Shown: positions 1-64,000 of the stretch, one piece after another
Numbering within the stretch: the first letter of the stretch is position 1
Layout of the letters: each line of letters begins with the position of its first letter
Origin: an uncultured delta proteobacterium
Lineage (GTDB): Bacteria > Myxococcota_A > Polyangia > Palsa-1104
Assembly: GCA_963785725.1 (NCBI GenBank)
Contig: CAWAWS010000007.1
Coordinates: forward strand, 416,001 to 480,000
DNA: 64,000 bases
Direction of reading: 5' to 3'
Notes under the pieces: generated by a model
What the model was told of the DNA's origin: nothing
What the model saw: only the letters and a program-made list of their open reading frames with translations
The model's database searches: none
Translations under genes and position numbers: made by a program

Positions 1-961
1 CCGCGCGGCCGGCCGGATCGGCGTCGAGCATGAGCACGACTTCGCGGGCGAAGCGCTTGAGCAGCTTGACCTGCTCGCCGGTCATGGCCGTGCCTTGCGG
101 CGCGACCGCGTAGTCGACCCCGTGCTGATGCAAGGTCATGACGTCGAAGTTGCCCTCGACGACGAGCGCGCGACCGCCCTTGCGAATGGCGTGCTTGGCC
201 ACGTGCAGACCGAATAGGTTTTCGCCCTTCTTGAACAAGAGGGTCTCGGGCGAATTCTTGTATTTCGGCTGATCTTCGCTGCTGATGACGCGGCCGCCGA
301 AGCCGATGACTTCACCCATCGGCGACGTCAGCGCGTAGACGACGCGGTTGACGAAGGTATCGAAGTGCGTGCCGTTTTCGCGGCGGCGAATGAGGCCCGC
401 GCGCTCCGACAGCTCGGCCGGCACCTTCTTCTGCTCGAGATGGCGCGCCAGCGCTTCCCAGCCGGCGGGCGCGAAGCCGACGCGAAAGGTCTCGGCCGTC
501 TTGTCGTCGAGCCCGCGCGTCGCGAGGTAGGCGCGCGCCGCTTGCGCCGCCGGCGTCTGCAGCTGCGCGACGTAGAACGTGGCCACGAGATCGTGCAGCC
601 GCACCAGCTTGGCGCGCTCGCTCTCGGCCGCGCGCAGCCGCTCTTCCTCGCGCGGCGAGCGCGTCGGCTCGGGCAGCTCGACGCCGGAGCGCTGCGCGAG
701 CAGGCGCAGCGTCTCCATGAACGACTTGCCTTCGAGCTCGGAGAGGAACTTGATGACGTCGCCCGACTTGCCGCAGCCGAAGCAGTGGAAGAATTGCTTC
801 TGCGCGTTGACGTTGAACGAGGGCGACTTCTCGTTGTGAAACGGGCATAGACCCTTGTGGTTCACGCCCGTGCGCTTGAGCGTCACGTATTCGCCGATGA
901 CCGCGACGATATCCGTGCGGTCCCGGATCTCGGCGATTTTGTCCTCCGGGATCAAGCCCAA
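1..961 (-). CDS. dnaG: DNA primase (5' part; continues beyond window start)
   Basis: Manual minus-strand translation from TTG 961 gives LIPEDKIAEIRDRTDIVAVIGEYVTLKRTGVNHKGLCPFHNEKSPSFNV...FHCFGCG (CHC2 zinc finger), then KYKNSPET and VVEGNFDV (TOPRIM). Absent from the ORF track because it runs off the edge. Confidence 0.97.
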   Translation of the reverse strand, partial: MGLIPEDKIAEIRDRTDIVAVIGEYVTLKRTGVNHKGLCPFHNEKSPSFNVNAQKQFFHCFGCGKSGDVIKFLSELEGKSFMETLRLLAQRSGVELPEPTRSPREEERLRAAESERAKLVRLHDLVATFYVAQLQTPAAQAARAYLATRGLDDKTAETFRVGFAPAGWEALARHLEQKKVPAELSERAGLIRRRENGTHFDTFVNRVVYALTSPMGEVIGFGGRVISSEDQPKYKNSPETLLFKKGENLFGLHVAKHAIRKGGRALVVEGNFDVMTLHQHGVDYAVAPQGTAMTGEQVKLLKRFAREVVLMLDADPAGRA

Positions 962-1184
962 GCTAATACTTTCATCACGATGGGTTGCTCGGAAACGCGC
1001 GATCCTATGAAGCAAGCGGCCCCAGTCAAGGGAAAAGCGTCCGCGCGCCCGGCGAGCACGCCATACTATGTTCGGCGTCATCGGCGGAGTCAAATCGCTC
1101 GCCGTCTTTTCTGGAATGAATTCGCCGGGTGTAGCGTTCGGGCAAAAATTTTGACAGGGACGAAATCGGGGCTGAAGCTGAGGC

Positions 1185-1520
1185 ATGCTGCCTGAACGCC
1201 GATCGACGCCCCGCCGCCGCATGCGCGATATGTTGCCCGAGCGGGAGACGAAGAATCCGAAGCTGGCCGCGAGCACGGAGCTGAAGAACCTCTTGCTCTT
1301 CCTCGACGACGACGTGCGCGAATCGGGCAAGGCGCTGGTGCGCGTCGAGAAATATCTCGGCCGCACGCTGGCGCTGCTCGACGCGACCGAGGTCTCGAGC
1401 GACGACTTGCGCGAGCTCGCGAAGGAGCAGGAGATCTTCGACGATCTCCACACTCTCGTCGACACGCTTGCCTCGCTTCGCGCCCGCATGGGCAAGGTCG
1501 CCTCCTCGTTACGGCCGTAA
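1185..1520 (+). CDS. hypothetical helical protein
   Basis: 111-aa ORF with host-like codon usage, divergent from dnaG. Start may be 1221 or 1230. Confidence 0.7.
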   Translation: MLPERRSTPRRRMRDMLPERETKNPKLAASTELKNLLLFLDDDVRESGKALVRVEKYLGRTLALLDATEVSSDDLRELAKEQEIFDDLHTLVDTLASLRARMGKVASSLRP

Positions 1521-1648
1521 ACGCCCGTAGCGGCGGGGTATAGCAGCGTCCGGGCGGAACGCCAGCGCCGGGCGCGATCGTTTTGCCTGCTTTTCTCGGC
1601 GACGGTGTCTGCCGACCCCGCTGCCGCGCGTGCTAAAACTGGAGTCGC

Positions 1649-2371
1649 TTGACCCCAGAATCGCCCCAGAATTCGCGGCGCATCGTCGCTGAAGTGCTCG
1701 GCGTGTTCGCGCTGGCGACGGTCTTGTCGGCGCTGCTGGTGCTCGCGCCGGCGAGCTGGTCGCTCGTGCACAACAACGTGCATGCGCTGGTGGCGCTGGT
1801 GTTCATCGCGCTGCCGCAGCTCGTGTTGCCGCGACGGCAAAACATCGAGAGATACGGGTTCACCTGGCAGCCGCTGGCGCTCGGGCTGACCATCGCCGCG
1901 GTGGCGATCGTGGTCGTGCTGCCGCTGTTCGCGCTCGGCTTCGTGGCGCTGTTGCGGCTCGGCTGCGGGCATTTCCCGGAGTGGGTGCCGGGAGCGTGCT
2001 GGAAGGTGACACATCCCGTTTGGCGTCTGCCGCCGCAGTTTGCGCTGGCGGTGCCGGCGCAGCTGATCGTCGTCGGGCTGCCCGAGGAGCTGTTCTTTCG
2101 CGGCTACATCCAAGGTCGGCTCGACGACGCCTGGCCGCCGACACGTCGGTTGTTGGGCGCGCTCGTCGGTCGCGGCTACGTGCTGCAGGCGGCGCTGTTT
2201 GGGCTCGGCCACTACCTGGTGTCGTTCGAGCCGCAGATGTTGTCGCGCTTTTTCCCGGCGTTGGCGTTCGGCTGGATGTATGCGCGCACGCGCTCGATCC
2301 TCGCCGGCACGATCTTCCACGCCGCTTGCAACTTGCTCATGGCGTTCCTCAGCGCCAGCCTATTGTCGTGA
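1649..2371 (+). CDS. CPBP/Abi family intramembrane glutamic protease (possibly myxosortase-like)
   Basis: Multiple TM segments and the motifs EELFFRG, FGLGH, FHAACN. Confidence 0.88.
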   Translation: MTPESPQNSRRIVAEVLGVFALATVLSALLVLAPASWSLVHNNVHALVALVFIALPQLVLPRRQNIERYGFTWQPLALGLTIAAVAIVVVLPLFALGFVALLRLGCGHFPEWVPGACWKVTHPVWRLPPQFALAVPAQLIVVGLPEELFFRGYIQGRLDDAWPPTRRLLGALVGRGYVLQAALFGLGHYLVSFEPQMLSRFFPALAFGWMYARTRSILAGTIFHAACNLLMAFLSASLLS

Positions 2372-3021
2372 CTCGCGCCGCGGCGTTCTTCGACATGGAC
2401 CACACGCTTCTGCAGTGCAACACGGCCAGCTTGTGGCTGCGTTGGCTCAGGCAGCACAACGAAATCTCGATCTATCGCACGCTGCGCGCCATCGGCTGGC
2501 TGATGCAATACAAGCTGGCGGTGCTCGACATGGAATCGGTGACGGCGCGGGCGATCGCCGAGATGGCGGGGCAGTCGGAGGATGATTTGGTCGTCAAGAC
2601 GCGGGCGTTCTTCGCGGCGCAGGTGTTGACGGCGGTGGCTCCGAAGGCGCTGGAGGCGGTGAAGCGGCATCGTGACGAAGGGCACGTCATGGCGATTCTG
2701 TCGTCGTCGACGCCGTATATGGTCGAGCCGTTGGCGCAGCACTTGGGGATCGAGCACGCGATTTGTACGCGGCTGAATGTGAGCGACGGGAAGTTCGCGG
2801 GGACGCACGTGCGGCCGGCCTGTTACGGCGCGGGCAAGGTGCATTGGGCGGAGGCGTTCGCGGCGGCGAACGACGTGGATTTGCGGAGCAGCTATTTTTA
2901 TACCGACAGCTATAGCGATCTGCCGATGCTGCAGCGGGTGGGGATGGCGCGGGTGGTCAATCCGGATGCGCGGCTGAAGCGGCATGCGCGGCGCGTGGGG
3001 TGGGACGTCGATTTGTGGTGA
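2368..3021 (+). CDS. HAD-IB family hydrolase
   Basis: GTG overlaps the upstream stop (GTGA). Motifs FFDMDHTL, SSS, K, YTDSYSDLPML, VVNPD. Confidence 0.92.
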   Translation: MTRAAAFFDMDHTLLQCNTASLWLRWLRQHNEISIYRTLRAIGWLMQYKLAVLDMESVTARAIAEMAGQSEDDLVVKTRAFFAAQVLTAVAPKALEAVKRHRDEGHVMAILSSSTPYMVEPLAQHLGIEHAICTRLNVSDGKFAGTHVRPACYGAGKVHWAEAFAAANDVDLRSSYFYTDSYSDLPMLQRVGMARVVNPDARLKRHARRVGWDVDLW

Positions 3022-3058
3022 TGCGCGCCGAGGGTGGGCGCGGAGTGCGCGGCGGGCG

Positions 3059-3260
3059 GCGCGATTGCGGGACGTGCGGCGCGATTGCGGGACGTGCGGG
3101 CGCGATTGCGGGACGAGTGGGCGCGATTGCGGGACGTGCGGGCGCGGAATGCGCGGAGTGCGGGCGCGATTGCGGGACGTGCGGCGCGATTGCGGGACGT
3201 GCGGGCGCGGAATGCGCGGCGTGCGGCGCGGAGTGCGCCGCGAGTGGCGCGATTGCGTGC
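3059..3260. repeat. degenerate tandem repeat, 20-21-bp unit GCGCGATTGCGGGACGTGCG(G)
   Basis: About 9 imperfect copies directly after the HAD gene stop. Confidence 0.9.
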
Positions 3261-3420
3261 TCGGCGGGCGCGCATGCGCGGCGGTAGGCTCGCCGGGCCG
3301 AGCGGTCATTCGGTTTACGGCACGGCGAGGCCGGGCGGGCGCAGCGAGCCGGCCGCGCCCGGCCTCGCTCCGTCGGGCCGGCCATCGGCGGATCGCGCAC
3401 GACGATCGCGAGGCTTATCG

Positions 3421-3456
3421 CGGGCTCGGTCTCGCAGCGCCGACGTTCGCCCCCAA
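3421..3456 (+). repeat. dispersed repeat, copy 1 (inverted copy at 23655-23690)
   Basis: CGGGCTCGGTCTCGCAGCGCCGACGTTCGCCCCCAA is identical to the reverse complement of 23655-23690. Confidence 0.9.
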
Positions 3457-3518
3457 ACGCAACGCTAGCCGCGAGCACGACTTTTCGCGTCGCAGCGGCG
3501 CGTGGTACAAGCGCGGGC

Positions 3519-4346
3519 ATGTTGACTCCTGCCGTGGAAGCGTTGATCGCGCTGGCGATCGAAGAGGATCTCGGGCGCGGCGATGTGACGTCGGAGGCGA
3601 TCTTCGACGCGGCGGCGACGACTGCGGGCGTCATCATCGCCAAGGAGCCGCTGACGGTCGCCGGCGCGGCGGTCGCGGCGGCGGTGTTCGCGCGCGTCGA
3701 CGGCGGGACGCGCGTCGTGGTGCAAGCGGGCGACGGCAGCCGCGTGACCAAAGGTGACGGCGTCATTCGCGTCGAGGGCCGCACCCGGGCGTTGTTGGCG
3801 GCGGAGCGTACGGCGTTGAACTTCTTGCAGCGGCTGTCGGGCGTGGCCACGTTGACGCGGCAGTTCGTCGACGCCGTGGCCGGCACGCGGGCGCGCATTT
3901 GCGACACGCGCAAGACGGCGCCCGGCTGGCGCGTACTCGACAAGCTCGCCGTCGTCGCCGGCGGCGGCGTCAATCATCGCGCCGATCTGGCGAGCGGCGT
4001 GCTCATCAAGGACAACCACGTCATCGCCGCCGGCGGAGTGCGCGCGGCGGTCGAGCGGGCGCGGCAGCGGGCGCCGCATTCGTTGCGCGTCGAAGTCGAA
4101 GTGACGGAGCTGGCGCAGATCGAAGAAGCCTTGGCCGCCGGCGCCGAAGTGGTCTTGCTCGATAATATGGACGCGGCGAACGTGCGCGCGGCGGTGGGGC
4201 AGATCGCCGGCCGCGCGATCGTCGAAGTCTCGGGCGGCATCAATTTGCAGACGGTGCGCGCGTTCGCCGAGGCGGGGCCGGATCGGATCTCGGTCGGCGC
4301 GCTGACGCACTCCGCGCGCGCGGTCGACCTGTCGCTCGAGCTGTGA
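3519..4346 (+). CDS. nadC: nicotinate-nucleotide diphosphorylase (carboxylating)
   Basis: [62 protein letters not shown]. Confidence 0.98.
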
Positions 4347-5818
4347 CCGGCAAGCGCGGCAGCGGCGGTGGTCGCGCCGGCACTGCGGGTCTCGGTGCGC
4401 GTCACGCTGGCAACGGCCGCGGCGGATCCGGCAATCGCCGCGACAATGCAGCCGGTGGTGCTGACGGCAAACGCCACAACGACGCCGGCGCCGCGGACGA
4501 CGATCGCCGAGCAGCCGGCGATGCTGACGGCAAACGCGACGACGACGCCGGCGCCACGGACGACGATCGCCGAGCAGCCGGGGATGATGACGGCAAACGC
4601 CGTGACGACGCCGGCGCCGCGGACGACGATCGCCGAGCAGCCGGCGATGCTGACGGCAAACGCCACAACGACGCCGGCGCCACGGCCGACGACCGCCGAA
4701 CCGCCGGCGACGACGCCGGCGCCGCGGACGACGACCGCCGAGCCAACCCGTCGCCGGCAGCCCCGACTCCCGCCGACGCCACGGACGACGATCGCCGCCG
4801 CACAGATTCGCCGCCGGCCGGCGCGACTCCCGTCGACGCGCTCGTCGCGCCATCGTCTTCGTCCGACGAGCGCCTGCTGCAGCTGCTGCGGGGCGCCGAC
4901 TTCGTCTCCGGCGAACACATCGCCGACCTGCTCGGCGTCTCCCGCGCCGCTGTCGGCAAGCGCGTCACCGAGCTGCGCAAACGCGGCTTTGCCATCGCCG
5001 CTACGCCACGGCGCGGCTACCGGCTCGACGGCGAACCCGATGCCCTCGACGCCGCCGTCGTGCAGCCGCGCCTTGCCACCGACTGGCTCGGCCGCGCCTG
5101 GCGCCACCTGCCGACCACTGGTTCAACCAATGACGAAGCCGCCGCGTGGGCACGGGCCGGCGCGCCGGCCGGCGCCGTCGTCGTCGCCGACGCGCAGACG
5201 CGTGGTCGCGGTCGCCTCGGGCGTCGCTGGCATTCGCCGTCGGGCGCCAGCCTCTACTTCTCGGTCGTCCTGCGCCCGCCGCTGCCGCCACATCGCGTGC
5301 CGCCGTTGACGCTCGCGGCCGGTGTCGCCGTCGCCGAAGCCTTGACCGCGCTCGACATCACGCCGCAGCTGAAGTGGCCCAACGACGTCCTCCTCGACGG
5401 CAAGAAAGTCGCCGGCATCCTCACCGAGATGAGCTCCGATTCGATCGTGTCCATCACGTCGTCGTCGGCATCGGCGTCAACCTCAACACGCGCGACTTCC
5501 CCGACGAGTTGGTCGCGATCGCCACGTCGGCGGCGTTGGTGCGCGGCCTCCCCGTCGTGCGCGCCGACTTCGCCGCCGCGTTGTGCGGCCGCTTGGAACA
5601 TTGGTTTGACCGCTTCGTCGCCGAAGGGCCGGCCGTCGTCGCAGTCGCCTGGAAGCAGCACGCCCGCATTTTCGGTCGCCGCGTTCGCGTGACCGCCGGC
5701 CGCGACATCCTCGAAGGCATCGCCGAAGATCTCGGAAGACGACGGCGCCCTTCGTCTTCGCCTCGACGATGGCCGCTCCACGCGCGTCATCGCCGGCGAA
5801 GTCACCCCATTGGTTTGA
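4343..5818 (+). CDS. birA: biotin--[acetyl-CoA-carboxylase] ligase/repressor with repeat-derived N-terminal extension; two apparent frameshifts (~5440, ~5734)
   Basis: HTH segment ([21 protein letters not shown]), [42 protein letters not shown] continues in another frame and DDGALRL...IAGEV in a third, ending at TGA 5816-5818. Confidence 0.9.
4443..4800. repeat. 63-bp tandem repeat (~4.5 copies plus decayed copies) in the birA 5' region
   Basis: GACGCCGGCG unit starts at 4481, 4544, 4607 and 4670. Confidence 0.9.
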
Positions 5819-6143
5819 CCATTCCCCACAGCGCCGCTTCGGTCGACGGTCGTGAAGTGCCCACGGGCACGATTGTGGCGTGATTCGACGTACTGCCGCG
5901 TCTCCCGCGATTCGCGAACGCGATCGTCGCAATGGTTTAACCATTGCGACTAATGGTTTAACCATTGCCGGAAGCGAGGCGCCGACCGGCGACGTCGCGT
6001 GTTCCGCAGCGCGCAGATCGCGAGAGAGCAGCTCCGCCCGCGGGGGGCGTACTAGACTGGATCGTCGAGCGTTCGGCGAATCCGGGAATCCGCGGCCATT
6101 TGAGACACGAGGGACGCGTGTCTCGGCGATTTCTTCGCTGTCT

Positions 6144-6178
6144 GCGCGCTCGAATTGGTTTAACCAATTCGAGCGCGC
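6144..6178. repeat. perfect 17-bp inverted repeat centred on one TGGTTTAACCA site, between convergent birA and lolA
   Basis: GCGCGCTCGAATTGGTT-T-AACCAATTCGAGCGCGC. Confidence 0.85.
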
Positions 6179-6208
6179 GCTCGTTCGCGAGCGCAAACAA
6201 ACGGCCGC

Positions 6209-6844
6209 CTAATGAAAGGCGTTTTCCGGCAGCGTCACGTTCTTCGCCAGCTTGGTGAAGACGATCTCTTTCTCGTCGCCGTTCGGCTCGACGAGCGCGA
6301 TCGCCCGCAACAAATGCGTCTTGCCGTCGAGTCGCAGCTCGACGCGCGCGAACGCTCGCGCCACCGTGCTCGCCGGCTTCGGCGTCAGCAGCAGCGTCGG
6401 CGCAGCCGCCGTACCGCCGCTCGCGAGCTCGTAATCCGCACGCGCCTGCGCCAGCGAGCCCGACCCCAACCACACGAGCAGCTGGTCGAAGATGGCGCGC
6501 ATCGTCGCGTCCTTGGCCAGGTCGAAGACCTGCGGCGCCGCACCCGGCGACGACAGCGTGGCTCGATTCCCGTCGAGAATCAGCGTCGAAGGATCGGGCG
6601 TCGTGTACTCCCAGCGAATTTGCCGCGGCTGCCGAAAATAGAGCTTCCCGTGCGCGACCAGCTCTTGCTTGAACAGCTTGACCCGATTCCTCTGCGTGAA
6701 CTCGCCGCTCAAGGTCGTGACGGAAGCCTTCGCCGCGTCGACCTCCTTCAGCAACGCGTCCAACGGCGGCGCTTGCGCATGTCCCATCGCCGCGATGCCC
6801 AAGATCACCCACGCAGCGACGGCAGCGAGTAATGGTTTAACCAT
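6209..6844 (-). CDS. LolA-like outer-membrane lipoprotein carrier
   Basis: Signal peptide MVKPLLAAVAAWVILGIAAMGHAQA, then GEFTQ...GKLYFRQPRQIRWEYTTP. The frame stays open upstream to GTG 7276 through a repeat. Confidence 0.88.
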   Translation of the reverse strand: MVKPLLAAVAAWVILGIAAMGHAQAPPLDALLKEVDAAKASVTTLSGEFTQRNRVKLFKQELVAHGKLYFRQPRQIRWEYTTPDPSTLILDGNRATLSSPGAAPQVFDLAKDATMRAIFDQLLVWLGSGSLAQARADYELASGGTAAAPTLLLTPKPASTVARAFARVELRLDGKTHLLRAIALVEPNGDEKEIVFTKLAKNVTLPENAFH

Positions 6845-6899
6845 TCCCCCGCCCCGTCGCGCTCGCCCATACGCCGACAGCTTGCCAGCAGACGCAGCC

Positions 6900-7245
6900 G
6901 CCGCGTCCCTATTCACGCCGGCAAACGAAGTGGCTGCGTCGTCGCTCACGCCGGCAAACGCGCCGGCTGCGTCGTCGTTCAGGCTGGCAAACGAATTGGC
7001 TGCGTCCTTTTGGCCGGCAAACGAAGCGTCTGGGTCGTCGCTCAGGCTGGCAAACGAGGTGGCTGGGTCGTCGCTCAGGCTGGCAAACGAGGTGGCTGCG
7101 TCGCTGTTCAGGCTGGCAAACGAGGTGGCTGCATCGTCGTTCAGGCTGGCAAACGAGGCGGCTGCGTCGCTGTTCAGGCCGGCAAACGCGCTGACTGCGT
7201 CATCGTTCAGGCCGGCAAACGCGCTGACGGCGTCGTCGTTTACGG
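6900..7245. repeat. 33-bp tandem repeat (~10 copies) between ACP and lolA
   Basis: Unit approximately GGCAAACGAGGTGGCTGCGTCGTCGTTCAGGCT, read as LNDDAATSFAS in the lolA frame. Confidence 0.9.
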
Positions 7246-7272
7246 TCGCAACCGCGCCGGTCGCGCGGTCGC

Positions 7273-7533
7273 TCACGCCGGCGGCCGGTTGGCGCCGACA
7301 TACTCCGCCAGCGCGCTCACCGACGAGAACACCTTCTTGCCGACCGCTTCGTCGGGGATGGTCACGTGATACTTACGCTCGATCGCCACCGCCAGCTCGA
7401 GCGCGTCGATGCTGTCCAGCCCCAACCCCTCCTGAAACAGCGGCGCGTCGTCGACGATCTGCTCCGCCGTGACGTCCGAAAGGTTCAAGCTGCCGATGAT
7501 CAGTTCCTTGATGTCCCGCTTTAGATCGTTCAT
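7273..7533 (-). CDS. acyl carrier protein
   Basis: GLGLDSIDALEL phosphopantetheine motif; 86 aa, acidic. Confidence 0.95.
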   Translation of the reverse strand: MNDLKRDIKELIIGSLNLSDVTAEQIVDDAPLFQEGLGLDSIDALELAVAIERKYHVTIPDEAVGKKVFSSVSALAEYVGANRPPA

Positions 7534-7552
7534 TCGCCCTTTCAAGTTCGCC

Positions 7553-8263
7553 TTACGTCAGCCCGCCGTCAACTCCGAGCACCGTGCCCGTCAGATACGC
7601 GGCTCCGTCGGAGCACAGCCACGCCGCGGCCGCCGCGATTTCCTCGGCGCGACCCGGCCGGCCGAGCGGAATCGCGCGCAGTAGCTCGGCGCGCGCTTTC
7701 TCCGGCAGCGCCGCCGTCATCTCCGTTTCGACGAAGCCGGCGCACAAGCAATTCACCGTGATCTGAAAGCGCGCCACTTCTCGCGCCAGCGATCGCGTGA
7801 GCCCGATCAGCCCCGCTTTTGCCGCGCCATAATTGGTTTGACCAATACGCCCCAGCATCGCCGTCGGCGAGACGATATGCACGACGCGTCCCCAACGCCG
7901 CCCGATCATCGCTTTGATCGCCTGCTTGCCGACGAGAAATCCCGCCTTCAGATGCACCGCCAAGACGTCGTCGAAGTCTTGCTCCGGCATCATCAGCATC
8001 AGCTTGTCGCGCGTAAACCCGGCCGCGTGCACGACGACGTCGAAGCCGCGCTCGCCCTCGACGTCGAAGAGCGCCTGCACTGCCGCCGCCGAGCTAACGT
8101 CACAGCGCGCCACGGCAATGGTTGAACCATTGTCGGCGACCGCCTGCGCAGCCGCGTCATCGTGCGCGTACAGCGCCAGCACGTCGTGGCCGGCAGCAGC
8201 GAGCGCGCGCGCGATCGCTAGGCCGATGCCCTTGGTTCCCCCGGTCACTAGCGCGCGTCGCAT
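7553..8263 (-). CDS. fabG: 3-oxoacyl-ACP reductase (SDR)
   Basis: TGGTKGIG, AGFTRDKL, GQTNYGAAKAG, VDGG. Confidence 0.92.
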   Translation of the reverse strand: MRRALVTGGTKGIGLAIARALAAAGHDVLALYAHDDAAAQAVADNGSTIAVARCDVSSAAAVQALFDVEGERGFDVVVHAAGFTRDKLMLMMPEQDFDDVLAVHLKAGFLVGKQAIKAMIGRRWGRVVHIVSPTAMLGRIGQTNYGAAKAGLIGLTRSLAREVARFQITVNCLCAGFVETEMTAALPEKARAELLRAIPLGRPGRAEEIAAAAAWLCSDGAAYLTGTVLGVDGGLT

Positions 8264-8323
8264 GGGTCCGCATGTATATACGTACAGCGTGGCTGCTTCA
8301 ATGGTTCAACCATTTCCGCTATC

Positions 8324-9142
8324 GTGCGCTCGATGATCCGCGGCTGGCCTTGGGCCCGACTCGTCTTCGGCCTCGCTGTCGCCGGCAGCGTCGGCGCGAT
8401 CGTCCGCACGCTCAGCGGCGGCAACCTCCCGTGGTGGTGCTTGGCGACGATCGCGATCGCGCTCATATCCAGCATCGGCGCCGGCGTTTTCATGCTCGGC
8501 AGCGGCCTCTTCGCGCGCCCCATTCTCGCCGTCGATCCCGCGCGCGCCGGCGATCGATTGGCCATCACCTTCGACGACGGTCCCGACGAAGAGCACACGC
8601 GCGCCGTCGCTGCGCTGCTCGAGGCGCGCGGCCATCGCGGCACGTTCTTCGTCATCGGCCGCCGCGCAGCCGCGGCTCCGGCGCTCTTGGCGGAGCTCGT
8701 GCGGCGCGGCCATGGGCTCGGCAACCACTCGTTCACGCACGCCTACACGACGCCGTTCCAGCATCCGAAGCGGCTCGCCGCCGATCTGGCGCGCGCGCAG
8801 GACCTGTTTGCGCAGGCGGGCGCGCGCGTCCGCTTTTTTCGTCCGCCCGTCGGGCTGCTGTCGCCGCGCGTGGTGGAAGCGGCGCGGCGAATTGGTTTAA
8901 CCATTGTCGGCTGGAGCGCGACCGCGCGCGATGGTCGCGCGTCGACGACGGCGGCCGCGGCGGCGGCGCGGCTCATCGCGGCGGCGCGGCCAGGCGCGAT
9001 CTTGGTGCTGCACGACTCTGCCGAGCGCGGCGCGCGCGTCCCCGTCGCCGCGGCGGCGCTGGTGCCGCTGCTCGACGCGCTGGCGGCGCGCGGCTTGCGC
9101 AGCGTGACGCTCGACGAGCTCATCGGAAACGAGGAGAACTGA
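8324..9142 (+). CDS. polysaccharide deacetylase family protein with N-terminal TM segments
   Basis: ITFDDGP, GNHSFTH, FFRPPVG, ILVLHD. Confidence 0.93.
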   Translation: MRSMIRGWPWARLVFGLAVAGSVGAIVRTLSGGNLPWWCLATIAIALISSIGAGVFMLGSGLFARPILAVDPARAGDRLAITFDDGPDEEHTRAVAALLEARGHRGTFFVIGRRAAAAPALLAELVRRGHGLGNHSFTHAYTTPFQHPKRLAADLARAQDLFAQAGARVRFFRPPVGLLSPRVVEAARRIGLTIVGWSATARDGRASTTAAAAAARLIAAARPGAILVLHDSAERGARVPVAAAALVPLLDALAARGLRSVTLDELIGNEEN

Positions 9143-9903
9143 TGTCCGTACGCGTGGAGAAAAATGGCGCCGTCACGACGGTGGTCTTGAGCCGCGCCGA
9201 CGTGCGCAATGCCGTCGATCGCGATCACGCAGAGGCGCTGGCCGACGCCTTTCGCCGCTTCGAGGCCGACGACGGCGCGCACGTGGCGGTGCTCTTCGGC
9301 GAAGGCGGAAACTTCTGCGCCGGCGCCGACCTGAAGGCGATGTCGGCGGGGAATCCCAACCGTGTCGAGCCGAGCGGCGACGCGCCGATGGGCCCGACGC
9401 GCTATTTGCTGCGCAAGCCGGTCATCGCCGCGGTCGCGGGCTATGCCGTCGCCGGCGGGTTGGAGCTGGCCTGTTGGTGTGACCTGCGCGTGGTCGAAGA
9501 GGACGCGGTATTCGGCGTCTTTTGCCGTCGCTGGGGTGTGCCGCTCATCGACGGCGGCACCGTGCGCTTGCCGCGGCTCATCGGCCTGTCCCGCGCGCTC
9601 GACCTGATCCTGTCCGGCCGCCCCGTCGGCGCCGCCGAAGCATTGGCGATAGGTCTGGCCAATCGGGTCGTTCCGCGCGGCGACGCGCGCGCTGCCGCCG
9701 AGGCGCTCGCCGCCGAGCTCGCGAGCCTGCCGCAGCTGTGCCTACGCAACGACCGGTTGTCGACGTACGAGCAAGCGGCGATGACGATTCCCGAGGCGCT
9801 CGACAATGAGTTCGCCCACGGCTGGACATCGCTGGCGCACGCGGCCGAAGGCATCGATCGCTTCGTCGGCGGCGCCGGTAGACACGGCGGCAAACCCCAA
9901 TAG
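9142..9903 (+). CDS. enoyl-CoA hydratase/crotonase
   Basis: ATG overlaps the upstream TGA. FCAGADL, KPVIAAVAGYAVAGGLELA, WGVPLIDGGTVRLPRLIG. Confidence 0.95.
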   Translation: MSVRVEKNGAVTTVVLSRADVRNAVDRDHAEALADAFRRFEADDGAHVAVLFGEGGNFCAGADLKAMSAGNPNRVEPSGDAPMGPTRYLLRKPVIAAVAGYAVAGGLELACWCDLRVVEEDAVFGVFCRRWGVPLIDGGTVRLPRLIGLSRALDLILSGRPVGAAEALAIGLANRVVPRGDARAAAEALAAELASLPQLCLRNDRLSTYEQAAMTIPEALDNEFAHGWTSLAHAAEGIDRFVGGAGRHGGKPQ

Positions 9904-10459
9904 CAAATGGTTAAACCAATCCCCTAAATGGTTTAACCATTTTCGAGTGCCGCTCTTCGATTGTGGCATTCACGGAAACGGCACCGCCACCAAATCCCGA
10001 GGAATGCTTAACCATCGGAGAGATGGTTTGACTGATCGCTGTGCCGCGAAATGCGGGCTCGACGCAAAGTCGGGGGGGGGGGAGACGACGGCTGCCGCGG
10101 CGCGAGTGGCAGCGCCGGTTGTGCGCGCGTGTCGCGAGTGGCGGAAGAGGGTCGCGCCAGTCGTCAACACCTCCTCGAGCGCGTTGGCGACATTATTGGC
10201 GTTCTGATCGCGCAGCAAACGCCGAGTCGGGTATCAATGGTTAAACCAATTGTAGGAATGGTTTCACCATCGACCGTTGCCGAGAGCGGGGCGTGCTCCG
10301 AACATCGGCGGGCGCATGGCGGACACGGCGACCGTGCCGTCGGTGGGCTTCCCGCGAGCAGCTGCCGCGTGCCGCGAAGTCTGCCGCCGGCCGGACGTCG
10401 GCCGCGCGCCGAAACATCGGCCGGCGTGCGTGCGATCGTCCGCAACGCTGTAACCGTTG

Positions 10460-10564
10460 GGGCGTGCTGCGAACGTCGGAGGGCGTGCTGCGAACGTCGG
10501 AGGGCGTGCTGCGAACGTCGGAGGGCGTGCTGCGAACGTCGGAGGGCGTGCTGCGAACGTCGGA
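10460..10564. repeat. five perfect copies of the 21-mer GGGCGTGCTGCGAACGTCGGA
   Basis: Units start at 10460, 10481, 10502, 10523 and 10544 in a convergent intergenic region. Confidence 0.95.
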
Positions 10565-10656
10565 TACTGCGAAACTTCGGCCGTCTGCCTTGAGTGATTC
10601 GCGGGGACGGCCGGCGAAATAGGCCTCGATCGGCCTGGGTTTGCGGCGGGTCGTGC

Positions 10657-11646
10657 TCAGCCGGCGAGTAGCGCGGCCGCCGTCGCTGCGCCGCCGTCGT
10701 CGCCGGCACATGCGAGCGCCAGGGTGCCTTGGGCGGCGTGACTGAAGAATTCAGCGACGGCGATGAGCGGCGCCGCGCCCAATGTATTCCCGTCGCTGAC
10801 GGCGCTTCGTGCAGCGCTGGCGGCGGATGAGCCGGCATCCCATTCGCGCCCTTGCACGCGGGCGCGACGAGCGGCGGCGCCATCAGCGGGCGCAGCCAGG
10901 ACGCGCCCGAACGCGCCCGCCGGCAGATCGGCCGCCGCCAGCGTTCGCGCGATCGCGTCAGCGACGGCCGCCGCGCGCGCGCCGGCGTGAAACGCGGCCG
11001 CCGCCGCCAGCAGCCGCCCGCGTGGCGTCGCGCCCCGTCGCGCAGCATCGCCGGCTCGCTCGAGCAGCAGCGCGGCGCTGGCGTCGACCAGCGCCGCGTC
11101 GGCGTAAAGGGACGGCCCGTCCCCCGCCAAAATTCGCGTCAACAACGGCGTCGCCACCTCGGCCGCGCACACCAACACGCGGTCGGCGCGCCCACGCTCG
11201 ATCAGCGCCACTCCTTCGGCGAACGCGTCGAGCCCACTGGTCAAACCATTGCACCACGCCGTCGCCGGACCGCGTACGCCGTAGTGAATCGAGACCTCAC
11301 CGACGGGAGACGAGGGCAACGTGTACGCGAACAGGCGTGGGCTGGCGCCGAGCTGGCCGTCGCGAACCAAGCCGCGATAGTAGTCTTCGTTGGTCGCGTG
11401 GCAGCCGAAGGCGCTACCGAATACGATGGCCGTGCGCTCGCCGTCCCATTCGGGCGCAGTCGGCGCCAGCGCGCCGTCGAGCAGCGCGCCATCGCAGGCC
11501 ACGAGCGTCAGCGCGCACAGGCGATCCATGCGCGCCAGCCGTGCCTCTTTGCCGGCCCAGCGCGCCGGCGCGAGCGCGGCGCCCGGCATGACCGCAACCG
11601 CATACGCGCCCGTCACCACCACTTCGGTTCGCCGTTCTCGCGCCAT
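10657..11646 (-). CDS. beta-ketoacyl synthase-like protein lacking the catalytic Cys (chain-length-factor-like)
   Basis: RMDRL, GSAFG, SPRLFAYTLPS, GNTLGA. The usual TACAS motif aligns to NGLTS. Confidence 0.82.
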   Translation of the reverse strand: MARERRTEVVVTGAYAVAVMPGAALAPARWAGKEARLARMDRLCALTLVACDGALLDGALAPTAPEWDGERTAIVFGSAFGCHATNEDYYRGLVRDGQLGASPRLFAYTLPSSPVGEVSIHYGVRGPATAWCNGLTSGLDAFAEGVALIERGRADRVLVCAAEVATPLLTRILAGDGPSLYADAALVDASAALLLERAGDAARRGATPRGRLLAAAAAFHAGARAAAVADAIARTLAAADLPAGAFGRVLAAPADGAAARRARVQGREWDAGSSAASAARSAVSDGNTLGAAPLIAVAEFFSHAAQGTLALACAGDDGGAATAAALLAG

Positions 11647-11670
11647 CGCCAAGGCTGTAGAGTCTACGCA

Positions 11671-13725
11671 ATGCGGCAATCGGCGTCGATTTCGAAATGG
11701 TTAAACCAATCCTTGGCGCTGTTGCTGCTCGTCGCCGCCGGCTGCAGCAGCAAGCCAGTCGGCCCGCAGGCGGTCATGCAAGCGACGACGCCGCTCGACC
11801 TGCGCCTCTTGCCCTGGCCGTCGGATGCGCTGCTCGGCGACAACGGTAAGCTGCAGGTGGCGACGCCGTTCCCCTTCGATTCGCTCGTCGAGGACAATCT
11901 GACGCAGCTGGCGGCGTCGTTGTCGGAAGCGGACGGGTTTTCGTCGACGCGTTCGATCTTCTTCCCCGTCGACGCGGATGTCGTGCTCGACGCGGGCGCC
12001 GTCGCGACCGTGGCCGACCTCGACGACGCGACGCAGACGTGGAGCTTTCCGCTCTTTTATCGCGCGCCCTACAAGCAGCTCGTGGCCATGTCGCCGCTCG
12101 GGACGTCGCTGAAAGAGCACCACAACTACGGCTGCTGGATCACGAGCGGCGTTCACGATGCCGCCGGTCACGCGCTGCGGCCGTCGCCGACGATGCACGA
12201 TGCCATCGCTGGAAAAGGGGCGTTTGGCGGCAAGGCGTCCTATCAGAAGTTGGCGCAGCGTCTCGCTTCGTTAAAGGTCAAACCATTGGCGGCGACGGCG
12301 TTCACGACGCAGACGCTGACCGGCTGGGTGCCCAAGGTGCTCGACGATTTGACGGCCATGCCGCCGGTGGCGCACTTCACGCGGCTCTTCGCCTCGTCGG
12401 ACGACCTGCAGGATCTGTTCGGCGGCCCGGTGACGACGACGCTGCCGGGCCGTCCGGCGTCGGGCGGCGTGCTGCACGATCAGATCGGCTTCGTCCTCGA
12501 AGGCACCTACGACTCGCCGCACTATCTCGCGCCGACGCCGGATGTGCTCGGGCTGTTCGACGCCGCGCAATCGGTGCAGTCGGTCAACTCCATCCCGTTC
12601 ATATTGGTCCTACCAATTCGCGGCGACTATGCGAACACGCCGGTGGCGATTTTTCAGCACGGCATCGACAGCGACCGTTCGGCGGTGCTGTCGGTCGCCA
12701 ACGACTACGCGGCGCGCGGCTACGCCGTCCTCGGCATCGACGAGCTGTGGCATGGCTCGCGACTACCGGGCAACGTCGACAAGGTGTTCAACCTCTCCGG
12801 CGCGCCCGGCAGCGACGGCATCGGCGACCCGAGCAGCGGCGGCGCGGTGTCGTGGTTCTTCGACTTCAACGGCAACTCCAGCGCCGGCATCCTGTCGCTC
12901 GACGTGCGCTGCATTCGCGACAACTTCCGCCAAGCGACCGTCGATCTCATGCAGGAAGTGCGACTCGCGCGCAGCGGTGATTTCTCGTCGCTGGCGGCGG
13001 CCGACCCGCGCTTGGCGACGCTGACCATCGACGGGGCCGATCTCGTCTATACGTCGGAGTCGTTCGGCTCGATCTTGGGCGCGATCGTCGTCGCCGTCGA
13101 TCCGATGCTCGACTCGGCCGTGCTCGACGTCGGAGGCAGCGGCATGCTGGCCGATCTCGTGCCCAATTCGCCGGAGTTCGGCCCGCGACTGGCGCCGCTC
13201 GTCTCCAACGCGTTCGATATCGACGCCGATCTCGACGATCCCGACACGCTGCCCGTGCGCGCGCAAATGTCGTTCAACCTCTTGCAGCAGGTGCTCGATC
13301 CGGCCGACGGGCTCGCGCTTTCGTCGGGGTCGACCGCGAGCAAGAGCCTATTTTTCCTGCACGACTTCGCCGACGAGACGGTGCCGAATCAGGCGGAGGA
13401 GGCCTTGGCGCGCGCGTTCGGCGCCACGCAGGTCGTGCTCGCGCAGCAGTCTCATGCGCTCACGTACGTGACGTTGCCGACGACAGCGGCGCCGTATGCC
13501 GCTTCGCCGCTGCACGCCGTCGTCGAGTTGGCCGGCGCCGGCCACGGCATGTTCACGACGCAGGAAGGCACGCACAACTATCAGTTTCCGTTTCCGCCGT
13601 TCACGATGCTGCCGGCGGTGCAGCCGTTCGACGAGCCGACCGCGTTGGCGCACGCGCTGGCGCTCGACTTCATCGACAGCGTTCGCGCCGGCGCGCCCAG
13701 CATCACCGATCCGACCGCAAATTAA
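11671..13725 (+). CDS. large lipoprotein with alpha/beta-hydrolase (lipase-like) domain
   Basis: Lipobox LLVAAGC, then FQHGI, GIDELWHGSR, RDNFRQ and SESFG (nucleophile-elbow-like). Confidence 0.78.
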   Translation: MRQSASISKWLNQSLALLLLVAAGCSSKPVGPQAVMQATTPLDLRLLPWPSDALLGDNGKLQVATPFPFDSLVEDNLTQLAASLSEADGFSSTRSIFFPVDADVVLDAGAVATVADLDDATQTWSFPLFYRAPYKQLVAMSPLGTSLKEHHNYGCWITSGVHDAAGHALRPSPTMHDAIAGKGAFGGKASYQKLAQRLASLKVKPLAATAFTTQTLTGWVPKVLDDLTAMPPVAHFTRLFASSDDLQDLFGGPVTTTLPGRPASGGVLHDQIGFVLEGTYDSPHYLAPTPDVLGLFDAAQSVQSVNSIPFILVLPIRGDYANTPVAIFQHGIDSDRSAVLSVANDYAARGYAVLGIDELWHGSRLPGNVDKVFNLSGAPGSDGIGDPSSGGAVSWFFDFNGNSSAGILSLDVRCIRDNFRQATVDLMQEVRLARSGDFSSLAAADPRLATLTIDGADLVYTSESFGSILGAIVVAVDPMLDSAVLDVGGSGMLADLVPNSPEFGPRLAPLVSNAFDIDADLDDPDTLPVRAQMSFNLLQQVLDPADGLALSSGSTASKSLFFLHDFADETVPNQAEEALARAFGATQVVLAQQSHALTYVTLPTTAAPYAASPLHAVVELAGAGHGMFTTQEGTHNYQFPFPPFTMLPAVQPFDEPTALAHALALDFIDSVRAGAPSITDPTAN

Positions 13726-13762
13726 CGAGGCGCATAATGGTTAAACCAATCCAAGAAATGGT

Positions 13763-15004
13763 TTAACCATTGGCGCGAGTGAGGACGACGGCGGCGTTCG
13801 TGCCGCCGAAGCCGGACGACGTCGACAGCGCGACGCGCACGTCGGCGGCGCGCGGCGCGCCGTGCACGACGTCGAGCGCGATCTGCGGATCGATCTCACG
13901 CAGCCCAGCGGTGGGCGCGATCTGGCCGGCTTCGAGCGTGCGCACGCAGACGATCGCCTCCAACGCCGCCGCCGCGCCGAGCGTGTGGCCGAGCGCGCCC
14001 TTGACGGAATTGACCGGGATGGCCCCGGCGCGTTCGCCGAAGACGTGACGTAACGCGTGGCCTTCCATCAGATCGTTGAAGACGGTGGCGGTGCCGTGCG
14101 CGCTGACGAAGCCGACGGCGCCCGCGTCCTGGCCGGCGTCGACGAGCGCGGCCTGCATGGCGCGGGCGGCGCCGCGGCCTTCGCGGTCGGGCCCGGTCAT
14201 GTGCACGGCGTCGGCGGCGACGCCGCTGCCGTCGACGAAGGCGCGGATGCGGGCGCCGCGATCCCGCGCGTGCGGCTCGGCTTCGATGACGAGAAAGGCC
14301 GCCGCTTCGCCGAGGTTGAGACCGCGGCGGCTGCCATCGAACGGGCGACAGAGCTCGGCGTCGAGCGCTTTCAGGCAGGCGAAGCCTTGAATGACGAAGT
14401 CGTGCAGCGCGTCGGCGCCGCCGGCGAGCACGACGTCACAGCGGCCGCTGCGGATGAGCGCCAGGGCGGCGTCGATCGCGACGTTACCCGACGCGCAGGC
14501 CACCGAGGGCACGACGAGCGGGCCGCGCGCGTCGACGGCCGCGGCGACGGCTTGCGCCGGACCGGCGTAGCCCCAGCCTTGCGGCGCGCGCAGTGGTGCG
14601 GTTGATGGTTCAACCATTGCGTCGATTGGTTCAACCACTGCGCCGATTGGTTTAACCATTGACGCGCCCGCTTCGACGTCGGCGCGAACGAGCGGCAGCC
14701 ACGACGCGATGCCGCCCAGCGTCGTGCCGCAGGCGACGGCGAGCCGCGGGCCGCGCGGGACGTTGCCGGCGTCGGCGAGCGCCTCTTCCGCGGCCCAGCG
14801 CGCCAACGTCGCGGCGCGCGACGGCGCCGTCAGCGGTAAAGCTTCGACGAGCGCCACGGGGCCGACGCGCAGGCCGACGGCGCTCAGCTGCGGCTGCTCG
14901 CGCATGGCGCGCTCGCCGTCGAGCAGTGCCGTCCACAGCCGCTCGACGCCGCGGCCGAAGCCCGTTACCGCGCCCATTCCCGTGACGACCGCGCGAATGC
15001 TCAC
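13763..15004 (-). CDS. beta-ketoacyl-ACP synthase (FabF-like)
   Basis: VVTGMG, ACASG, CRPFD, GEAAA, HGTAT, GHTLGAA, SGFGG. Confidence 0.95.
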   Translation of the reverse strand: MSIRAVVTGMGAVTGFGRGVERLWTALLDGERAMREQPQLSAVGLRVGPVALVEALPLTAPSRAATLARWAAEEALADAGNVPRGPRLAVACGTTLGGIASWLPLVRADVEAGASMVKPIGAVVEPIDAMVEPSTAPLRAPQGWGYAGPAQAVAAAVDARGPLVVPSVACASGNVAIDAALALIRSGRCDVVLAGGADALHDFVIQGFACLKALDAELCRPFDGSRRGLNLGEAAAFLVIEAEPHARDRGARIRAFVDGSGVAADAVHMTGPDREGRGAARAMQAALVDAGQDAGAVGFVSAHGTATVFNDLMEGHALRHVFGERAGAIPVNSVKGALGHTLGAAAALEAIVCVRTLEAGQIAPTAGLREIDPQIALDVVHGAPRAADVRVALSTSSGFGGTNAAVVLTRANG

Positions 15005-15099
15005 GGACGCTCGCTGGCCGCCGAATGTTCCGGCTCGAGCGCGCTCACGGCCGGCTGCGGGTAGGGCGCCGTCACCGCGAGCCGTTTACCGCGCGCGCC

Positions 15100-15385
15100 G
15101 TCGGCGGCCCGCCATCGCAGACTGAGGGCCGCGCAGCCGCCGTCGCTGGCGCTGCCGGGCACTGCTGCGGCGGATTCCAGAAGTCGAGCTCTGCCGATAG
15201 TCCACCGCAAGCTCAGGGCCGCGCAGCCGCCGTCGCTGGCGTCGCCCGGCAGTGCCGGGGCTGCCGCTGCGGATTCCGGAAGTCGAGCTCCGCCGACGGC
15301 CAAACGCAGCAGGCTCACGGCGCCGTCGCCGTCGCTGGCGTCGCCGGCACTGCCCGCACCGGCTGCGGCGGATTCCAGAAGTCGA
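15100..15385. repeat. three diverged ~100-bp copies of the acyltransferase 3' end
   Basis: GCGGATTCC(A/G)GAAGTCGA recurs at about 15170, 15269 and 15368, with CCGTCGCTGGCG in each copy. Confidence 0.8.
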
Positions 15386-16271
15386 AGAAGTTGAACCATT
15401 GCTCCGGATACTGCCGCACGTACCGTTCGTACACGGCCACGATACGCGCCGTCGCCTCGCGCACGTCGGCGTCGCGATCGCTCGTATGCGCCACTTCGAT
15501 CGGCGGCTCGACGTGAAACGTACAGTGCGTGCGCGTCTGGTCGGCGATGATGAACGTCGGCAAGAGCGGCGAGCCCGTCGCGCGCGCCAACGTCGCCGGC
15601 CCCAGCGGAAACGGCGCGTCGTGCCCGCAAAACGGCAGCCGCACATGCGGCCCGCCGGTGAAGCGATCCATCTGCATCCCGACGAGCTCGCCGCGACGCA
15701 GCACGCGCGCCAGATCGAGCGTCGCGAACGGCGAGCGCGTCGTGTACACGATGCTGAATTTCTCGCGAAACTGCCGCTCCCACTCGCCGGTGCCTTGGTT
15801 CGGCTCCTCGGCCATCGCCATCGTCAGCGGCGGATAACTCTTACGCTTCATCAAGATCGGCGCGATCTGCCAAAAGCCGAGATGCCCCGTGACGACGACG
15901 GCGCCGCGCCCCTCCTGCTGCAGCTTCGTGATGTGCTCTTGCCCGAGCGTCACCGCGTCGACGGGAACCGCTTGCCCGGCGTGCAGCGCGTACATGTTGG
16001 CGATCGACTGCGCGTAGTTCACGAAGAGGCGAAAGCTGCGCGCCTTCGTCTCCAGCGGATTGGTAGGACCAATGACGCGCTCGAGATTGGCCTCGATTAC
16101 GCGCCGCGCGCGCGGCACCAACACATAGAAAATACCGGCCCAGAACGGCATCGTCGCCCGCTGCAGCGGATGCGAAATGTTGCGAATACCGGCCATCATC
16201 ACCCGGCGGTAGAACGGACCTTCGAAGCGATGGCGAAACGCTTGAGCTGCTGACTGTTTCCGACTGCGCAT
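15315..16271 (-). CDS. lysophospholipid/LpxL-type acyltransferase
   Basis: TGHLGFWQ, MQMDR, PFPLGPA, YPEQWFNF. Confidence 0.9.
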   Translation of the reverse strand: MRSRKQSAAQAFRHRFEGPFYRRVMMAGIRNISHPLQRATMPFWAGIFYVLVPRARRVIEANLERVIGPTNPLETKARSFRLFVNYAQSIANMYALHAGQAVPVDAVTLGQEHITKLQQEGRGAVVVTGHLGFWQIAPILMKRKSYPPLTMAMAEEPNQGTGEWERQFREKFSIVYTTRSPFATLDLARVLRRGELVGMQMDRFTGGPHVRLPFCGHDAPFPLGPATLARATGSPLLPTFIIADQTRTHCTFHVEPPIEVAHTSDRDADVREATARIVAVYERYVRQYPEQWFNFFDFWNPPQPVRAVPATPATATAP

Positions 16272-16289
16272 ACGGACGCGCAGTATCCC

Positions 16290-19200
16290 CTAAAGTCGTG
16301 CGGGCGTCACGTCGCGCAAGAGCAGCACGTGATCGAGCTCGATCGCCGATCCTTCGCGCTTGAGCTCGATGCGAATTGGTTTAACCATTTCTGAAATTGG
16401 TTTAACCATTCTCGCTTCCTGGTAACGCGGGCCCAACGTCAGCGGCGGCAGCGCCACGCCGTCGACGATGACCGTCAGCTGCGCGTTGTCGCCGAGGGCC
16501 CGCGCGCGCACGAGGATGACGTCGGCGCCCGCCGGCGCGACCGCGCGCAGCGACGCCGTGGGCGCGTCGAGCGTACAGCTGCTCGCGCCCAGCCACTGCT
16601 CGAGCGCGGCTTCGACGGCCGGGACGCGCCCGTGGCGACAGACGAGATCGATGCCACCGACGGTCGACGGCGGCGGCGCGGCTGGCAGCGGCGCGTCGGT
16701 GACGCGCGAGGCCTGCATGATCGGCCGCGGCGACGGGCGCGCATGCACGGGCGGACGAAAGCTGTTCGGCGCCCACGTCGTCGTCGCGACCGCGCCGAGG
16801 CGAACGAGCGCTTCGCTGGCGCGCGGCAGCGGCGGCTCGGCGGCGGCGGCCGCCGCCAGCGCGTCGACGGCACGCGCGTCGCCGGCGAGACCGAGCGCCC
16901 AGGCCAGATCGACGCGCGCGTCGTCGTGATCTTCGACGGCAAAACGATCGAGCAGAGCCCCGGCGGCGCGACGATCGCCGACTCGTCCGGCGATGCGACC
17001 GACGGAGACGTAAGCGGCGCCGCGTACGCGCGGGTCGGCGGCGACGCTCCACAAGGCGGCGACATCGCCGGCGCCGCCGACGAAGCCGAGGTAGTGCGCG
17101 GCTTCGCGCTGCAGCGCCGCGGCGGCGCTGTCGCCTTCGGCGAACGGGCGACGACAGATCGCGGCCAAGCGCGGCGCCGCGGCGTCGTCGCGCAGACGGC
17201 CGAGCATGAGGGCGGCGCGATCGCCGTAGGCATCGTCGTCGACGAGCGCGCGCAACGCGGCGCGGGCGCGCGCGTCGCTGAGCTGGCCGAGCGCGAGCGC
17301 GGCTTCGGCGCGCACGGCGGGATCGCGGTCGGCGAGCGCGGCTTGTAACGCGGCCGCGGCGGCGAAGGCTTCGCGCTCGCCGAGCTCGCGGGCGGCTTGG
17401 GCGCGCGTGGCCGCCGGCTGCGTCGGGTCGCCGAGGCGCGTCGCCAGCAGCGACGGCGGCGATTGGTTCAACCATTGGCCGAGCGCCGCGCGCAGCTCGC
17501 CGCCGACGTCGGCGTGCACATCGTAGGCATTCCGCATTTCGCGCGGATCGGACTGCAGATCGTAGAGCTCGTCGACGTCGCGGCGCAGATCGTGAATCAG
17601 CTTCCACGGCCAACGCAGCAGCATGCGACGCGTGTGCACGGCCGCGACGACGTCGCGCGGCGCCGGGTCGAGCGGCGGCAGCGGGCGGCCGTCGCCGGCG
17701 CTGGGTGGCAAGCCGGCGAGCGCGGCCAGCGTCGGGGCGACGTCGACGAGCGACACCGGCGTGGCGATCGTCACAGCCGGCAAGAGCGCGCGGCCGACGA
17801 CGGTGACGACGAGCGGCACGCGCAGCTGCTCGTCGTAGACCGAAGAGCCGTGATACGCGCCGCCATGCTCGCCGAACTCCTCGCCGTGATCGCCGGTGAT
17901 GACGAGCAAGGTCGGGCGCGCCAAATTGGTTAAACCATTAATGAGGCGAGCGAGCGCGCCATCGACGGCGGCGACTTCGGCGTCATAACGAGCCAGTGGC
18001 GGCGCATCGGCGGGCAGGCCATGCAGCTCGTAAGGCTCGTGCGGATCGAAGTAGTGGACCCACAAGAGCGAGCGCGGCTCACCATCGGCGACGAGCTGCT
18101 GCACGCGCGTCAACACGGCGTCGGTCAGCTCCTCCGCGGGCAGCGTGCGCGTGTCGACCCATTCGAAGCCGAAATGATCGTTGGCGTACGGTAGAAGTGG
18201 CCCGCCGCCGTCGAAGAAGAGGCCGGCGGGGAAGAATGCGGCCGTCAGCCAGCCTTGGGCGCGCGCGATCTGCGCCAGCGTCGGTGGGCGCGCGTCGAGG
18301 TGCGACGGGTGGTGGGCGGTGAGCAGCGCCGTGATCGACGCGGCTGTCGAGGGTGCCGTGGCGTAGGCGCGGCTGAAGGCGAGGCTGTGCGCGGTGGCTG
18401 CGGCGACGAGCGGCATGTGCTCCGGCCGCAGGCGATCGGCGCGCAACGCGTCGACGGTAACGATGACGACGTGCGCGTCGCCGAGCGGCGCGGCGGCCTG
18501 CGCCCAGATGTCGGCGAGATCGGCGTCGGCGCGGTTCAGGGGCGCAAGATTGGTTAAACCATTCGCCGCGGCGGCGGTTGCGCCGGTCGTCACGCCCGGC
18601 GCCGACGGCGCGCCGTTCTTGGCGGCCGCAGCCGTCGTCGCCGCCGGGCGAAGAGCCGTCGCAGGCTGACTCAGCGAGCGCGCGACGAATGGTTTAACCA
18701 TTGTCACGGCGTCGAGGACGAGCGCGGTAGCCGGCGCTTGCGCGTTGGCCACGAAGCGCGTGTTGGCGCTGACGTCGACGAGAGTGCGACCGGCGAGCAA
18801 GAGCAGCACGCCGGCGAAAGACGCGACGGCGGACGATCGCCAGCGACGCCAGCTGCGCCAGTCGGCGGGCAGGCGCGGCTTGGCGGCGCCGAGCGCGCAC
18901 GCGAGCGCGACGAAACCGATGGCGAGCAGCGTCGCGCGCAGCGACGGGTAGAGGCGGCGGGGCAAGAGCGCTTCGAAGGCGAGCGTCGCCGCGCCGGCGG
19001 CGGCGAGCAGGACGCGGCCGAGTGGCGCGCGGCCGACGTGGAGCCGCGCGATCGACGGCAGCAGCCACAGCGCGGCGGAGATGGTGGCGGCGAGCAGCGC
19101 CGGCGCCGCGCGGCCGAGTCGCGCTTGCGCCAGATGGGTGGACGACAGCGCGATGCCGAGTGGAATGCCGGCGACGACGGCAGCGGCGGCGCGCGCGATC

Positions 19201-19661
19201 CGATCGGCTGCGAGCGCACGCGCACGCGCAAGTGCCGACGGCGCGCCGAGCGTCGTCGGCGATGACGGATTGCGAGCGGCATCCGCGACGTCGCCAACAG
19301 CGCGCGCAACATCGTGGTCGGAAGACGCGCCGTCGCGATCGGAAAGCGCGACGTTGCGAGCGGAAGACGCGCCGTCGCGATCGGAAAGCGCGACGTCGCG
19401 AGCGGAAGACCCGACGTCGCGAACGTTGCGAGCGGAAGACGCGCCGTCGTGGTCGGATGTCGCGACCTCGCGCCTGGCACCGGCCGTGAGCGCGCGCAGC
19501 CATGGCGTGAGGAGCAGCGCCGTGCCGCAGGCCAGCGCGAACGCGCCCGACCACAACGCCGCGCGCTCGCCGACACTGGCCCAAGCGCGCCGCAGCATGA
19601 GCACGTCGACCGTCGCCACCATCGCCGCGGCCCACAGCGCCGCCCGTCGGGTCGCATGCAT
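16290..19661 (-). CDS. membrane-anchored sulfatase/alkaline-phosphatase-superfamily protein with HEAT-like repeats
   Basis: N-terminal TM helices, then TVDALRAD, APSTAAS, WVHYFDPHEPY, GDHGEEFGEHG, LRVPL and DPAVRAEAALALG-type repeats. Start at 19661 is inferred. Confidence 0.85.
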   Translation of the reverse strand: MHATRRAALWAAAMVATVDVLMLRRAWASVGERAALWSGAFALACGTALLLTPWLRALTAGARREVATSDHDGASSARNVRDVGSSARDVALSDRDGASSARNVALSDRDGASSDHDVARAVGDVADAARNPSSPTTLGAPSALARARALAADRIARAAAAVVAGIPLGIALSSTHLAQARLGRAAPALLAATISAALWLLPSIARLHVGRAPLGRVLLAAAGAATLAFEALLPRRLYPSLRATLLAIGFVALACALGAAKPRLPADWRSWRRWRSSAVASFAGVLLLLAGRTLVDVSANTRFVANAQAPATALVLDAVTMVKPFVARSLSQPATALRPAATTAAAAKNGAPSAPGVTTGATAAAANGLTNLAPLNRADADLADIWAQAAAPLGDAHVVIVTVDALRADRLRPEHMPLVAAATAHSLAFSRAYATAPSTAASITALLTAHHPSHLDARPPTLAQIARAQGWLTAAFFPAGLFFDGGGPLLPYANDHFGFEWVDTRTLPAEELTDAVLTRVQQLVADGEPRSLLWVHYFDPHEPYELHGLPADAPPLARYDAEVAAVDGALARLINGLTNLARPTLLVITGDHGEEFGEHGGAYHGSSVYDEQLRVPLVVTVVGRALLPAVTIATPVSLVDVAPTLAALAGLPPSAGDGRPLPPLDPAPRDVVAAVHTRRMLLRWPWKLIHDLRRDVDELYDLQSDPREMRNAYDVHADVGGELRAALGQWLNQSPPSLLATRLGDPTQPAATRAQAARELGEREAFAAAAALQAALADRDPAVRAEAALALGQLSDARARAALRALVDDDAYGDRAALMLGRLRDDAAAPRLAAICRRPFAEGDSAAAALQREAAHYLGFVGGAGDVAALWSVAADPRVRGAAYVSVGRIAGRVGDRRAAGALLDRFAVEDHDDARVDLAWALGLAGDARAVDALAAAAAAEPPLPRASEALVRLGAVATTTWAPNSFRPPVHARPSPRPIMQASRVTDAPLPAAPPPSTVGGIDLVCRHGRVPAVEAALEQWLGASSCTLDAPTASLRAVAPAGADVILVRARALGDNAQLTVIVDGVALPPLTLGPRYQEARMVKPISEMVKPIRIELKREGSAIELDHVLLLRDVTPARL

Positions 19662-20173
19662 GAGCTTCTTGTATCGCCGATGCAACGGCGTATGGTCAAA
19701 CCAATGGTGATGACGCCGCGCGTTGCATTCGTCGCGCCGATCGTTGCTGCGCCTGCCGCGGTCATTCGCGCGCGGAACGCGTTGTTCGCGTCGAGTGAAG
19801 GCGAGGAGGCTATGCGTGCTCCGTCGCGGCGAGCGCTCGTCTTCGCGCCGAGCGCGCGCCTTCCATTTGTAGCCGTCGCGCCGAGCGAAAGCGGAGGCCA
19901 GCCATGCGCGCGACCCGTGCTGAGCGAAGGATGTCGCGAGTGCGCGATGTGCCGAGCGCGCGATGTCGCGGGCGCGCGACGTGCCGAGCGCGGTCGTGCC
20001 GAGCGCTGGCCGTCGCCACGCGCGCCGTCGTGCCGCGCGCCGACCGTCGCCATGCCTCCACCGCCGTCGCCATGCCGCCGCCGCCGCCGCCGCCGCCGTC
20101 GCTGACGTACCCTCCGCCGCGCCCATCTCGCCGCCGCCGCCGCATTTGCCGAAAGCAGTGCTACAACGTCGGC

Positions 20174-22456
20174 GTGAACGGCCTAGAAGGACTCAACCCG
20201 GCGCAACGCGACGCCGTCCTCCACGATCGCGGCCCGCTCCTCATCCTCGCCGGCGCCGGCTCCGGCAAGACGCGCGTCATCACCTTTCGCATCGCCGAGC
20301 TCCTGCGGCGCGGCACCTGGCCCGAGCGCATCCTCGCCGTCACCTTCACCAACAAAGCCGCCGGCGAGCTGCGCGAACGCATCGAGAAGCTGACCGCCGG
20401 CCGCGCGCGCGGCATCTGGGCCGGCACCTTCCACGCCACCTGCGCGCGCCTCCTGCGCATGCACGCCGATCGCGTCGGCCTCGGGCGCGACTTCGTCATC
20501 TTCGACGACAACGACCAGCGCACCCTCGTCTCGCGCGTCTTGAAGGACCTCGGCATCGCCGATCGCTTCGCCACGCCGCGCGCCATGCTCTCGGCCATCG
20601 ACGGCGCCAAGAACCGCGGCGAAGGACCCGACGAACTACAAGGCCACGACTACTTCAGCGATCTCGTGGCGCGCGTCTATCCCGTCTATCAGCAGCGCCT
20701 CGAGCAGGCCAACGGCGTCGACTTCGGCGATCTGCTGCTCAAGTCGCTCAAGCTGTGCCGCGATCCGCAGGTCGGACCGAAGCTGGCCGACCGCTTCGAT
20801 CATGTGCTCGTCGACGAATTCCAGGATACCAATCGGGTCCAATACGACCTCGTGAACCACTTGTCGGGGCGGACGACGAACCTGTGCGTCGTCGGCGATG
20901 ACGATCAATCGATCTACAGCTGGCGCGGCGCCGACGTGCGCAACATCCTCGACTTCGAGCGCGACCATCCCGACGCGAAGACGGTCAAGCTGGAGCAGAA
21001 TTATCGCTCGACGCAGGTGATCCTCGACGCCGCCAACGCCGTCATCGCGCGCAACTTGGAGCGCAAGCAGAAGCGCCTCTTCACCGAGAAGTTGGGCGGC
21101 GAGCTGATTCGCTATCAAACGGCCGAGGATGAGCGCGCGGAGGCACAGTTCGTAGTACGAACCATTCAACGGCTGTGCATCGACGACGGCCGCGCGCCCG
21201 CCGATTTTGCCGTATTTTACCGCACGCACGCGCAGTCGCGCGCGCTCGAAGAGGCGCTGCTCGGCGCCGATCTGCCCTACGCCGTCATCGGCGGCATTCG
21301 CTTTTACGATCGCGCCGAGGTCAAGGATCTGCTGGCCTACTTGCGCGTCTTGGCCAATCCTGCCGACGAGGTCTCGCTCGAGCGCGTCATCAACAAGCCC
21401 ACGCGCGGCATCGGCGAGTCGACCTACGAGCGCGTCGTGGCGCGGGCGCGCGCCGAGTCGATCACGGTCTGGCAGGCCATGGAGTCGATCACGCGGACGG
21501 GCGACGTCGAGCTGTCGGCGGCGCCGCGCAAGAAGCTGGCCGGCTTCATCGACATGATGGACGACCTGCGCAACGAGTTCGTCAAGCATCCGGGCTCGCT
21601 GGGCGCGCTCGCCGACGCCGTGCTCGAGCGGACGCAATACCTCGAGCGGCTGGCCGCCGATGGGACGCACGAGTCGCAGGAGCGCATCGAGAACCTGCTC
21701 GAGCTCACGGGATCGATCAAAGATTACGAAGGCGAGACGTTCGCGCGCGACGGCGTGGCGCCGACGATTCACGATTACCTCGAGCAGGTGTCGCTGGTGG
21801 CGCCGTCGGATGCCGCGCAAAAAGGCGTGACGCTGATGACGGTGCATGCGGCCAAGGGCTTGGAGTTTCCGGTCGTGTTCGTGACCGGGCTCGAAGACGG
21901 CGTGTTTCCCTCGCTGCGCAACGGTGAAGATCAGGCGGCGCTGGAAGAGGAGCGGCGCCTGGCGTACGTCGCGATGACGCGCGCCGAGGAGCGGCTGTAC
22001 CTCACCAACGCGCGCGCGCGCCGGCTCTACGGTCAGGAGGCGCGGCCGTTTCGCGAGAGTCGCTTCTTGGCTGACGTTCCCGAAGCCTGCATCGAGCGGC
22101 CGGTCAATCAGCCGCGCTCGCGGCCGGCGTGGATGGAGCGCGGGCACGACGACGCCGTGGACGACGGCTTCGCCGGCGGGCAGAGCGGCCGGATCGGCGG
22201 CGGCGGCGCGGCGGCGAGCGCGCGCACGGTCGAACGCGACGGCGGCATCTCCGTCGAATACGACAGCGACGGCGGCAGCGGCGGCGAAGACGACGTCGAG
22301 GGCATCTTTCGCATGGGCCAGCGCGTGCGCCATCCGAAGTTCGGCGAAGGCGAGGTCCGCGGCTTCACCGGCTCGGGCGCCGACCTGAAATTGACCGTCT
22401 ATTTCCCGAAAGTGGGGCCGAAGACGATCGTCGCGCGCTTCGTGGAGCTCGCTTGA
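20174..22456 (+). CDS. UvrD/PcrA superfamily I DNA helicase
   Basis: AGAGSGKT, TFTNKAA, VDEFQD, VGDDDQSIY, QNYRST, MTVHAAKGLEF, YVAMTRA and a C-terminal VRHPKFGEG Tudor-like domain. Confidence 0.97.
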   Translation: MNGLEGLNPAQRDAVLHDRGPLLILAGAGSGKTRVITFRIAELLRRGTWPERILAVTFTNKAAGELRERIEKLTAGRARGIWAGTFHATCARLLRMHADRVGLGRDFVIFDDNDQRTLVSRVLKDLGIADRFATPRAMLSAIDGAKNRGEGPDELQGHDYFSDLVARVYPVYQQRLEQANGVDFGDLLLKSLKLCRDPQVGPKLADRFDHVLVDEFQDTNRVQYDLVNHLSGRTTNLCVVGDDDQSIYSWRGADVRNILDFERDHPDAKTVKLEQNYRSTQVILDAANAVIARNLERKQKRLFTEKLGGELIRYQTAEDERAEAQFVVRTIQRLCIDDGRAPADFAVFYRTHAQSRALEEALLGADLPYAVIGGIRFYDRAEVKDLLAYLRVLANPADEVSLERVINKPTRGIGESTYERVVARARAESITVWQAMESITRTGDVELSAAPRKKLAGFIDMMDDLRNEFVKHPGSLGALADAVLERTQYLERLAADGTHESQERIENLLELTGSIKDYEGETFARDGVAPTIHDYLEQVSLVAPSDAAQKGVTLMTVHAAKGLEFPVVFVTGLEDGVFPSLRNGEDQAALEEERRLAYVAMTRAEERLYLTNARARRLYGQEARPFRESRFLADVPEACIERPVNQPRSRPAWMERGHDDAVDDGFAGGQSGRIGGGGAAASARTVERDGGISVEYDSDGGSGGEDDVEGIFRMGQRVRHPKFGEGEVRGFTGSGADLKLTVYFPKVGPKTIVARFVELA

Positions 22457-23634
22457 GGAAGCGGCTGCGCGCGCTGTGGCAGACGCTTTTGCACGAGCAT
22501 ACGGCGCCGATTCGGCTGGCGGCGGCGGTGCTCGTCGGCTGCATCGTCGGCTGCACGCCGCTGTTCGGCTTTCACATTCTGCTCTGTCTGGCGCTGGCGT
22601 TCGTGCTGCGGCTGAACAAGCTCGTCGTCTATGGCGCGGCCAATTTGTCGATTCCGCCGCTGGTGCCGTTCATCGGCTTCGCGTCGGTGCAGCTGGGTGA
22701 GCGCGCGCTGCATGGTCGCTGGCTGGCGCTTACGCGGCACGATTTTCGGCTCGATCAGGTGCGGCAGCTGGCGCGGCTCTTCTTCGTCGACTGGATGATC
22801 GGCGGCGCCATCTTGGGCACGACTATCGGTCTCGTCGCCGGCGCCATCACGTTCGCGATCTTGCGCGCGCGGCGACGTTCGGCCGACGCGCCCGGCCCGG
22901 CGGCGACGGCCGAAGACGGTGGCGTGACCGACGGCGCGGTCGCGATCGCCGGCGCCGGCCTGGTCGCCGCCGATGCCACGGACGATGGGCTGACGGCCGC
23001 CATCGAGCGCGCGCGCGACCGTTACGATGGGCTGCATCCGCGCTTCAAGTGGTACGCGCGCATGAAGTACGTGATGGATCCGGCCTATCGCGCCATCGTC
23101 GCGCGCGTGCCGGCCGGCGCCTTCGCCGTCGATCTCGGCAGCGGCCTCGGCATGCTCCCCGTGCTGCTCGGCGTCGTCGGCGGCGAGCGGCGCGCGCTCG
23201 GCGTCGAATGGGACGCCGCCAAAGTCGCCTGCGGCGTCCACGCGGCGCGCGGCCTGACCGGCGTCGACGTCGTCGCCGGCGACGCGCGCAGCTTCGCCAT
23301 CCCGCCCTGCGACGTGGTCACGCTCGTCGACATGCTCCACTATTGGGACGTCGACACGCAGCGCGCGCTCTTGGCCCGCTGCCGCGCCGCGCTCCGCCCC
23401 GGCGGCCGCCTGCTCGTCCGCGAAGGCGATCGCGCCAGGCGCGGCGGCGCCCGCTTCACGCGCGTCGTCGAGCGCGTCGTCACGCGGCTCGGCTGGAACC
23501 GCGGACCGGCCGTGCACTTCCGCGCCGTCGCCGACCTGCGCGCCGACTTGGAGGCGCTCGGCTTCACCGTCACCGTCGACGAAGTCGCCGCCCGCACGCA
23601 CCCCGGCAACGTCCTCATCGTCTGCCAAGCCTGA
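22453..23634 (+). CDS. DUF2062-like membrane domain fused to a class I SAM methyltransferase
   Basis: TTG overlaps the helicase stop. VGCIVGCTPLFGFH...LNK, then VDLGSGLG, DMLHY, LRPGGRLL. Confidence 0.85.
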   Translation: MRKRLRALWQTLLHEHTAPIRLAAAVLVGCIVGCTPLFGFHILLCLALAFVLRLNKLVVYGAANLSIPPLVPFIGFASVQLGERALHGRWLALTRHDFRLDQVRQLARLFFVDWMIGGAILGTTIGLVAGAITFAILRARRRSADAPGPAATAEDGGVTDGAVAIAGAGLVAADATDDGLTAAIERARDRYDGLHPRFKWYARMKYVMDPAYRAIVARVPAGAFAVDLGSGLGMLPVLLGVVGGERRALGVEWDAAKVACGVHAARGLTGVDVVAGDARSFAIPPCDVVTLVDMLHYWDVDTQRALLARCRAALRPGGRLLVREGDRARRGGARFTRVVERVVTRLGWNRGPAVHFRAVADLRADLEALGFTVTVDEVAARTHPGNVLIVCQA

Positions 23635-23654
23635 CCTCGCGGCACTTCTCGCGC

Positions 23655-23690
23655 TTGGGGGCGAACGTCGGCGCTGCGAGACCGAGCCCG
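23655..23690 (-). repeat. dispersed repeat, copy 2 (inverted relative to 3421-3456)
   Basis: 36-bp identity with copy 1; flanks also similar. Confidence 0.9.
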
Positions 23691-23999
23691 AAATAAACCT
23701 CCCACACCGTTGCGCGCTCAACCGATGTCCGGCCCGACGGAGCTCCAGCTCGCGCGCGCACCGCGCGCCCGCGAGCTTCCGCCGCCGGCGCAACCCGCAC
23801 GACCGATCGTCCACCGCCCGAAGCGCACGCCGCAAACCGAACGGCGGCCCACCGCCCGTCACCGCTCGGCGACCGCGAACGGCCGTCGCACCCGGCGCGG
23901 CGCCGCGAACAGCCGTCCCCCTCGCCTCACCGCGCCCCGAACGACGGCCGCGCCAGTCGCCGCGCCCGCGACCCCCCGCCGCATGCGCACCCGCGCCCC

Positions 24000-24175
24000 A
24001 GCCGCCGACCGGCGACCCCCCGCCGCCAATGCTCGACCGGCAGCCGCCCGCGCCCGTCGCCGACCGGCGACCCCCCGCCGCATGCCCGACCGGCAGCCGC
24101 CCGCGCCCGTCGCCGACCGGCGACCGCCCGTCGCATGCCCGACCGGCAGCCGCCCGCGCCCGTCGCCGACCGGCC
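24000..24175. repeat. 53-bp tandem repeat (~3 copies)
   Basis: GACCGGCAGCCGCCCGCGCCCGTCGCCGACCGGC at 24035, 24088 and 24141. Confidence 0.88.
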
Positions 24176-24687
24176 TACGGCCGCCGCAACAGCGGCGCCG
24201 GATCCACCGCCCAGAACGCATGCAACGCCGGGTAAACCCCGAAGTGCAGATGCGGCGGCGTCCCGCGCGCATTGCCCGTCGTGCCCACCTGCCCCAGCAC
24301 GTCGCCGCCGTCGACCCGCTCGCCGACGCGCAGTCCCGGCCGAAACGCCTGCAAATGCGCATAATAATAAAGCCGCGCGCCGCCGCCCGCGACCCACACG
24401 ACGTTGCCGCCGAGCCGATCCTGCCCGATCCTCACGACCTCGCCGCCGCACGCCGCCACGACGGGCGTGCCGCGCTTGGCGAAGATGTCGATCCCCTGAT
24501 GCCGCCGATGCTCCGAGCGCGGCTCGCCGAACGAGCTGCGCAGCGACGCGCGCGCCACGCCGGCGACCGGCACCTGCAGCGACACCGGCGCCACGTTGCG
24601 CGCCAGCGCCCACGCCGTCCGATGCGTCACGATCAACCCCAACGCGCCGACGAACGCCGCGACCACGAGCCCGCGTTTCCACCGCAT
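24175..24687 (-). CDS. M23 family metallopeptidase
   Basis: HQGIDIFA, YYYAHL, PHLHFG and an N-terminal signal/TM segment. Confidence 0.93.
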   Translation of the reverse strand: MRWKRGLVVAAFVGALGLIVTHRTAWALARNVAPVSLQVPVAGVARASLRSSFGEPRSEHRRHQGIDIFAKRGTPVVAACGGEVVRIGQDRLGGNVVWVAGGGARLYYYAHLQAFRPGLRVGERVDGGDVLGQVGTTGNARGTPPHLHFGVYPALHAFWAVDPAPLLRRP

Positions 24688-24781
24688 GTTGTTGTTACGT
24701 CAGCTGCGCCGCCCGAGCTTCCCGCGGCCCAAACGGCGAGACTTCGCGGCCGAAGACGTAAAACGGCCGCGGCAAACGGGC

Positions 24782-26044
24782 CTAATCCGGCTGCGCCACC
24801 GTCGTCACGACGAGATCGGCCTCTTGCCGCCCGCGCTGGACATGCAGCGTGATCTTGCGCCCCACGCCCGCGTTCGCCGACAGCCAACGCAGCCGCTCGG
24901 CATCGTCGACGACGACGCCGTCGAACTTCGCGATGACGTCGCCGCGCCGAATGCCCACCTTCGCCGCCGGCGAGCCCGAGACCACGGTGCCGACGAGCGC
25001 GCCCGTCGGCAGCACGATGCCGGCGCGCCGCGAATCGGCGGCATCGATCGGTCGAATGCCGATCCACGACCGCTGCACCTTGCCGAACTTCTTGAAGTCC
25101 GCGACCACCGACTTCGCCATGTCGATCGGCACCGCGAACGCCAAACCTTGCGCGCGCGCGTTGATGGCGGTGTTGATGCCGACGACGTTGCCGTGCATGT
25201 CGTAGAGCGGTCCGCCCGAGTTGCCGGGGTTGATGGCGGCGTCGGTCTGAATGAAGTCCCAATAGCCGTTGTTCATGCCGCCGAGATCGTCGCCGCGCCG
25301 GCCTTTGGCGCTGACGATGCCCGCCGTCACCGTCGACGACAGGCCGTAGGGCTCGCCGATGGCCACGACCCACTCGCCGACCTCGAGCTTGTTGCTGTCG
25401 CCCAATTCCGCCGGCACCAGATCTTTGGCGTCGATGTGCAAGAGCGCCACTTCCGTCTGCGGATCGCGGGCGACGACGCGCGCCTTGAACTGCCGCTTGT
25501 CGCTGAGCAAGACGACGATCTCGTCGGCGACGCGGCCGCCCAACTCCTCGGGCGCGACCACGTGATTGTTGGTGATGATGTCGCCGTCGCTGCTGATGAT
25601 GAAGCCGGTGCCGAGCGACTGCGCGCGCTCGTCGGGCGGCTGCACGAGCCGATAGAACGGCGAGTCCTCGCCGAACGGGAACACCGCCACCGGCCGCTGC
25701 TTGATGAGCGCGGTCGTGTGAATGTTCACCACCGACGGCATCGCCCGCTTGACCAGCTCGACGAACGACGTCGGCGCGCCCGCCACCGGCACGACCGGCT
25801 GTCCCGCCCGCGCCGGATAGACCGCCTGCCCGGGTGTCGCCACCGTCGGTGGCGCGGTCGTCGCTTCCAGCTTCTGGTCCGGCTTGCCGTCCGCCTTGGC
25901 GACGGCGAATCCGGCTTGATGCCCGTCGACGCCGACGTGCTCCGATTGCGCGTGCGACAGACGCCCGCGATCGATCAAGGCCATCGCGATGAGCGACCCG
26001 ATCCCGGCCGCGGCGACGAGGCTAACGCTTTTTCGCATCCACAT
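24782..26044 (-). CDS. HtrA/DegP-like serine protease with one PDZ domain
   Basis: SLGTGFI, TNNHV, IQTDAAINPGNSGGPL, C-terminal PDZ. Confidence 0.96.
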   Translation of the reverse strand: MWMRKSVSLVAAAGIGSLIAMALIDRGRLSHAQSEHVGVDGHQAGFAVAKADGKPDQKLEATTAPPTVATPGQAVYPARAGQPVVPVAGAPTSFVELVKRAMPSVVNIHTTALIKQRPVAVFPFGEDSPFYRLVQPPDERAQSLGTGFIISSDGDIITNNHVVAPEELGGRVADEIVVLLSDKRQFKARVVARDPQTEVALLHIDAKDLVPAELGDSNKLEVGEWVVAIGEPYGLSSTVTAGIVSAKGRRGDDLGGMNNGYWDFIQTDAAINPGNSGGPLYDMHGNVVGINTAINARAQGLAFAVPIDMAKSVVADFKKFGKVQRSWIGIRPIDAADSRRAGIVLPTGALVGTVVSGSPAAKVGIRRGDVIAKFDGVVVDDAERLRWLSANAGVGRKITLHVQRGRQEADLVVTTVAQPD

Positions 26045-26318
26045 ACTTCATCCGTAAATCGTAGAGGAGGTTTTCGATCAGCTGCGCTTCCTCTTGCGAA
26101 AGGTTGCCACGCGTCTTGTCACGCAGCATGCCCAGGATGTCGATCGTCTGCTTGGCCAGCGGCAAATTCCGCTGTCCGGCGCCCGCTTCCGGATGCGCGA
26201 GCTCGCCGAGATGCACCAGCACCGACGACGCCAACGACATCACGAACATGCCGAAGTCGAGCTCCGGCTCTTCGGTTTGCTCTGCCTGCTGCGGATCTTG
26301 CGGCTGCTCGTCGCTCAT
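26022..26318 (-). CDS. DUF1844 family protein
   Basis: FVMSLASS...LG...AKQTIDILGMLRDKTRGNL...LLYDLRMKYV. Confidence 0.88.
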   Translation of the reverse strand: MSDEQPQDPQQAEQTEEPELDFGMFVMSLASSVLVHLGELAHPEAGAGQRNLPLAKQTIDILGMLRDKTRGNLSQEEAQLIENLLYDLRMKYVDAKKR

Positions 26319-26713
26319 GTGTCCGACCTCGGGATCTCGACGGTGAGCACGCCTGCTTCCAGGCGCACGCGGCGGCGCGCGGCGTCGGCCCCGCTGGGAA
26401 GCTCGACCGCGCACTGGAATTCGCCGTAGCTGCGTTCGAGTCGGTGATAGGCCGCGCCTTCGCCGCGAAAATGGCGCGCGCCGCGCACGGTGAGCGCGCG
26501 GCCGTCGGCCTCGACGGAGACGTCGGCGTTCTCGACGCCCGGCAATTCGACGGTGACGACGATTTCGTCGTCGGTGGCGTAGACATCGGTGGCGGGCGCA
26601 AAAGGGTGCTCGATCGCGGTCGCTACACGCGCGCCGCGTTCGTCGAACAGACGATTCATGCGCTCGCGCAGTAGCGCCAGGGCACGCGTACCGTCCCAGT
26701 CGTTGACGCCCAT
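26315..26713 (-). CDS. Hsp20/alpha-crystallin family protein
   Basis: PATDVYAT, VELPGV, ERSYGEF, GVLTVEIP. Confidence 0.93.
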   Translation of the reverse strand: MGVNDWDGTRALALLRERMNRLFDERGARVATAIEHPFAPATDVYATDDEIVVTVELPGVENADVSVEADGRALTVRGARHFRGEGAAYHRLERSYGEFQCAVELPSGADAARRRVRLEAGVLTVEIPRSDT

Positions 26714-26746
26714 CGCCGGCAGTCTACGACGTCGACGCCGCTTCCG

Positions 26747-26977
26747 CTACTCGTGCGCGGCGCCGTTGGCGCCTGGGTCTTCCTCGTCGTCCTCATCGTC
26801 CAGGTCGTCGTCATCGTCGTCGACGGCCGAGAGGTCGATCGGCGCCTGCTTTCCAGCGGCGTCGGCAATGGTCTTGAGATGCTTCTCAAGGTCCTTCTTG
26901 GTAATCTGCCCCTTGCGAAAGCGGCGCTCCAGGGTTCGGACGTCCCAGAATCGCGGGTCATCCCGTTGAATAGTCAT
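26747..26977 (-). CDS. small hypothetical protein with basic core and acidic tail
   Basis: DVRTLERRFRKGQIT...HLKTIAD followed by a poly-D/E tail; host-like codons. Confidence 0.75.
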   Translation of the reverse strand: MTIQRDDPRFWDVRTLERRFRKGQITKKDLEKHLKTIADAAGKQAPIDLSAVDDDDDDLDDEDDEEDPGANGAAHE

Positions 26978-27231
26978 GGCGGGGCGTTAGTAGCAACGAC
27001 GGCGCGCGGTGTCAATTGCCGCAGCTTTCGTGACAGTCAGCGCCGGCCGCGTCGGTCGGGCGGAATCCGCCGTTTTCGCGGCCGCTGCCGTCGCTGCCGA
27101 TGTCTGACACACGCTAGCGCCATGCAACGAGCCCGCTCCGGCCGCATGCGGCACAAATGCGCACAAGCGACGACCGTCCGCCTCGTTCGCGGCGTGATAC
27201 CATCTATCGGTCGTCTATTTGGAGTTGTCCC

Positions 27232-27849
27232 ATGCGTAGCTTATTCGGCCTTTTGATCGCGATTTCTTCCCTCGTGTCGACCGGCTGCACGCGGGCGAAC
27301 CCCGATGCGTTCAACCTACCGCAGCAAGATCTGCTCTCGCCCGGCGGCACCGGTGGCAATGGCGGCGGATCTTCGGGCGGCGGCGTGGCCGGCGGCGGCG
27401 GCGTGGCCGGCGGCGGCGGCGTCATCGCCGGCGAGGATCTCGCCGTCACCCACGATCTCGAGGTCGAGTCGCACGACATGGCCGAGACGACGTCGGGCAT
27501 CCGCTGCGGCACGACGATCTGCAGCGCCTCGTCGAAGGACTCGTGTTGCATCACGGCCACGAGCCAGATGTGCATCGACATCAACATGACCTGCGGCACC
27601 GGCGGCGTCGTCTTCGCCTGCGACGGCCCCGAAGACTGCACCAACGCCGCGCCCGGCGACACCACGTGCTGCGGCTCGGCCGGCGCCACGACGACCGGCA
27701 AAGGCTCGACCTGCGGCAGCGCCCTCAATCCCGCCTGCGTGCCGCTGTGCCACACGCTGGACGACTGCGGCAACCTCACCGGTTACGTCGGCTGCTGCGC
27801 CGTCGCCAACACGCCTTACAGCCGCTGCAGCCGCACCGCCTGCAAATAG
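27232..27849 (+). CDS. Cys-rich lipoprotein with Gly-rich linker
   Basis: Lipobox STGC, Gly-rich spacer and many Cys including CC pairs (CDGPEDC). Confidence 0.8.
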   Translation: MRSLFGLLIAISSLVSTGCTRANPDAFNLPQQDLLSPGGTGGNGGGSSGGGVAGGGGVAGGGGVIAGEDLAVTHDLEVESHDMAETTSGIRCGTTICSASSKDSCCITATSQMCIDINMTCGTGGVVFACDGPEDCTNAAPGDTTCCGSAGATTTGKGSTCGSALNPACVPLCHTLDDCGNLTGYVGCCAVANTPYSRCSRTACK

Positions 27850-27915
27850 CGCACGTTCGAACCCGGCGGCGGCGGTTGGGCGACTCGCCCAAGCTGTGCT
27901 ACCTCTTTGGGCCAC

Positions 27916-28911
<996 letters not shown>

Positions 28912-28915
28912 AAAC

Positions 28916-29806
28916 ATGCTTCCGCGCGAGCTGATCAAGAAGATCCGCCGAATCGAAATCGTGACTGCGCGGCAGGCGCAGAATCAATTGGCGGGCGCTT
29001 ATCATTCGGTCTTCAAAGGGCTTGGTATGGCCTTTTCCGAAGTGCGCCAATATCAGCCGGGCGACGACGTTCGCCTTATCGACTGGAATGTCACGGCGCG
29101 TATCGGCGAGGCTTACGTCAAGCTGTTCGTCGAAGAGCGCGAGATGACGGTCATGCTGCTCGTCGACGCCTCGGGCTCGGGCGCGTTCGGCTCGCGCGAG
29201 CAGCCCAAGCGCGAAGTCGCCGCCGAAATCGCCGCGTTATTGGCATTCTCGGCGATCAAAAACAATGACCGCATCGGCCTCATCATCTTCACCGATCAAG
29301 TCGAGAAATTCGTACCGCCGAAAAAGGGAAAGAAACACGTTTTGGCGTTGATCACGGAGATTTTGACGTTTCAACCGAAGTCGAAACGAACCGATTTGCG
29401 CGTTGGTTTGGAGTTCCTCGGCAAGGTGGCGCGGCGTCGCTCGGTGGCGTTTCTCGTGAGCGACTTCATTGTCGACGGCGGCGCGCTCAAGTACGAGAAA
29501 GCGATGCGCATCGCCAAGCGTAAGCACGACTTGGTGCCGGTAACGATTACCGATCCGATGGAAGAGGAATTACCGGACGTCGGATATGTTTATTTCGAAG
29601 ACGTGGAGACGGGCGAAGTGGTCGCGTTCGATACCAGCGGACCGGGTCGCGCGCGTTATTCCAAAGCGGTCCGTAAACAGCGCGAAGAGCGCGATCAGCT
29701 ATTCAAGCGGCATTCGATGGACTTCGTGAACGTGCGCACCGATCAACCTTACGTGGCCGCGCTCGTGGCGTTCTTCCGCGCGCGCGAGCGGAGAATGCGT
29801 CACTGA
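28916..29806 (+). CDS. DUF58 domain protein
   Basis: FSEVRQYQPGDDVRLIDWNVTAR, DASGS, LVSDF. Confidence 0.95.
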   Translation: MLPRELIKKIRRIEIVTARQAQNQLAGAYHSVFKGLGMAFSEVRQYQPGDDVRLIDWNVTARIGEAYVKLFVEEREMTVMLLVDASGSGAFGSREQPKREVAAEIAALLAFSAIKNNDRIGLIIFTDQVEKFVPPKKGKKHVLALITEILTFQPKSKRTDLRVGLEFLGKVARRRSVAFLVSDFIVDGGALKYEKAMRIAKRKHDLVPVTITDPMEEELPDVGYVYFEDVETGEVVAFDTSGPGRARYSKAVRKQREERDQLFKRHSMDFVNVRTDQPYVAALVAFFRARERRMRH

Positions 29807-30852
29807 TGCGCGCCTGGGTCGCGGGCGCGGTGCTGCTTTTTGCGACGTTGGCGTCGGCGGCTGCGCCCGATCTCGGCGGCGACGACGCCGTCGAAGATCC
29901 GAACGCGCCGACGGTCGGCGTCTCGCTCGATCGCTCGGAGGCGCACGTCGGCGATCGCTTGACGCTGACGGTGAGCGCGGTGGCCAAAGCGGGCGTGGCG
30001 GTGACGCTGCCGCAGAAGCTCGAGCTCGGCAAGCTGGAGCTGCTCGATCGCAACGACGGCGAGCGGCTGGGGCGCGATCTCGGCGACGGGCGGCGCTCGC
30101 ATCGCTTCGTGCTCGGCGTCGCGGCCTATGAAACGGGCGAGCTGGAAGTGCCGTCGCTCGAGGTCAGCTATCTGACGCCGACGGGCGAGGTGCACACCGT
30201 CGCCACCGACCCGGTCTCGGTGTCGATCAAGCCGCTCGTGGCCGCCGACGAGCCGCATCCCGATGCGCAGCCGGAGCGGCCGACGCGCTCGGCGTTCGTC
30301 GAGGATCAGCGCGTCATTCGCGCGCTCAAGTGGAGCGGCGCCATCGCCGGCGGCCTCGTGGCGCTGGCGCTCGTCGTGTTCTTCATTCGCCGCGCGCTCA
30401 AGCGTCGACTGCCGGAAGCGGCGCTGGCGGCGCTGGCGGCGCCGGCGCGTCCGCCCGAGGAAGTGGCGATGGAGCGGCTCACCGCGCTGCGCGCCGCCGG
30501 CAACTACGGCGTCGACGGCTATCGTCCGTTCTATTTCGCGCTGGCCGAGATCGTGCGCGCGTATCTCGGCGCGCGTTACGGCTTCGACTCGATCGAGCTG
30601 ACGACGACCGAGCTGCTCGACGAGCTCACGCGCCGCGCGCCGCATCTGACGACCGACGGCGGCGAAGTGCCGCGCTTCTTGGCCGACACCGATCTCGTGA
30701 AGTTCGCCAAAGCCGGCTCGACCGAAGGCGGCGCGACGCTGGCGCTCGACGCCGCGCAAGCGATCGTGTTGTCGACGGCGGCGCCGCTCGAGCAAGTGGC
30801 GCAATCGATCTCGGGCCCGGTGCGTTTGCCACGCGAGGTGGACGGTGGATAA
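29806..30852 (+). CDS. Bat-operon membrane protein (signal peptide, BatD-like N-terminus, single TM)
   Basis: Sits between DUF58 and vWA genes. ELTTTELL and DLVKFAK motifs. Confidence 0.8.
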   Translation: MRAWVAGAVLLFATLASAAAPDLGGDDAVEDPNAPTVGVSLDRSEAHVGDRLTLTVSAVAKAGVAVTLPQKLELGKLELLDRNDGERLGRDLGDGRRSHRFVLGVAAYETGELEVPSLEVSYLTPTGEVHTVATDPVSVSIKPLVAADEPHPDAQPERPTRSAFVEDQRVIRALKWSGAIAGGLVALALVVFFIRRALKRRLPEAALAALAAPARPPEEVAMERLTALRAAGNYGVDGYRPFYFALAEIVRAYLGARYGFDSIELTTTELLDELTRRAPHLTTDGGEVPRFLADTDLVKFAKAGSTEGGATLALDAAQAIVLSTAAPLEQVAQSISGPVRLPREVDGG

Positions 30853-31942
30853 GCGTCGCTTATTACGCGTGCTCGCGCCCTATTTGCTGACGCTGGGCAT
30901 CGCGCTGCCGTTCGTGCTCTACGGCTTGTGGACCTTGCGCGGCGACGACGTGCATTGGCGCCATCGCGGCGGCTTCCTCTTGCTGCTCGCGGTGCCGCTC
31001 GGCGCGTGGGTGTCGTTCGCGCTCGGCCGTCGCCGCGCCGGCACGCTGGCGTTTACGCGCACGCACGACTTGATGGCGACGGCGCAAGGCCCGTTCGGCT
31101 ACCTCATGCATCTGCCGCGCGCCTGTCTGCTCGTCGCCGTCGGGCTCGTGGCCGTGTCGCTGGCGCGGCCGCAGAAGCTGTCGACCGATCCGGCCGAAGT
31201 CGAAGGCATCGACATCGTCATCGCGCTCGACGTCTCCGAATCCATGCGCGAGCACGACATGGTGCCCGACCGCATCAGCGCCGCCAAACGCGTCATTCGC
31301 TCGTTCATCGATCGCAACTCGACCAACCGCATCGGCCTCGTCATCTTCGGCAAAGAGGCGTTCACGCAGTCGCCGCTGACGCTCGACACGCGCGCCGTCG
31401 GCAGCTTGCTCGACGACGTGCGCATCGGCCTCGTCGACGGCAAGGGCACCGCCATCGGCAACGCGCTCGGCACGTCGATCAACCGGCTGCGCAAATCGAC
31501 CGCGAAGTCCAAGGTCATCGTGCTCGTCACCGACGGCGACGACAACGCGTCCAAGATCGATCCGCGCAAAGCCGCCAAGTTCGCGCAGACGTTCGGCATC
31601 AAAATCTTCACCATCTTGATCGGCCGCGACGTCTTGGCCGCCGAAGCCGTGCCCGGCCAAGATCGCTTCGGCAACATGGTGCGTCCGCAGCCCGGCTTCC
31701 CGGTGAATCCCAAGCTGCTCGAGGAGATCGCCGACGCTACCGGCGGCACGCCCTTCCTCGCGACCGACACGCAGTCGCTGGAGAAGCGCTTTCAGGCGAT
31801 CATCGAGGAGCTCGATCGCTCGAAGCTGCGCGCGCAAACGCCGCATTACGCCGAGCTCTACCCGATCTTGATCGTGCCGGCGTTGATGTTGGCGCTGCTC
31901 GAGGTCCTGCTCAGCCTGACGCGCTTCCGGAGATTCCCATGA
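30845..31942 (+). CDS. BatA-like vWA domain membrane protein
   Basis: LARPQ, DVSESM (MIDAS), GTAIG, VTDGDDN. Confidence 0.92.
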   Translation: MDKRRLLRVLAPYLLTLGIALPFVLYGLWTLRGDDVHWRHRGGFLLLLAVPLGAWVSFALGRRRAGTLAFTRTHDLMATAQGPFGYLMHLPRACLLVAVGLVAVSLARPQKLSTDPAEVEGIDIVIALDVSESMREHDMVPDRISAAKRVIRSFIDRNSTNRIGLVIFGKEAFTQSPLTLDTRAVGSLLDDVRIGLVDGKGTAIGNALGTSINRLRKSTAKSKVIVLVTDGDDNASKIDPRKAAKFAQTFGIKIFTILIGRDVLAAEAVPGQDRFGNMVRPQPGFPVNPKLLEEIADATGGTPFLATDTQSLEKRFQAIIEELDRSKLRAQTPHYAELYPILIVPALMLALLEVLLSLTRFRRFP

Positions 31943-33894
31943 CCTGGGGCGATCTGCATTTCCTCTATCTGTTGGCGCTCGTGCCGTTGCTCGTCGTCGC
32001 CTATGCGCTCGATGGTCAGCGGCGCCGTCGCCTGCTCGAGAAGATCGGCCACTTGCCGATGATTCAGCGCATGACGGCCTCGTCTTCTCCCGGTCGTCGT
32101 CGCGCGCGCGCGATCTTGTCGGTGTTCGCGGTGGCGCTGCTGGTGCTGGCGATGGCGCGGCCGCAGATGCCGGGCCGCGCGAAATTGACCGAGAGCCGCG
32201 GCCTCGACCTCGTCGTCGCGCTCGATTTCTCGAAGTCGATGCTGGCGCGCGACGTCTATCCGACGCGGCTCGATCGCGCCAAAGCCGAGCTGTCGCGCTT
32301 CATCGACAGCTTGCACGGCGATCGCGTGGGCCTGGTCGCGTTCGCCGGCGAGACGATGTCGTATCCGCTCACCGTCGACTACGAAGCGGCCAAGCTCTTC
32401 TGGCGCGACCTCACTCCCGACGACATGCCGGTCGGCGGCACCGACATCGGCCGCGCGCTGCGCGCGTCGATCGACCTCTTGACGCGCGTCCGCGAGCGCG
32501 AAGGCAAGAAGCGGCCGGCGCAAGTCATCTTGCTCATGACCGACGGCGAGGACACCGAGGGCCTCGGCCTCGCCGCCGCCAAAAAGGCCGCCACGCTCGG
32601 CATTCGCATCTACACGCTCGGCATCGGCTCGAACGAGAAGCCGCCGGTGCCGCTCTTCGACGAGGACGGCAAGCAGCACGGCTACGTCTCCGACGACAAC
32701 GGCGATCCGGTGCGCGTCGGCCTCGACGAGTCGGCGCTGAAGCAGATGGCGGCCTTGACCGGCGGCGAATATACGCCGCTCGATCAGAGCCGCTTCGGCG
32801 TCGAGCGCGTGCAGTCGGCGATCGCGCAGCTCGAGCGCACCGAAGAGGCGGCGCGCTTCGAGCGCGAGCCGGACGACGTCGGCCGCTGGTTCCTGTTGCC
32901 GGCGTTCTTGATGCTGCTGTTGTCGAGCTGCCTGCGCGAGCGCCGCGCCAATACGCCGCCTTTGGCGACGGTGGCCGGCGACGAATCGACGCGCAAATTG
33001 GCCGCGGCCGCGACCGGGTTCGCCAGCGAGCCGTCGCAAAAAGCGCTGGCAGCCGCGGTTTTACTGTTGGCCTTGCCCATGCTGACCGGCTTCGATCTAC
33101 TGAAGCGCAAAGATCCCAACATCGAGGAGGGCAATCGCTTGCTGTCGGCCGGCAAAGCCGAGGACGCGCTGAAGTCGTTCGATCGCGCCGTGGAGCAGCT
33201 GCCGAACGAGCCGATCGCGCATTACGATCGCGGCGTGGCGCTCTATCAGCTCGGCAAATTCCCCGAAGCGCAGAAGGAGTTTTTGCGCGCGTCGGAAGAG
33301 GGTCACGACGCGGAGCTCAAAGCGGACGCCTATTACAACATGGGCAACGCGCTCTTGAAGCAGCAGCGGGGCAAAGACGCGCTCGACGCCTACAAGCACA
33401 CGCTCGGCTTGCGGCCGGACGATCGGCGCGCAAAGTGGAACTTGGAGCTGGCGCTGCGGCAGATGCAAGAGCAGCAGAAGCAGCAGCAACAGCAGCAGGA
33501 CAATAAAGACAACAAAGACAATAAAGACGACAAGCAACAGCAGCAACAGCAGCAGCAGCAGGCGCAAGATCAGCAGGACAAGAAGGACCAAAAGCAGGAC
33601 GACAAGCAGAAGCAGGCCGACGAGCAGAAGCAGCAAGAAGAACAGAAGTCGGACGAGCAGAAGCAGGCTGAGGAGCAAAAGAAGCAGCAAGAGCAGCAGC
33701 CGCAGCCGGGCGACAAGGACAAAGAGAAAGAGAAGCAGGCGCAGCGGGCGCAGAAGAAGGAGCAGCCGCGCGAGATCGACAAGCAGGACGCCGAGGCGGT
33801 GCTCGACGCGCTGGAGCGTTCGGAGCCGACGGTGCAAAAAGATCTGGCGCGGCGACGGGCCGAGAATCGCCGCCGGCCGGCGAAGGATTGGTAA
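31939..33894 (+). CDS. BatB-like vWA domain fused to a BatC-like TPR/Gln-Lys-rich domain
   Basis: DFSKSM, VAFAG, TDGED, TM segments, TPRs (AYYNMGNA, WNLELA) and a Q/K/D tail in one uninterrupted frame. Confidence 0.9.
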   Translation: MTWGDLHFLYLLALVPLLVVAYALDGQRRRRLLEKIGHLPMIQRMTASSSPGRRRARAILSVFAVALLVLAMARPQMPGRAKLTESRGLDLVVALDFSKSMLARDVYPTRLDRAKAELSRFIDSLHGDRVGLVAFAGETMSYPLTVDYEAAKLFWRDLTPDDMPVGGTDIGRALRASIDLLTRVREREGKKRPAQVILLMTDGEDTEGLGLAAAKKAATLGIRIYTLGIGSNEKPPVPLFDEDGKQHGYVSDDNGDPVRVGLDESALKQMAALTGGEYTPLDQSRFGVERVQSAIAQLERTEEAARFEREPDDVGRWFLLPAFLMLLLSSCLRERRANTPPLATVAGDESTRKLAAAATGFASEPSQKALAAAVLLLALPMLTGFDLLKRKDPNIEEGNRLLSAGKAEDALKSFDRAVEQLPNEPIAHYDRGVALYQLGKFPEAQKEFLRASEEGHDAELKADAYYNMGNALLKQQRGKDALDAYKHTLGLRPDDRRAKWNLELALRQMQEQQKQQQQQQDNKDNKDNKDDKQQQQQQQQQAQDQQDKKDQKQDDKQKQADEQKQQEEQKSDEQKQAEEQKKQQEQQPQPGDKDKEKEKQAQRAQKKEQPREIDKQDAEAVLDALERSEPTVQKDLARRRAENRRRPAKDW

Positions 33895-35762
33895 TGGCGA
33901 TGCGGAATGCACGGCTCGCGGTCTTGCCGCAGCGGCTCGCGAAACTCTTGGTCGCCGTGGCGGTTGCGCTGGCGGCGTCGCGCGCGGGCGCGGACGCGGC
34001 GGGCGTGCGCTTCGAGGCGACGGTGCCGTCGGAGAACGTGACCAGCGATCAGACGGTCGAGCTGACGGTGACGCTGCAGCGCGACGGCTCGCAGACGTTC
34101 GAGGCCTATCGTCCGCCGACGGCGCCCGACTTCGAGCTGCTGCACGCGTCGGACAACGAGTCGGTGCAGATGGGCATCGCCAACGGGCGGCAGTCGGTGC
34201 GCATGATCGAGCAGCACGTCTACGTCTATCGGCCGAAGAAGCGGGGCGCGCTCAAGATCGAGTCGGCGACGGTGCGCATCGCCGGGACGGAGCTGAAGAC
34301 GCGGCCGCTCGTCATTCACGTGGGCGCGCCGCTGAAGAACGCGGTGTCGACGCTGGGCGGGCGGCCGGGCGCGACGGTGAATCCGAGCGTCATCGTGCCC
34401 GACACGCTGCACGGCGACGAGGATCTGTTCGTCGACGCCGCCACCGACAAGCCGAGAGTCTACGTCGGGCAGCAGGTGACGGTGTCGTGGCGCCTGTTCA
34501 TTCAGAGCGAGATCTTGCGCTATCGCCCGCTGTCCGAGCCCAAGCACGAGGACTTTTGGGCGGAAGATCTGTTCGTGCCGACGACGCACTTGGCGTGGGA
34601 TCGCACGATGATCAAAGGGCACGACTTCGCGGTGGCGCTGCTGCTCAAGAAGGCGCTGTTTCCGCTCAAGTCGGGCAAGCTGTCGATTACGCCGCTCGAG
34701 GCCGAGGTGACGACGCTGCAGACGGCGTTCTCACCGACGGCGTCGGACTCGCGCAAGTCGCGCGCGCTGACGATCGACGTCATGCCGCTGCCGGTCGAGG
34801 GTCGGCCGGCGGGCTTCGAGTCTTCGAACGTCGGGCGCTTCGAGGTCGTGTCGTCGGTCGATCGCGCGCAGGTCAAAGCCGGCGAAGCGGTGACGTGGAA
34901 GGTGACGGTGCGCGGCGCGGGCAACATTCGCAACGTGCGGCTGCACAAGCTCGAGCACCTCGACGGCTTCCGCGTCTACGAGCCGACGACGAAGGAGACC
35001 ATCGAGCCCGGCGACGAGGTGCACGGCCAAAAGGTCTACACCTATCTGCTCCTTCCGCAGAAGGGCGGCGCGCTGACGCTGCCGTCGGTGGAGCTGCCCT
35101 ACTTCGATCCCGGGACCGGCAAATACGCGACGGCGAAGTCGCAGCCGATCGCGCTCACCGTCGAAGGTGATCCGAGCAAAGTGTCGAGCGGGCAGCCGAG
35201 CACGCACGAGGAGAACGTGCTCGGGCAGCAGGTGCGGCCGATTCGCAATCGCTCGAGCGTGGGCGCGAGCTTCGGCGATCGGCTGTTCCGCGGTCGCGTC
35301 GCCGTCGGCTTGTTGGCGGCGCCGCCGGGATTGTGGCTGCTCGTGCTCATCGGCGACGCCTTGCGCCGCCGGCTCGGTCGCGAGACGGCCGGCTCGAAGC
35401 GGCGACGCGCGCGGCGCTCGGCGCGACGGCGACTGCGCGTGGCCGAATACCACATCAAGGCGCAGCGGCCGTCGGCGTTCTTCGGCGAGTGCGCGCGCGT
35501 GTTGTACGAGCACCTCGAATATCGCCTGGGCGCCAAAGTGGAAGCGTTGACGCTGAGCGAGCTGCGCGAACATTTAGTGGCGCGCGGCTTTCAGCGCGAG
35601 ACCGCGGAGTCGGTCGTCAAGGAGCTGGAGAACTGCGACTTCGCGCGCTTCGCGCCGTCGGCGTCGGGACCGGGCGAGATGCGCGCGGCCATGCGGCGCG
35701 TGCGCATTCTGCTCGGCATGATCGAGAAGCAGCGCCCGCTCGATAAGGAAGTGGCGGCATGA
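33894..35762 (+). CDS. BatD family protein
   Basis: Signal peptide, YVGQQV, VGRF, GAGNI, YFDP, C-terminal TM and FARFAP. Confidence 0.88.
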   Translation: MAMRNARLAVLPQRLAKLLVAVAVALAASRAGADAAGVRFEATVPSENVTSDQTVELTVTLQRDGSQTFEAYRPPTAPDFELLHASDNESVQMGIANGRQSVRMIEQHVYVYRPKKRGALKIESATVRIAGTELKTRPLVIHVGAPLKNAVSTLGGRPGATVNPSVIVPDTLHGDEDLFVDAATDKPRVYVGQQVTVSWRLFIQSEILRYRPLSEPKHEDFWAEDLFVPTTHLAWDRTMIKGHDFAVALLLKKALFPLKSGKLSITPLEAEVTTLQTAFSPTASDSRKSRALTIDVMPLPVEGRPAGFESSNVGRFEVVSSVDRAQVKAGEAVTWKVTVRGAGNIRNVRLHKLEHLDGFRVYEPTTKETIEPGDEVHGQKVYTYLLLPQKGGALTLPSVELPYFDPGTGKYATAKSQPIALTVEGDPSKVSSGQPSTHEENVLGQQVRPIRNRSSVGASFGDRLFRGRVAVGLLAAPPGLWLLVLIGDALRRRLGRETAGSKRRRARRSARRRLRVAEYHIKAQRPSAFFGECARVLYEHLEYRLGAKVEALTLSELREHLVARGFQRETAESVVKELENCDFARFAPSASGPGEMRAAMRRVRILLGMIEKQRPLDKEVAA

Positions 35763-36535
35763 AACCCCTATTGTTTTGCATTTTACTAATGGGATTTTGT
35801 GGCATTGCCCGCGCCGCCGACACCGAGATCGCCGCCTCCAAAGACGCGACCTTCCGCCGCGGCAATGACGCCTATTTTCACGGTCGTTATGCGGAAGCGG
35901 TGGAGGCGTACGAGCAAGTGGCGGCGCTCGGCGCCGTCTCGCAAGACCTGTTTTACAACTTGGGAAACGCCTATTTGAAGGCGAACCAGCTGGGGCCGGC
36001 GATCTACAACTACGAGCGCGCGCTGGAGCTCGATCCGTCGTCGGAGGACGTGCGCTTCAACTTGACCGTCGCCCGCGATGCCGCGCGCAAGAAGGGCGAA
36101 GACCGCCTGGCCGGCGCCGAGGCGATTCCGTTTTGGATGCGCGTCGCCTCGCAAGTGACGGTCGATTGGGTGAGCTGGCTGTTCTTGGGGCTGTATGTGG
36201 CGCTGTTCGCCGGGCTGATCCTCGTGCACTTCGTGCAGCCGGGCTTCCTGCACGTGTCGCTCGTCGTGGGGCTGTCGTTCCTCGGCTTGGCGACGGTGGC
36301 GGCGGGCACGCTGTTGGGCGCGCGGCTGTACATGGCCGAGCGGGTCGAGCAGGCGATCGTGCTGCCCGATTCGGTGCAGGTCAAAGAGGGGCCCGATCCG
36401 AATTACCAATCGTCGTTCGGCGTGCACGCCGGGCTGCGCGTGCGCGTCACCGACAAAGAGCAGGATTGGGTGCGCGTGCGCTTGGCCAACGGTCTCGAAG
36501 GTTGGGTGCGCGAGCGCGACTTGGGCCGGCTGTGA
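35759..36535 (+). CDS. BatE-like TPR plus SH3b protein
   Basis: YNLGNAY...AIYNYERAL, two TMs, WVRVRLANGLEGWV. Confidence 0.9.
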   Translation: MKPLLFCILLMGFCGIARAADTEIAASKDATFRRGNDAYFHGRYAEAVEAYEQVAALGAVSQDLFYNLGNAYLKANQLGPAIYNYERALELDPSSEDVRFNLTVARDAARKKGEDRLAGAEAIPFWMRVASQVTVDWVSWLFLGLYVALFAGLILVHFVQPGFLHVSLVVGLSFLGLATVAAGTLLGARLYMAERVEQAIVLPDSVQVKEGPDPNYQSSFGVHAGLRVRVTDKEQDWVRVRLANGLEGWVRERDLGRL

Positions 36536-37014
36536 GCGACGACGCGCTCGTCCTGCGTCGGGCGCGGCGCGAAGACTTGGCGGCGATCGTCGCGCTCTAT
36601 GCCGACGACTTCATGGGCGCGACGCGCGAGACGCCGCCGACGCCGGCGGGCGAGCTGGCGCCGCCCTATCTGACGGCTTTTGCGCATATCGAGGGCGACG
36701 CCGATAACGAGCTCATCGTCGCTGAGCTCGAAGGTCAAGTCGTCGGCAGCTGTCAGCTCACGTTCATCTGGCAGCTCAGCCACGGCGGCGCGCGCGTCAT
36801 GCAGATCGAGGCCGTGCGCATCGACGCGCGGCGACGCGGGCTCGGCCTCGGCGCGCGCATGCTGGAGTGGGCGATCGAGCGGGCGCGCGTGGGCGGCTGT
36901 CGCGTCGTGCAGCTGACGTCGAATGCGAAGCGCGTCGACGCGCGGCGCTTTTACGAGCGGCTCGGCTTCGTCGCCAGCCACGTCGGCATGAAGCTCACGC
37001 TGCCGCGGCCGTAA
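36532..37014 (+). CDS. GNAT family N-acetyltransferase
   Basis: RRGLGLG, VQLTS, RFYERLGF. Confidence 0.92.
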   Translation: MSDDALVLRRARREDLAAIVALYADDFMGATRETPPTPAGELAPPYLTAFAHIEGDADNELIVAELEGQVVGSCQLTFIWQLSHGGARVMQIEAVRIDARRRGLGLGARMLEWAIERARVGGCRVVQLTSNAKRVDARRFYERLGFVASHVGMKLTLPRP

Positions 37015-37015
37015 G

Positions 37016-37888
37016 TCACGCGCGGCGCCAGCGGTCGCCGGGCTCTTGCACGGCGCGACCTTCGCGCTCGAGCTTCACCAGATGCGCCAATAGCGAGCGC
37101 GCGGCGAGCGGGTAAATCGCCGGCGCGACGTCGGGATAGACGGCGGGCACGAGCGCTTCCGCCGTCGCCGCCGTCGCGCTCAGCGCCGCCGCCACGCGCG
37201 CCTCACGCTCCAGCCGATGCGCGATGTAAAAGTCGAGCCGCGCGCCGCCGTCGACGATGGGCGGGCCGTGCGCCGGCAGGAGGCGCGGCGTGCCGGCATC
37301 GACCGCGCCGCGCAGCCGCGCCAGCGACACCAGATATTGCGCCATGTCGCCGCCGTCGCTGGGCTCGATGATGATCGTGCCTACCGAGGCCACCATGTCG
37401 CCGGCCACGATCGCGCGCGCCGCCGCGTCGACGAAGCAGAGGTGGCCGGGCGCGTGCCCGGGCGTGTGCATCGCGACCAAGCTGCTCGGTCCGCCCGGCA
37501 AACGCGCGCCATCGTCGAGGAGCCGCGTGACCGCGACCCGACCTTCGAGCCGCGACGCCGTCTCCGCGTGCGCCGCGACGCCGATGCCGTGCCGCTCGGC
37601 CAGCGCCATCGCGCCCGAGACGTGGTCGACATGATGATGCGTCAGCACGATTTCGGACGGCTGCAAATTGTGCGTCTGCACAAAAGCGTCCAATTTCGCC
37701 TGCTCTTCGGCCCACGGGCTCGCCGGATCGACCACGATCACAGACGGCCCGTCGCCGATGAGGTAACAGTTGGTGTGCGTCGCCGGTGGCAGCGTCGGGG
37801 TGCGCAGCGGAACTACGCGAATCCAGGGCGCCGCCGGCAGAACGAAAGGGTCGTAGGGATTGACCGATCGCGTTACGTCTGGATCCAT
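37016..37888 (-). CDS. MBL-fold metallo-hydrolase (LACTB2-like)
   Basis: THHHVDH, HTPGH, AGD, PAHG and a C-terminal winged-helix-like tail. Confidence 0.92.
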   Translation of the reverse strand: MDPDVTRSVNPYDPFVLPAAPWIRVVPLRTPTLPPATHTNCYLIGDGPSVIVVDPASPWAEEQAKLDAFVQTHNLQPSEIVLTHHHVDHVSGAMALAERHGIGVAAHAETASRLEGRVAVTRLLDDGARLPGGPSSLVAMHTPGHAPGHLCFVDAAARAIVAGDMVASVGTIIIEPSDGGDMAQYLVSLARLRGAVDAGTPRLLPAHGPPIVDGGARLDFYIAHRLEREARVAAALSATAATAEALVPAVYPDVAPAIYPLAARSLLAHLVKLEREGRAVQEPGDRWRRA

Positions 37889-37959
37889 GCCCAATTTTAC
37901 AGTGACGATGGGGATCGGCGCGCGTAGAATTAGTTGGTGACTCGGCTGGACGGGTTGCG

Positions 37960-38235
37960 ATGACCAACGTTACCGCGCGCAAAATACGCGACCATGGCCG
38001 TGAGCGTGCGGCTGTCGGGGTGGGCCGTATCTACAACGGCTTCCTCGTCAGCTACCCCGTGGTCGGTCGTGGCATGGTCATTTTCCGCGATCCCAACGGC
38101 CATCGCATGATCACGACGCCGGTCCGCAGGGTGCTGGCGGATCCCGACGGCGAATCGGTGTACGTCGAGACCGAAAACAGCGTCTACCGCCTCACGTTTC
38201 ATCGGCCGATTCCGGTCGCTCCGCAAGCCGCTTAG
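37960..38235 (+). CDS. hypothetical small beta-rich protein
   Basis: 91-aa ORF with host-like codons (YVETENSVYRL). Confidence 0.7.
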   Translation: MTNVTARKIRDHGRERAAVGVGRIYNGFLVSYPVVGRGMVIFRDPNGHRMITTPVRRVLADPDGESVYVETENSVYRLTFHRPIPVAPQAA

Positions 38236-38282
38236 GCGATAGCGCTGCCCGCGCGGGGCCAAGTGACGCGGGCTGGACGATG

Positions 38283-38446
38283 GTACGGGTCCTGTCGCCG
38301 CATACCTTCTTGTCCGTGCTCGCTCCGCGCCCAGGGCGCAGGCGTTGGCGCTTTCGCTTCTAATTTCGTGGTGTAAGCGAGGTTGTGCGGGATCGCGACG
38401 CGCTCCGGCTGCGCGCGGACAAGAAGGTACGCGACGCCACCCGTAC
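38283..38446. repeat. imperfect long inverted repeat (REP/MITE-like) between convergent genes
   Basis: GTACGGGT...TACCTTCTTGTCCG (38283-38316) pairs with CGGACAAGAAGGTA...ACCCGTAC (38416-38446). Confidence 0.7.
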
Positions 38447-38542
38447 GAGGTTTCCGGAGGCACGCCCGCGTCGCTTGGGGGGAATTTGGTGGCAGAGGGC
38501 GGGTTAACGCACGCCTCCTCGCCACAGACTTCGAAGCGGCGG

Positions 38543-39721
38543 TTAGACCACGCGACAGAGGACGAATTTTAGGTAGCGGCCTTCTGGGAAGGCGGGGGGG
38601 ACGGGGTGGTCCATGCCCTGTGAGGCGACCTCGAGGAGCTGGACGCGGCGGCCGGCGTCTTTGGCGGCGCCGGCGATGACGCGCTCGAAGGTCTCGCCGT
38701 CGACGAGCTGGGAGCAGCTGCACGTGGCCAAGAGCGCGCCTTCGGAGCAGGCGTTCATGCCGAGCGCGTTGAGGCGCTGGTAGCCCTTCATGGCGGCGTC
38801 CAAGTCCTTGCGCGCGCGGGCGAACTTGGGCGGATCGAGGACGACGATGTCGAAGCTGCGCGGGCGCGCGCTCTCGAGGAAGCGGAAGGCGTCGGCTTCG
38901 ATCGTCTCGATGGCGCTCATGCCGTTGAGCTCGGCGTGGGCGCGGACGCGCTCGAGCGCGCGGCCCGACGCGTCGACGCAGGTGGCCGATTTGGCGCCGC
39001 CTTTGAGCGCGTTGAGGGCGAAGCCGCCGGCGTAGGTGTAGACGTCGAGGACGCGCGCGTCTTTGGCGAGCGAGCCGAGCATGCGGCGGTTCTCGCGCTG
39101 ATCGAGGAACATGCCGGTCTTCTGGCCATGCAGCGGGTCGACCTCGAGCTGGATGCCGTTTTCGCGGCAGCGCACCGACGCGGCGGCGCCGTCGTCGCCG
39201 CGCACGGCGCGCGTGGCCGAGGCGAAGCCTTCGACCTGCGCGAACCCGCCCGCCGAAACCTCGACGATGGCGCGCGGCTTGAGCAGCTCCGACAGCGCGT
39301 CATAGACCTCGACTTCGCGCAGCTTCATGCCGAGCGCGGTGAACTGCACGGCGCAGACGTCGTTGTAGACGTCGACGACGAGGCCGGGCAGACCGTCGCC
39401 TTCCGAGTTGATGAGCCGGTAGGCGTTCGTCTCCGTCGACGGCATCAAGAGCCGCGCGCGCAGACTGATCGCTTCCTGCACGCGGCGCGCGATGAGGTGC
39501 TTGTCGACGGCTTCGTCGCGCGTCGTCACCATGCGCACGCGAATTTGCGAGCGCGGATTGATGAAGCCGCGCCCGATGAAGCGGCCCTCGGCGTCGGCGA
39601 CATCGATGACGTCGCCCGGTTGATAGGTGCCTTCTTCGCGTGCGACCGCACCCGAATAAACCCAAGGGTGGCCTTGCCAAAGCGGGTTTGCGCGCCCGCG
39701 CTTGAGGAACAGTGTTGCCAT
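38543..39721 (-). CDS. rlmI: class I SAM-dependent rRNA methyltransferase (RlmI-like)
   Basis: PUA domain GHPWVY, SEGDGLPGL, GQKTGMFLDQRENR, LDPPKF, CSCS, PEGRYLK. Confidence 0.9.
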   Translation of the reverse strand: MATLFLKRGRANPLWQGHPWVYSGAVAREEGTYQPGDVIDVADAEGRFIGRGFINPRSQIRVRMVTTRDEAVDKHLIARRVQEAISLRARLLMPSTETNAYRLINSEGDGLPGLVVDVYNDVCAVQFTALGMKLREVEVYDALSELLKPRAIVEVSAGGFAQVEGFASATRAVRGDDGAAASVRCRENGIQLEVDPLHGQKTGMFLDQRENRRMLGSLAKDARVLDVYTYAGGFALNALKGGAKSATCVDASGRALERVRAHAELNGMSAIETIEADAFRFLESARPRSFDIVVLDPPKFARARKDLDAAMKGYQRLNALGMNACSEGALLATCSCSQLVDGETFERVIAGAAKDAGRRVQLLEVASQGMDHPVPPAFPEGRYLKFVLCRVV

Positions 39722-39768
39722 GTGCGGCGCAACCTAGCATGGAAATGCGGAAATGATATGGTCGCGTC

Positions 39769-40599
39769 GTGCGCGCGCTCGGGTCGCTGGTGATTGTCGC
39801 CGCCGTCGCTTGGTCGGCGACGGCGGTCGCAGCTGTCGCGAGCGTCGGCGGCCTTGCCGATGACGGCGTAAATGCAGTGCCCGCTACGCGCGCAACGGCG
39901 ACGACGACGCATGATTCGGCGGCGCCTGTGTTGTTGGCGCAAGCCGAGCCGGCGCCCGAGGACTACGTGCCGCCCGGTCACAGTCGTCCCGACTCGGGCG
40001 AAGGTCCGCCGGTCAAGCCGTATCCGAAGCCGTGGCTCATCACCGTCGATGCCAGCTTGCCGTTCACGCTCGGCACGGTGTCGCCGACGCTGCCGCCGGT
40101 CGGTTGGGGCGCCGGGCTGTCGATCGCGCGGGCGCTGCTGAATTACGGCCATTTGCGGCTCGGTATCGGCGCGCAGTTCGCGTATCAGCGCGTGCAGCAC
40201 GAGAAGCATTCCGAGGTCGTCTTCGGCGATCTGACGCAGTCGCTGGCGAACACGACGTTCGCCGGCATGCTCTTCGTCGACGAGATCTTCGGCCGCGTTC
40301 GCCCTTGGTTCAATATCGGCGGCGGCTTCAGCGTCGCGCAATACTTCGATCCCGACACCAACGGCACGGCGCAGAACGTGACCGCCGTTGCCGTCGTGCC
40401 GCTCTTGCAGATCGCGGCCGGCGTCTCCGTCGAGATCACGCGCGGCATCGAGCTCGGCTTGGGCGGCCACTTCGATCTGACGTTCTCCGACATCGATCGC
40501 GGACCGCCGGTGCCGATTGGCCAGTCGTCGACGCCGGTGCACACGGTGTTCGCGCCTGGCCTCGTCTCCGTGCGGCTGCAGCTCGGCTTCCGCTTTTAG
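39769..40599 (+). CDS. outer-membrane beta-barrel-like protein
   Basis: Signal peptide, amphipathic strands and C-terminal LQLGFRF. Confidence 0.75.
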   Translation: MRALGSLVIVAAVAWSATAVAAVASVGGLADDGVNAVPATRATATTTHDSAAPVLLAQAEPAPEDYVPPGHSRPDSGEGPPVKPYPKPWLITVDASLPFTLGTVSPTLPPVGWGAGLSIARALLNYGHLRLGIGAQFAYQRVQHEKHSEVVFGDLTQSLANTTFAGMLFVDEIFGRVRPWFNIGGGFSVAQYFDPDTNGTAQNVTAVAVVPLLQIAAGVSVEITRGIELGLGGHFDLTFSDIDRGPPVPIGQSSTPVHTVFAPGLVSVRLQLGFRF

Positions 40600-40663
40600 A
40601 TCGCGTCGCTCCCCAGCCAAACGCGACGTTGACAGCGTCCGACGCGGTCGTTACGTTCCGTCG

Positions 40664-41488
40664 GTGTTGCTGCGCATCGTCGCCGAGCTGCTGGCGCTTG
40701 TCGTGAGCGGCGCCGTCCTGTTCGTCGCGCTCAGCTACTCGCACGCGTTCTGGCATCGGCGGCGGACGACTCGCGTCGCCAACCTCTTGCGTGCCGCGCT
40801 GTTCGAGCTCGGCGCCGTGCTCTTGCTGCTGCCGTTTTGGCCGCTGTGGTGGCTCGTCGGCGCCAGCTACGAAGTGGCGACGGAAGGCGAAGGGCAGGCC
40901 GGCGGCCGGCGCCACCCGGTGATTCTGCTGCACGGCTTCGCCATGAATCGCACCAACTGGATCTGGCTCGGCAGTCGCTTGGCGGCGCGCGGCATCGGTC
41001 CCTTGTACGGGACGAGCTACTTCTCGCTGCAACCGATCGCGCGCTCGGCCGCCAACTTGGCGCGCTTCGTCGACGAGGTGCGCGCCAAGGAGCAGTGCGA
41101 GCGCGTCGACATCGTCGCCCATTCGCTCGGCGGCGTCGTCGCGCGCTGGTACATCGATCGGCTCGACGGCGCGGGCAAGATCGGGCGCGTCGTCACCATC
41201 GGCTCGCCCCATCGCGGCACGCTGACGTCGCGCCTCGGGCCGCTCATTCCGTCGGCGCGCGAGACGCGCGTCGGCTCGCAGTTTTACGCCGCGCTGGGGC
41301 CGATTACGCCGCGCGACGGGCTTTCGTACACGTCGGTCTGGTCGCGGGCCGACGCTGTCATCGAGCCGCCGGAGTCGTCGTCGATCGCGCCTGCGGGCGC
41401 CGACTGCGTCTTCGACGATCTCGGCCACCTCTCGCTGCTCTTGTCGCCGCGCGTGCTCGACGCCGTCGCCGAGCGACTGTGCGCATGA
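40664..41488 (+). CDS. alpha/beta hydrolase (esterase/lipase)
   Basis: LLHGF, AHSLGG, GSPHRG, LGHL. Confidence 0.9.
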   Translation: MLLRIVAELLALVVSGAVLFVALSYSHAFWHRRRTTRVANLLRAALFELGAVLLLLPFWPLWWLVGASYEVATEGEGQAGGRRHPVILLHGFAMNRTNWIWLGSRLAARGIGPLYGTSYFSLQPIARSAANLARFVDEVRAKEQCERVDIVAHSLGGVVARWYIDRLDGAGKIGRVVTIGSPHRGTLTSRLGPLIPSARETRVGSQFYAALGPITPRDGLSYTSVWSRADAVIEPPESSSIAPAGADCVFDDLGHLSLLLSPRVLDAVAERLCA

Positions 41489-42423
41489 CCTTATTCGACA
41501 AGCAGTTGGTGATCATCGGCGGCAAAGGCGGAGTCGGGCGCACGACGGTGTCGTCGGCGTTGGCGCTGGCGGCGGCCAAGCGCGGCAAGCGCGTCTTGTT
41601 GGCGCAGTCGAAGTCGAAGGAGCGGCTGTCGGCGCTGTTCGGCGTGCCGCCCGTCGGTCACGAGGTGACGCGCATTCGCGACAGCCTGTTCGCGGTCAAC
41701 ATGACGCCGCAAGCGGCGCTGCTCGAGTACGGCTCGATGGTGCTGCACTCCGAGTTCATCGCCAAGCAGGTGCTGGAAAACAAGGTGTCGCGACAGTTCT
41801 TGCACGCCATTCCCGGCCTCGACGACTACTCGATGCTGGGCAAGATTTGGTACCACACGACCGAGCTCGAGCACGGGCGGCGCAAGTGGGATCTGGTCGT
41901 GTTCGACGCGCCGGCGACGGGGCATCTGGTGACGATGCTGCAGATTCCGCAGGCGATCTTGGACTCGGTGCCGGAAGGGCCGTTGACGCGGCCGGCGCAG
42001 GCGGCGCGCGATCTGGTGCGCGACGGGCAGCGGACGGCGCTGTCGATCGTGACGCTGGCCGAGGATCTGCCGTCGAACGAGGCCATCGAGCTGGCAGCGA
42101 GCGCGCGGCAGAAGATCGCGGCGCCGCTCGGGCCGCTCGTCGTCAACGCGCTGTATCCGCCGCGGTTTTCGCAGGGCATTTCGGCGCGGGCGTTGGCGGC
42201 GCTGCCGGAGAACGTGGGCGACGGCGAGCTGCAGCCGCTGGTGCGCTCGGCGCGGACGGAGCAGCGGCGGCGGGCGCTGAACGATCATTATCTGGAGCGG
42301 CTGCGGACGGAGCTGCCGGTGCCGCAGGTGCATCTGCCGTATTTGTTCGCGGCCGAGTTCGGGCCGAAGTGCATCGAGGAGCTGGCGACGCGGCTGGATG
42401 CGCAGCTGACGGCGCTCGGCTGA
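41485..42423 (+). CDS. ArsA/Get3-like ATPase, subunit 1
   Basis: GGKGGVGRTT, FDAPATGH, VVNAL. Confidence 0.9.
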   Translation: MTLFDKQLVIIGGKGGVGRTTVSSALALAAAKRGKRVLLAQSKSKERLSALFGVPPVGHEVTRIRDSLFAVNMTPQAALLEYGSMVLHSEFIAKQVLENKVSRQFLHAIPGLDDYSMLGKIWYHTTELEHGRRKWDLVVFDAPATGHLVTMLQIPQAILDSVPEGPLTRPAQAARDLVRDGQRTALSIVTLAEDLPSNEAIELAASARQKIAAPLGPLVVNALYPPRFSQGISARALAALPENVGDGELQPLVRSARTEQRRRALNDHYLERLRTELPVPQVHLPYLFAAEFGPKCIEELATRLDAQLTALG

Positions 42424-42439
42424 CCGCGGGCGGATCCGT

Positions 42440-42522
42440 CGCGGCTGACGGCGCGCTCGCGGCTGACGGCGCGCTCGCGGCTGACGGCGCGCCCGCGGCT
42501 GACGGCGCGCCCGCGGCTGACG
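42440..42522. repeat. 18-bp tandem repeat CGCGGCTGACGGCGCGC(T/C), ~4.5 copies
   Basis: Follows the ArsA stop and resembles that gene's last codons (CAGCTGACGGCGCTC). Confidence 0.9.
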
Positions 42523-42596
42523 TGCGGTCTCACCGTGCGGCGCAGGAATCGTCCGTCGCGCGCCGATCGATGACGTAACCTACGCCGCACGGTGTT

Positions 42597-43454
42597 ATGC
42601 TGACCCCGATGCGCTCGCTGATCGTGGCGACGCTGCTGTTCCTAGCGACGGCCGCGCGTGCCACCGAGACGTATGCGCTCTTCCGCCTCGATCCCCTCGG
42701 GATCGCGCCCGACATCGTGGGGCAGCTGGAACGCGTGCTGCGCGGCGAGCTGGCGCGCGTCGTGGGCCACGAGCTGCCGTCGGCGCGCGCCGTCGACGAC
42801 CTAGTGCGGCAGTTCCCCAAGCTCGCCAACTGCACCGCCGATCCCGCCTGCCTCGTGCAGCTCGCCAAGTCGCTGCACGTCACGCGCGTCGTCTCCGGCA
42901 ACGTCGGCGGCCTGGCCGACAGCTACGTCGTCAACCTGAAGCTCGTCGACGACAACGGCCGCGAGCTGCGCCGCGTGACCGCCACGTTGCGCGGCTCGCC
43001 CGAGGAGCTCATCGACGAAATTCGCGTCGCCGCCTTCCGCCTCGTCGCGCCCGAGCGCCTCGTCGGCAGCATCGCGCTCCTGTCCGACGTGCCCGACGCC
43101 ACCGTCAGCCTCGACGGCGTCGACGTCGGCAAGACGCCGCTGGCGCAGCCGCTCGGCAATCTGTCGATGGGCGTGCACAAGCTCGCGGTCACGCGCGAAG
43201 GCTTCTCGCCCTACGCCGAAGACGTCCCCGTCCGCTTCGAAAAGACGACCCAAGTGGTCGTCCACCCGAGCGCCATGAGCGTCGCCGCGCGCAAAGCCGA
43301 GCGCCGACGACGCGCCGCCGCCGAGACGCCGCTGTACACACGCTGGTACTTTTGGGGCGGCGTCGCCGTGACCGCGATCGGCATCGGCATCGGCATCGGC
43401 TTCGGCGTCCCCAAGCAGTCGCCCGTCAGCTGCGCCAAAGGCGGCTGTCCGTGA
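42597..43454 (+). CDS. PEGA domain protein
   Basis: Signal peptide, ATVSLDGVDVGKTPL...GVHKLAVTREGF, and a PLYTRWYFW TM tail. Confidence 0.85.
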   Translation: MLTPMRSLIVATLLFLATAARATETYALFRLDPLGIAPDIVGQLERVLRGELARVVGHELPSARAVDDLVRQFPKLANCTADPACLVQLAKSLHVTRVVSGNVGGLADSYVVNLKLVDDNGRELRRVTATLRGSPEELIDEIRVAAFRLVAPERLVGSIALLSDVPDATVSLDGVDVGKTPLAQPLGNLSMGVHKLAVTREGFSPYAEDVPVRFEKTTQVVVHPSAMSVAARKAERRRRAAAETPLYTRWYFWGGVAVTAIGIGIGIGFGVPKQSPVSCAKGGCP

Positions 43455-43509
43455 CGCCGGCGCGCCGCCGGTTCCGCGATCGCACAATAAACGTCAGCCG
43501 GCCCGGCTC

Positions 43510-43632
43510 ATTGTGCAAACGCGCCCTGAAATTGTGCGTTCGCATCATGGCGCCGCCGATCGGCAGCTCTTCATGGTGCGTTCGCACCATGCTGTTGTGC
43601 ATTTGCGTCATTTCGTTGTGCATCTGCACCAC
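43510..43632. promoter_or_regulatory. 21-bp-phased array of GTGCR-N2-YGCAC palindromes
   Basis: Sites at 43510, 43531, 43573, 43594 and 43615, e.g. ATGGTGCG-TT-CGCACCAT. Confidence 0.65.
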
Positions 43633-44464
43633 GGTCGCCCACGCCGCCGGCGCGACGCGCGTGGCCGTCTTGCCGCTGCGCGAATCGGCGGCGGGCGCGG
43701 CCACGGCGCGCCTCGAAGCCGCGCTGGCCGAAGCCTTGCCGCTCATCCCCGGCGTCACCGCCGTCAACCTCACGAACGGCAAGTTTACGTCGCCGCGCAA
43801 AGGCGAAGGCCGCCTCGAGTCGCAGCCGTCGGCGCGCGCGTTGGCGCTCGGCCGCGAGCTGGGCGCGCAGCGCGCGGTCGCCGTCGAAGCGACGCCGCTC
43901 GGCGAAGGGCTCATCATCTACGTGCAAGCGCTGGAAGTGCCGGGCGGCCGCTCGCTCGGCTCGACGACGTTCGCGCTCACCGGCGGCGCCGCGCGCGAGC
44001 CCGGCGACCTCGACGCCGCCCGCGCCGCGCTCACCCGCGTCATCGATCCCGCGCGCTACGTCGGTCGCCTCGACATCAAGCTCGACGTTCAAGGCGCCGA
44101 GGTCCAAGTCGACGGCCGCCTCGCGCGCTCCGGCGTCGTCGAGTTACCGGTCGGCACGCACGCCCTGCGCGTCACCCATCCCGCCTATCACGACTTCTTG
44201 CGCTTCCTCGAGGTCGGCTTCGATCAAACGCTGCCCGTCGCCGTCAATATGGCCGCCTATCCGCTGGCCGAAGGTGAAATGACGGAAAGTCAGCGCCGCG
44301 GCTTGCCGATCAATACCCGCAAGCTGCCTTGGTACCGCCGTTGGTATTCGGTAGTCGGCGCGGGAATCGTCCTGACGGGTGTCACTTTGGGCGTCGTTTG
44401 GCTGGCGCGCCCCGGCGTCCACGATGATTCTTCGGCGAGCTTCAAGCCAGTGACGACGCCTTAA
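43547..44464 (+). CDS. PEGA domain protein
   Basis: GAEVQVDG...GTHALRVTHPAY and a PWYRRW TM tail. Start is 43547 or 43589. Confidence 0.8.
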   Translation: MAPPIGSSSWCVRTMLLCICVISLCICTTVAHAAGATRVAVLPLRESAAGAATARLEAALAEALPLIPGVTAVNLTNGKFTSPRKGEGRLESQPSARALALGRELGAQRAVAVEATPLGEGLIIYVQALEVPGGRSLGSTTFALTGGAAREPGDLDAARAALTRVIDPARYVGRLDIKLDVQGAEVQVDGRLARSGVVELPVGTHALRVTHPAYHDFLRFLEVGFDQTLPVAVNMAAYPLAEGEMTESQRRGLPINTRKLPWYRRWYSVVGAGIVLTGVTLGVVWLARPGVHDDSSASFKPVTTP

Positions 44465-44564
44465 AATCAGCGCTCGATTCATCCGTATTTCTTAAGCGGG
44501 TTCTTTTAAGACGACTGTCGCCAATCTAACGGGTCAATCGTGCATTTGCGATACGCGCCGAATC

Positions 44565-44628
44565 ATTTTGTCAGACAAAATCTATTGTGAAAACAATATC
44601 TTGACGGCATTTGTCGCTTAAATACAGT
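44565..44628 (+). promoter_or_regulatory. sigma70-like promoter with two palindromic operator candidates
   Basis: ATTTTGTC-A-GACAAAAT (44565-44581), TATTGT-GAAA-ACAATA (44583-44598), and TTGACG (44601)-16 bp-TACAGT in an AT-rich tract. Confidence 0.55.
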
Positions 44629-44685
44629 ATCTCGCAGAAAGGCTCTCTCCGGCCTTTAGCAAAAAAACCGGGGGTGTGTGAATCG

Positions 44686-44856
44686 ATGGTCGGAAAAAGC
44701 AAAGATCCAAAGGGAACGCGAATCACGGTCCGCATCTCCGATAAGGACCTCAAAGATCTGCAGGTGGAAGCCAAGCGGCGCAACACCACGATCGGTGGCG
44801 TCGTACGCGTGCTCATCCGCGACGGAATCCGCCTTTTGGAGCCGGCCAAGCGCTAA
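44686..44856 (+). CDS. ribbon-helix-helix (CopG/Arc-like) DNA-binding protein
   Basis: 56 aa: RITVRIS beta-strand, then DKDLKDLQVEAKRR and TIGGVVRVLIRDGI helices. Confidence 0.78.
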   Translation: MVGKSKDPKGTRITVRISDKDLKDLQVEAKRRNTTIGGVVRVLIRDGIRLLEPAKR

Positions 44857-44946
44857 TTTTTCGTTATTGTTTCGTCGAGAAATGAATCGAGTTTCGCCGG
44901 AGCAATATTCACTTACTCGTCAGCGACTGCTCAATCGCGCGCTCGT

Positions 44947-45921
44947 TCAACCCGCTTTGAGCATGGCGAAGAGGCGATTGATCTTGATGTTCGCCTGCGG
45001 AAATTTGCCGTCGCCGTAGTTGGCCGTCGCTTCCTGAAAGAGATCCTCGACCGACTTGCGATCGCCGCCGTCGAGCTTGCGGCCGTGCATGGCCGCCGAG
45101 AGCCGCGCCATCTTGGCCGAGATGAACGAGCGATCGATCTTGATCTCCTCGACGGTGGCGAGCAGCTGATCGGCGTCGTATTTGGCGCGCACGTAGTCGG
45201 CCTTCTTCATGGCGTCGCGGGTCTCGTCGACGAGCTTCGACGTCCCCGGCGGCAAATCGGACGTCAAGAGCCCGCGCTCCTGCATCAGCTTGAGCGCCTT
45301 CTTGTAGACGGGCTCGACGTCGTGCGCCGTGTAATGCAACCCCTTGGGCAGCTCGATCTTCGCCGGCACCGCCGCCATCGCGCCGCAGGTGTCGCGCTCG
45401 CGCCGCGCCAACGTCGCCTCGCGCGACGCCAGGTCCTTCTCGCGCTGCCCGACGTCGCGCTCGCGCTCGGCCAGCTCCTTCTCGCGCGACGCCACCGTCT
45501 GCTCGCGCCGCGCCGCGCGCTCGAGCGGGTCGGCGCCGGGCGACGTCGCGACCACCTGCGTCGCCTTTTGCACCAGCTGATCGCGCGCTTTCAACAGCAG
45601 ATCGAGCTTGTCATTGACCTGCTGCTCTTGCTGCGACAACTCGCCCTCTTTGGTCAGCAGCGACTTCTCGGCCTCGTCGATCGCCGCCTGCCCGGTCGAG
45701 TCGTGCCCCAGCTGCGAGCGGCGCTCGACGAGCTCGGCGCGCGCGTCCGACAGCTTCTTGCGCTCGCGCTGCAGCATTCCGCGCTGGCCCAGCAGATCGG
45801 TCTCGCTCTTCTTGAGGGACTCGTCTTCGGCGGTGATGGGCGCGACGTCGGCGGGCGGCGGTGGGCGATGGCAGCCGCCAGCCGCAGCGACGAGCAGTAA
45901 GGCTAAGGTTAGGCGCAGCAC
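44947..45921 (-). CDS. coiled-coil lipoprotein
   Basis: Lipobox AGGC, long E/R/K-rich heptads and a helical C-terminus. Confidence 0.78.
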   Translation of the reverse strand: MLRLTLALLLVAAAGGCHRPPPPADVAPITAEDESLKKSETDLLGQRGMLQRERKKLSDARAELVERRSQLGHDSTGQAAIDEAEKSLLTKEGELSQQEQQVNDKLDLLLKARDQLVQKATQVVATSPGADPLERAARREQTVASREKELAERERDVGQREKDLASREATLARRERDTCGAMAAVPAKIELPKGLHYTAHDVEPVYKKALKLMQERGLLTSDLPPGTSKLVDETRDAMKKADYVRAKYDADQLLATVEEIKIDRSFISAKMARLSAAMHGRKLDGGDRKSVEDLFQEATANYGDGKFPQANIKINRLFAMLKAG

Positions 45922-46128
45922 GCCCGCATGATAGCAGCACGGCGGCGGAACCTCTAGAAACGCGCGGTTAGGTCAGGGCCGAGCGGAGCGGCGGGCGCGG
46001 CGACGATCGATTCCGGAGGATGGTGGGCCCGGAAGGTTTCCCCCGACCTCCCGCCCCAATTATCGGCGCGCCGTCGCAAAAGTTGCGTGCCGAATCCACT
46101 CGCCGCCGCAACGTCGCGCGACGACGAG

Positions 46129-46653
46129 CTACTCGAACGTGACGAGCGCCTGCCCGGCCTCGACCGGCTGCCCCTCTTTGACGCCGACCGCCTTGATCTT
46201 GCCGTCGCGCGGCGACTTCAGCTCGTTCTCCATCTTCATCGCCTCGACGACGACGACGCCTTGCCCCGACTTGACCTCGTCCCCGACCGCGACGAGCAGC
46301 TTGACCACCTTGCCCGGCATCGGCGACTGCACCGACGCGGCCGCCGCTTTCGGCGGCGCCGCGGCGCGTCCCGCGACCTTCGCGCGCGCCGACTGCAGCT
46401 TCAACGGCACGCTGATGTTGTCGACGGTGACCGTCAGATCGGGCGCCGCGCCATCGACGTCGACGAGCGCCGTCACGCCGCCGCCTTCGGGCAACAGCGA
46501 CCAGCTCGACGCGCGTCCCGTGCCGGCGACCTTGACCGCTTCGTAGATGCGCACGCGGCCGGCATGACCGACGCGCACGCGGTTGCCTTCGAGCTTCTCG
46601 ACGGTGATGTCGCGCTCTTGCCCGCCGACTTCGACGCTATAGCGATGGATCAT
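46129..46653 (-). CDS. biotin carboxyl carrier (biotin/lipoyl domain) protein
   Basis: SPMPGKV...VEAMKMENEL. Confidence 0.93.
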   Translation of the reverse strand: MIHRYSVEVGGQERDITVEKLEGNRVRVGHAGRVRIYEAVKVAGTGRASSWSLLPEGGGVTALVDVDGAAPDLTVTVDNISVPLKLQSARAKVAGRAAAPPKAAAASVQSPMPGKVVKLLVAVGDEVKSGQGVVVVEAMKMENELKSPRDGKIKAVGVKEGQPVEAGQALVTFE

Positions 46654-46982
46654 GACGAGGCGGAAGCGGTCGCCGAAGCGGGAAGCGGGAGCTCGATGCC
46701 GAACAGGTCGGCCCATTCTTTAGCCGCCCACAACACGCCCACGAGCGTATTGGTCAGGTCACCAAAGAGCAGCGGCTCGTTCTTCTCGAAATAGTAGTGA
46801 CCGATGAACTGCAGCGCCCAGCCGGCAGCGAACATTCCGCCGCCGAGCAGCGGGTTGAACGGCAGCACGGGCAGCGAAGCCACGATCATCGGAATCCCGA
46901 CCATGTGCGTCACGCGCGTGCCGAGCTGGCGATGGCCCTCGGCATATTCTTCCAAATACTCGCGAAGCGACTTTGTTGCCAT
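46650..46982 (-). CDS. DUF962/Mpo1-like membrane protein
   Basis: H...HMVGIP...WALQFIGHYYFEKNEP. Confidence 0.88.
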   Translation of the reverse strand: MATKSLREYLEEYAEGHRQLGTRVTHMVGIPMIVASLPVLPFNPLLGGGMFAAGWALQFIGHYYFEKNEPLLFGDLTNTLVGVLWAAKEWADLFGIELPLPASATASASS

Positions 46983-47011
46983 GCGCGGAGCATACTATAT
47001 TCCGCGCCCGC

Positions 47012-48178
47012 ATGTCGCTCGCCAACCTAGTAGCGCAAAGACGCATCCTCGTCTGCGTAGGGTCCGGCGGCGTCGGCAAGACGACCACCGCCGCATCATT
47101 GGGTTTGGCGGGCGCCCGCGCCGGTCGTCGCACCCTCGTCCTCACCATCGATCCCGCCAAGCGGCTCGCCAACGCGCTCGGTTTGTCGTCGCTGGGCCAC
47201 GATCTGCAAAGCGTCCCGGCGGAGAAAGTCGCGCTCGGCGGCGCGCCCGTCTCCGGCTCGCTCGACGCCATGATGCTCGATCAAAAGCGCGCCTTCGACG
47301 AGATCGTCGTCAAGTACGCCAAAGATCCGGCGGCGCGAAAGCGCATCTTCGAGAACCGCATCTACCAGCAGATCTCGTCGACGCTGGCGGGCTCGCACGA
47401 ATACGCGGCCATGGCCAAGCTGCACGAAATTGTGCAAACGCAAAAATACGATCTCATCATCCTCGACACGCCGCCGACGGCCAACGCGCTCGACTTCTTG
47501 GACGCGCCCGAGCGGCTCACCGCGGCCATCGACTCCTCGGCGATTCAGTGGTTCACCAAGCCTTATCTGGCGGCCGGTCGCTTCTCGCTCAAGGCGCTCG
47601 GCCTCGGCGCCAGCTTCGTCTTGAAGCGGCTGGCGCGCTTCGTCGGCTCGGCGTTTCTCGAGGACATGGCGCAGTTCTTCGTCGAGTTCAACGCCATCTT
47701 GGGCGGCTTTCGCGAGCGCGCCAAAGAGGTGTTCGACCTCCTGCGCGGCGCCGACGTCGGCTTCGTCCTCGTGTCGTCGGCGGAGCCGCTCTCGATCGAC
47801 GAGGCCATCTACTTCCACGATCGCCTGGTCTCGTCGCACATGCCGCTCGGCGCCTTCGTCGTCAACCGCGTCCACTCGGCGGCGGCGGCGACGCTCGACC
47901 GCGAGGCGCTCATCGCCAAGCTGCAGGCGCGGCCCGAGCTCGTCGGCTACAGCGGCGACGACATGGTGCAGATCGCGTCCGACTTCGATCGCACGCACCG
48001 CGAGTTTCAGCAGCTGGCCGACACCGACGCGCGCCAAGTGCAGCGACTGCGCGATCGCTCACGCGGCCAGATCGACGTCATCACCATCCCGTTCTTCGAT
48101 CAGGACATCTACGACGTCAGCGGGCTCTCGCAGATGATCCGCTATCTCGTCGGCGAAGACGCCAAGTCCGCCGCCTGA
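47012..48178 (+). CDS. ArsA/Get3-like ATPase, subunit 2
   Basis: GSGGVGKTT, TIDPAKRLANALG, LDTPPT..ALDFLDAP. Confidence 0.92.
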   Translation: MSLANLVAQRRILVCVGSGGVGKTTTAASLGLAGARAGRRTLVLTIDPAKRLANALGLSSLGHDLQSVPAEKVALGGAPVSGSLDAMMLDQKRAFDEIVVKYAKDPAARKRIFENRIYQQISSTLAGSHEYAAMAKLHEIVQTQKYDLIILDTPPTANALDFLDAPERLTAAIDSSAIQWFTKPYLAAGRFSLKALGLGASFVLKRLARFVGSAFLEDMAQFFVEFNAILGGFRERAKEVFDLLRGADVGFVLVSSAEPLSIDEAIYFHDRLVSSHMPLGAFVVNRVHSAAAATLDREALIAKLQARPELVGYSGDDMVQIASDFDRTHREFQQLADTDARQVQRLRDRSRGQIDVITIPFFDQDIYDVSGLSQMIRYLVGEDAKSAA

Positions 48179-48198
48179 AATCGTAGTCCGCTAAGGCT

Positions 48199-49541
48199 TC
48201 AGCGCGCGATCTTCCAGCTCTTCAAGACCTCGGCGGCGACGGCAGCGCCCGTGCCTTTGGGCGCGCCGAACACGAGGACGAGCTTGTCGCCGTCGCGCTG
48301 CACCAGCCAATCGTCGTGCGCGCCGTCGGCCGCCGCCAGCTTCGCCAGCAGTCGCTGCGCGGCCGGCTCCGCCTCCTTCGCTTCGCTCTCGGAATCCCAC
48401 ACCGAGAGGTCGACGATGGTCAACGCGCCGTCGGGCGTGCCGTCGCTGTACGCGACCTGACGATCGCCGCCCCAACCGGCCGCCGCCTTCTCGGCGATGG
48501 CGTCCGCCGGCTGCTCGGGCGGCGCGCCCGGCGTCGCCTTTTTCGCCGGTGCCGGCGCCGGCGGCGGCGCCGAGTCGAACAAGATCTTGAACACCAGCTC
48601 GCCAAACACGTCGCGGCGAATCTCTTTGCGCGCGCCGAGCTGCTTGAGCGGCACCGGCGTGATCTGGATCGGATGCTCTTTGTTCAGGTATTTCTCGGGA
48701 TGGATGATCTGCTCGGTCGACTCCGGCGGCGACTTGAAGGCGTCGTCGATGCGCGACCAGGGCGCGCCTTTGCGCAGCGCCTCGACGAACGTCAACCCCT
48801 GCAAATAGGGGAAAATCAGCGTCTCCTTCACGAACTGCGGCGCCTTGGCGAACTCCGGCGTCGAGCCGAAGCTGCCCTGCAACATCTGCTTGCCGACCTG
48901 CTCGATCAGATCGGCAGCTGATCGACGGGCAATCCCATCGCCTGCGCCTGAAACTCCATCATGACCGCCGTGCCGTCGCCTTCGACGAGCGCCGACTGCG
49001 CCATCTGCTTGTCGTCGTTGTCCTTGATCGGCGTCGCGTACTTCTTGAGGTCGAAGTGCTGATCTTGCAGCGCGTGCTCGATCTCGTGCGCCATCGCCGG
49101 TCGCTGCAGCTCGAGCGGCAGCCAATCGGAGACGTAGAGCTTGCCCGCGAACGGATCGTAGAAGCCCGCCACCTGCTCCATCAGCAGATCGATCGTCATC
49201 TTCTCGTAGTCGAGATCGGGCGGAAACAGCCCCAAGCGCTTGAGCACGCGGCCTTCGTTGCGAAATTCCTCGGGCGTGAACTCGATCCGAATGCGCTCTT
49301 TGAGCTTGGCGCCGATCTGATCGCGCGACAGCACGTCGCGCTGCAGCGGCTTCAGGATCGCCAGGCCGCGAATGGCCGACACTTGGTGGGCGATCTCGTC
49401 GGCGGCCGCGAGCAGCGCGTCTTTCGGGGCCTTGGCGGGCGCTTTGGCGGTGGTGGCGGGCGTGGCCGGCTTCTTTTTTGCGTTCGCACCAAAAGGCAGG
49501 AGCAGGACCAGCGCCGCGGCCAGAAATCTCATGCGCGGCAT
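48199..49541 (-). CDS. secreted HEXXH zinc-metallopeptidase-like protein, one apparent frameshift (~48912)
   Basis: Signal peptide, [25 protein letters not shown], then FPYLQG and [14 protein letters not shown] in the next frame. Adding one base gives QLPDLIEQ. Confidence 0.78.
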
Positions 49542-49591
49542 CCTAGCACCTTGCGCGCGCCGCCGGTCCGCCATAGGTTTCAGGCGCTCCC

Positions 49592-53161
<3,570 letters not shown>

Positions 53162-53167
53162 ACCCGT

Positions 53168-54796
53168 CTACGATGTCGGGCGGCGCGCGTGCTGTGCGAC
53201 CTCGGCCAACAGCTGCTCGAGTCGCGGCTGCCACGTCGGCAACACCTGCAGCAGCAGCGTCACATCCGCGCGCGTCCATCGGCCCGCGTCCTGTGGCCGT
53301 CCCAAGCGGTGCGCGCTCGCGAAGCGCACGACGCGCATGACGGACGCGTGGTCGCGGTCGCGATATTCGTCCTGCAAGAGCCGCGTGCTCAGCGCCAGCG
53401 CTTCGGCGAATTGACCGCGCCAGCACTGCAGCAGCGCCTGATAGACGTCGCCGACGTCGCGTTCCGCCTCATGCTCGCTCGCGCGCATCGTTGCGATTTC
53501 GGCTTCGAGCAGGTCCCAGCGCTCCAAGATGAGCCACGCCTGCGCGCGATGCTCGCGTGCCTGCGCCGGCCAGTCGTCCTCGGCGATGCGCACGGCCAGC
53601 TCGTCGGTCGCCGCCGCCGCCATGTCTTGCCAGCGTCGCTGCGAGTGATAGACGAGCAGCAGCGTCTCCCACGCGTCCATCTGTTGCACCTCACGCGCCA
53701 AGACCGCCCGTAGCGTCGTCTCCGCGCGTTGGTAGCGCCCTTGCCGACAATCGATCCCCGCCCGCACCACCAGCGCCTCGCTGTGATCGGGCTGTAACGC
53801 GAGCACTCCGTCGAGCACGTGACAGGCATCGCGCGTCGAGTCGAGCGTCTCGTGCAGGGCTCGCGCCCAAGTCACCTTTGTCGTCGCGGCGTCGCGACCG
53901 GCGATGACGTCGTCCACCAGCTCGTCGAACGCGTCGGCGAGCGGGCTCGATTGTCCCGCTCGCTCGTCGGCGAACAGCGCGAGCCGCATCGGCGCGCCGC
54001 CGTGCTCGCTGACCCACGCCTGCAGCGCCGCGCATTCCGTCGGATATTTCTCCTGGAGCCACGGCACCACGAAGGCGCAGACATAGTTGTACGCGCGGCT
54101 CGTCGCGTACAACTCATCGCGCGGATGATCCATGAGCCAGCGATCGCCGCGCGTGCGAAACATGAAGTCGTAGTGGTGCGACGCCTCGTGCGCGAACGTG
54201 TGCAGCGTGCGCAGCTTGATGAGCGCCGTCGCCGCCGCCGAGATCCCGGGCGCATGAATGTGCGTGTAGACGTCGATCGAGCGAGCGTGCTCGCCATAGC
54301 GGCCGCGCAGCATCGGTCCCCAAACGCCGGGGAAAACTTCGCGGCTCCGCGTGTTCGTGTGCGGATCGTAGCTGCCGAAGCGCGCGCGATATTCGTACGG
54401 CGACGCCGGCCGCAAGCGAACGACGCCCAGCCCATCGAGCGCGCTCGGCGGAAAGCGGCGCATCAGATCGCGCAGCTCGTCGGCCGTGAACGCCGGCTGC
54501 CGATAGGCGCCGCCGTCGACGATCTCGATCGGCAGCGCGTCCTCGACGAGCGCGGGAATCGTCAGCTGCGCTTCGCGCCGGGTGTTGCGCACGCGCCGCT
54601 TCACCCGATCTTGCAGCTGAATGCGCCGTCGCGTCTCATGGAGCAGCTCGTCGTGAACGCGCTCGTCCGCGTAGTGCTGAGTCTCCAGTTTCTCTAGACG
54701 CTTGTGCGTCCCTCGAATCGATCGCGACAAGCGGACAGTATGCCTCGCCGCGCGAAAATCCGCCGTGCGCTGCCGCACGACGCCGCGCGGACACAC
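53168..54796 (-). CDS. hypothetical HEXXH metalloprotease-like domain plus TPR repeats
   Basis: HTFAHEASHH...DELYA and TPR-like helices. Start uncertain (GTG 54796 chosen). Confidence 0.65.
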   Translation of the reverse strand: MCPRGVVRQRTADFRAARHTVRLSRSIRGTHKRLEKLETQHYADERVHDELLHETRRRIQLQDRVKRRVRNTRREAQLTIPALVEDALPIEIVDGGAYRQPAFTADELRDLMRRFPPSALDGLGVVRLRPASPYEYRARFGSYDPHTNTRSREVFPGVWGPMLRGRYGEHARSIDVYTHIHAPGISAAATALIKLRTLHTFAHEASHHYDFMFRTRGDRWLMDHPRDELYATSRAYNYVCAFVVPWLQEKYPTECAALQAWVSEHGGAPMRLALFADERAGQSSPLADAFDELVDDVIAGRDAATTKVTWARALHETLDSTRDACHVLDGVLALQPDHSEALVVRAGIDCRQGRYQRAETTLRAVLAREVQQMDAWETLLLVYHSQRRWQDMAAAATDELAVRIAEDDWPAQAREHRAQAWLILERWDLLEAEIATMRASEHEAERDVGDVYQALLQCWRGQFAEALALSTRLLQDEYRDRDHASVMRVVRFASAHRLGRPQDAGRWTRADVTLLLQVLPTWQPRLEQLLAEVAQHARRPTS

Positions 54797-54924
54797 GAGG
54801 AGCGTGCGCTTTGCGAGCGGTCGTTTTGCTGGAGCGATCGCGGCGCGATCGCGGATGGCTGCTGCGCGAGGCGAGAGGACGCGCGCGCCACGGTCAGCGA
54901 CGCGCGCGTTCGACCGTTCGGCGA

Positions 54925-55470
54925 CTACTCTTCGTCGTCGCTGGGAACGATGACGGCGTCTTCGTCGTCTTCGCTCGCCGCCACCGGCTCGTCCTCGTCG
55001 TCGTCGGCCGCCGCGTGCTGGCCGTTGTTGCCGAAGCCGCGCACCGGCTCCGGGCTCGGCGGCGTCGCGTGCACGTGCTCGTCGTCGTGCTCGTGCTCGC
55101 TCGACGACGTCGCCCAACCGGCCTCGATCTCGCGATCTTCAGCGGCGTGCGTCGTCTCCGGCTCGGGCGCGCGCACGCTCGGCTTCTTCGGCGCGGCCTT
55201 TTTTACCGGCTTTTTCGCGGGCGCTGCCGCTTTCTTGACCGGCTTGGCCGCCGCTTTAGCCGCCGCCTTTTTTGCTTTTGGCGCGGGCTTTTTCGCGGGC
55301 GTCGCCTTCTTGACGGGCTTGGCCGCCTTCTTCACCGGCTTGGCCTTGCCGCTCGCTTTTTTCGCGGGCGCCTTCTTTTTCGCGCTCGTCTTGCCCTTCG
55401 CCTTCGAAGGAGCCGCACTCTTCTTCTTGCCCTGCGCCTTGGTGCTCTTCTTGGACTTTGGCTTGGCCAT
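54925..55470 (-). CDS. histone H1-like Lys/Ala/Pro-rich protein with acidic C-terminal half
   Basis: KKAPAKK and KPVKK repeats over ~95 aa, followed by a D/E-rich tail. Confidence 0.8.
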   Translation of the reverse strand: MAKPKSKKSTKAQGKKKSAAPSKAKGKTSAKKKAPAKKASGKAKPVKKAAKPVKKATPAKKPAPKAKKAAAKAAAKPVKKAAAPAKKPVKKAAPKKPSVRAPEPETTHAAEDREIEAGWATSSSEHEHDDEHVHATPPSPEPVRGFGNNGQHAAADDDEDEPVAASEDDEDAVIVPSDDEE

Positions 55471-55652
55471 GAGCCCGCATTATAGGGCCGCGCGAAAAAG
55501 GTCTAGACACGAATTTTTAATCCAGATATTGTGTAGTTGAAAATACTTAATTTTTATATAAAAACATAGGCTACCGAGGGCTTCGTCGCGCCCGATGGCG
55601 AGGTTTCGCCGGGGAGCGGCGCGGCCGGTTTGGACGCTCGAGCGGAGGATGA

Positions 55653-56156
55653 ATGACCCACGCGCTGCGCGCCCCTTCGGTTCCCATGGGCTTGTCGGAG
55701 CTGGCCGAGGAATTCCGCCAGCTCGACCGCCAGCGACGAGAGCGCGGGCTGTCGTTGAGTGATGCCGGCCGCTATCACACGCTGTTCGAGCGGCTGTCGG
55801 AGGTGTTGGCCTCGGGCGAGCGCCACCGCAAGCTCGACGCGCGGCAGTTCCTGCGCGTGCCGTTCGTCGTCGAGCTGACGCTGATGCGCGGCCACGGCCC
55901 GGTCACCGCGCGCTGTCGCGACTTCGGCGGCGGTGGCTGCGCGTTGACGACCGACGAGCCGCTCGCCGTCGGTCACGACGTCTGGCTCGACGGCGCCAAC
56001 GTCGCCGGCGAGCCGCAGCCGCTGCGTGGCCGCGCCATCGTCGCCTGGGCCGAAGCCGGCAGCTACGGCCTGCGCTTCTGCCTCGACGTCCCCGCCGAGC
56101 GCGACCAGATCGATCGCCTCTTTTACCGCCTGCTGGACCGCTTTTTGCGCGAGTGA
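55653..56156 (+). CDS. PilZ domain protein
   Basis: RQFLR...DFGGGG motifs and a preceding RBS (GGAGG). Confidence 0.8.
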   Translation: MTHALRAPSVPMGLSELAEEFRQLDRQRRERGLSLSDAGRYHTLFERLSEVLASGERHRKLDARQFLRVPFVVELTLMRGHGPVTARCRDFGGGGCALTTDEPLAVGHDVWLDGANVAGEPQPLRGRAIVAWAEAGSYGLRFCLDVPAERDQIDRLFYRLLDRFLRE

Positions 56157-56216
56157 CGATCAGGGCGCGGCAAGGTGGCGGTTGATGTAGCCGTCGCCGC
56201 GTGCTACCTCCACGAC

Positions 56217-57329
56217 ATGCGGAAGCAGCAGCTGACGTGGTGGCGCAAGTCGGGCTTCGTGCTCGGCTCGGGCGCATTGATGCTGATGGGCGCGCTCATG
56301 CACGCCGCCTGCGAGGACTCGAAAGGCGCGCGCGCCTCGACGCAGAAGCCGGAAGACCTGGCCGAAGTCCTGGCCAAGGTCGACGACGTCACCATCACCG
56401 TCGGCGAGTTCCAAGAGCGCATCAACCAGCAGTCGCCTTACGTGCGGGCGCGCTACACGTCGCTGGAGCGCAAGAAGGAGTTCCTCGACAACCTGGTGCG
56501 CTTCGAGGTGCTGGCCAAAGAGGCGCAGCGGCGCGGGCTCGATAAAGATCCCGAAGTCGTCCGCACGATGAAGCAGGTCATGATCCAGAAGCTGATGAAG
56601 GACGAGGTCGAGCAGCAGAAGGTCGAGGACATCAGCGACGCCGAGTGCCGCAAATACTTCGAGGCGCATCCCGAGGAGTTCAACAAGGCCGAGGAGGTGC
56701 GCGTGGCCTCGATCTTGGTCAAGGATTCGTCGACGGCGAAGAAGGTGCTGGCCGACGCGCGCATCAAAGGCGTCGACAATCAGCAGTTCCGCAACCTCGT
56801 GGCCGAGTATTCGCAAGACTTGGCGACCAAGGATCGCGGCGGCGATCTGCGCTACTTCGACGCCAAGACGAAGGACGTGCCCAAAGAGATCGTCGACGCG
56901 GCGTTCAAGCTGCAGAACATCGGCGACGTGTCCGAGCCGCTGCGGACGTCGCAAGGCATCGTCATCTTGAAGCTGACCGGGCGGCGCAAGGCGATCACGC
57001 GCCGCTTCGAAGAGGTCGTGCAGCAGATTCGCAACAAGATCTATCGCGATAAGCGCCAGGACGCGATGGAGACGTTCACCAAGACGGTGCGCGACAAGTC
57101 GAACGTCAAGATCGACGAGGCCAAGCTGGCCAAAGTGCAGATCGAAGGGCTGGGCGCCGGGCAGTTTCCGGGGCCGGGCGTGCCGCCGCCGGGGCCGGGG
57201 CAGTTCCATCCGGGCGCGCCGGGCGCGCCGCAGGCCACGCCGGTCGCGCCCGGCAATCCCGCGGGCGCGTCGACGATCGCGCTGCCACCGCCGGGATCGC
57301 CCAAAGCGCCCGAGCCGGCGAACAAGTAA
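56217..57329 (+). CDS. PpiC-type peptidylprolyl isomerase lipoprotein
   Basis: Lipobox-like HAAC, EEVRVASILV, SQD...RGGDL, GDVSEP and a Pro-rich tail. Confidence 0.9.
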   Translation: MRKQQLTWWRKSGFVLGSGALMLMGALMHAACEDSKGARASTQKPEDLAEVLAKVDDVTITVGEFQERINQQSPYVRARYTSLERKKEFLDNLVRFEVLAKEAQRRGLDKDPEVVRTMKQVMIQKLMKDEVEQQKVEDISDAECRKYFEAHPEEFNKAEEVRVASILVKDSSTAKKVLADARIKGVDNQQFRNLVAEYSQDLATKDRGGDLRYFDAKTKDVPKEIVDAAFKLQNIGDVSEPLRTSQGIVILKLTGRRKAITRRFEEVVQQIRNKIYRDKRQDAMETFTKTVRDKSNVKIDEAKLAKVQIEGLGAGQFPGPGVPPPGPGQFHPGAPGAPQATPVAPGNPAGASTIALPPPGSPKAPEPANK

Positions 57330-57352
57330 CGGCCTAGCTGAGTCATAACCCC

Positions 57353-58336
57353 GTGAAGCTCGATTTTCGTCGCCTGTCGTTCGCGCTCGCTGTCGTGGTC
57401 GCGTCGGTCGTTTTGGGCTCCACGGCGCGCGCCGCGCGCGTCGTCGAGCGCGTCGTCGCCGTCGTCAATGACGACGTCATCCTCGAGACGGAGCTCGATC
57501 AGTTCGCGGCGCCGCAATATCGCGGGCCCGATCCAGAGACGCCGGAAGGCAAGAAGGCGTGGGACGACACGAAGCGCAAGGCGCTCGAGCTGATGATCGA
57601 CTCGAAGCTGATTCAGGAGCAGGCGACCGAGCTCAAGCTGGCGGTGACGTCGGAAGAGATCGATCGCGCCATCGAGCAGGTCAAGCAGCAGAACAAGCTC
57701 GATGATTCGACGTTCGTCGAGGCGCTCAAGACGCAGGGCTACACGATGGACGGCTATCGCAAGAGCCTGCGCAAGCAGATCCTGGAGCTCAAGGTCGTGT
57801 CGCAGGCGGTGCGCTCGCGCGTCTCGGTCGGCGACGAAGAGGTGCGCACCTATTACAAGCAGAACGAGAAGGCGATGTCGGGCGCCGATCGTCAGGTGCG
57901 CTTGCGGCAGATCTTGATCACGATGTCGGACAAGATGGGCGACGACGAGGTCGAGCGGAAGAAGAAGGTGGCGCTCAAGGTCGTCGAGCTGGCGCGCGAA
58001 GGCCATTCGTTCGGCGAGCTGGCCAAGCAGTACAGCGACGACGAAGGCACGAAAGAGAGCGGCGGCGACCTCGGCTTCCTATCGAAGGGCACGCTCGTCG
58101 ACGAGCTCGACGAAGCGGTGCAGGCGATGGAGCCGGGCGACGTGCGCGGCCCGATTCGCACGGCGCGCGGCTGGGTCGTGCTGCAGCTGGTCGAGCGCAA
58201 AGCGGCGGATATCCGGCCGTTCGAAGAGGTCAAAGAGGCGCTGCGCAAACAGCTCTACGATCAGCAAGTGGAGAAGGCGCAGCAGTCGTGGCTCAAGGAG
58301 CTGCGCAAGAAGGCGCACGTCGACATTCGCTACTGA
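57353..58336 (+). CDS. SurA-like chaperone/peptidylprolyl isomerase
   Basis: ERVVAVVNDDVIL, FGELAKQYSDD, GGDLGF, WLKELRKKA. Confidence 0.92.
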   Translation: MKLDFRRLSFALAVVVASVVLGSTARAARVVERVVAVVNDDVILETELDQFAAPQYRGPDPETPEGKKAWDDTKRKALELMIDSKLIQEQATELKLAVTSEEIDRAIEQVKQQNKLDDSTFVEALKTQGYTMDGYRKSLRKQILELKVVSQAVRSRVSVGDEEVRTYYKQNEKAMSGADRQVRLRQILITMSDKMGDDEVERKKKVALKVVELAREGHSFGELAKQYSDDEGTKESGGDLGFLSKGTLVDELDEAVQAMEPGDVRGPIRTARGWVVLQLVERKAADIRPFEEVKEALRKQLYDQQVEKAQQSWLKELRKKAHVDIRY

Positions 58337-58416
58337 TTGTGCATTTGCACCACGAAATTGTGCATTCGCAACACGATATTACGCAGCTGCACAATGTAAT
58401 TGTGCGTTCGCATCAG
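58336..58416. promoter_or_regulatory. 21-bp-phased array of four GTGCR-N2-YGCAC palindromes
   Basis: Sites at 58336, 58357, 58378 and 58399, between convergent genes. Confidence 0.65.
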
Positions 58417-58440
58417 GCGACGGCGCGGCCCGAGACGACG

Positions 58441-58779
58441 TCAGAACTCCCAGGTGAGCGGGCGGCCGCCGACGACGTGCAGGTGGATGTGGAACACGGT
58501 CTGACCGGCGTGCGGGCCGGTGTTGATGACGGTGCGGTAGCCGTCGGCGAGGCCTTCGGCGGCGGCCAGCTGCTTGGCCAGCACGTGCAAGTGGCCGACG
58601 AGCGCTTCGTCCGCCTCCGTCAGCTCGTTCAGCGACGCGATGTGCTGGCGCGGAATGACGAGCAGATGCGTCGGCGCCTTGGGACGAATGTCGCGGAAGG
58701 CGACGGCGCGGTCGTCTTGCAGCAGCAGCTCGGTCTTGATCGTGCCGTCGGCGATCTTGCAGAATAGGCAGTCGCTCAT
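58441..58779 (-). CDS. histidine triad nucleotide-binding protein
   Basis: CLFCKI, AFRDIRP, GQTVFHIHLHVVGG. Confidence 0.96.
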   Translation of the reverse strand: MSDCLFCKIADGTIKTELLLQDDRAVAFRDIRPKAPTHLLVIPRQHIASLNELTEADEALVGHLHVLAKQLAAAEGLADGYRTVINTGPHAGQTVFHIHLHVVGGRPLTWEF

Positions 58780-58828
58780 GCGCGGTTCTCCTGTCGTCGA
58801 GCCTGTTGTCGGGCAGAAACGCTAACAC

Positions 58829-59575
58829 ATGCGCCGCCGCCTGCGGGTCGTCAGCTGGAACGTGGGGCGCCTCTATTCGCCGACGCACAACAATCGGCTC
58901 GACGACGCCGACGTGCCGGCGGTGGCGGCGGTGCTCGCCGAGCTGCATCCCGACGTCGTGCTGCTGCAGGAGCTGATCGACGAGCGGCAGCTGACGGCGC
59001 TGCAGTCGCGAATGTTCCCGCGCCTCGGGGAATTTCGCGCGGCGCTCGCGACGAAGTGCGGCTACGACCGGCGCGTGGCGGCGTTGGCGCGCGTCGAGCT
59101 GCAGCCCGTGTTCGACGAGGCGCTGCTCGGCCAGACCACGCGCGGCGTCGTCGGCGTGCGCTTCGTTCTCGACGGCGACGGCGGCGGCGACGTCGTGGGC
59201 GCGGCGTTGTCGGCGCACTTCGACGTCTTCGGCGCCGATCGCCGCGCCGAGCAGGGCAATGCGCTGGCGGAGCTGGCCGAAGCGCGCGCCGAGCCGCTCG
59301 TCATCTTTGGCGGCGACCTGAACATCGATCCGAGGATTGCCGCGGCCTCCGCCGCCGGCACGCACAACCTGCTCGACGTACGCACCTTCGCCCGCCTGAC
59401 GCGCAACTTCGTCGATGCCGGGCGCGATTCCGGGGCAACCCTGCTCGGTATCTTTCGCGTCGATCACCTGTTCGTAAGAGGCGCGACTCGTGCAGTTTTG
59501 TGCGTGTCTCCGCGACGGCTTCCGCTCGGAGATCATCACCCGCTGGTGCTAGACGTAGACGTGGATCCGACGTAG
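58829..59575 (+). CDS. endonuclease/exonuclease/phosphatase family protein
   Basis: SWNV, LLQE, GGDLN, RVDHLF, GDHHP. Confidence 0.9.
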   Translation: MRRRLRVVSWNVGRLYSPTHNNRLDDADVPAVAAVLAELHPDVVLLQELIDERQLTALQSRMFPRLGEFRAALATKCGYDRRVAALARVELQPVFDEALLGQTTRGVVGVRFVLDGDGGGDVVGAALSAHFDVFGADRRAEQGNALAELAEARAEPLVIFGGDLNIDPRIAAASAAGTHNLLDVRTFARLTRNFVDAGRDSGATLLGIFRVDHLFVRGATRAVLCVSPRRLPLGDHHPLVLDVDVDPT

Positions 59576-59602
59576 CATCCACGAGCTGAAGGAGGCTCAC
59601 CG

Positions 59603-59932
59603 GTGGAGCACCGCAGGTCGGATCGACGGTATGAACGAAGTGTCGCCATCGACTTCAAGCACGAGTCGACGACGTACACGGCGCGTACCCGCAACATCAG
59701 TTTAGGTGGCGTGTTCATCGAGACCGAGCAGTCGTTGCCGTTTGGTACGCGCTTGGTGCTGAAGTTCCCGGTGCCGACGCAGGCCGAGCCGATCGAAGTC
59801 GAAGGCCAAGTGCGTTGGTTGGAGCTGGAAGACGGTCGACTTCGCGGCCTGGGCGTGCGCTTCGAGGGGCTGCGCGCGCGTGATGTCTGGGCGCTCAACA
59901 AATTTTTCGAGAAGCCGCTCGAAGAAAAATGA
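59603..59932 (+). CDS. PilZ domain protein (myxobacterial type)
   Basis: RRSDR, NISLGGVFI, GQVRW, GLGVRF. Confidence 0.9.
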   Translation: MEHRRSDRRYERSVAIDFKHESTTYTARTRNISLGGVFIETEQSLPFGTRLVLKFPVPTQAEPIEVEGQVRWLELEDGRLRGLGVRFEGLRARDVWALNKFFEKPLEEK

Positions 59933-59963
59933 AATGATGCGATCGCACAATTATCTTATGCAT

Positions 59964-61148
59964 ATGCACAATTTGGCGGCCGCGGCCGCCGTTTCATTGT
60001 TGACGCTGTCCACGGCGCACGCCGCCGATCCGACGCCCGTGCCGGCGCACGCGCCCGATCGCCAGCCGATCGCCGTCGTCTGGATGGGCGACGCGTCGAG
60101 CCTGGAGCTGGGCGCGGCGCGCACCGTCGCCGAAGTGAACGCGGCCTTGGCGCGCACGGCCACGGCTCGTCCCGTCGACGGCATCGAAGATCGGCGCCTG
60201 CTCGTCGAAGGCGGCCCGTCGACGAAGGTGCAGCTCCTCTTGCACAGCGCCGAAGCCAGCTTCGTGAAGCTCAAATATGCCGACGCGGCGCGCGATTACG
60301 AAGCGGCCGAGACGGTGCTGCTCAACGAAGTGCCCTTGACGGTGTTGCGGCAGCTGTTGGGCGACGTCGAGCGCAGCCTGCTCGCTTGCTACGATCAGCT
60401 CGGCCGTCCCGTCGACGCCGCGCGCGCCGCCGAGCGCCTCAGCTGGGCCGCCGGCAGCAACGACGACATGAAGCGGCTGGTCGAGAAGTATCCGTTGGCG
60501 CGCACGTGGGAGCCGGCGTTGGCGCCGGTCACCGTCGACAGCGAGCCGGCGGGTGCCATCGTCTTCCGCAATCTGCGCGAGCTGGGCGCGGCGCCGCAGA
60601 CGTTCCCGGGCGGCGATCCGACGATCGACGTCATCGATGTGGAAGCGCCGGGATTTCGCCGCGGCCATCGCGAGCTGCGCGCGGGCGAGTCGGTGAAAGT
60701 GGCGCTGGTGAAGGAAGATCGGCTGGGCGTGCTCGTCGACGCCATCCGCGCGCAGTCGCCCGACGCCAAGCCGATCGACGTCGCCGCCGTCGGCCGTCGC
60801 GTCGGTGCCAAGCGCGTGCTCGTGCTGTTGCCCGATGGGCCGAAGAAGCTGCTCGGCCGCTGGCTGGACGTCGCCAAAGCGCAGTGGGCGCCCGAGACGA
60901 CGCGCGTCGACGCCACGGGCGCGCCGGCGATGGAGAAGCTGGCGCTGTACGCCGCGCCGCCCGAGCAAGCGGGTCCGCCGCCCGAGCTCGTCGCCACCAC
61001 GGCGCCGCCGCCGAAGAGGAAGTCGGTCGGCCCGTGGGGCAAGTGGTACACGTGGACGGCCGCGGGCGCCGTCGTCGCGCTCGTCGCCGGCCTGCTCATC
61101 GCCGAGCACGTCGGCAGCGATCAGCTGACCGTGACCGCGTCGCATTAG
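59964..61148 (+). CDS. exported protein with PEGA-like segment and C-terminal TM
   Basis: Signal peptide, VDSEPAGA and a PWGKWYTW TM tail. Start may be 59934. Confidence 0.72.
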   Translation: MHNLAAAAAVSLLTLSTAHAADPTPVPAHAPDRQPIAVVWMGDASSLELGAARTVAEVNAALARTATARPVDGIEDRRLLVEGGPSTKVQLLLHSAEASFVKLKYADAARDYEAAETVLLNEVPLTVLRQLLGDVERSLLACYDQLGRPVDAARAAERLSWAAGSNDDMKRLVEKYPLARTWEPALAPVTVDSEPAGAIVFRNLRELGAAPQTFPGGDPTIDVIDVEAPGFRRGHRELRAGESVKVALVKEDRLGVLVDAIRAQSPDAKPIDVAAVGRRVGAKRVLVLLPDGPKKLLGRWLDVAKAQWAPETTRVDATGAPAMEKLALYAAPPEQAGPPPELVATTAPPPKRKSVGPWGKWYTWTAAGAVVALVAGLLIAEHVGSDQLTVTASH

Positions 61149-61218
61149 CCAGCCGCAACCCGCACGGCCGCAACACATTCGCTTCAACTTCCACGCGCTC
61201 TTGAGTTACAAGCTTCCG

Positions 61219-61971
61219 ATGAACCGTTGGGGACTGCGCGTCTTCGCGCTGGCGCTCGTCATATCGCCTGTGGCCGGCTGCAAGAAGAGGCAACAGCAAC
61301 AGCCGGAGGTCCATAAGCTCTCGGGCGCGCTGCAGCTGCAGCTGACGCCCGGTCGCACCGGCGAGGCGCGGATTCGCTACGAGCTCATCGAGGACGGCAC
61401 CGCGCAGCCGGTCATCGACATGCACCTGCCGTGGAAGATCTTGCGGACGATGGCCGACGGCACGACGCAAGTGGGCCTCGGGCCGCCGACGTTCCCGGGC
61501 GCGACGACGCCGGCCTGGCCGGCCGGCAGCACCGTGACCTTGCAGCTCGACGCGCTCGATCGTGACTCGCACTGGATGCCGCGCGCGGACTTCCACGCGC
61601 CGGTCGAGGCGCAGCTGGCGCTCGAGAACGCGCTGCGCGTGCGCTACGCGACCGGCGCCGGCATCATCGCCTTTCCGACGACGCCGATTCACGCCGGCGA
61701 CACGTGGAGCGCCGACGATCCGCCGGCCGGCGGCGTGCACACGCATCGCCAGTCGAAGCTGCTGTCGTTGGACGGCGACGGCAAGCGCGCGCGCATCGCC
61801 ATCACCGAAGACTCGACCGTCGACGATTCGACCGCCAGCGAGCACGTCAAAGGCGAGATTGTGTACGCGCTCGACGAGCCGCTTCCCGTCGGTGGCTGGC
61901 TGCGCATCGAGAGCCGCCTCGCCGACGGCCACCAGCGCACCATCGCCTATTTGTACGGCAACAAGAAGTAG
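61219..61971 (+). CDS. hypothetical lipoprotein
   Basis: Lipobox VAGC, and FPTTPIHAGDTW. Confidence 0.72.
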   Translation: MNRWGLRVFALALVISPVAGCKKRQQQQPEVHKLSGALQLQLTPGRTGEARIRYELIEDGTAQPVIDMHLPWKILRTMADGTTQVGLGPPTFPGATTPAWPAGSTVTLQLDALDRDSHWMPRADFHAPVEAQLALENALRVRYATGAGIIAFPTTPIHAGDTWSADDPPAGGVHTHRQSKLLSLDGDGKRARIAITEDSTVDDSTASEHVKGEIVYALDEPLPVGGWLRIESRLADGHQRTIAYLYGNKK

Positions 61972-61994
61972 ATCGGCGCTAAGTAAACAGCTGT

Positions 61995-63761
61995 TTACTT
62001 CTTGTCGGACCACGGCGGCGGCAACACCGGCGGACGCTCGGCCGCTTTCTGCGTGCGCTGCAGCTCGATCTCGCTCATCAGCAGCGCCGGCGCCACCGTC
62101 GACACCGGGACGAAGCCGCTCTCGGCGCCGCAGAAGCCGTTGAAGACGCCTTCGGTGTCGGAGGTGGCGATGATGCGCGAGACCGTCGTCAGCGGCGTGC
62201 CCACCATCTCGACGCCGCGCACGAGCGTCTCGGCGCCGGTCTTGGCGTCGACGCGATAGACGAGGCGCGGCTCGCCTTTGAACGCTTGGTAGCCGTAGTT
62301 GGACGTGTTCGTCGAGCCGCCGGTGATGTCGCGGATGATGAGCCCGAAGGGCTTGCCTTGGCGGCGCACTTCGTCGAGCAACAGCTCCTTCAGCTTCGAG
62401 ACCGGCACCTTCTTCGTCGAGCGTAAGAATAAGTTGGCCATGCGGCCCATCGGGTTGGCGCTGCCTTCGGCGCGGCCGTGGCCGTTGGAGTGCAGCGAGC
62501 CGGCGATGGGCGTGCGCGACTTCAAGTAGTCGCGCAAGACGCCGTTGTCGATGAGCGTGACCTTGCGCGCGACGACGCCCTCGTCGTCGTAGCTGTACCA
62601 GCCGTTGAGCGACACCGGGCGATGGGCGATGGCCGGGCCGCCGCCTTCGGCCGGCGCGTCGATGCCGCCGCCGGTTCGCACCGTCGGGTCGTCGATGACG
62701 CTCAAGAACGTCGGCAACACTTTGTGCCCGACCTGGCCTTTGAACGTGCGGCCCTCTTTTTCGTCGTTCTGGCGCTCGCCTTCGAGGCGATGGCCGACGG
62801 TCTCGTGGAAGAACACGCCCGCCGCCTCTTCCATCAAAATTGCTGGACCGGTATAGGGATCGATGAGCGGCGCCTCGCGTAACGCGCGCAGCTCGCTGGC
62901 CAAGAGCGCGATGGCGTCGGCGAGCTGTTTGTCGTCGGGCAATTCGTCGGGCGTGCGGCCGTAGAAGTCCTTTTCGTGCTCGAGCAGCATGCCGTCTTTG
63001 GCGCGCGTCGAGGCGTTGACGTGCAGCGCGAAGATCGTCCGCTCGGTGACGATGGTGCTGCCCTCGGAGTTGACGAACCAGCGCGTCACGCGGTCGCCGG
63101 AGATCTTGATGGCGCCTTCGAAGAGGTCGGGATAGGCGCGAAAGAGCGCGCTGGCTTTGGTCGCGCGCGCCGCGAACAGCGGCTCGTTCCAGGAGAACGG
63201 CGAGGTCTCGTCGACGTGATGCGCCGCCGGCTCGCGCGAAAAGCTGGGCAGATTCTCGTCTTCGCTGATCGTCGTCGCCCGCTTGCCGCGCTTCTTCGCG
63301 TAGGCCGCCAGCGCGCGCTTGTATTTCGCGTCCGTCAACAGCCACAGCGTGCCGCGCAAGGCCTGCGGATCGTCGTCGAGCGGCGCTTCCGTCGGCGCCT
63401 CCCACTGATCGGAGTCGCCCATGTCGAACGCCAGCTCGCGATCGGACGACGTGTTGTCGAACTGATAATCGCCGACGCGTACCTCGGCCCAAGCCTGCCG
63501 CGCGTGATTGTCGGTCACGTCGGTGGGCGCGCCGAAGCGGGCCGACACCGAGTGCTGCTGATAGTCGCGCACCGCATAACCGATGAAGTAGGGCGCCTCG
63601 AAATGTTTCAGGCGCAGCTTGGCCATCGAGCGCGACAGCTCGGCCTGCATCGCGGCCAACACCGGCGAATCCTGCATCGCGCCCGGCGCCGACTGCGCCG
63701 CCTGCGCCGGAAACGCGCCGAAACTCGTTATCAATAACGCGATCGATATATGTTTTTTCAT
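61995..63761 (-). CDS. TldD/PmbA family metalloprotease with signal peptide
   Basis: FFHETVGHRLEG, DDEG, SNGHGR, GRMANL, GFCGAESG. Confidence 0.92.
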   Translation of the reverse strand: MKKHISIALLITSFGAFPAQAAQSAPGAMQDSPVLAAMQAELSRSMAKLRLKHFEAPYFIGYAVRDYQQHSVSARFGAPTDVTDNHARQAWAEVRVGDYQFDNTSSDRELAFDMGDSDQWEAPTEAPLDDDPQALRGTLWLLTDAKYKRALAAYAKKRGKRATTISEDENLPSFSREPAAHHVDETSPFSWNEPLFAARATKASALFRAYPDLFEGAIKISGDRVTRWFVNSEGSTIVTERTIFALHVNASTRAKDGMLLEHEKDFYGRTPDELPDDKQLADAIALLASELRALREAPLIDPYTGPAILMEEAAGVFFHETVGHRLEGERQNDEKEGRTFKGQVGHKVLPTFLSVIDDPTVRTGGGIDAPAEGGGPAIAHRPVSLNGWYSYDDEGVVARKVTLIDNGVLRDYLKSRTPIAGSLHSNGHGRAEGSANPMGRMANLFLRSTKKVPVSKLKELLLDEVRRQGKPFGLIIRDITGGSTNTSNYGYQAFKGEPRLVYRVDAKTGAETLVRGVEMVGTPLTTVSRIIATSDTEGVFNGFCGAESGFVPVSTVAPALLMSEIELQRTQKAAERPPVLPPPWSDKK

Positions 63762-64000
63762 TTTGCGAATAGGTTGATGAGGCGCTGGCGCGAGTCGGCG
63801 AAGTGGGCCTCTTCGTCGCGTCCTTGGCGCAGGAAGGCGTCGACGGCGGCGACGCGCGCCAACGCATCGTCGGTGGCCGGGTCCGCGCCTTTGCGGTAGG
63901 CGCCGAGCAGCACGAGGTCGCGCTGGCGCTCGTAGGTCGCCAGGACCTCGCGCAGCCGCGCCGCCGCGCGCCGATGGCCGTCGTCGACCAGCTCGTCCAT
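63758..64000 (-). CDS. FliI/SctN (YscN) family export ATPase, C-terminal fragment
   Basis: LREVLATY...DLVLLGAYRKGADPATDDAL...FLRQ. Truncated by the window end. Confidence 0.85.
   Translation of the reverse strand: MDELVDDGHRRAAARLREVLATYERQRDLVLLGAYRKGADPATDDALARVAAVDAFLRQGRDEEAHFADSRQRLINLFAK

Follow-up and report, generated by a model that had tools for sequence, protein, structure and literature searches.

Sharply bounded patches of FadR-type boxes in a Polyangia genome as probable repressor-coated chromosome domains

Introduction

According to a survey of the FadR family (PMC4494728), the operators of FadR-subfamily GntR regulators (E. coli FadR, PdhR and LldR; M. tuberculosis Rv0494) follow the pattern TKGT-N3-ACMA with A/T flanks, include double sites of fixed spacing, take part in autoregulation, and are read by proteins with GntR and FCD domains, in which Arg at HTH position 28 and Asn at 39 are tied to G/C in the TKGT box and to A/T at the centre. 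The same survey counts 2396 sites for 634 regulators, about four each, at operons. The boxes described here resemble these operators in sequence, flanks, double sites, autoregulation and the domains and HTH residues of their predicted reader. They are unlike them in arrangement: about 160 boxes form four solid patches, and most lie inside genes or behind stop codons.

Other repeated sites invite comparison. The matS and ram sites are marks of chromosome regions. The lac, gal and lambda systems use auxiliary operators, some of them inside genes, that form loops with helical phasing, at two to six per locus; here, 27 to 67 operators per patch extend over many unrelated transcription units. As described in bioRxiv 10.1101/459685, the TetR regulators SlmA (at SBS sites) and RefZ (at RBM sites) serve as chromosome landmarks, so that a regulator-family protein marks regions and not promoters, as may be the case here. 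Their sites either extend along large arcs or keep a set position relative to oriC, unlike patches of 11-34 kb with about two boxes per kb, which occupy different places even within a single family. Short motifs that have also accumulated in coding sequence, largely irrespective of what the genes do, include the DNA uptake sequences of Pasteurellaceae and Neisseria and the cyanobacterial HIP1 motif (PMC2817400 and PMC5861425). Those motifs are genome-wide, whereas our boxes are confined to 0.95% of the genome and keep a fixed pair geometry, and 58% of the codons under them differ from those of orthologs that have no site. The ParABS system, with the parS cluster of M. xanthus, likewise presents dense palindromes, but here sequence and reader differ, there are several patches far from the origin, and ParABS is present separately.

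A literature search that covered mainly openly accessible papers found nothing describing such patches, which is weak evidence of novelty. The box and its likely reader belong to a textbook family; what sets them apart is their arrangement in patches with sharp edges, spanning housekeeping genes and others that are unrelated.

Results

The window is a 64-kb stretch (64,000 nucleotides) of the genome G000; relatives carry further G numbers. Between positions 5119 and 19703 it holds 30 matches to TGGTNNNACCA, whereas 100 dinucleotide shuffles yielded 0.14 on average and never more than 1. The initial annotation had counted exactly these 30 TGGT-N3-ACCA cores and had seen none in the remaining 49 kb or so; both counts stand, and the near-misses it listed at 5602 and 12275 are real (PWM scores of 13.8 and 17.1 bits). 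The edges of the array, which we call patch B, are sharp, with no core at 1-5118 or 19704-64000. The full box is 15 bp long, with the consensus AWTGGTTWAACCAWT. The features are as follows.

4343..5818, + strand: birA, with HTH_11 and BPL domains; frameshifted near 5439 in the assembly
5117..5131, no strand: box in birA, encoding TGSTN; the same codons are site-free in G002
5117..19705, no strand: patch B, with 30 boxes AWTGGTTWAACCAWT at about 2 per kb and, in addition, weak ones at 5600, 12273 and 15386
5809..6168, no strand: birA/lolA convergent gap, 21-bp pair 5933/5954 and box 6156; box 5811 on the likely birA stop codon
6831..6845, - strand: box over the likely lolA start codon, reading M-V-K-P
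6912..7282, no strand: lolA/acp gap, with ten copies of a 33-bp tandem repeat
7832..8905, no strand: boxes in fabG (7834, 8119), the divergent gap (8302) and the deacetylase gene (8893)
9906..10271, no strand: enoyl-CoA hydratase/ketosynthase-like convergent gap, 21-bp pairs 9908/9929 and 10238/10259
11236..12617, no strand: boxes in the ketosynthase-like gene (11238), a divergent gap (11698) and the phospholipase-like gene (12275, weak; 12605)
13736..14660, no strand: convergent gap with pair 13738/13759, 21 bp apart and overlapping a stop codon; ketoacyl synthase gene with triple 14606/14627/14648 at 21-bp steps
16059..19705, no strand: box 16061 in a lipid-A-type acyltransferase gene; box 19693 near the sulfatase-HEAT 5' end; within the sulfatase-HEAT gene, pair 16377/16398 and boxes 17464, 17927, 18551 and 18690
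20174..22456, + strand: uvrD, the first gene past the right edge of patch B

The frameshift in birA is likely an assembly error, as a public contig carries an extra base. The array itself is not an assembly artefact, because parts of 4300-20000 are matched by close relatives' contigs recovered in four soil studies, and a contig at 92.6% identity retains all four boxes of a neighbouring patch. With the birA and fabG gene calls corrected by hand, the 30 cores fall in genes (16), on likely stop codons (2), on the lolA start codon (1), in divergent gaps (3) and in convergent gaps (8, over three gaps); core 19693 is placed with some doubt, as it is not certain where the sulfatase gene starts. With 16 intragenic cores and eight in three convergent gaps, the sites do ignore gene logic, as had been remarked. 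Spacing of exactly 21 bp, overlooked in that earlier reading, occurs in 7 of the 29 neighbour gaps. Scans of window positions 3000-21000 gave no sigma-70 promoter (0.7 expected) and 10 terminators (12.9 expected), counts that are uninformative. Rfam at the gathering score had no match in 144 kb, made up of the window and four further loci; L006 was too large to include. Further repeat expansions in patch B lie at 10460-10564, 15141-15385 and 19318-19472.

The whole of G000 contains four dense patches, A to D, of 11-34 kb each, with 165 cores. Nearly all strong boxes (156 of 157) lie within 84 kb of the 8.9-Mb genome. They are found in convergent gaps (46), inside genes (43), near 3' ends (21), near 5' ends of tandem gaps (18), on stop codons (12), in divergent gaps (9) and at gene starts (7). 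Within patches, 14 of 14 convergent gaps bear boxes, compared with 6 of 13 divergent gaps. Patches A and B contain genes for a CoA ligase, an acyl-CoA dehydrogenase, hydratases, BirA, ACP, FabG and ketosynthases. The patches other than B cover functionally unrelated genes (thyA, folA, tatA, an RluA-type synthase, yggX, peptidases), and patch D, with 27 boxes, spans genes for a phosphatase/mutase, a permease, YggX, a radical SAM protein and an ATP-grasp protein.

Pairs keep a fixed geometry. The spacing is exactly 21 bp in 37 of 161 neighbour gaps of G000, with 31 different spacers among them. In G012, 18 of 21 pairs are spaced at 20 bp, the same as the autoregulatory pair of that genome. In G000, neighbour gaps between 25 and 300 bp follow a phase of 10.9-11.0 bp (jitter p 0.003-0.004); helical phase was not seen among 21 gaps of relatives. 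Even spacing is significant for patch B only (p 0.023; one of four patches).

The box reader is likely a FadR-subfamily GntR protein, P0001, encoded in the largest patch.

G000:C7:367773-368570: P0001 gene, inside patch A, 48 kb before the window

P0001 has GntR (PF00392) and FCD (PF07729) domains, that is, a winged helix followed by an all-helical C-terminal domain. Its nearest solved relatives are Rv0494, PdhR and E. coli FadR, and it scores below every NCBIfam equivalog cut-off shown. Its HTH has Arg at position 28 and Asn at position 39, and AWTGGTTWAACCAWT is a TKGT-N3-ACMA palindrome with A/T-rich flanks. A box pair spans the start codon of the gene itself; the box on the start codon is kept in all five aligned relatives and the second box in four of four. 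The link between P0001 and the box is comparative, and the box is a predicted operator. The FadR-type branch of the initial annotation, which had seen no cognate protein in the window, is supported, with a likely cognate gene now placed outside it. Its picture of such a regulator coating a whole lipid locus is too narrow: the other patches lie over unrelated genes, and from one genome to the next a patch need not stay with the same genes.

A homodimer model of P0001 scored 0.62, against 0.02 for the best control, passing a mark that 20 of 30 solved pairs, and 1 of 23 single chains, also attained; contacts agreed between runs to at least 45%, with pLDDT of at least 80. Resemblance to solved FadR dimers may explain this pass. 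A four-copy model gave a single confident interface, between two copies.

Orthologs of P0001 with at least 50% identity occur in 7 of 30 relatives, six of which carry 5-31 boxes, and 22 of the 23 relatives without one have 0-3 boxes, although the genomes compared are kin and not independent samples. G011 has an ortholog, cut at a contig end, yet no strong box; G007 (51% complete) has boxes, and no ortholog was found in it. Among 401 genomes surveyed across the class, only six have at least five boxes, all from the family of G000. The box pair was not found in viral contigs; matches to the pair pattern in low-GC metagenomes were set aside, as they had no protein match to G000.

In L149, whose ortholog is 41% identical, the autoregulatory pair is the sole occurrence of boxes in 12 kb. 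In G009 the gene is missing between its usual neighbours, and there is no box in that 17.6 kb or in the genome. The ortholog tree is poorly resolved (3 of 14 branches starred), so gains and losses are polarised only through the comparison of L149 and G009. The clade forms a natural series, from no regulator to one autoregulatory pair, to sparse patches, to saturated patches. The recognition helix is identical across box-poor and box-rich lineages, and therefore no protein change accounts for the spread of boxes.

Patches A, B and C are syntenic in congeners; patch D and the extra patches of G012 are not. Patch A is shared, and patch limits and places differ between related genomes. The genes of patch D bear no box in five of five relatives, which indicates that the patch arose within a single lineage. 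In G012, patch B extends beyond its limit in G000 to take in uvrD and the MoxR/vWA operon, in the orthologs of window 20-39 kb (C7:436-455 kb), a stretch without boxes in G000, G002, G003 and G010.

Boxes inside conserved genes have been gained at the cost of amino acid changes. Of 142 intragenic comparisons, 41 boxes were kept, 98 absent and three intermediate. Gain replaced a mean of 8.4 of 15 bases and altered the encoded amino acids; box codons mismatch in amino acid at 58%, compared with a background of 27%. The base changes are confined to 7 bp on each side of the box centre. In the permease gene, 12 of 18 bases changed where four relatives nearly agree.

Discussion

We consider it fairly probable, from comparison of sequences, that the patches are coated cooperatively by the repressor and form local chromosome domains, rather than a centromere or a set of single-promoter switches. 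P0001 dimers would bind each box, such as AATGGTTTAACCATT, and at 21-bp pairs two dimers would bind cooperatively on one face of the helix. The ancestor would have had no boxes beyond the autoregulatory pair; within a single clade of Polyangia, boxes would then have built up around founder operators. Box 8302, in the fabG/deacetylase divergent gap, is a candidate founder, and this gap also has a box in G001, G002 and G004 (four genomes with G000). A new box arising near bound boxes would be occupied cooperatively and kept, and patches would therefore nucleate, creep and sometimes appear anew. The least secure steps concern what the coat does: with one bound unit per 700-950 bp, it might loop or compact the patch, stop read-through at convergent gene ends and damp transcription, until a ligand releases it; analogy with the family points to an acyl- or aryl-CoA as the probable ligand. 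Strong silencing is unlikely, since patch genes, including likely essential ones, have no clear rise in amino acid change, and patches A, B and D show no enrichment of frameshifts, with a few in C; pseudogene decay is likewise rejected. A bolder and less probable reading is that a metabolic repressor has turned into a sequence-programmed, self-propagating, heterochromatin-like chromatin, with new boxes spreading beside old ones and domains of 11-34 kb that nucleate at arbitrary loci, creep over adjacent genes, rewrite conserved codons and impose their own regime of mutation or recombination, in the form of repeat expansion and A+T drift. The system raises two questions: by what route an ordinary regulator comes to organise a chromosome, and whether coating by protein alters local mutation and recombination in bacteria.

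An ordinary FadR-type regulon, in which boxes tune acyl-CoA promoters and the extras only raise the local repressor concentration, is unlikely. It would account for the promoter pair as ancestral state, for the shared box in the fabG/deacetylase gap, for the acyl-CoA genes in patches A and B, and for the divergent gaps that sparser congeners prefer, as ordinary operators do (boxes in 4/7, 3/7 and 5/7 of divergent gaps vs 1/7, 1/7 and 2/7 of convergent gaps). Yet boxes in G000 are not sited at promoters of functionally linked operons, with 46 convergent and 43 intragenic strong boxes against nine divergent ones. Nor do sites follow orthologous targets across relatives: patch D stands on unrelated genes that are box-free elsewhere, and uvrD and the MoxR operon are coated in G012.

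Molecular drive is also quite unlikely. Here bound boxes would shield DNA from recombination replacement or repair, box alleles would spread with no benefit, and patches would decay like non-recombining regions. The arbitrary gene content and the state of patch DNA fit this idea. Median silent-site A+T is 8.6% in 50 patch genes and 4.1% in 52 controls (p 2e-8), and in patch D it is 10%, compared with 2-4% at the same codons of box-free orthologs. Changes from G/C to A/T have risen 2-4 fold, with hardly any shift in G-C swaps; tandem repeats occupy 7-15% of patches, where the median of 705 windows is 1.5%; and intergenic gaps between orthologous genes are on average about 220 bp longer. Against it, the box-rich G012 has no A+T rise in its patches (1.9-2.3% vs 2.2%), amino acid rates are not clearly raised, and lower expression of coated genes would leave the same signature. 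In G004 the rise is slight; in patches the rise is flat, with no A+T footprint seen beside boxes. Under cooperative coating, the altered mutation signature would be a by-product of the coat.

It is improbable that boxes were written by single templated events, such as a template switch where bound protein stalls a fork, and were afterwards simply tolerated. Gain does look all-or-none, as in the permease gene; 15-mers with at least five mismatches are not in excess; and one box pair is the product of a 31-bp tandem duplication. Congeners stand 8.7 mismatches from the consensus, where 7.3-7.8 would be expected if capture began at 5-6, a comparison confounded by box positions being somewhat more variable anyway. 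However, changes end at the box edge, and no co-conversion of flanks from neighbouring boxes was seen (flanks resemble those of same-patch boxes at 10.9 of 20 bases and those of other-patch boxes also at 10.9 of 20). Pair spacers are nearly all distinct, and boxes with three and four mismatches are enriched 78- and 5-fold.

That another protein reads the boxes is very improbable. One candidate, a FadR-like paralog at C19:148 kb, belongs to the same subfamily, but a match resembling it (27-38% identity) is present in most box-free relatives, it has no such box upstream, and it has Ala at HTH position 39.

That ParB or some similar factor reads the array as a non-canonical centromere or an origin anchor, the lead idea of the initial annotation and one based on dense palindromes that disregard gene logic, is scarcely credible, as the checks suggested there turned against it. 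The genome scan gave four patches and not one cluster near dnaA; canonical parS sites lie at C19:123.7 kb, 9 kb from dnaA, and canonical parS is present in all five relatives searched; and the single ParB found (GKDR...MGH) has parS-type residues at the R173 and G201 equivalents, with no switch of specificity. In G000, GC skew, which is too weak, and codon-position skew placed neither ori nor ter, and a scan with known dif patterns gave no convincing dif-like site. The other term then offered, a nucleoid-organising array, may be close to the best reading. Patch positions vary between genomes, and G002 has two patches at a distance of about 1 Mb from dnaA and parS.

Four patches of boxes

The 30 TGGTNNNACCA cores that the initial annotation reported in the window are real (exactly 30 were found, all within 5119-19703, against 0.14 in shuffled sequence), and they are not a centromere. 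The box is very probably an operator of a known kind, in an arrangement for which we found no description in the literature searched (limited coverage). The full box, a 15-bp palindrome, has the consensus AWTGGTTWAACCAWT. The source genome, G000, contains 206 cores, and 165 of them lie in four patches.

Core-rich patches of the source genome
Patch A, contig C7, 356.5-390.7 kb: 67 cores
Patch B, in the window (G000 C7:416001-480000), 5119-19703: 30 cores
Patch C, contig C33, 40-64 kb: 41 cores
Patch D, contig C39, 304-316 kb: 27 cores

Scored with a weight matrix derived from the patch cores, 156 of the 157 strong boxes (19 bits or more) fall inside these patches, which span 84 kb, or 0.95% of the genome. 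The remaining one (C20:273119, 28.7 bits) lies 44 bp upstream of a putative aconitase A gene, judged by its start, and may be a true single target or the seed of a patch. Tandem arrays of partial and full boxes with a 21-bp period, at C33:63368-63653 (14 copies) and C7:386046-386288 (11 copies), are possible tracks for head-to-tail binding.

P0001 as the likely reader

We found four GntR genes in G000. One, encoding P0001, lies inside patch A. A box covers its own start codon (read as MVKP), with another box 21 bp upstream of that one; the start-codon box is conserved in all five aligned relatives. P0001 has GntR and FCD domains and falls below every NCBIfam equivalog cut-off shown, and its nearest solved proteins are Rv0494, PdhR and FadR. 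According to PMC4494728, Arg28 favors G/C within the TKGT box, and Asn39 favors A/T at the center. Both residues are present in P0001; the paralog on C19 has Ala39. The recognition helix is identical across box-poor and box-rich lineages.

Orthologs of P0001 (at least 50% identity) occur in 7 of 30 relatives, and 6 of these 7 carry 5-31 boxes; in G011 a contig end truncates the gene, and no boxes were found. No such ortholog was seen in the other 23 relatives; 22 of them carry 0-3 boxes, and G007, a 51%-complete genome, carries 5. At least 5 boxes occur in six of 401 genomes of the class, all six from the family of G000; this tally takes in the unpublished G326, on which no claim depends. In locus L149, a 41%-identical ortholog has the same neighbor genes, and its promoter pair is the sole set of boxes in 12 kb. 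In G009 these neighbor genes adjoin each other, with neither regulator nor box there. Taken by comparison, P0001 is very likely the reader of the box.

A four-copy model of P0001 supports a homodimer (score 0.62, best control 0.02), with shared contacts of at least 45% and pLDDT of at least 80. Of 30 solved pairs 20 reached the mark, as did 1 of 23 single chains; this predicted support may be owed to likeness to solved FadR dimers. The initial annotation had also suggested a FadR-like regulator coating a lipid locus. The regulator is supported by the domains, own-promoter boxes and HTH residues of P0001, but a single lipid locus is too narrow, as the other patches also cover unrelated genes. 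Patch A also encodes a conserved 293-aa protein (C7:373276-374157; L002:17276-18157) with no match in Pfam or NCBIfam; in L149 it likewise accompanies the distant ortholog.

Paired sites and a proposed coat

Seven of the 29 neighbor gaps in the window are exactly 21 bp, as are 37 of 161 in G000, these with 31 different spacers. Short pairs are all 21 bp in five related genomes (G001, G002, G003, G007 and G010), and 18 of 21 are 20 bp in G012, the same as its own autoregulatory pair. Because the distance is fixed and the spacer free, we infer protein-protein contact rather than copying. Gaps of 25-300 bp in G000 follow a phase of 10.9-11.0 bp (jitter p 0.003; unique values 0.004), which was not seen in 21 gaps from relatives.

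We favor a reading, which we consider somewhat probable, in which pairs of P0001 dimers on 21-bp sites form a coat over each patch, with one unit per 700-950 bp. Cooperativity would make boxes beside existing ones worth keeping, so patches would nucleate at founder operators and then creep. The coat would likely loop or compact the region, likely block read-through at convergent ends, and likely damp expression until released by a CoA-type ligand; we infer these functions, which are less secure than the link between box and reader. That the patches are self-propagating, chromatin-like domains is a tentative idea. In how they would work, the boxes come closer to the landmark sites of SlmA or RefZ (bioRxiv 10.1101/459685), seemingly without their positional conservation, or to uptake sequences and HIP1 (PMC2817400, PMC5861425), without their genome-wide spread.

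Similar sites occur elsewhere. Two high-GC metagenome contigs (L115, L136) have 20-bp pairs or triples at loci bare in G000, which we read as additional lineage-specific patches. Seven contigs of 55-58% GC (L123, L127, L135, L140, L141, L157, L164) carry this box as a single 21-bp pair, without any patch, which we read as ordinary double operators of other bacteria. Three low-GC contigs (L148, L162, L113) carry arrays of about 20 bp of a similar A/T-rich palindrome and have no protein match to G000; on L148 and L162 the arrays flank a short element at both ends. They are probably unrelated to the patches.

Alternative explanations

A regulon with auxiliary operators is unlikely. Of the 156 strong boxes, 46 lie in convergent gaps, 43 within genes, 39 in tandem gaps, 12 on stops, 9 in divergent gaps and 7 on starts. 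Every one of the 14 convergent gaps carries a strong box, against 6 of the 13 divergent ones. Gene content is unrelated: patch A has aryl-CoA genes plus a kinase, an RluA-type synthase, a transglycosylase, tatA and a LolE-like permease; patch B has birA, lolA, acp, fabG, a deacetylase, a hydratase, ketosynthases, an acyltransferase and a sulfatase; patch C has thyA, folA, an S1-domain gene and an M1 peptidase; patch D has a phosphatase/mutase, a permease, YggX, a radical SAM gene and an ATP-grasp gene. Sparser congeners favor divergent gaps, which counts against a non-regulon reading. The box resembles FadR-subfamily operators in sequence and cognate protein, but G000 boxes lack the promoter location and target conservation of a FadR-type regulon, and by these sequence-based tests the patches do not amount to an ordinary regulon. 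The birA gene (window 4343-5818) has a repeat-rich 5' extension and a frameshift near 5439 (a public contig has the extra base there), with another probably near 5735; both are likely long-read errors.

In relatives, patches A, B and C occupy syntenic positions. Patch B has 1 box in the stretches seen of G001, G003 and G004 and 15 in G002, and in G012 it runs on over uvrD and a MoxR operon, both bare in four other genomes; this operon (MoxR AAA, DUF58, vWA, BatD, TPR-SH3) lies without boxes at window 27907-36535. Orthologs of patch D genes have no box of at least 16 bits in five of five relatives. Further box loci, bare in G000, occur in G012 and two metagenome contigs. One (L046:13013-17119, from G012:C462) has two box pairs on orthologs of box-free genes at G000 C15:216-222 kb, whose translations look like a Flp/Tad pilus locus.

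A recombination or repair shield with drive is quite improbable. The patch signature bears on it both ways: repeats, lengthened distances and the A+T excess count for it, and the unchanged A+T in G012 and the amino-acid rates count against it. Tandem repeats, some containing boxes, occupy 7-15% of patch sequence; across 705 windows the median is 1.5%. Ortholog-to-ortholog distances average about 220 bp longer than in five relatives (p from 0.008 down to 0.00009 in the four that could be tested), and the controls come out around zero or lower; relative to G012 they are not lengthened. At four-fold sites the median A+T is 8.6% for 50 patch genes and 4.1% for 52 controls. A+T reaches 10% in patch D, where box-free orthologs have 2-4% at these codons, and 12% in patch B of G002, with no rise in G012 and little in G004. 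The rise is flat within a patch and drops within about 1 kb outside; G/C-to-A/T changes are up 2-4 fold, and G-C swaps are little changed. Amino-acid rates and frameshifts in patches show no clear increase.

Templated writing of boxes is very unlikely, and the changes at box sites bear on it both ways. Among 142 non-independent box-by-relative comparisons of intragenic boxes of G000, 98 were absent, 41 kept and 3 intermediate. Where a box is absent, 8.4 of 15 bases differ and the amino acid is changed at 316 of 542 codons (58%, background 27%); divergence equals background beyond 7 bp from the center, and no flank sharing was seen between neighboring boxes. In the patch D permease, 12 of 18 bases differ, with no indel, from a stretch nearly identical among four relatives. 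Patch 15-mers with 3 mismatches are enriched 78-fold and those with 4 mismatches 5-fold, with no enrichment at 5 or more. Congeners differ from the consensus by 8.7 mismatches, where capture at 5-6 would predict 7.3-7.8, a suggestive but confounded difference. Intergenic boxes multiply by tandem duplication as well. Boxes may have arisen by stepwise selection or by one-step writing.

It is highly improbable that some protein other than P0001 reads the boxes. The second FadR-like gene (C19:148331-149032) has similar matches across the order, and several isolated intergenic boxes with a G/C-rich center (TGGT-CCG/CGA-ACCA) may form its ordinary regulon.

A centromere is almost certainly excluded, since there are four patches and dnaA has three canonical parS-type sites 9 kb away, at C19:123.7 kb. 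The single ParB found in G000, adjoining ParA, retains the Arg and Gly to which PMC7383237 attributes parS specificity. On the 4-Mb contig of G002, dnaA and parS map to 0.65-0.66 Mb, and patches A and C to 1.62-1.72 Mb. All five relatives searched have parS. The parAB genes of G000 (C6:332436-334143) lie on a different contig from dnaA and parS, at least 70 kb away, and another perfect parS-type site lies at C16:16102.
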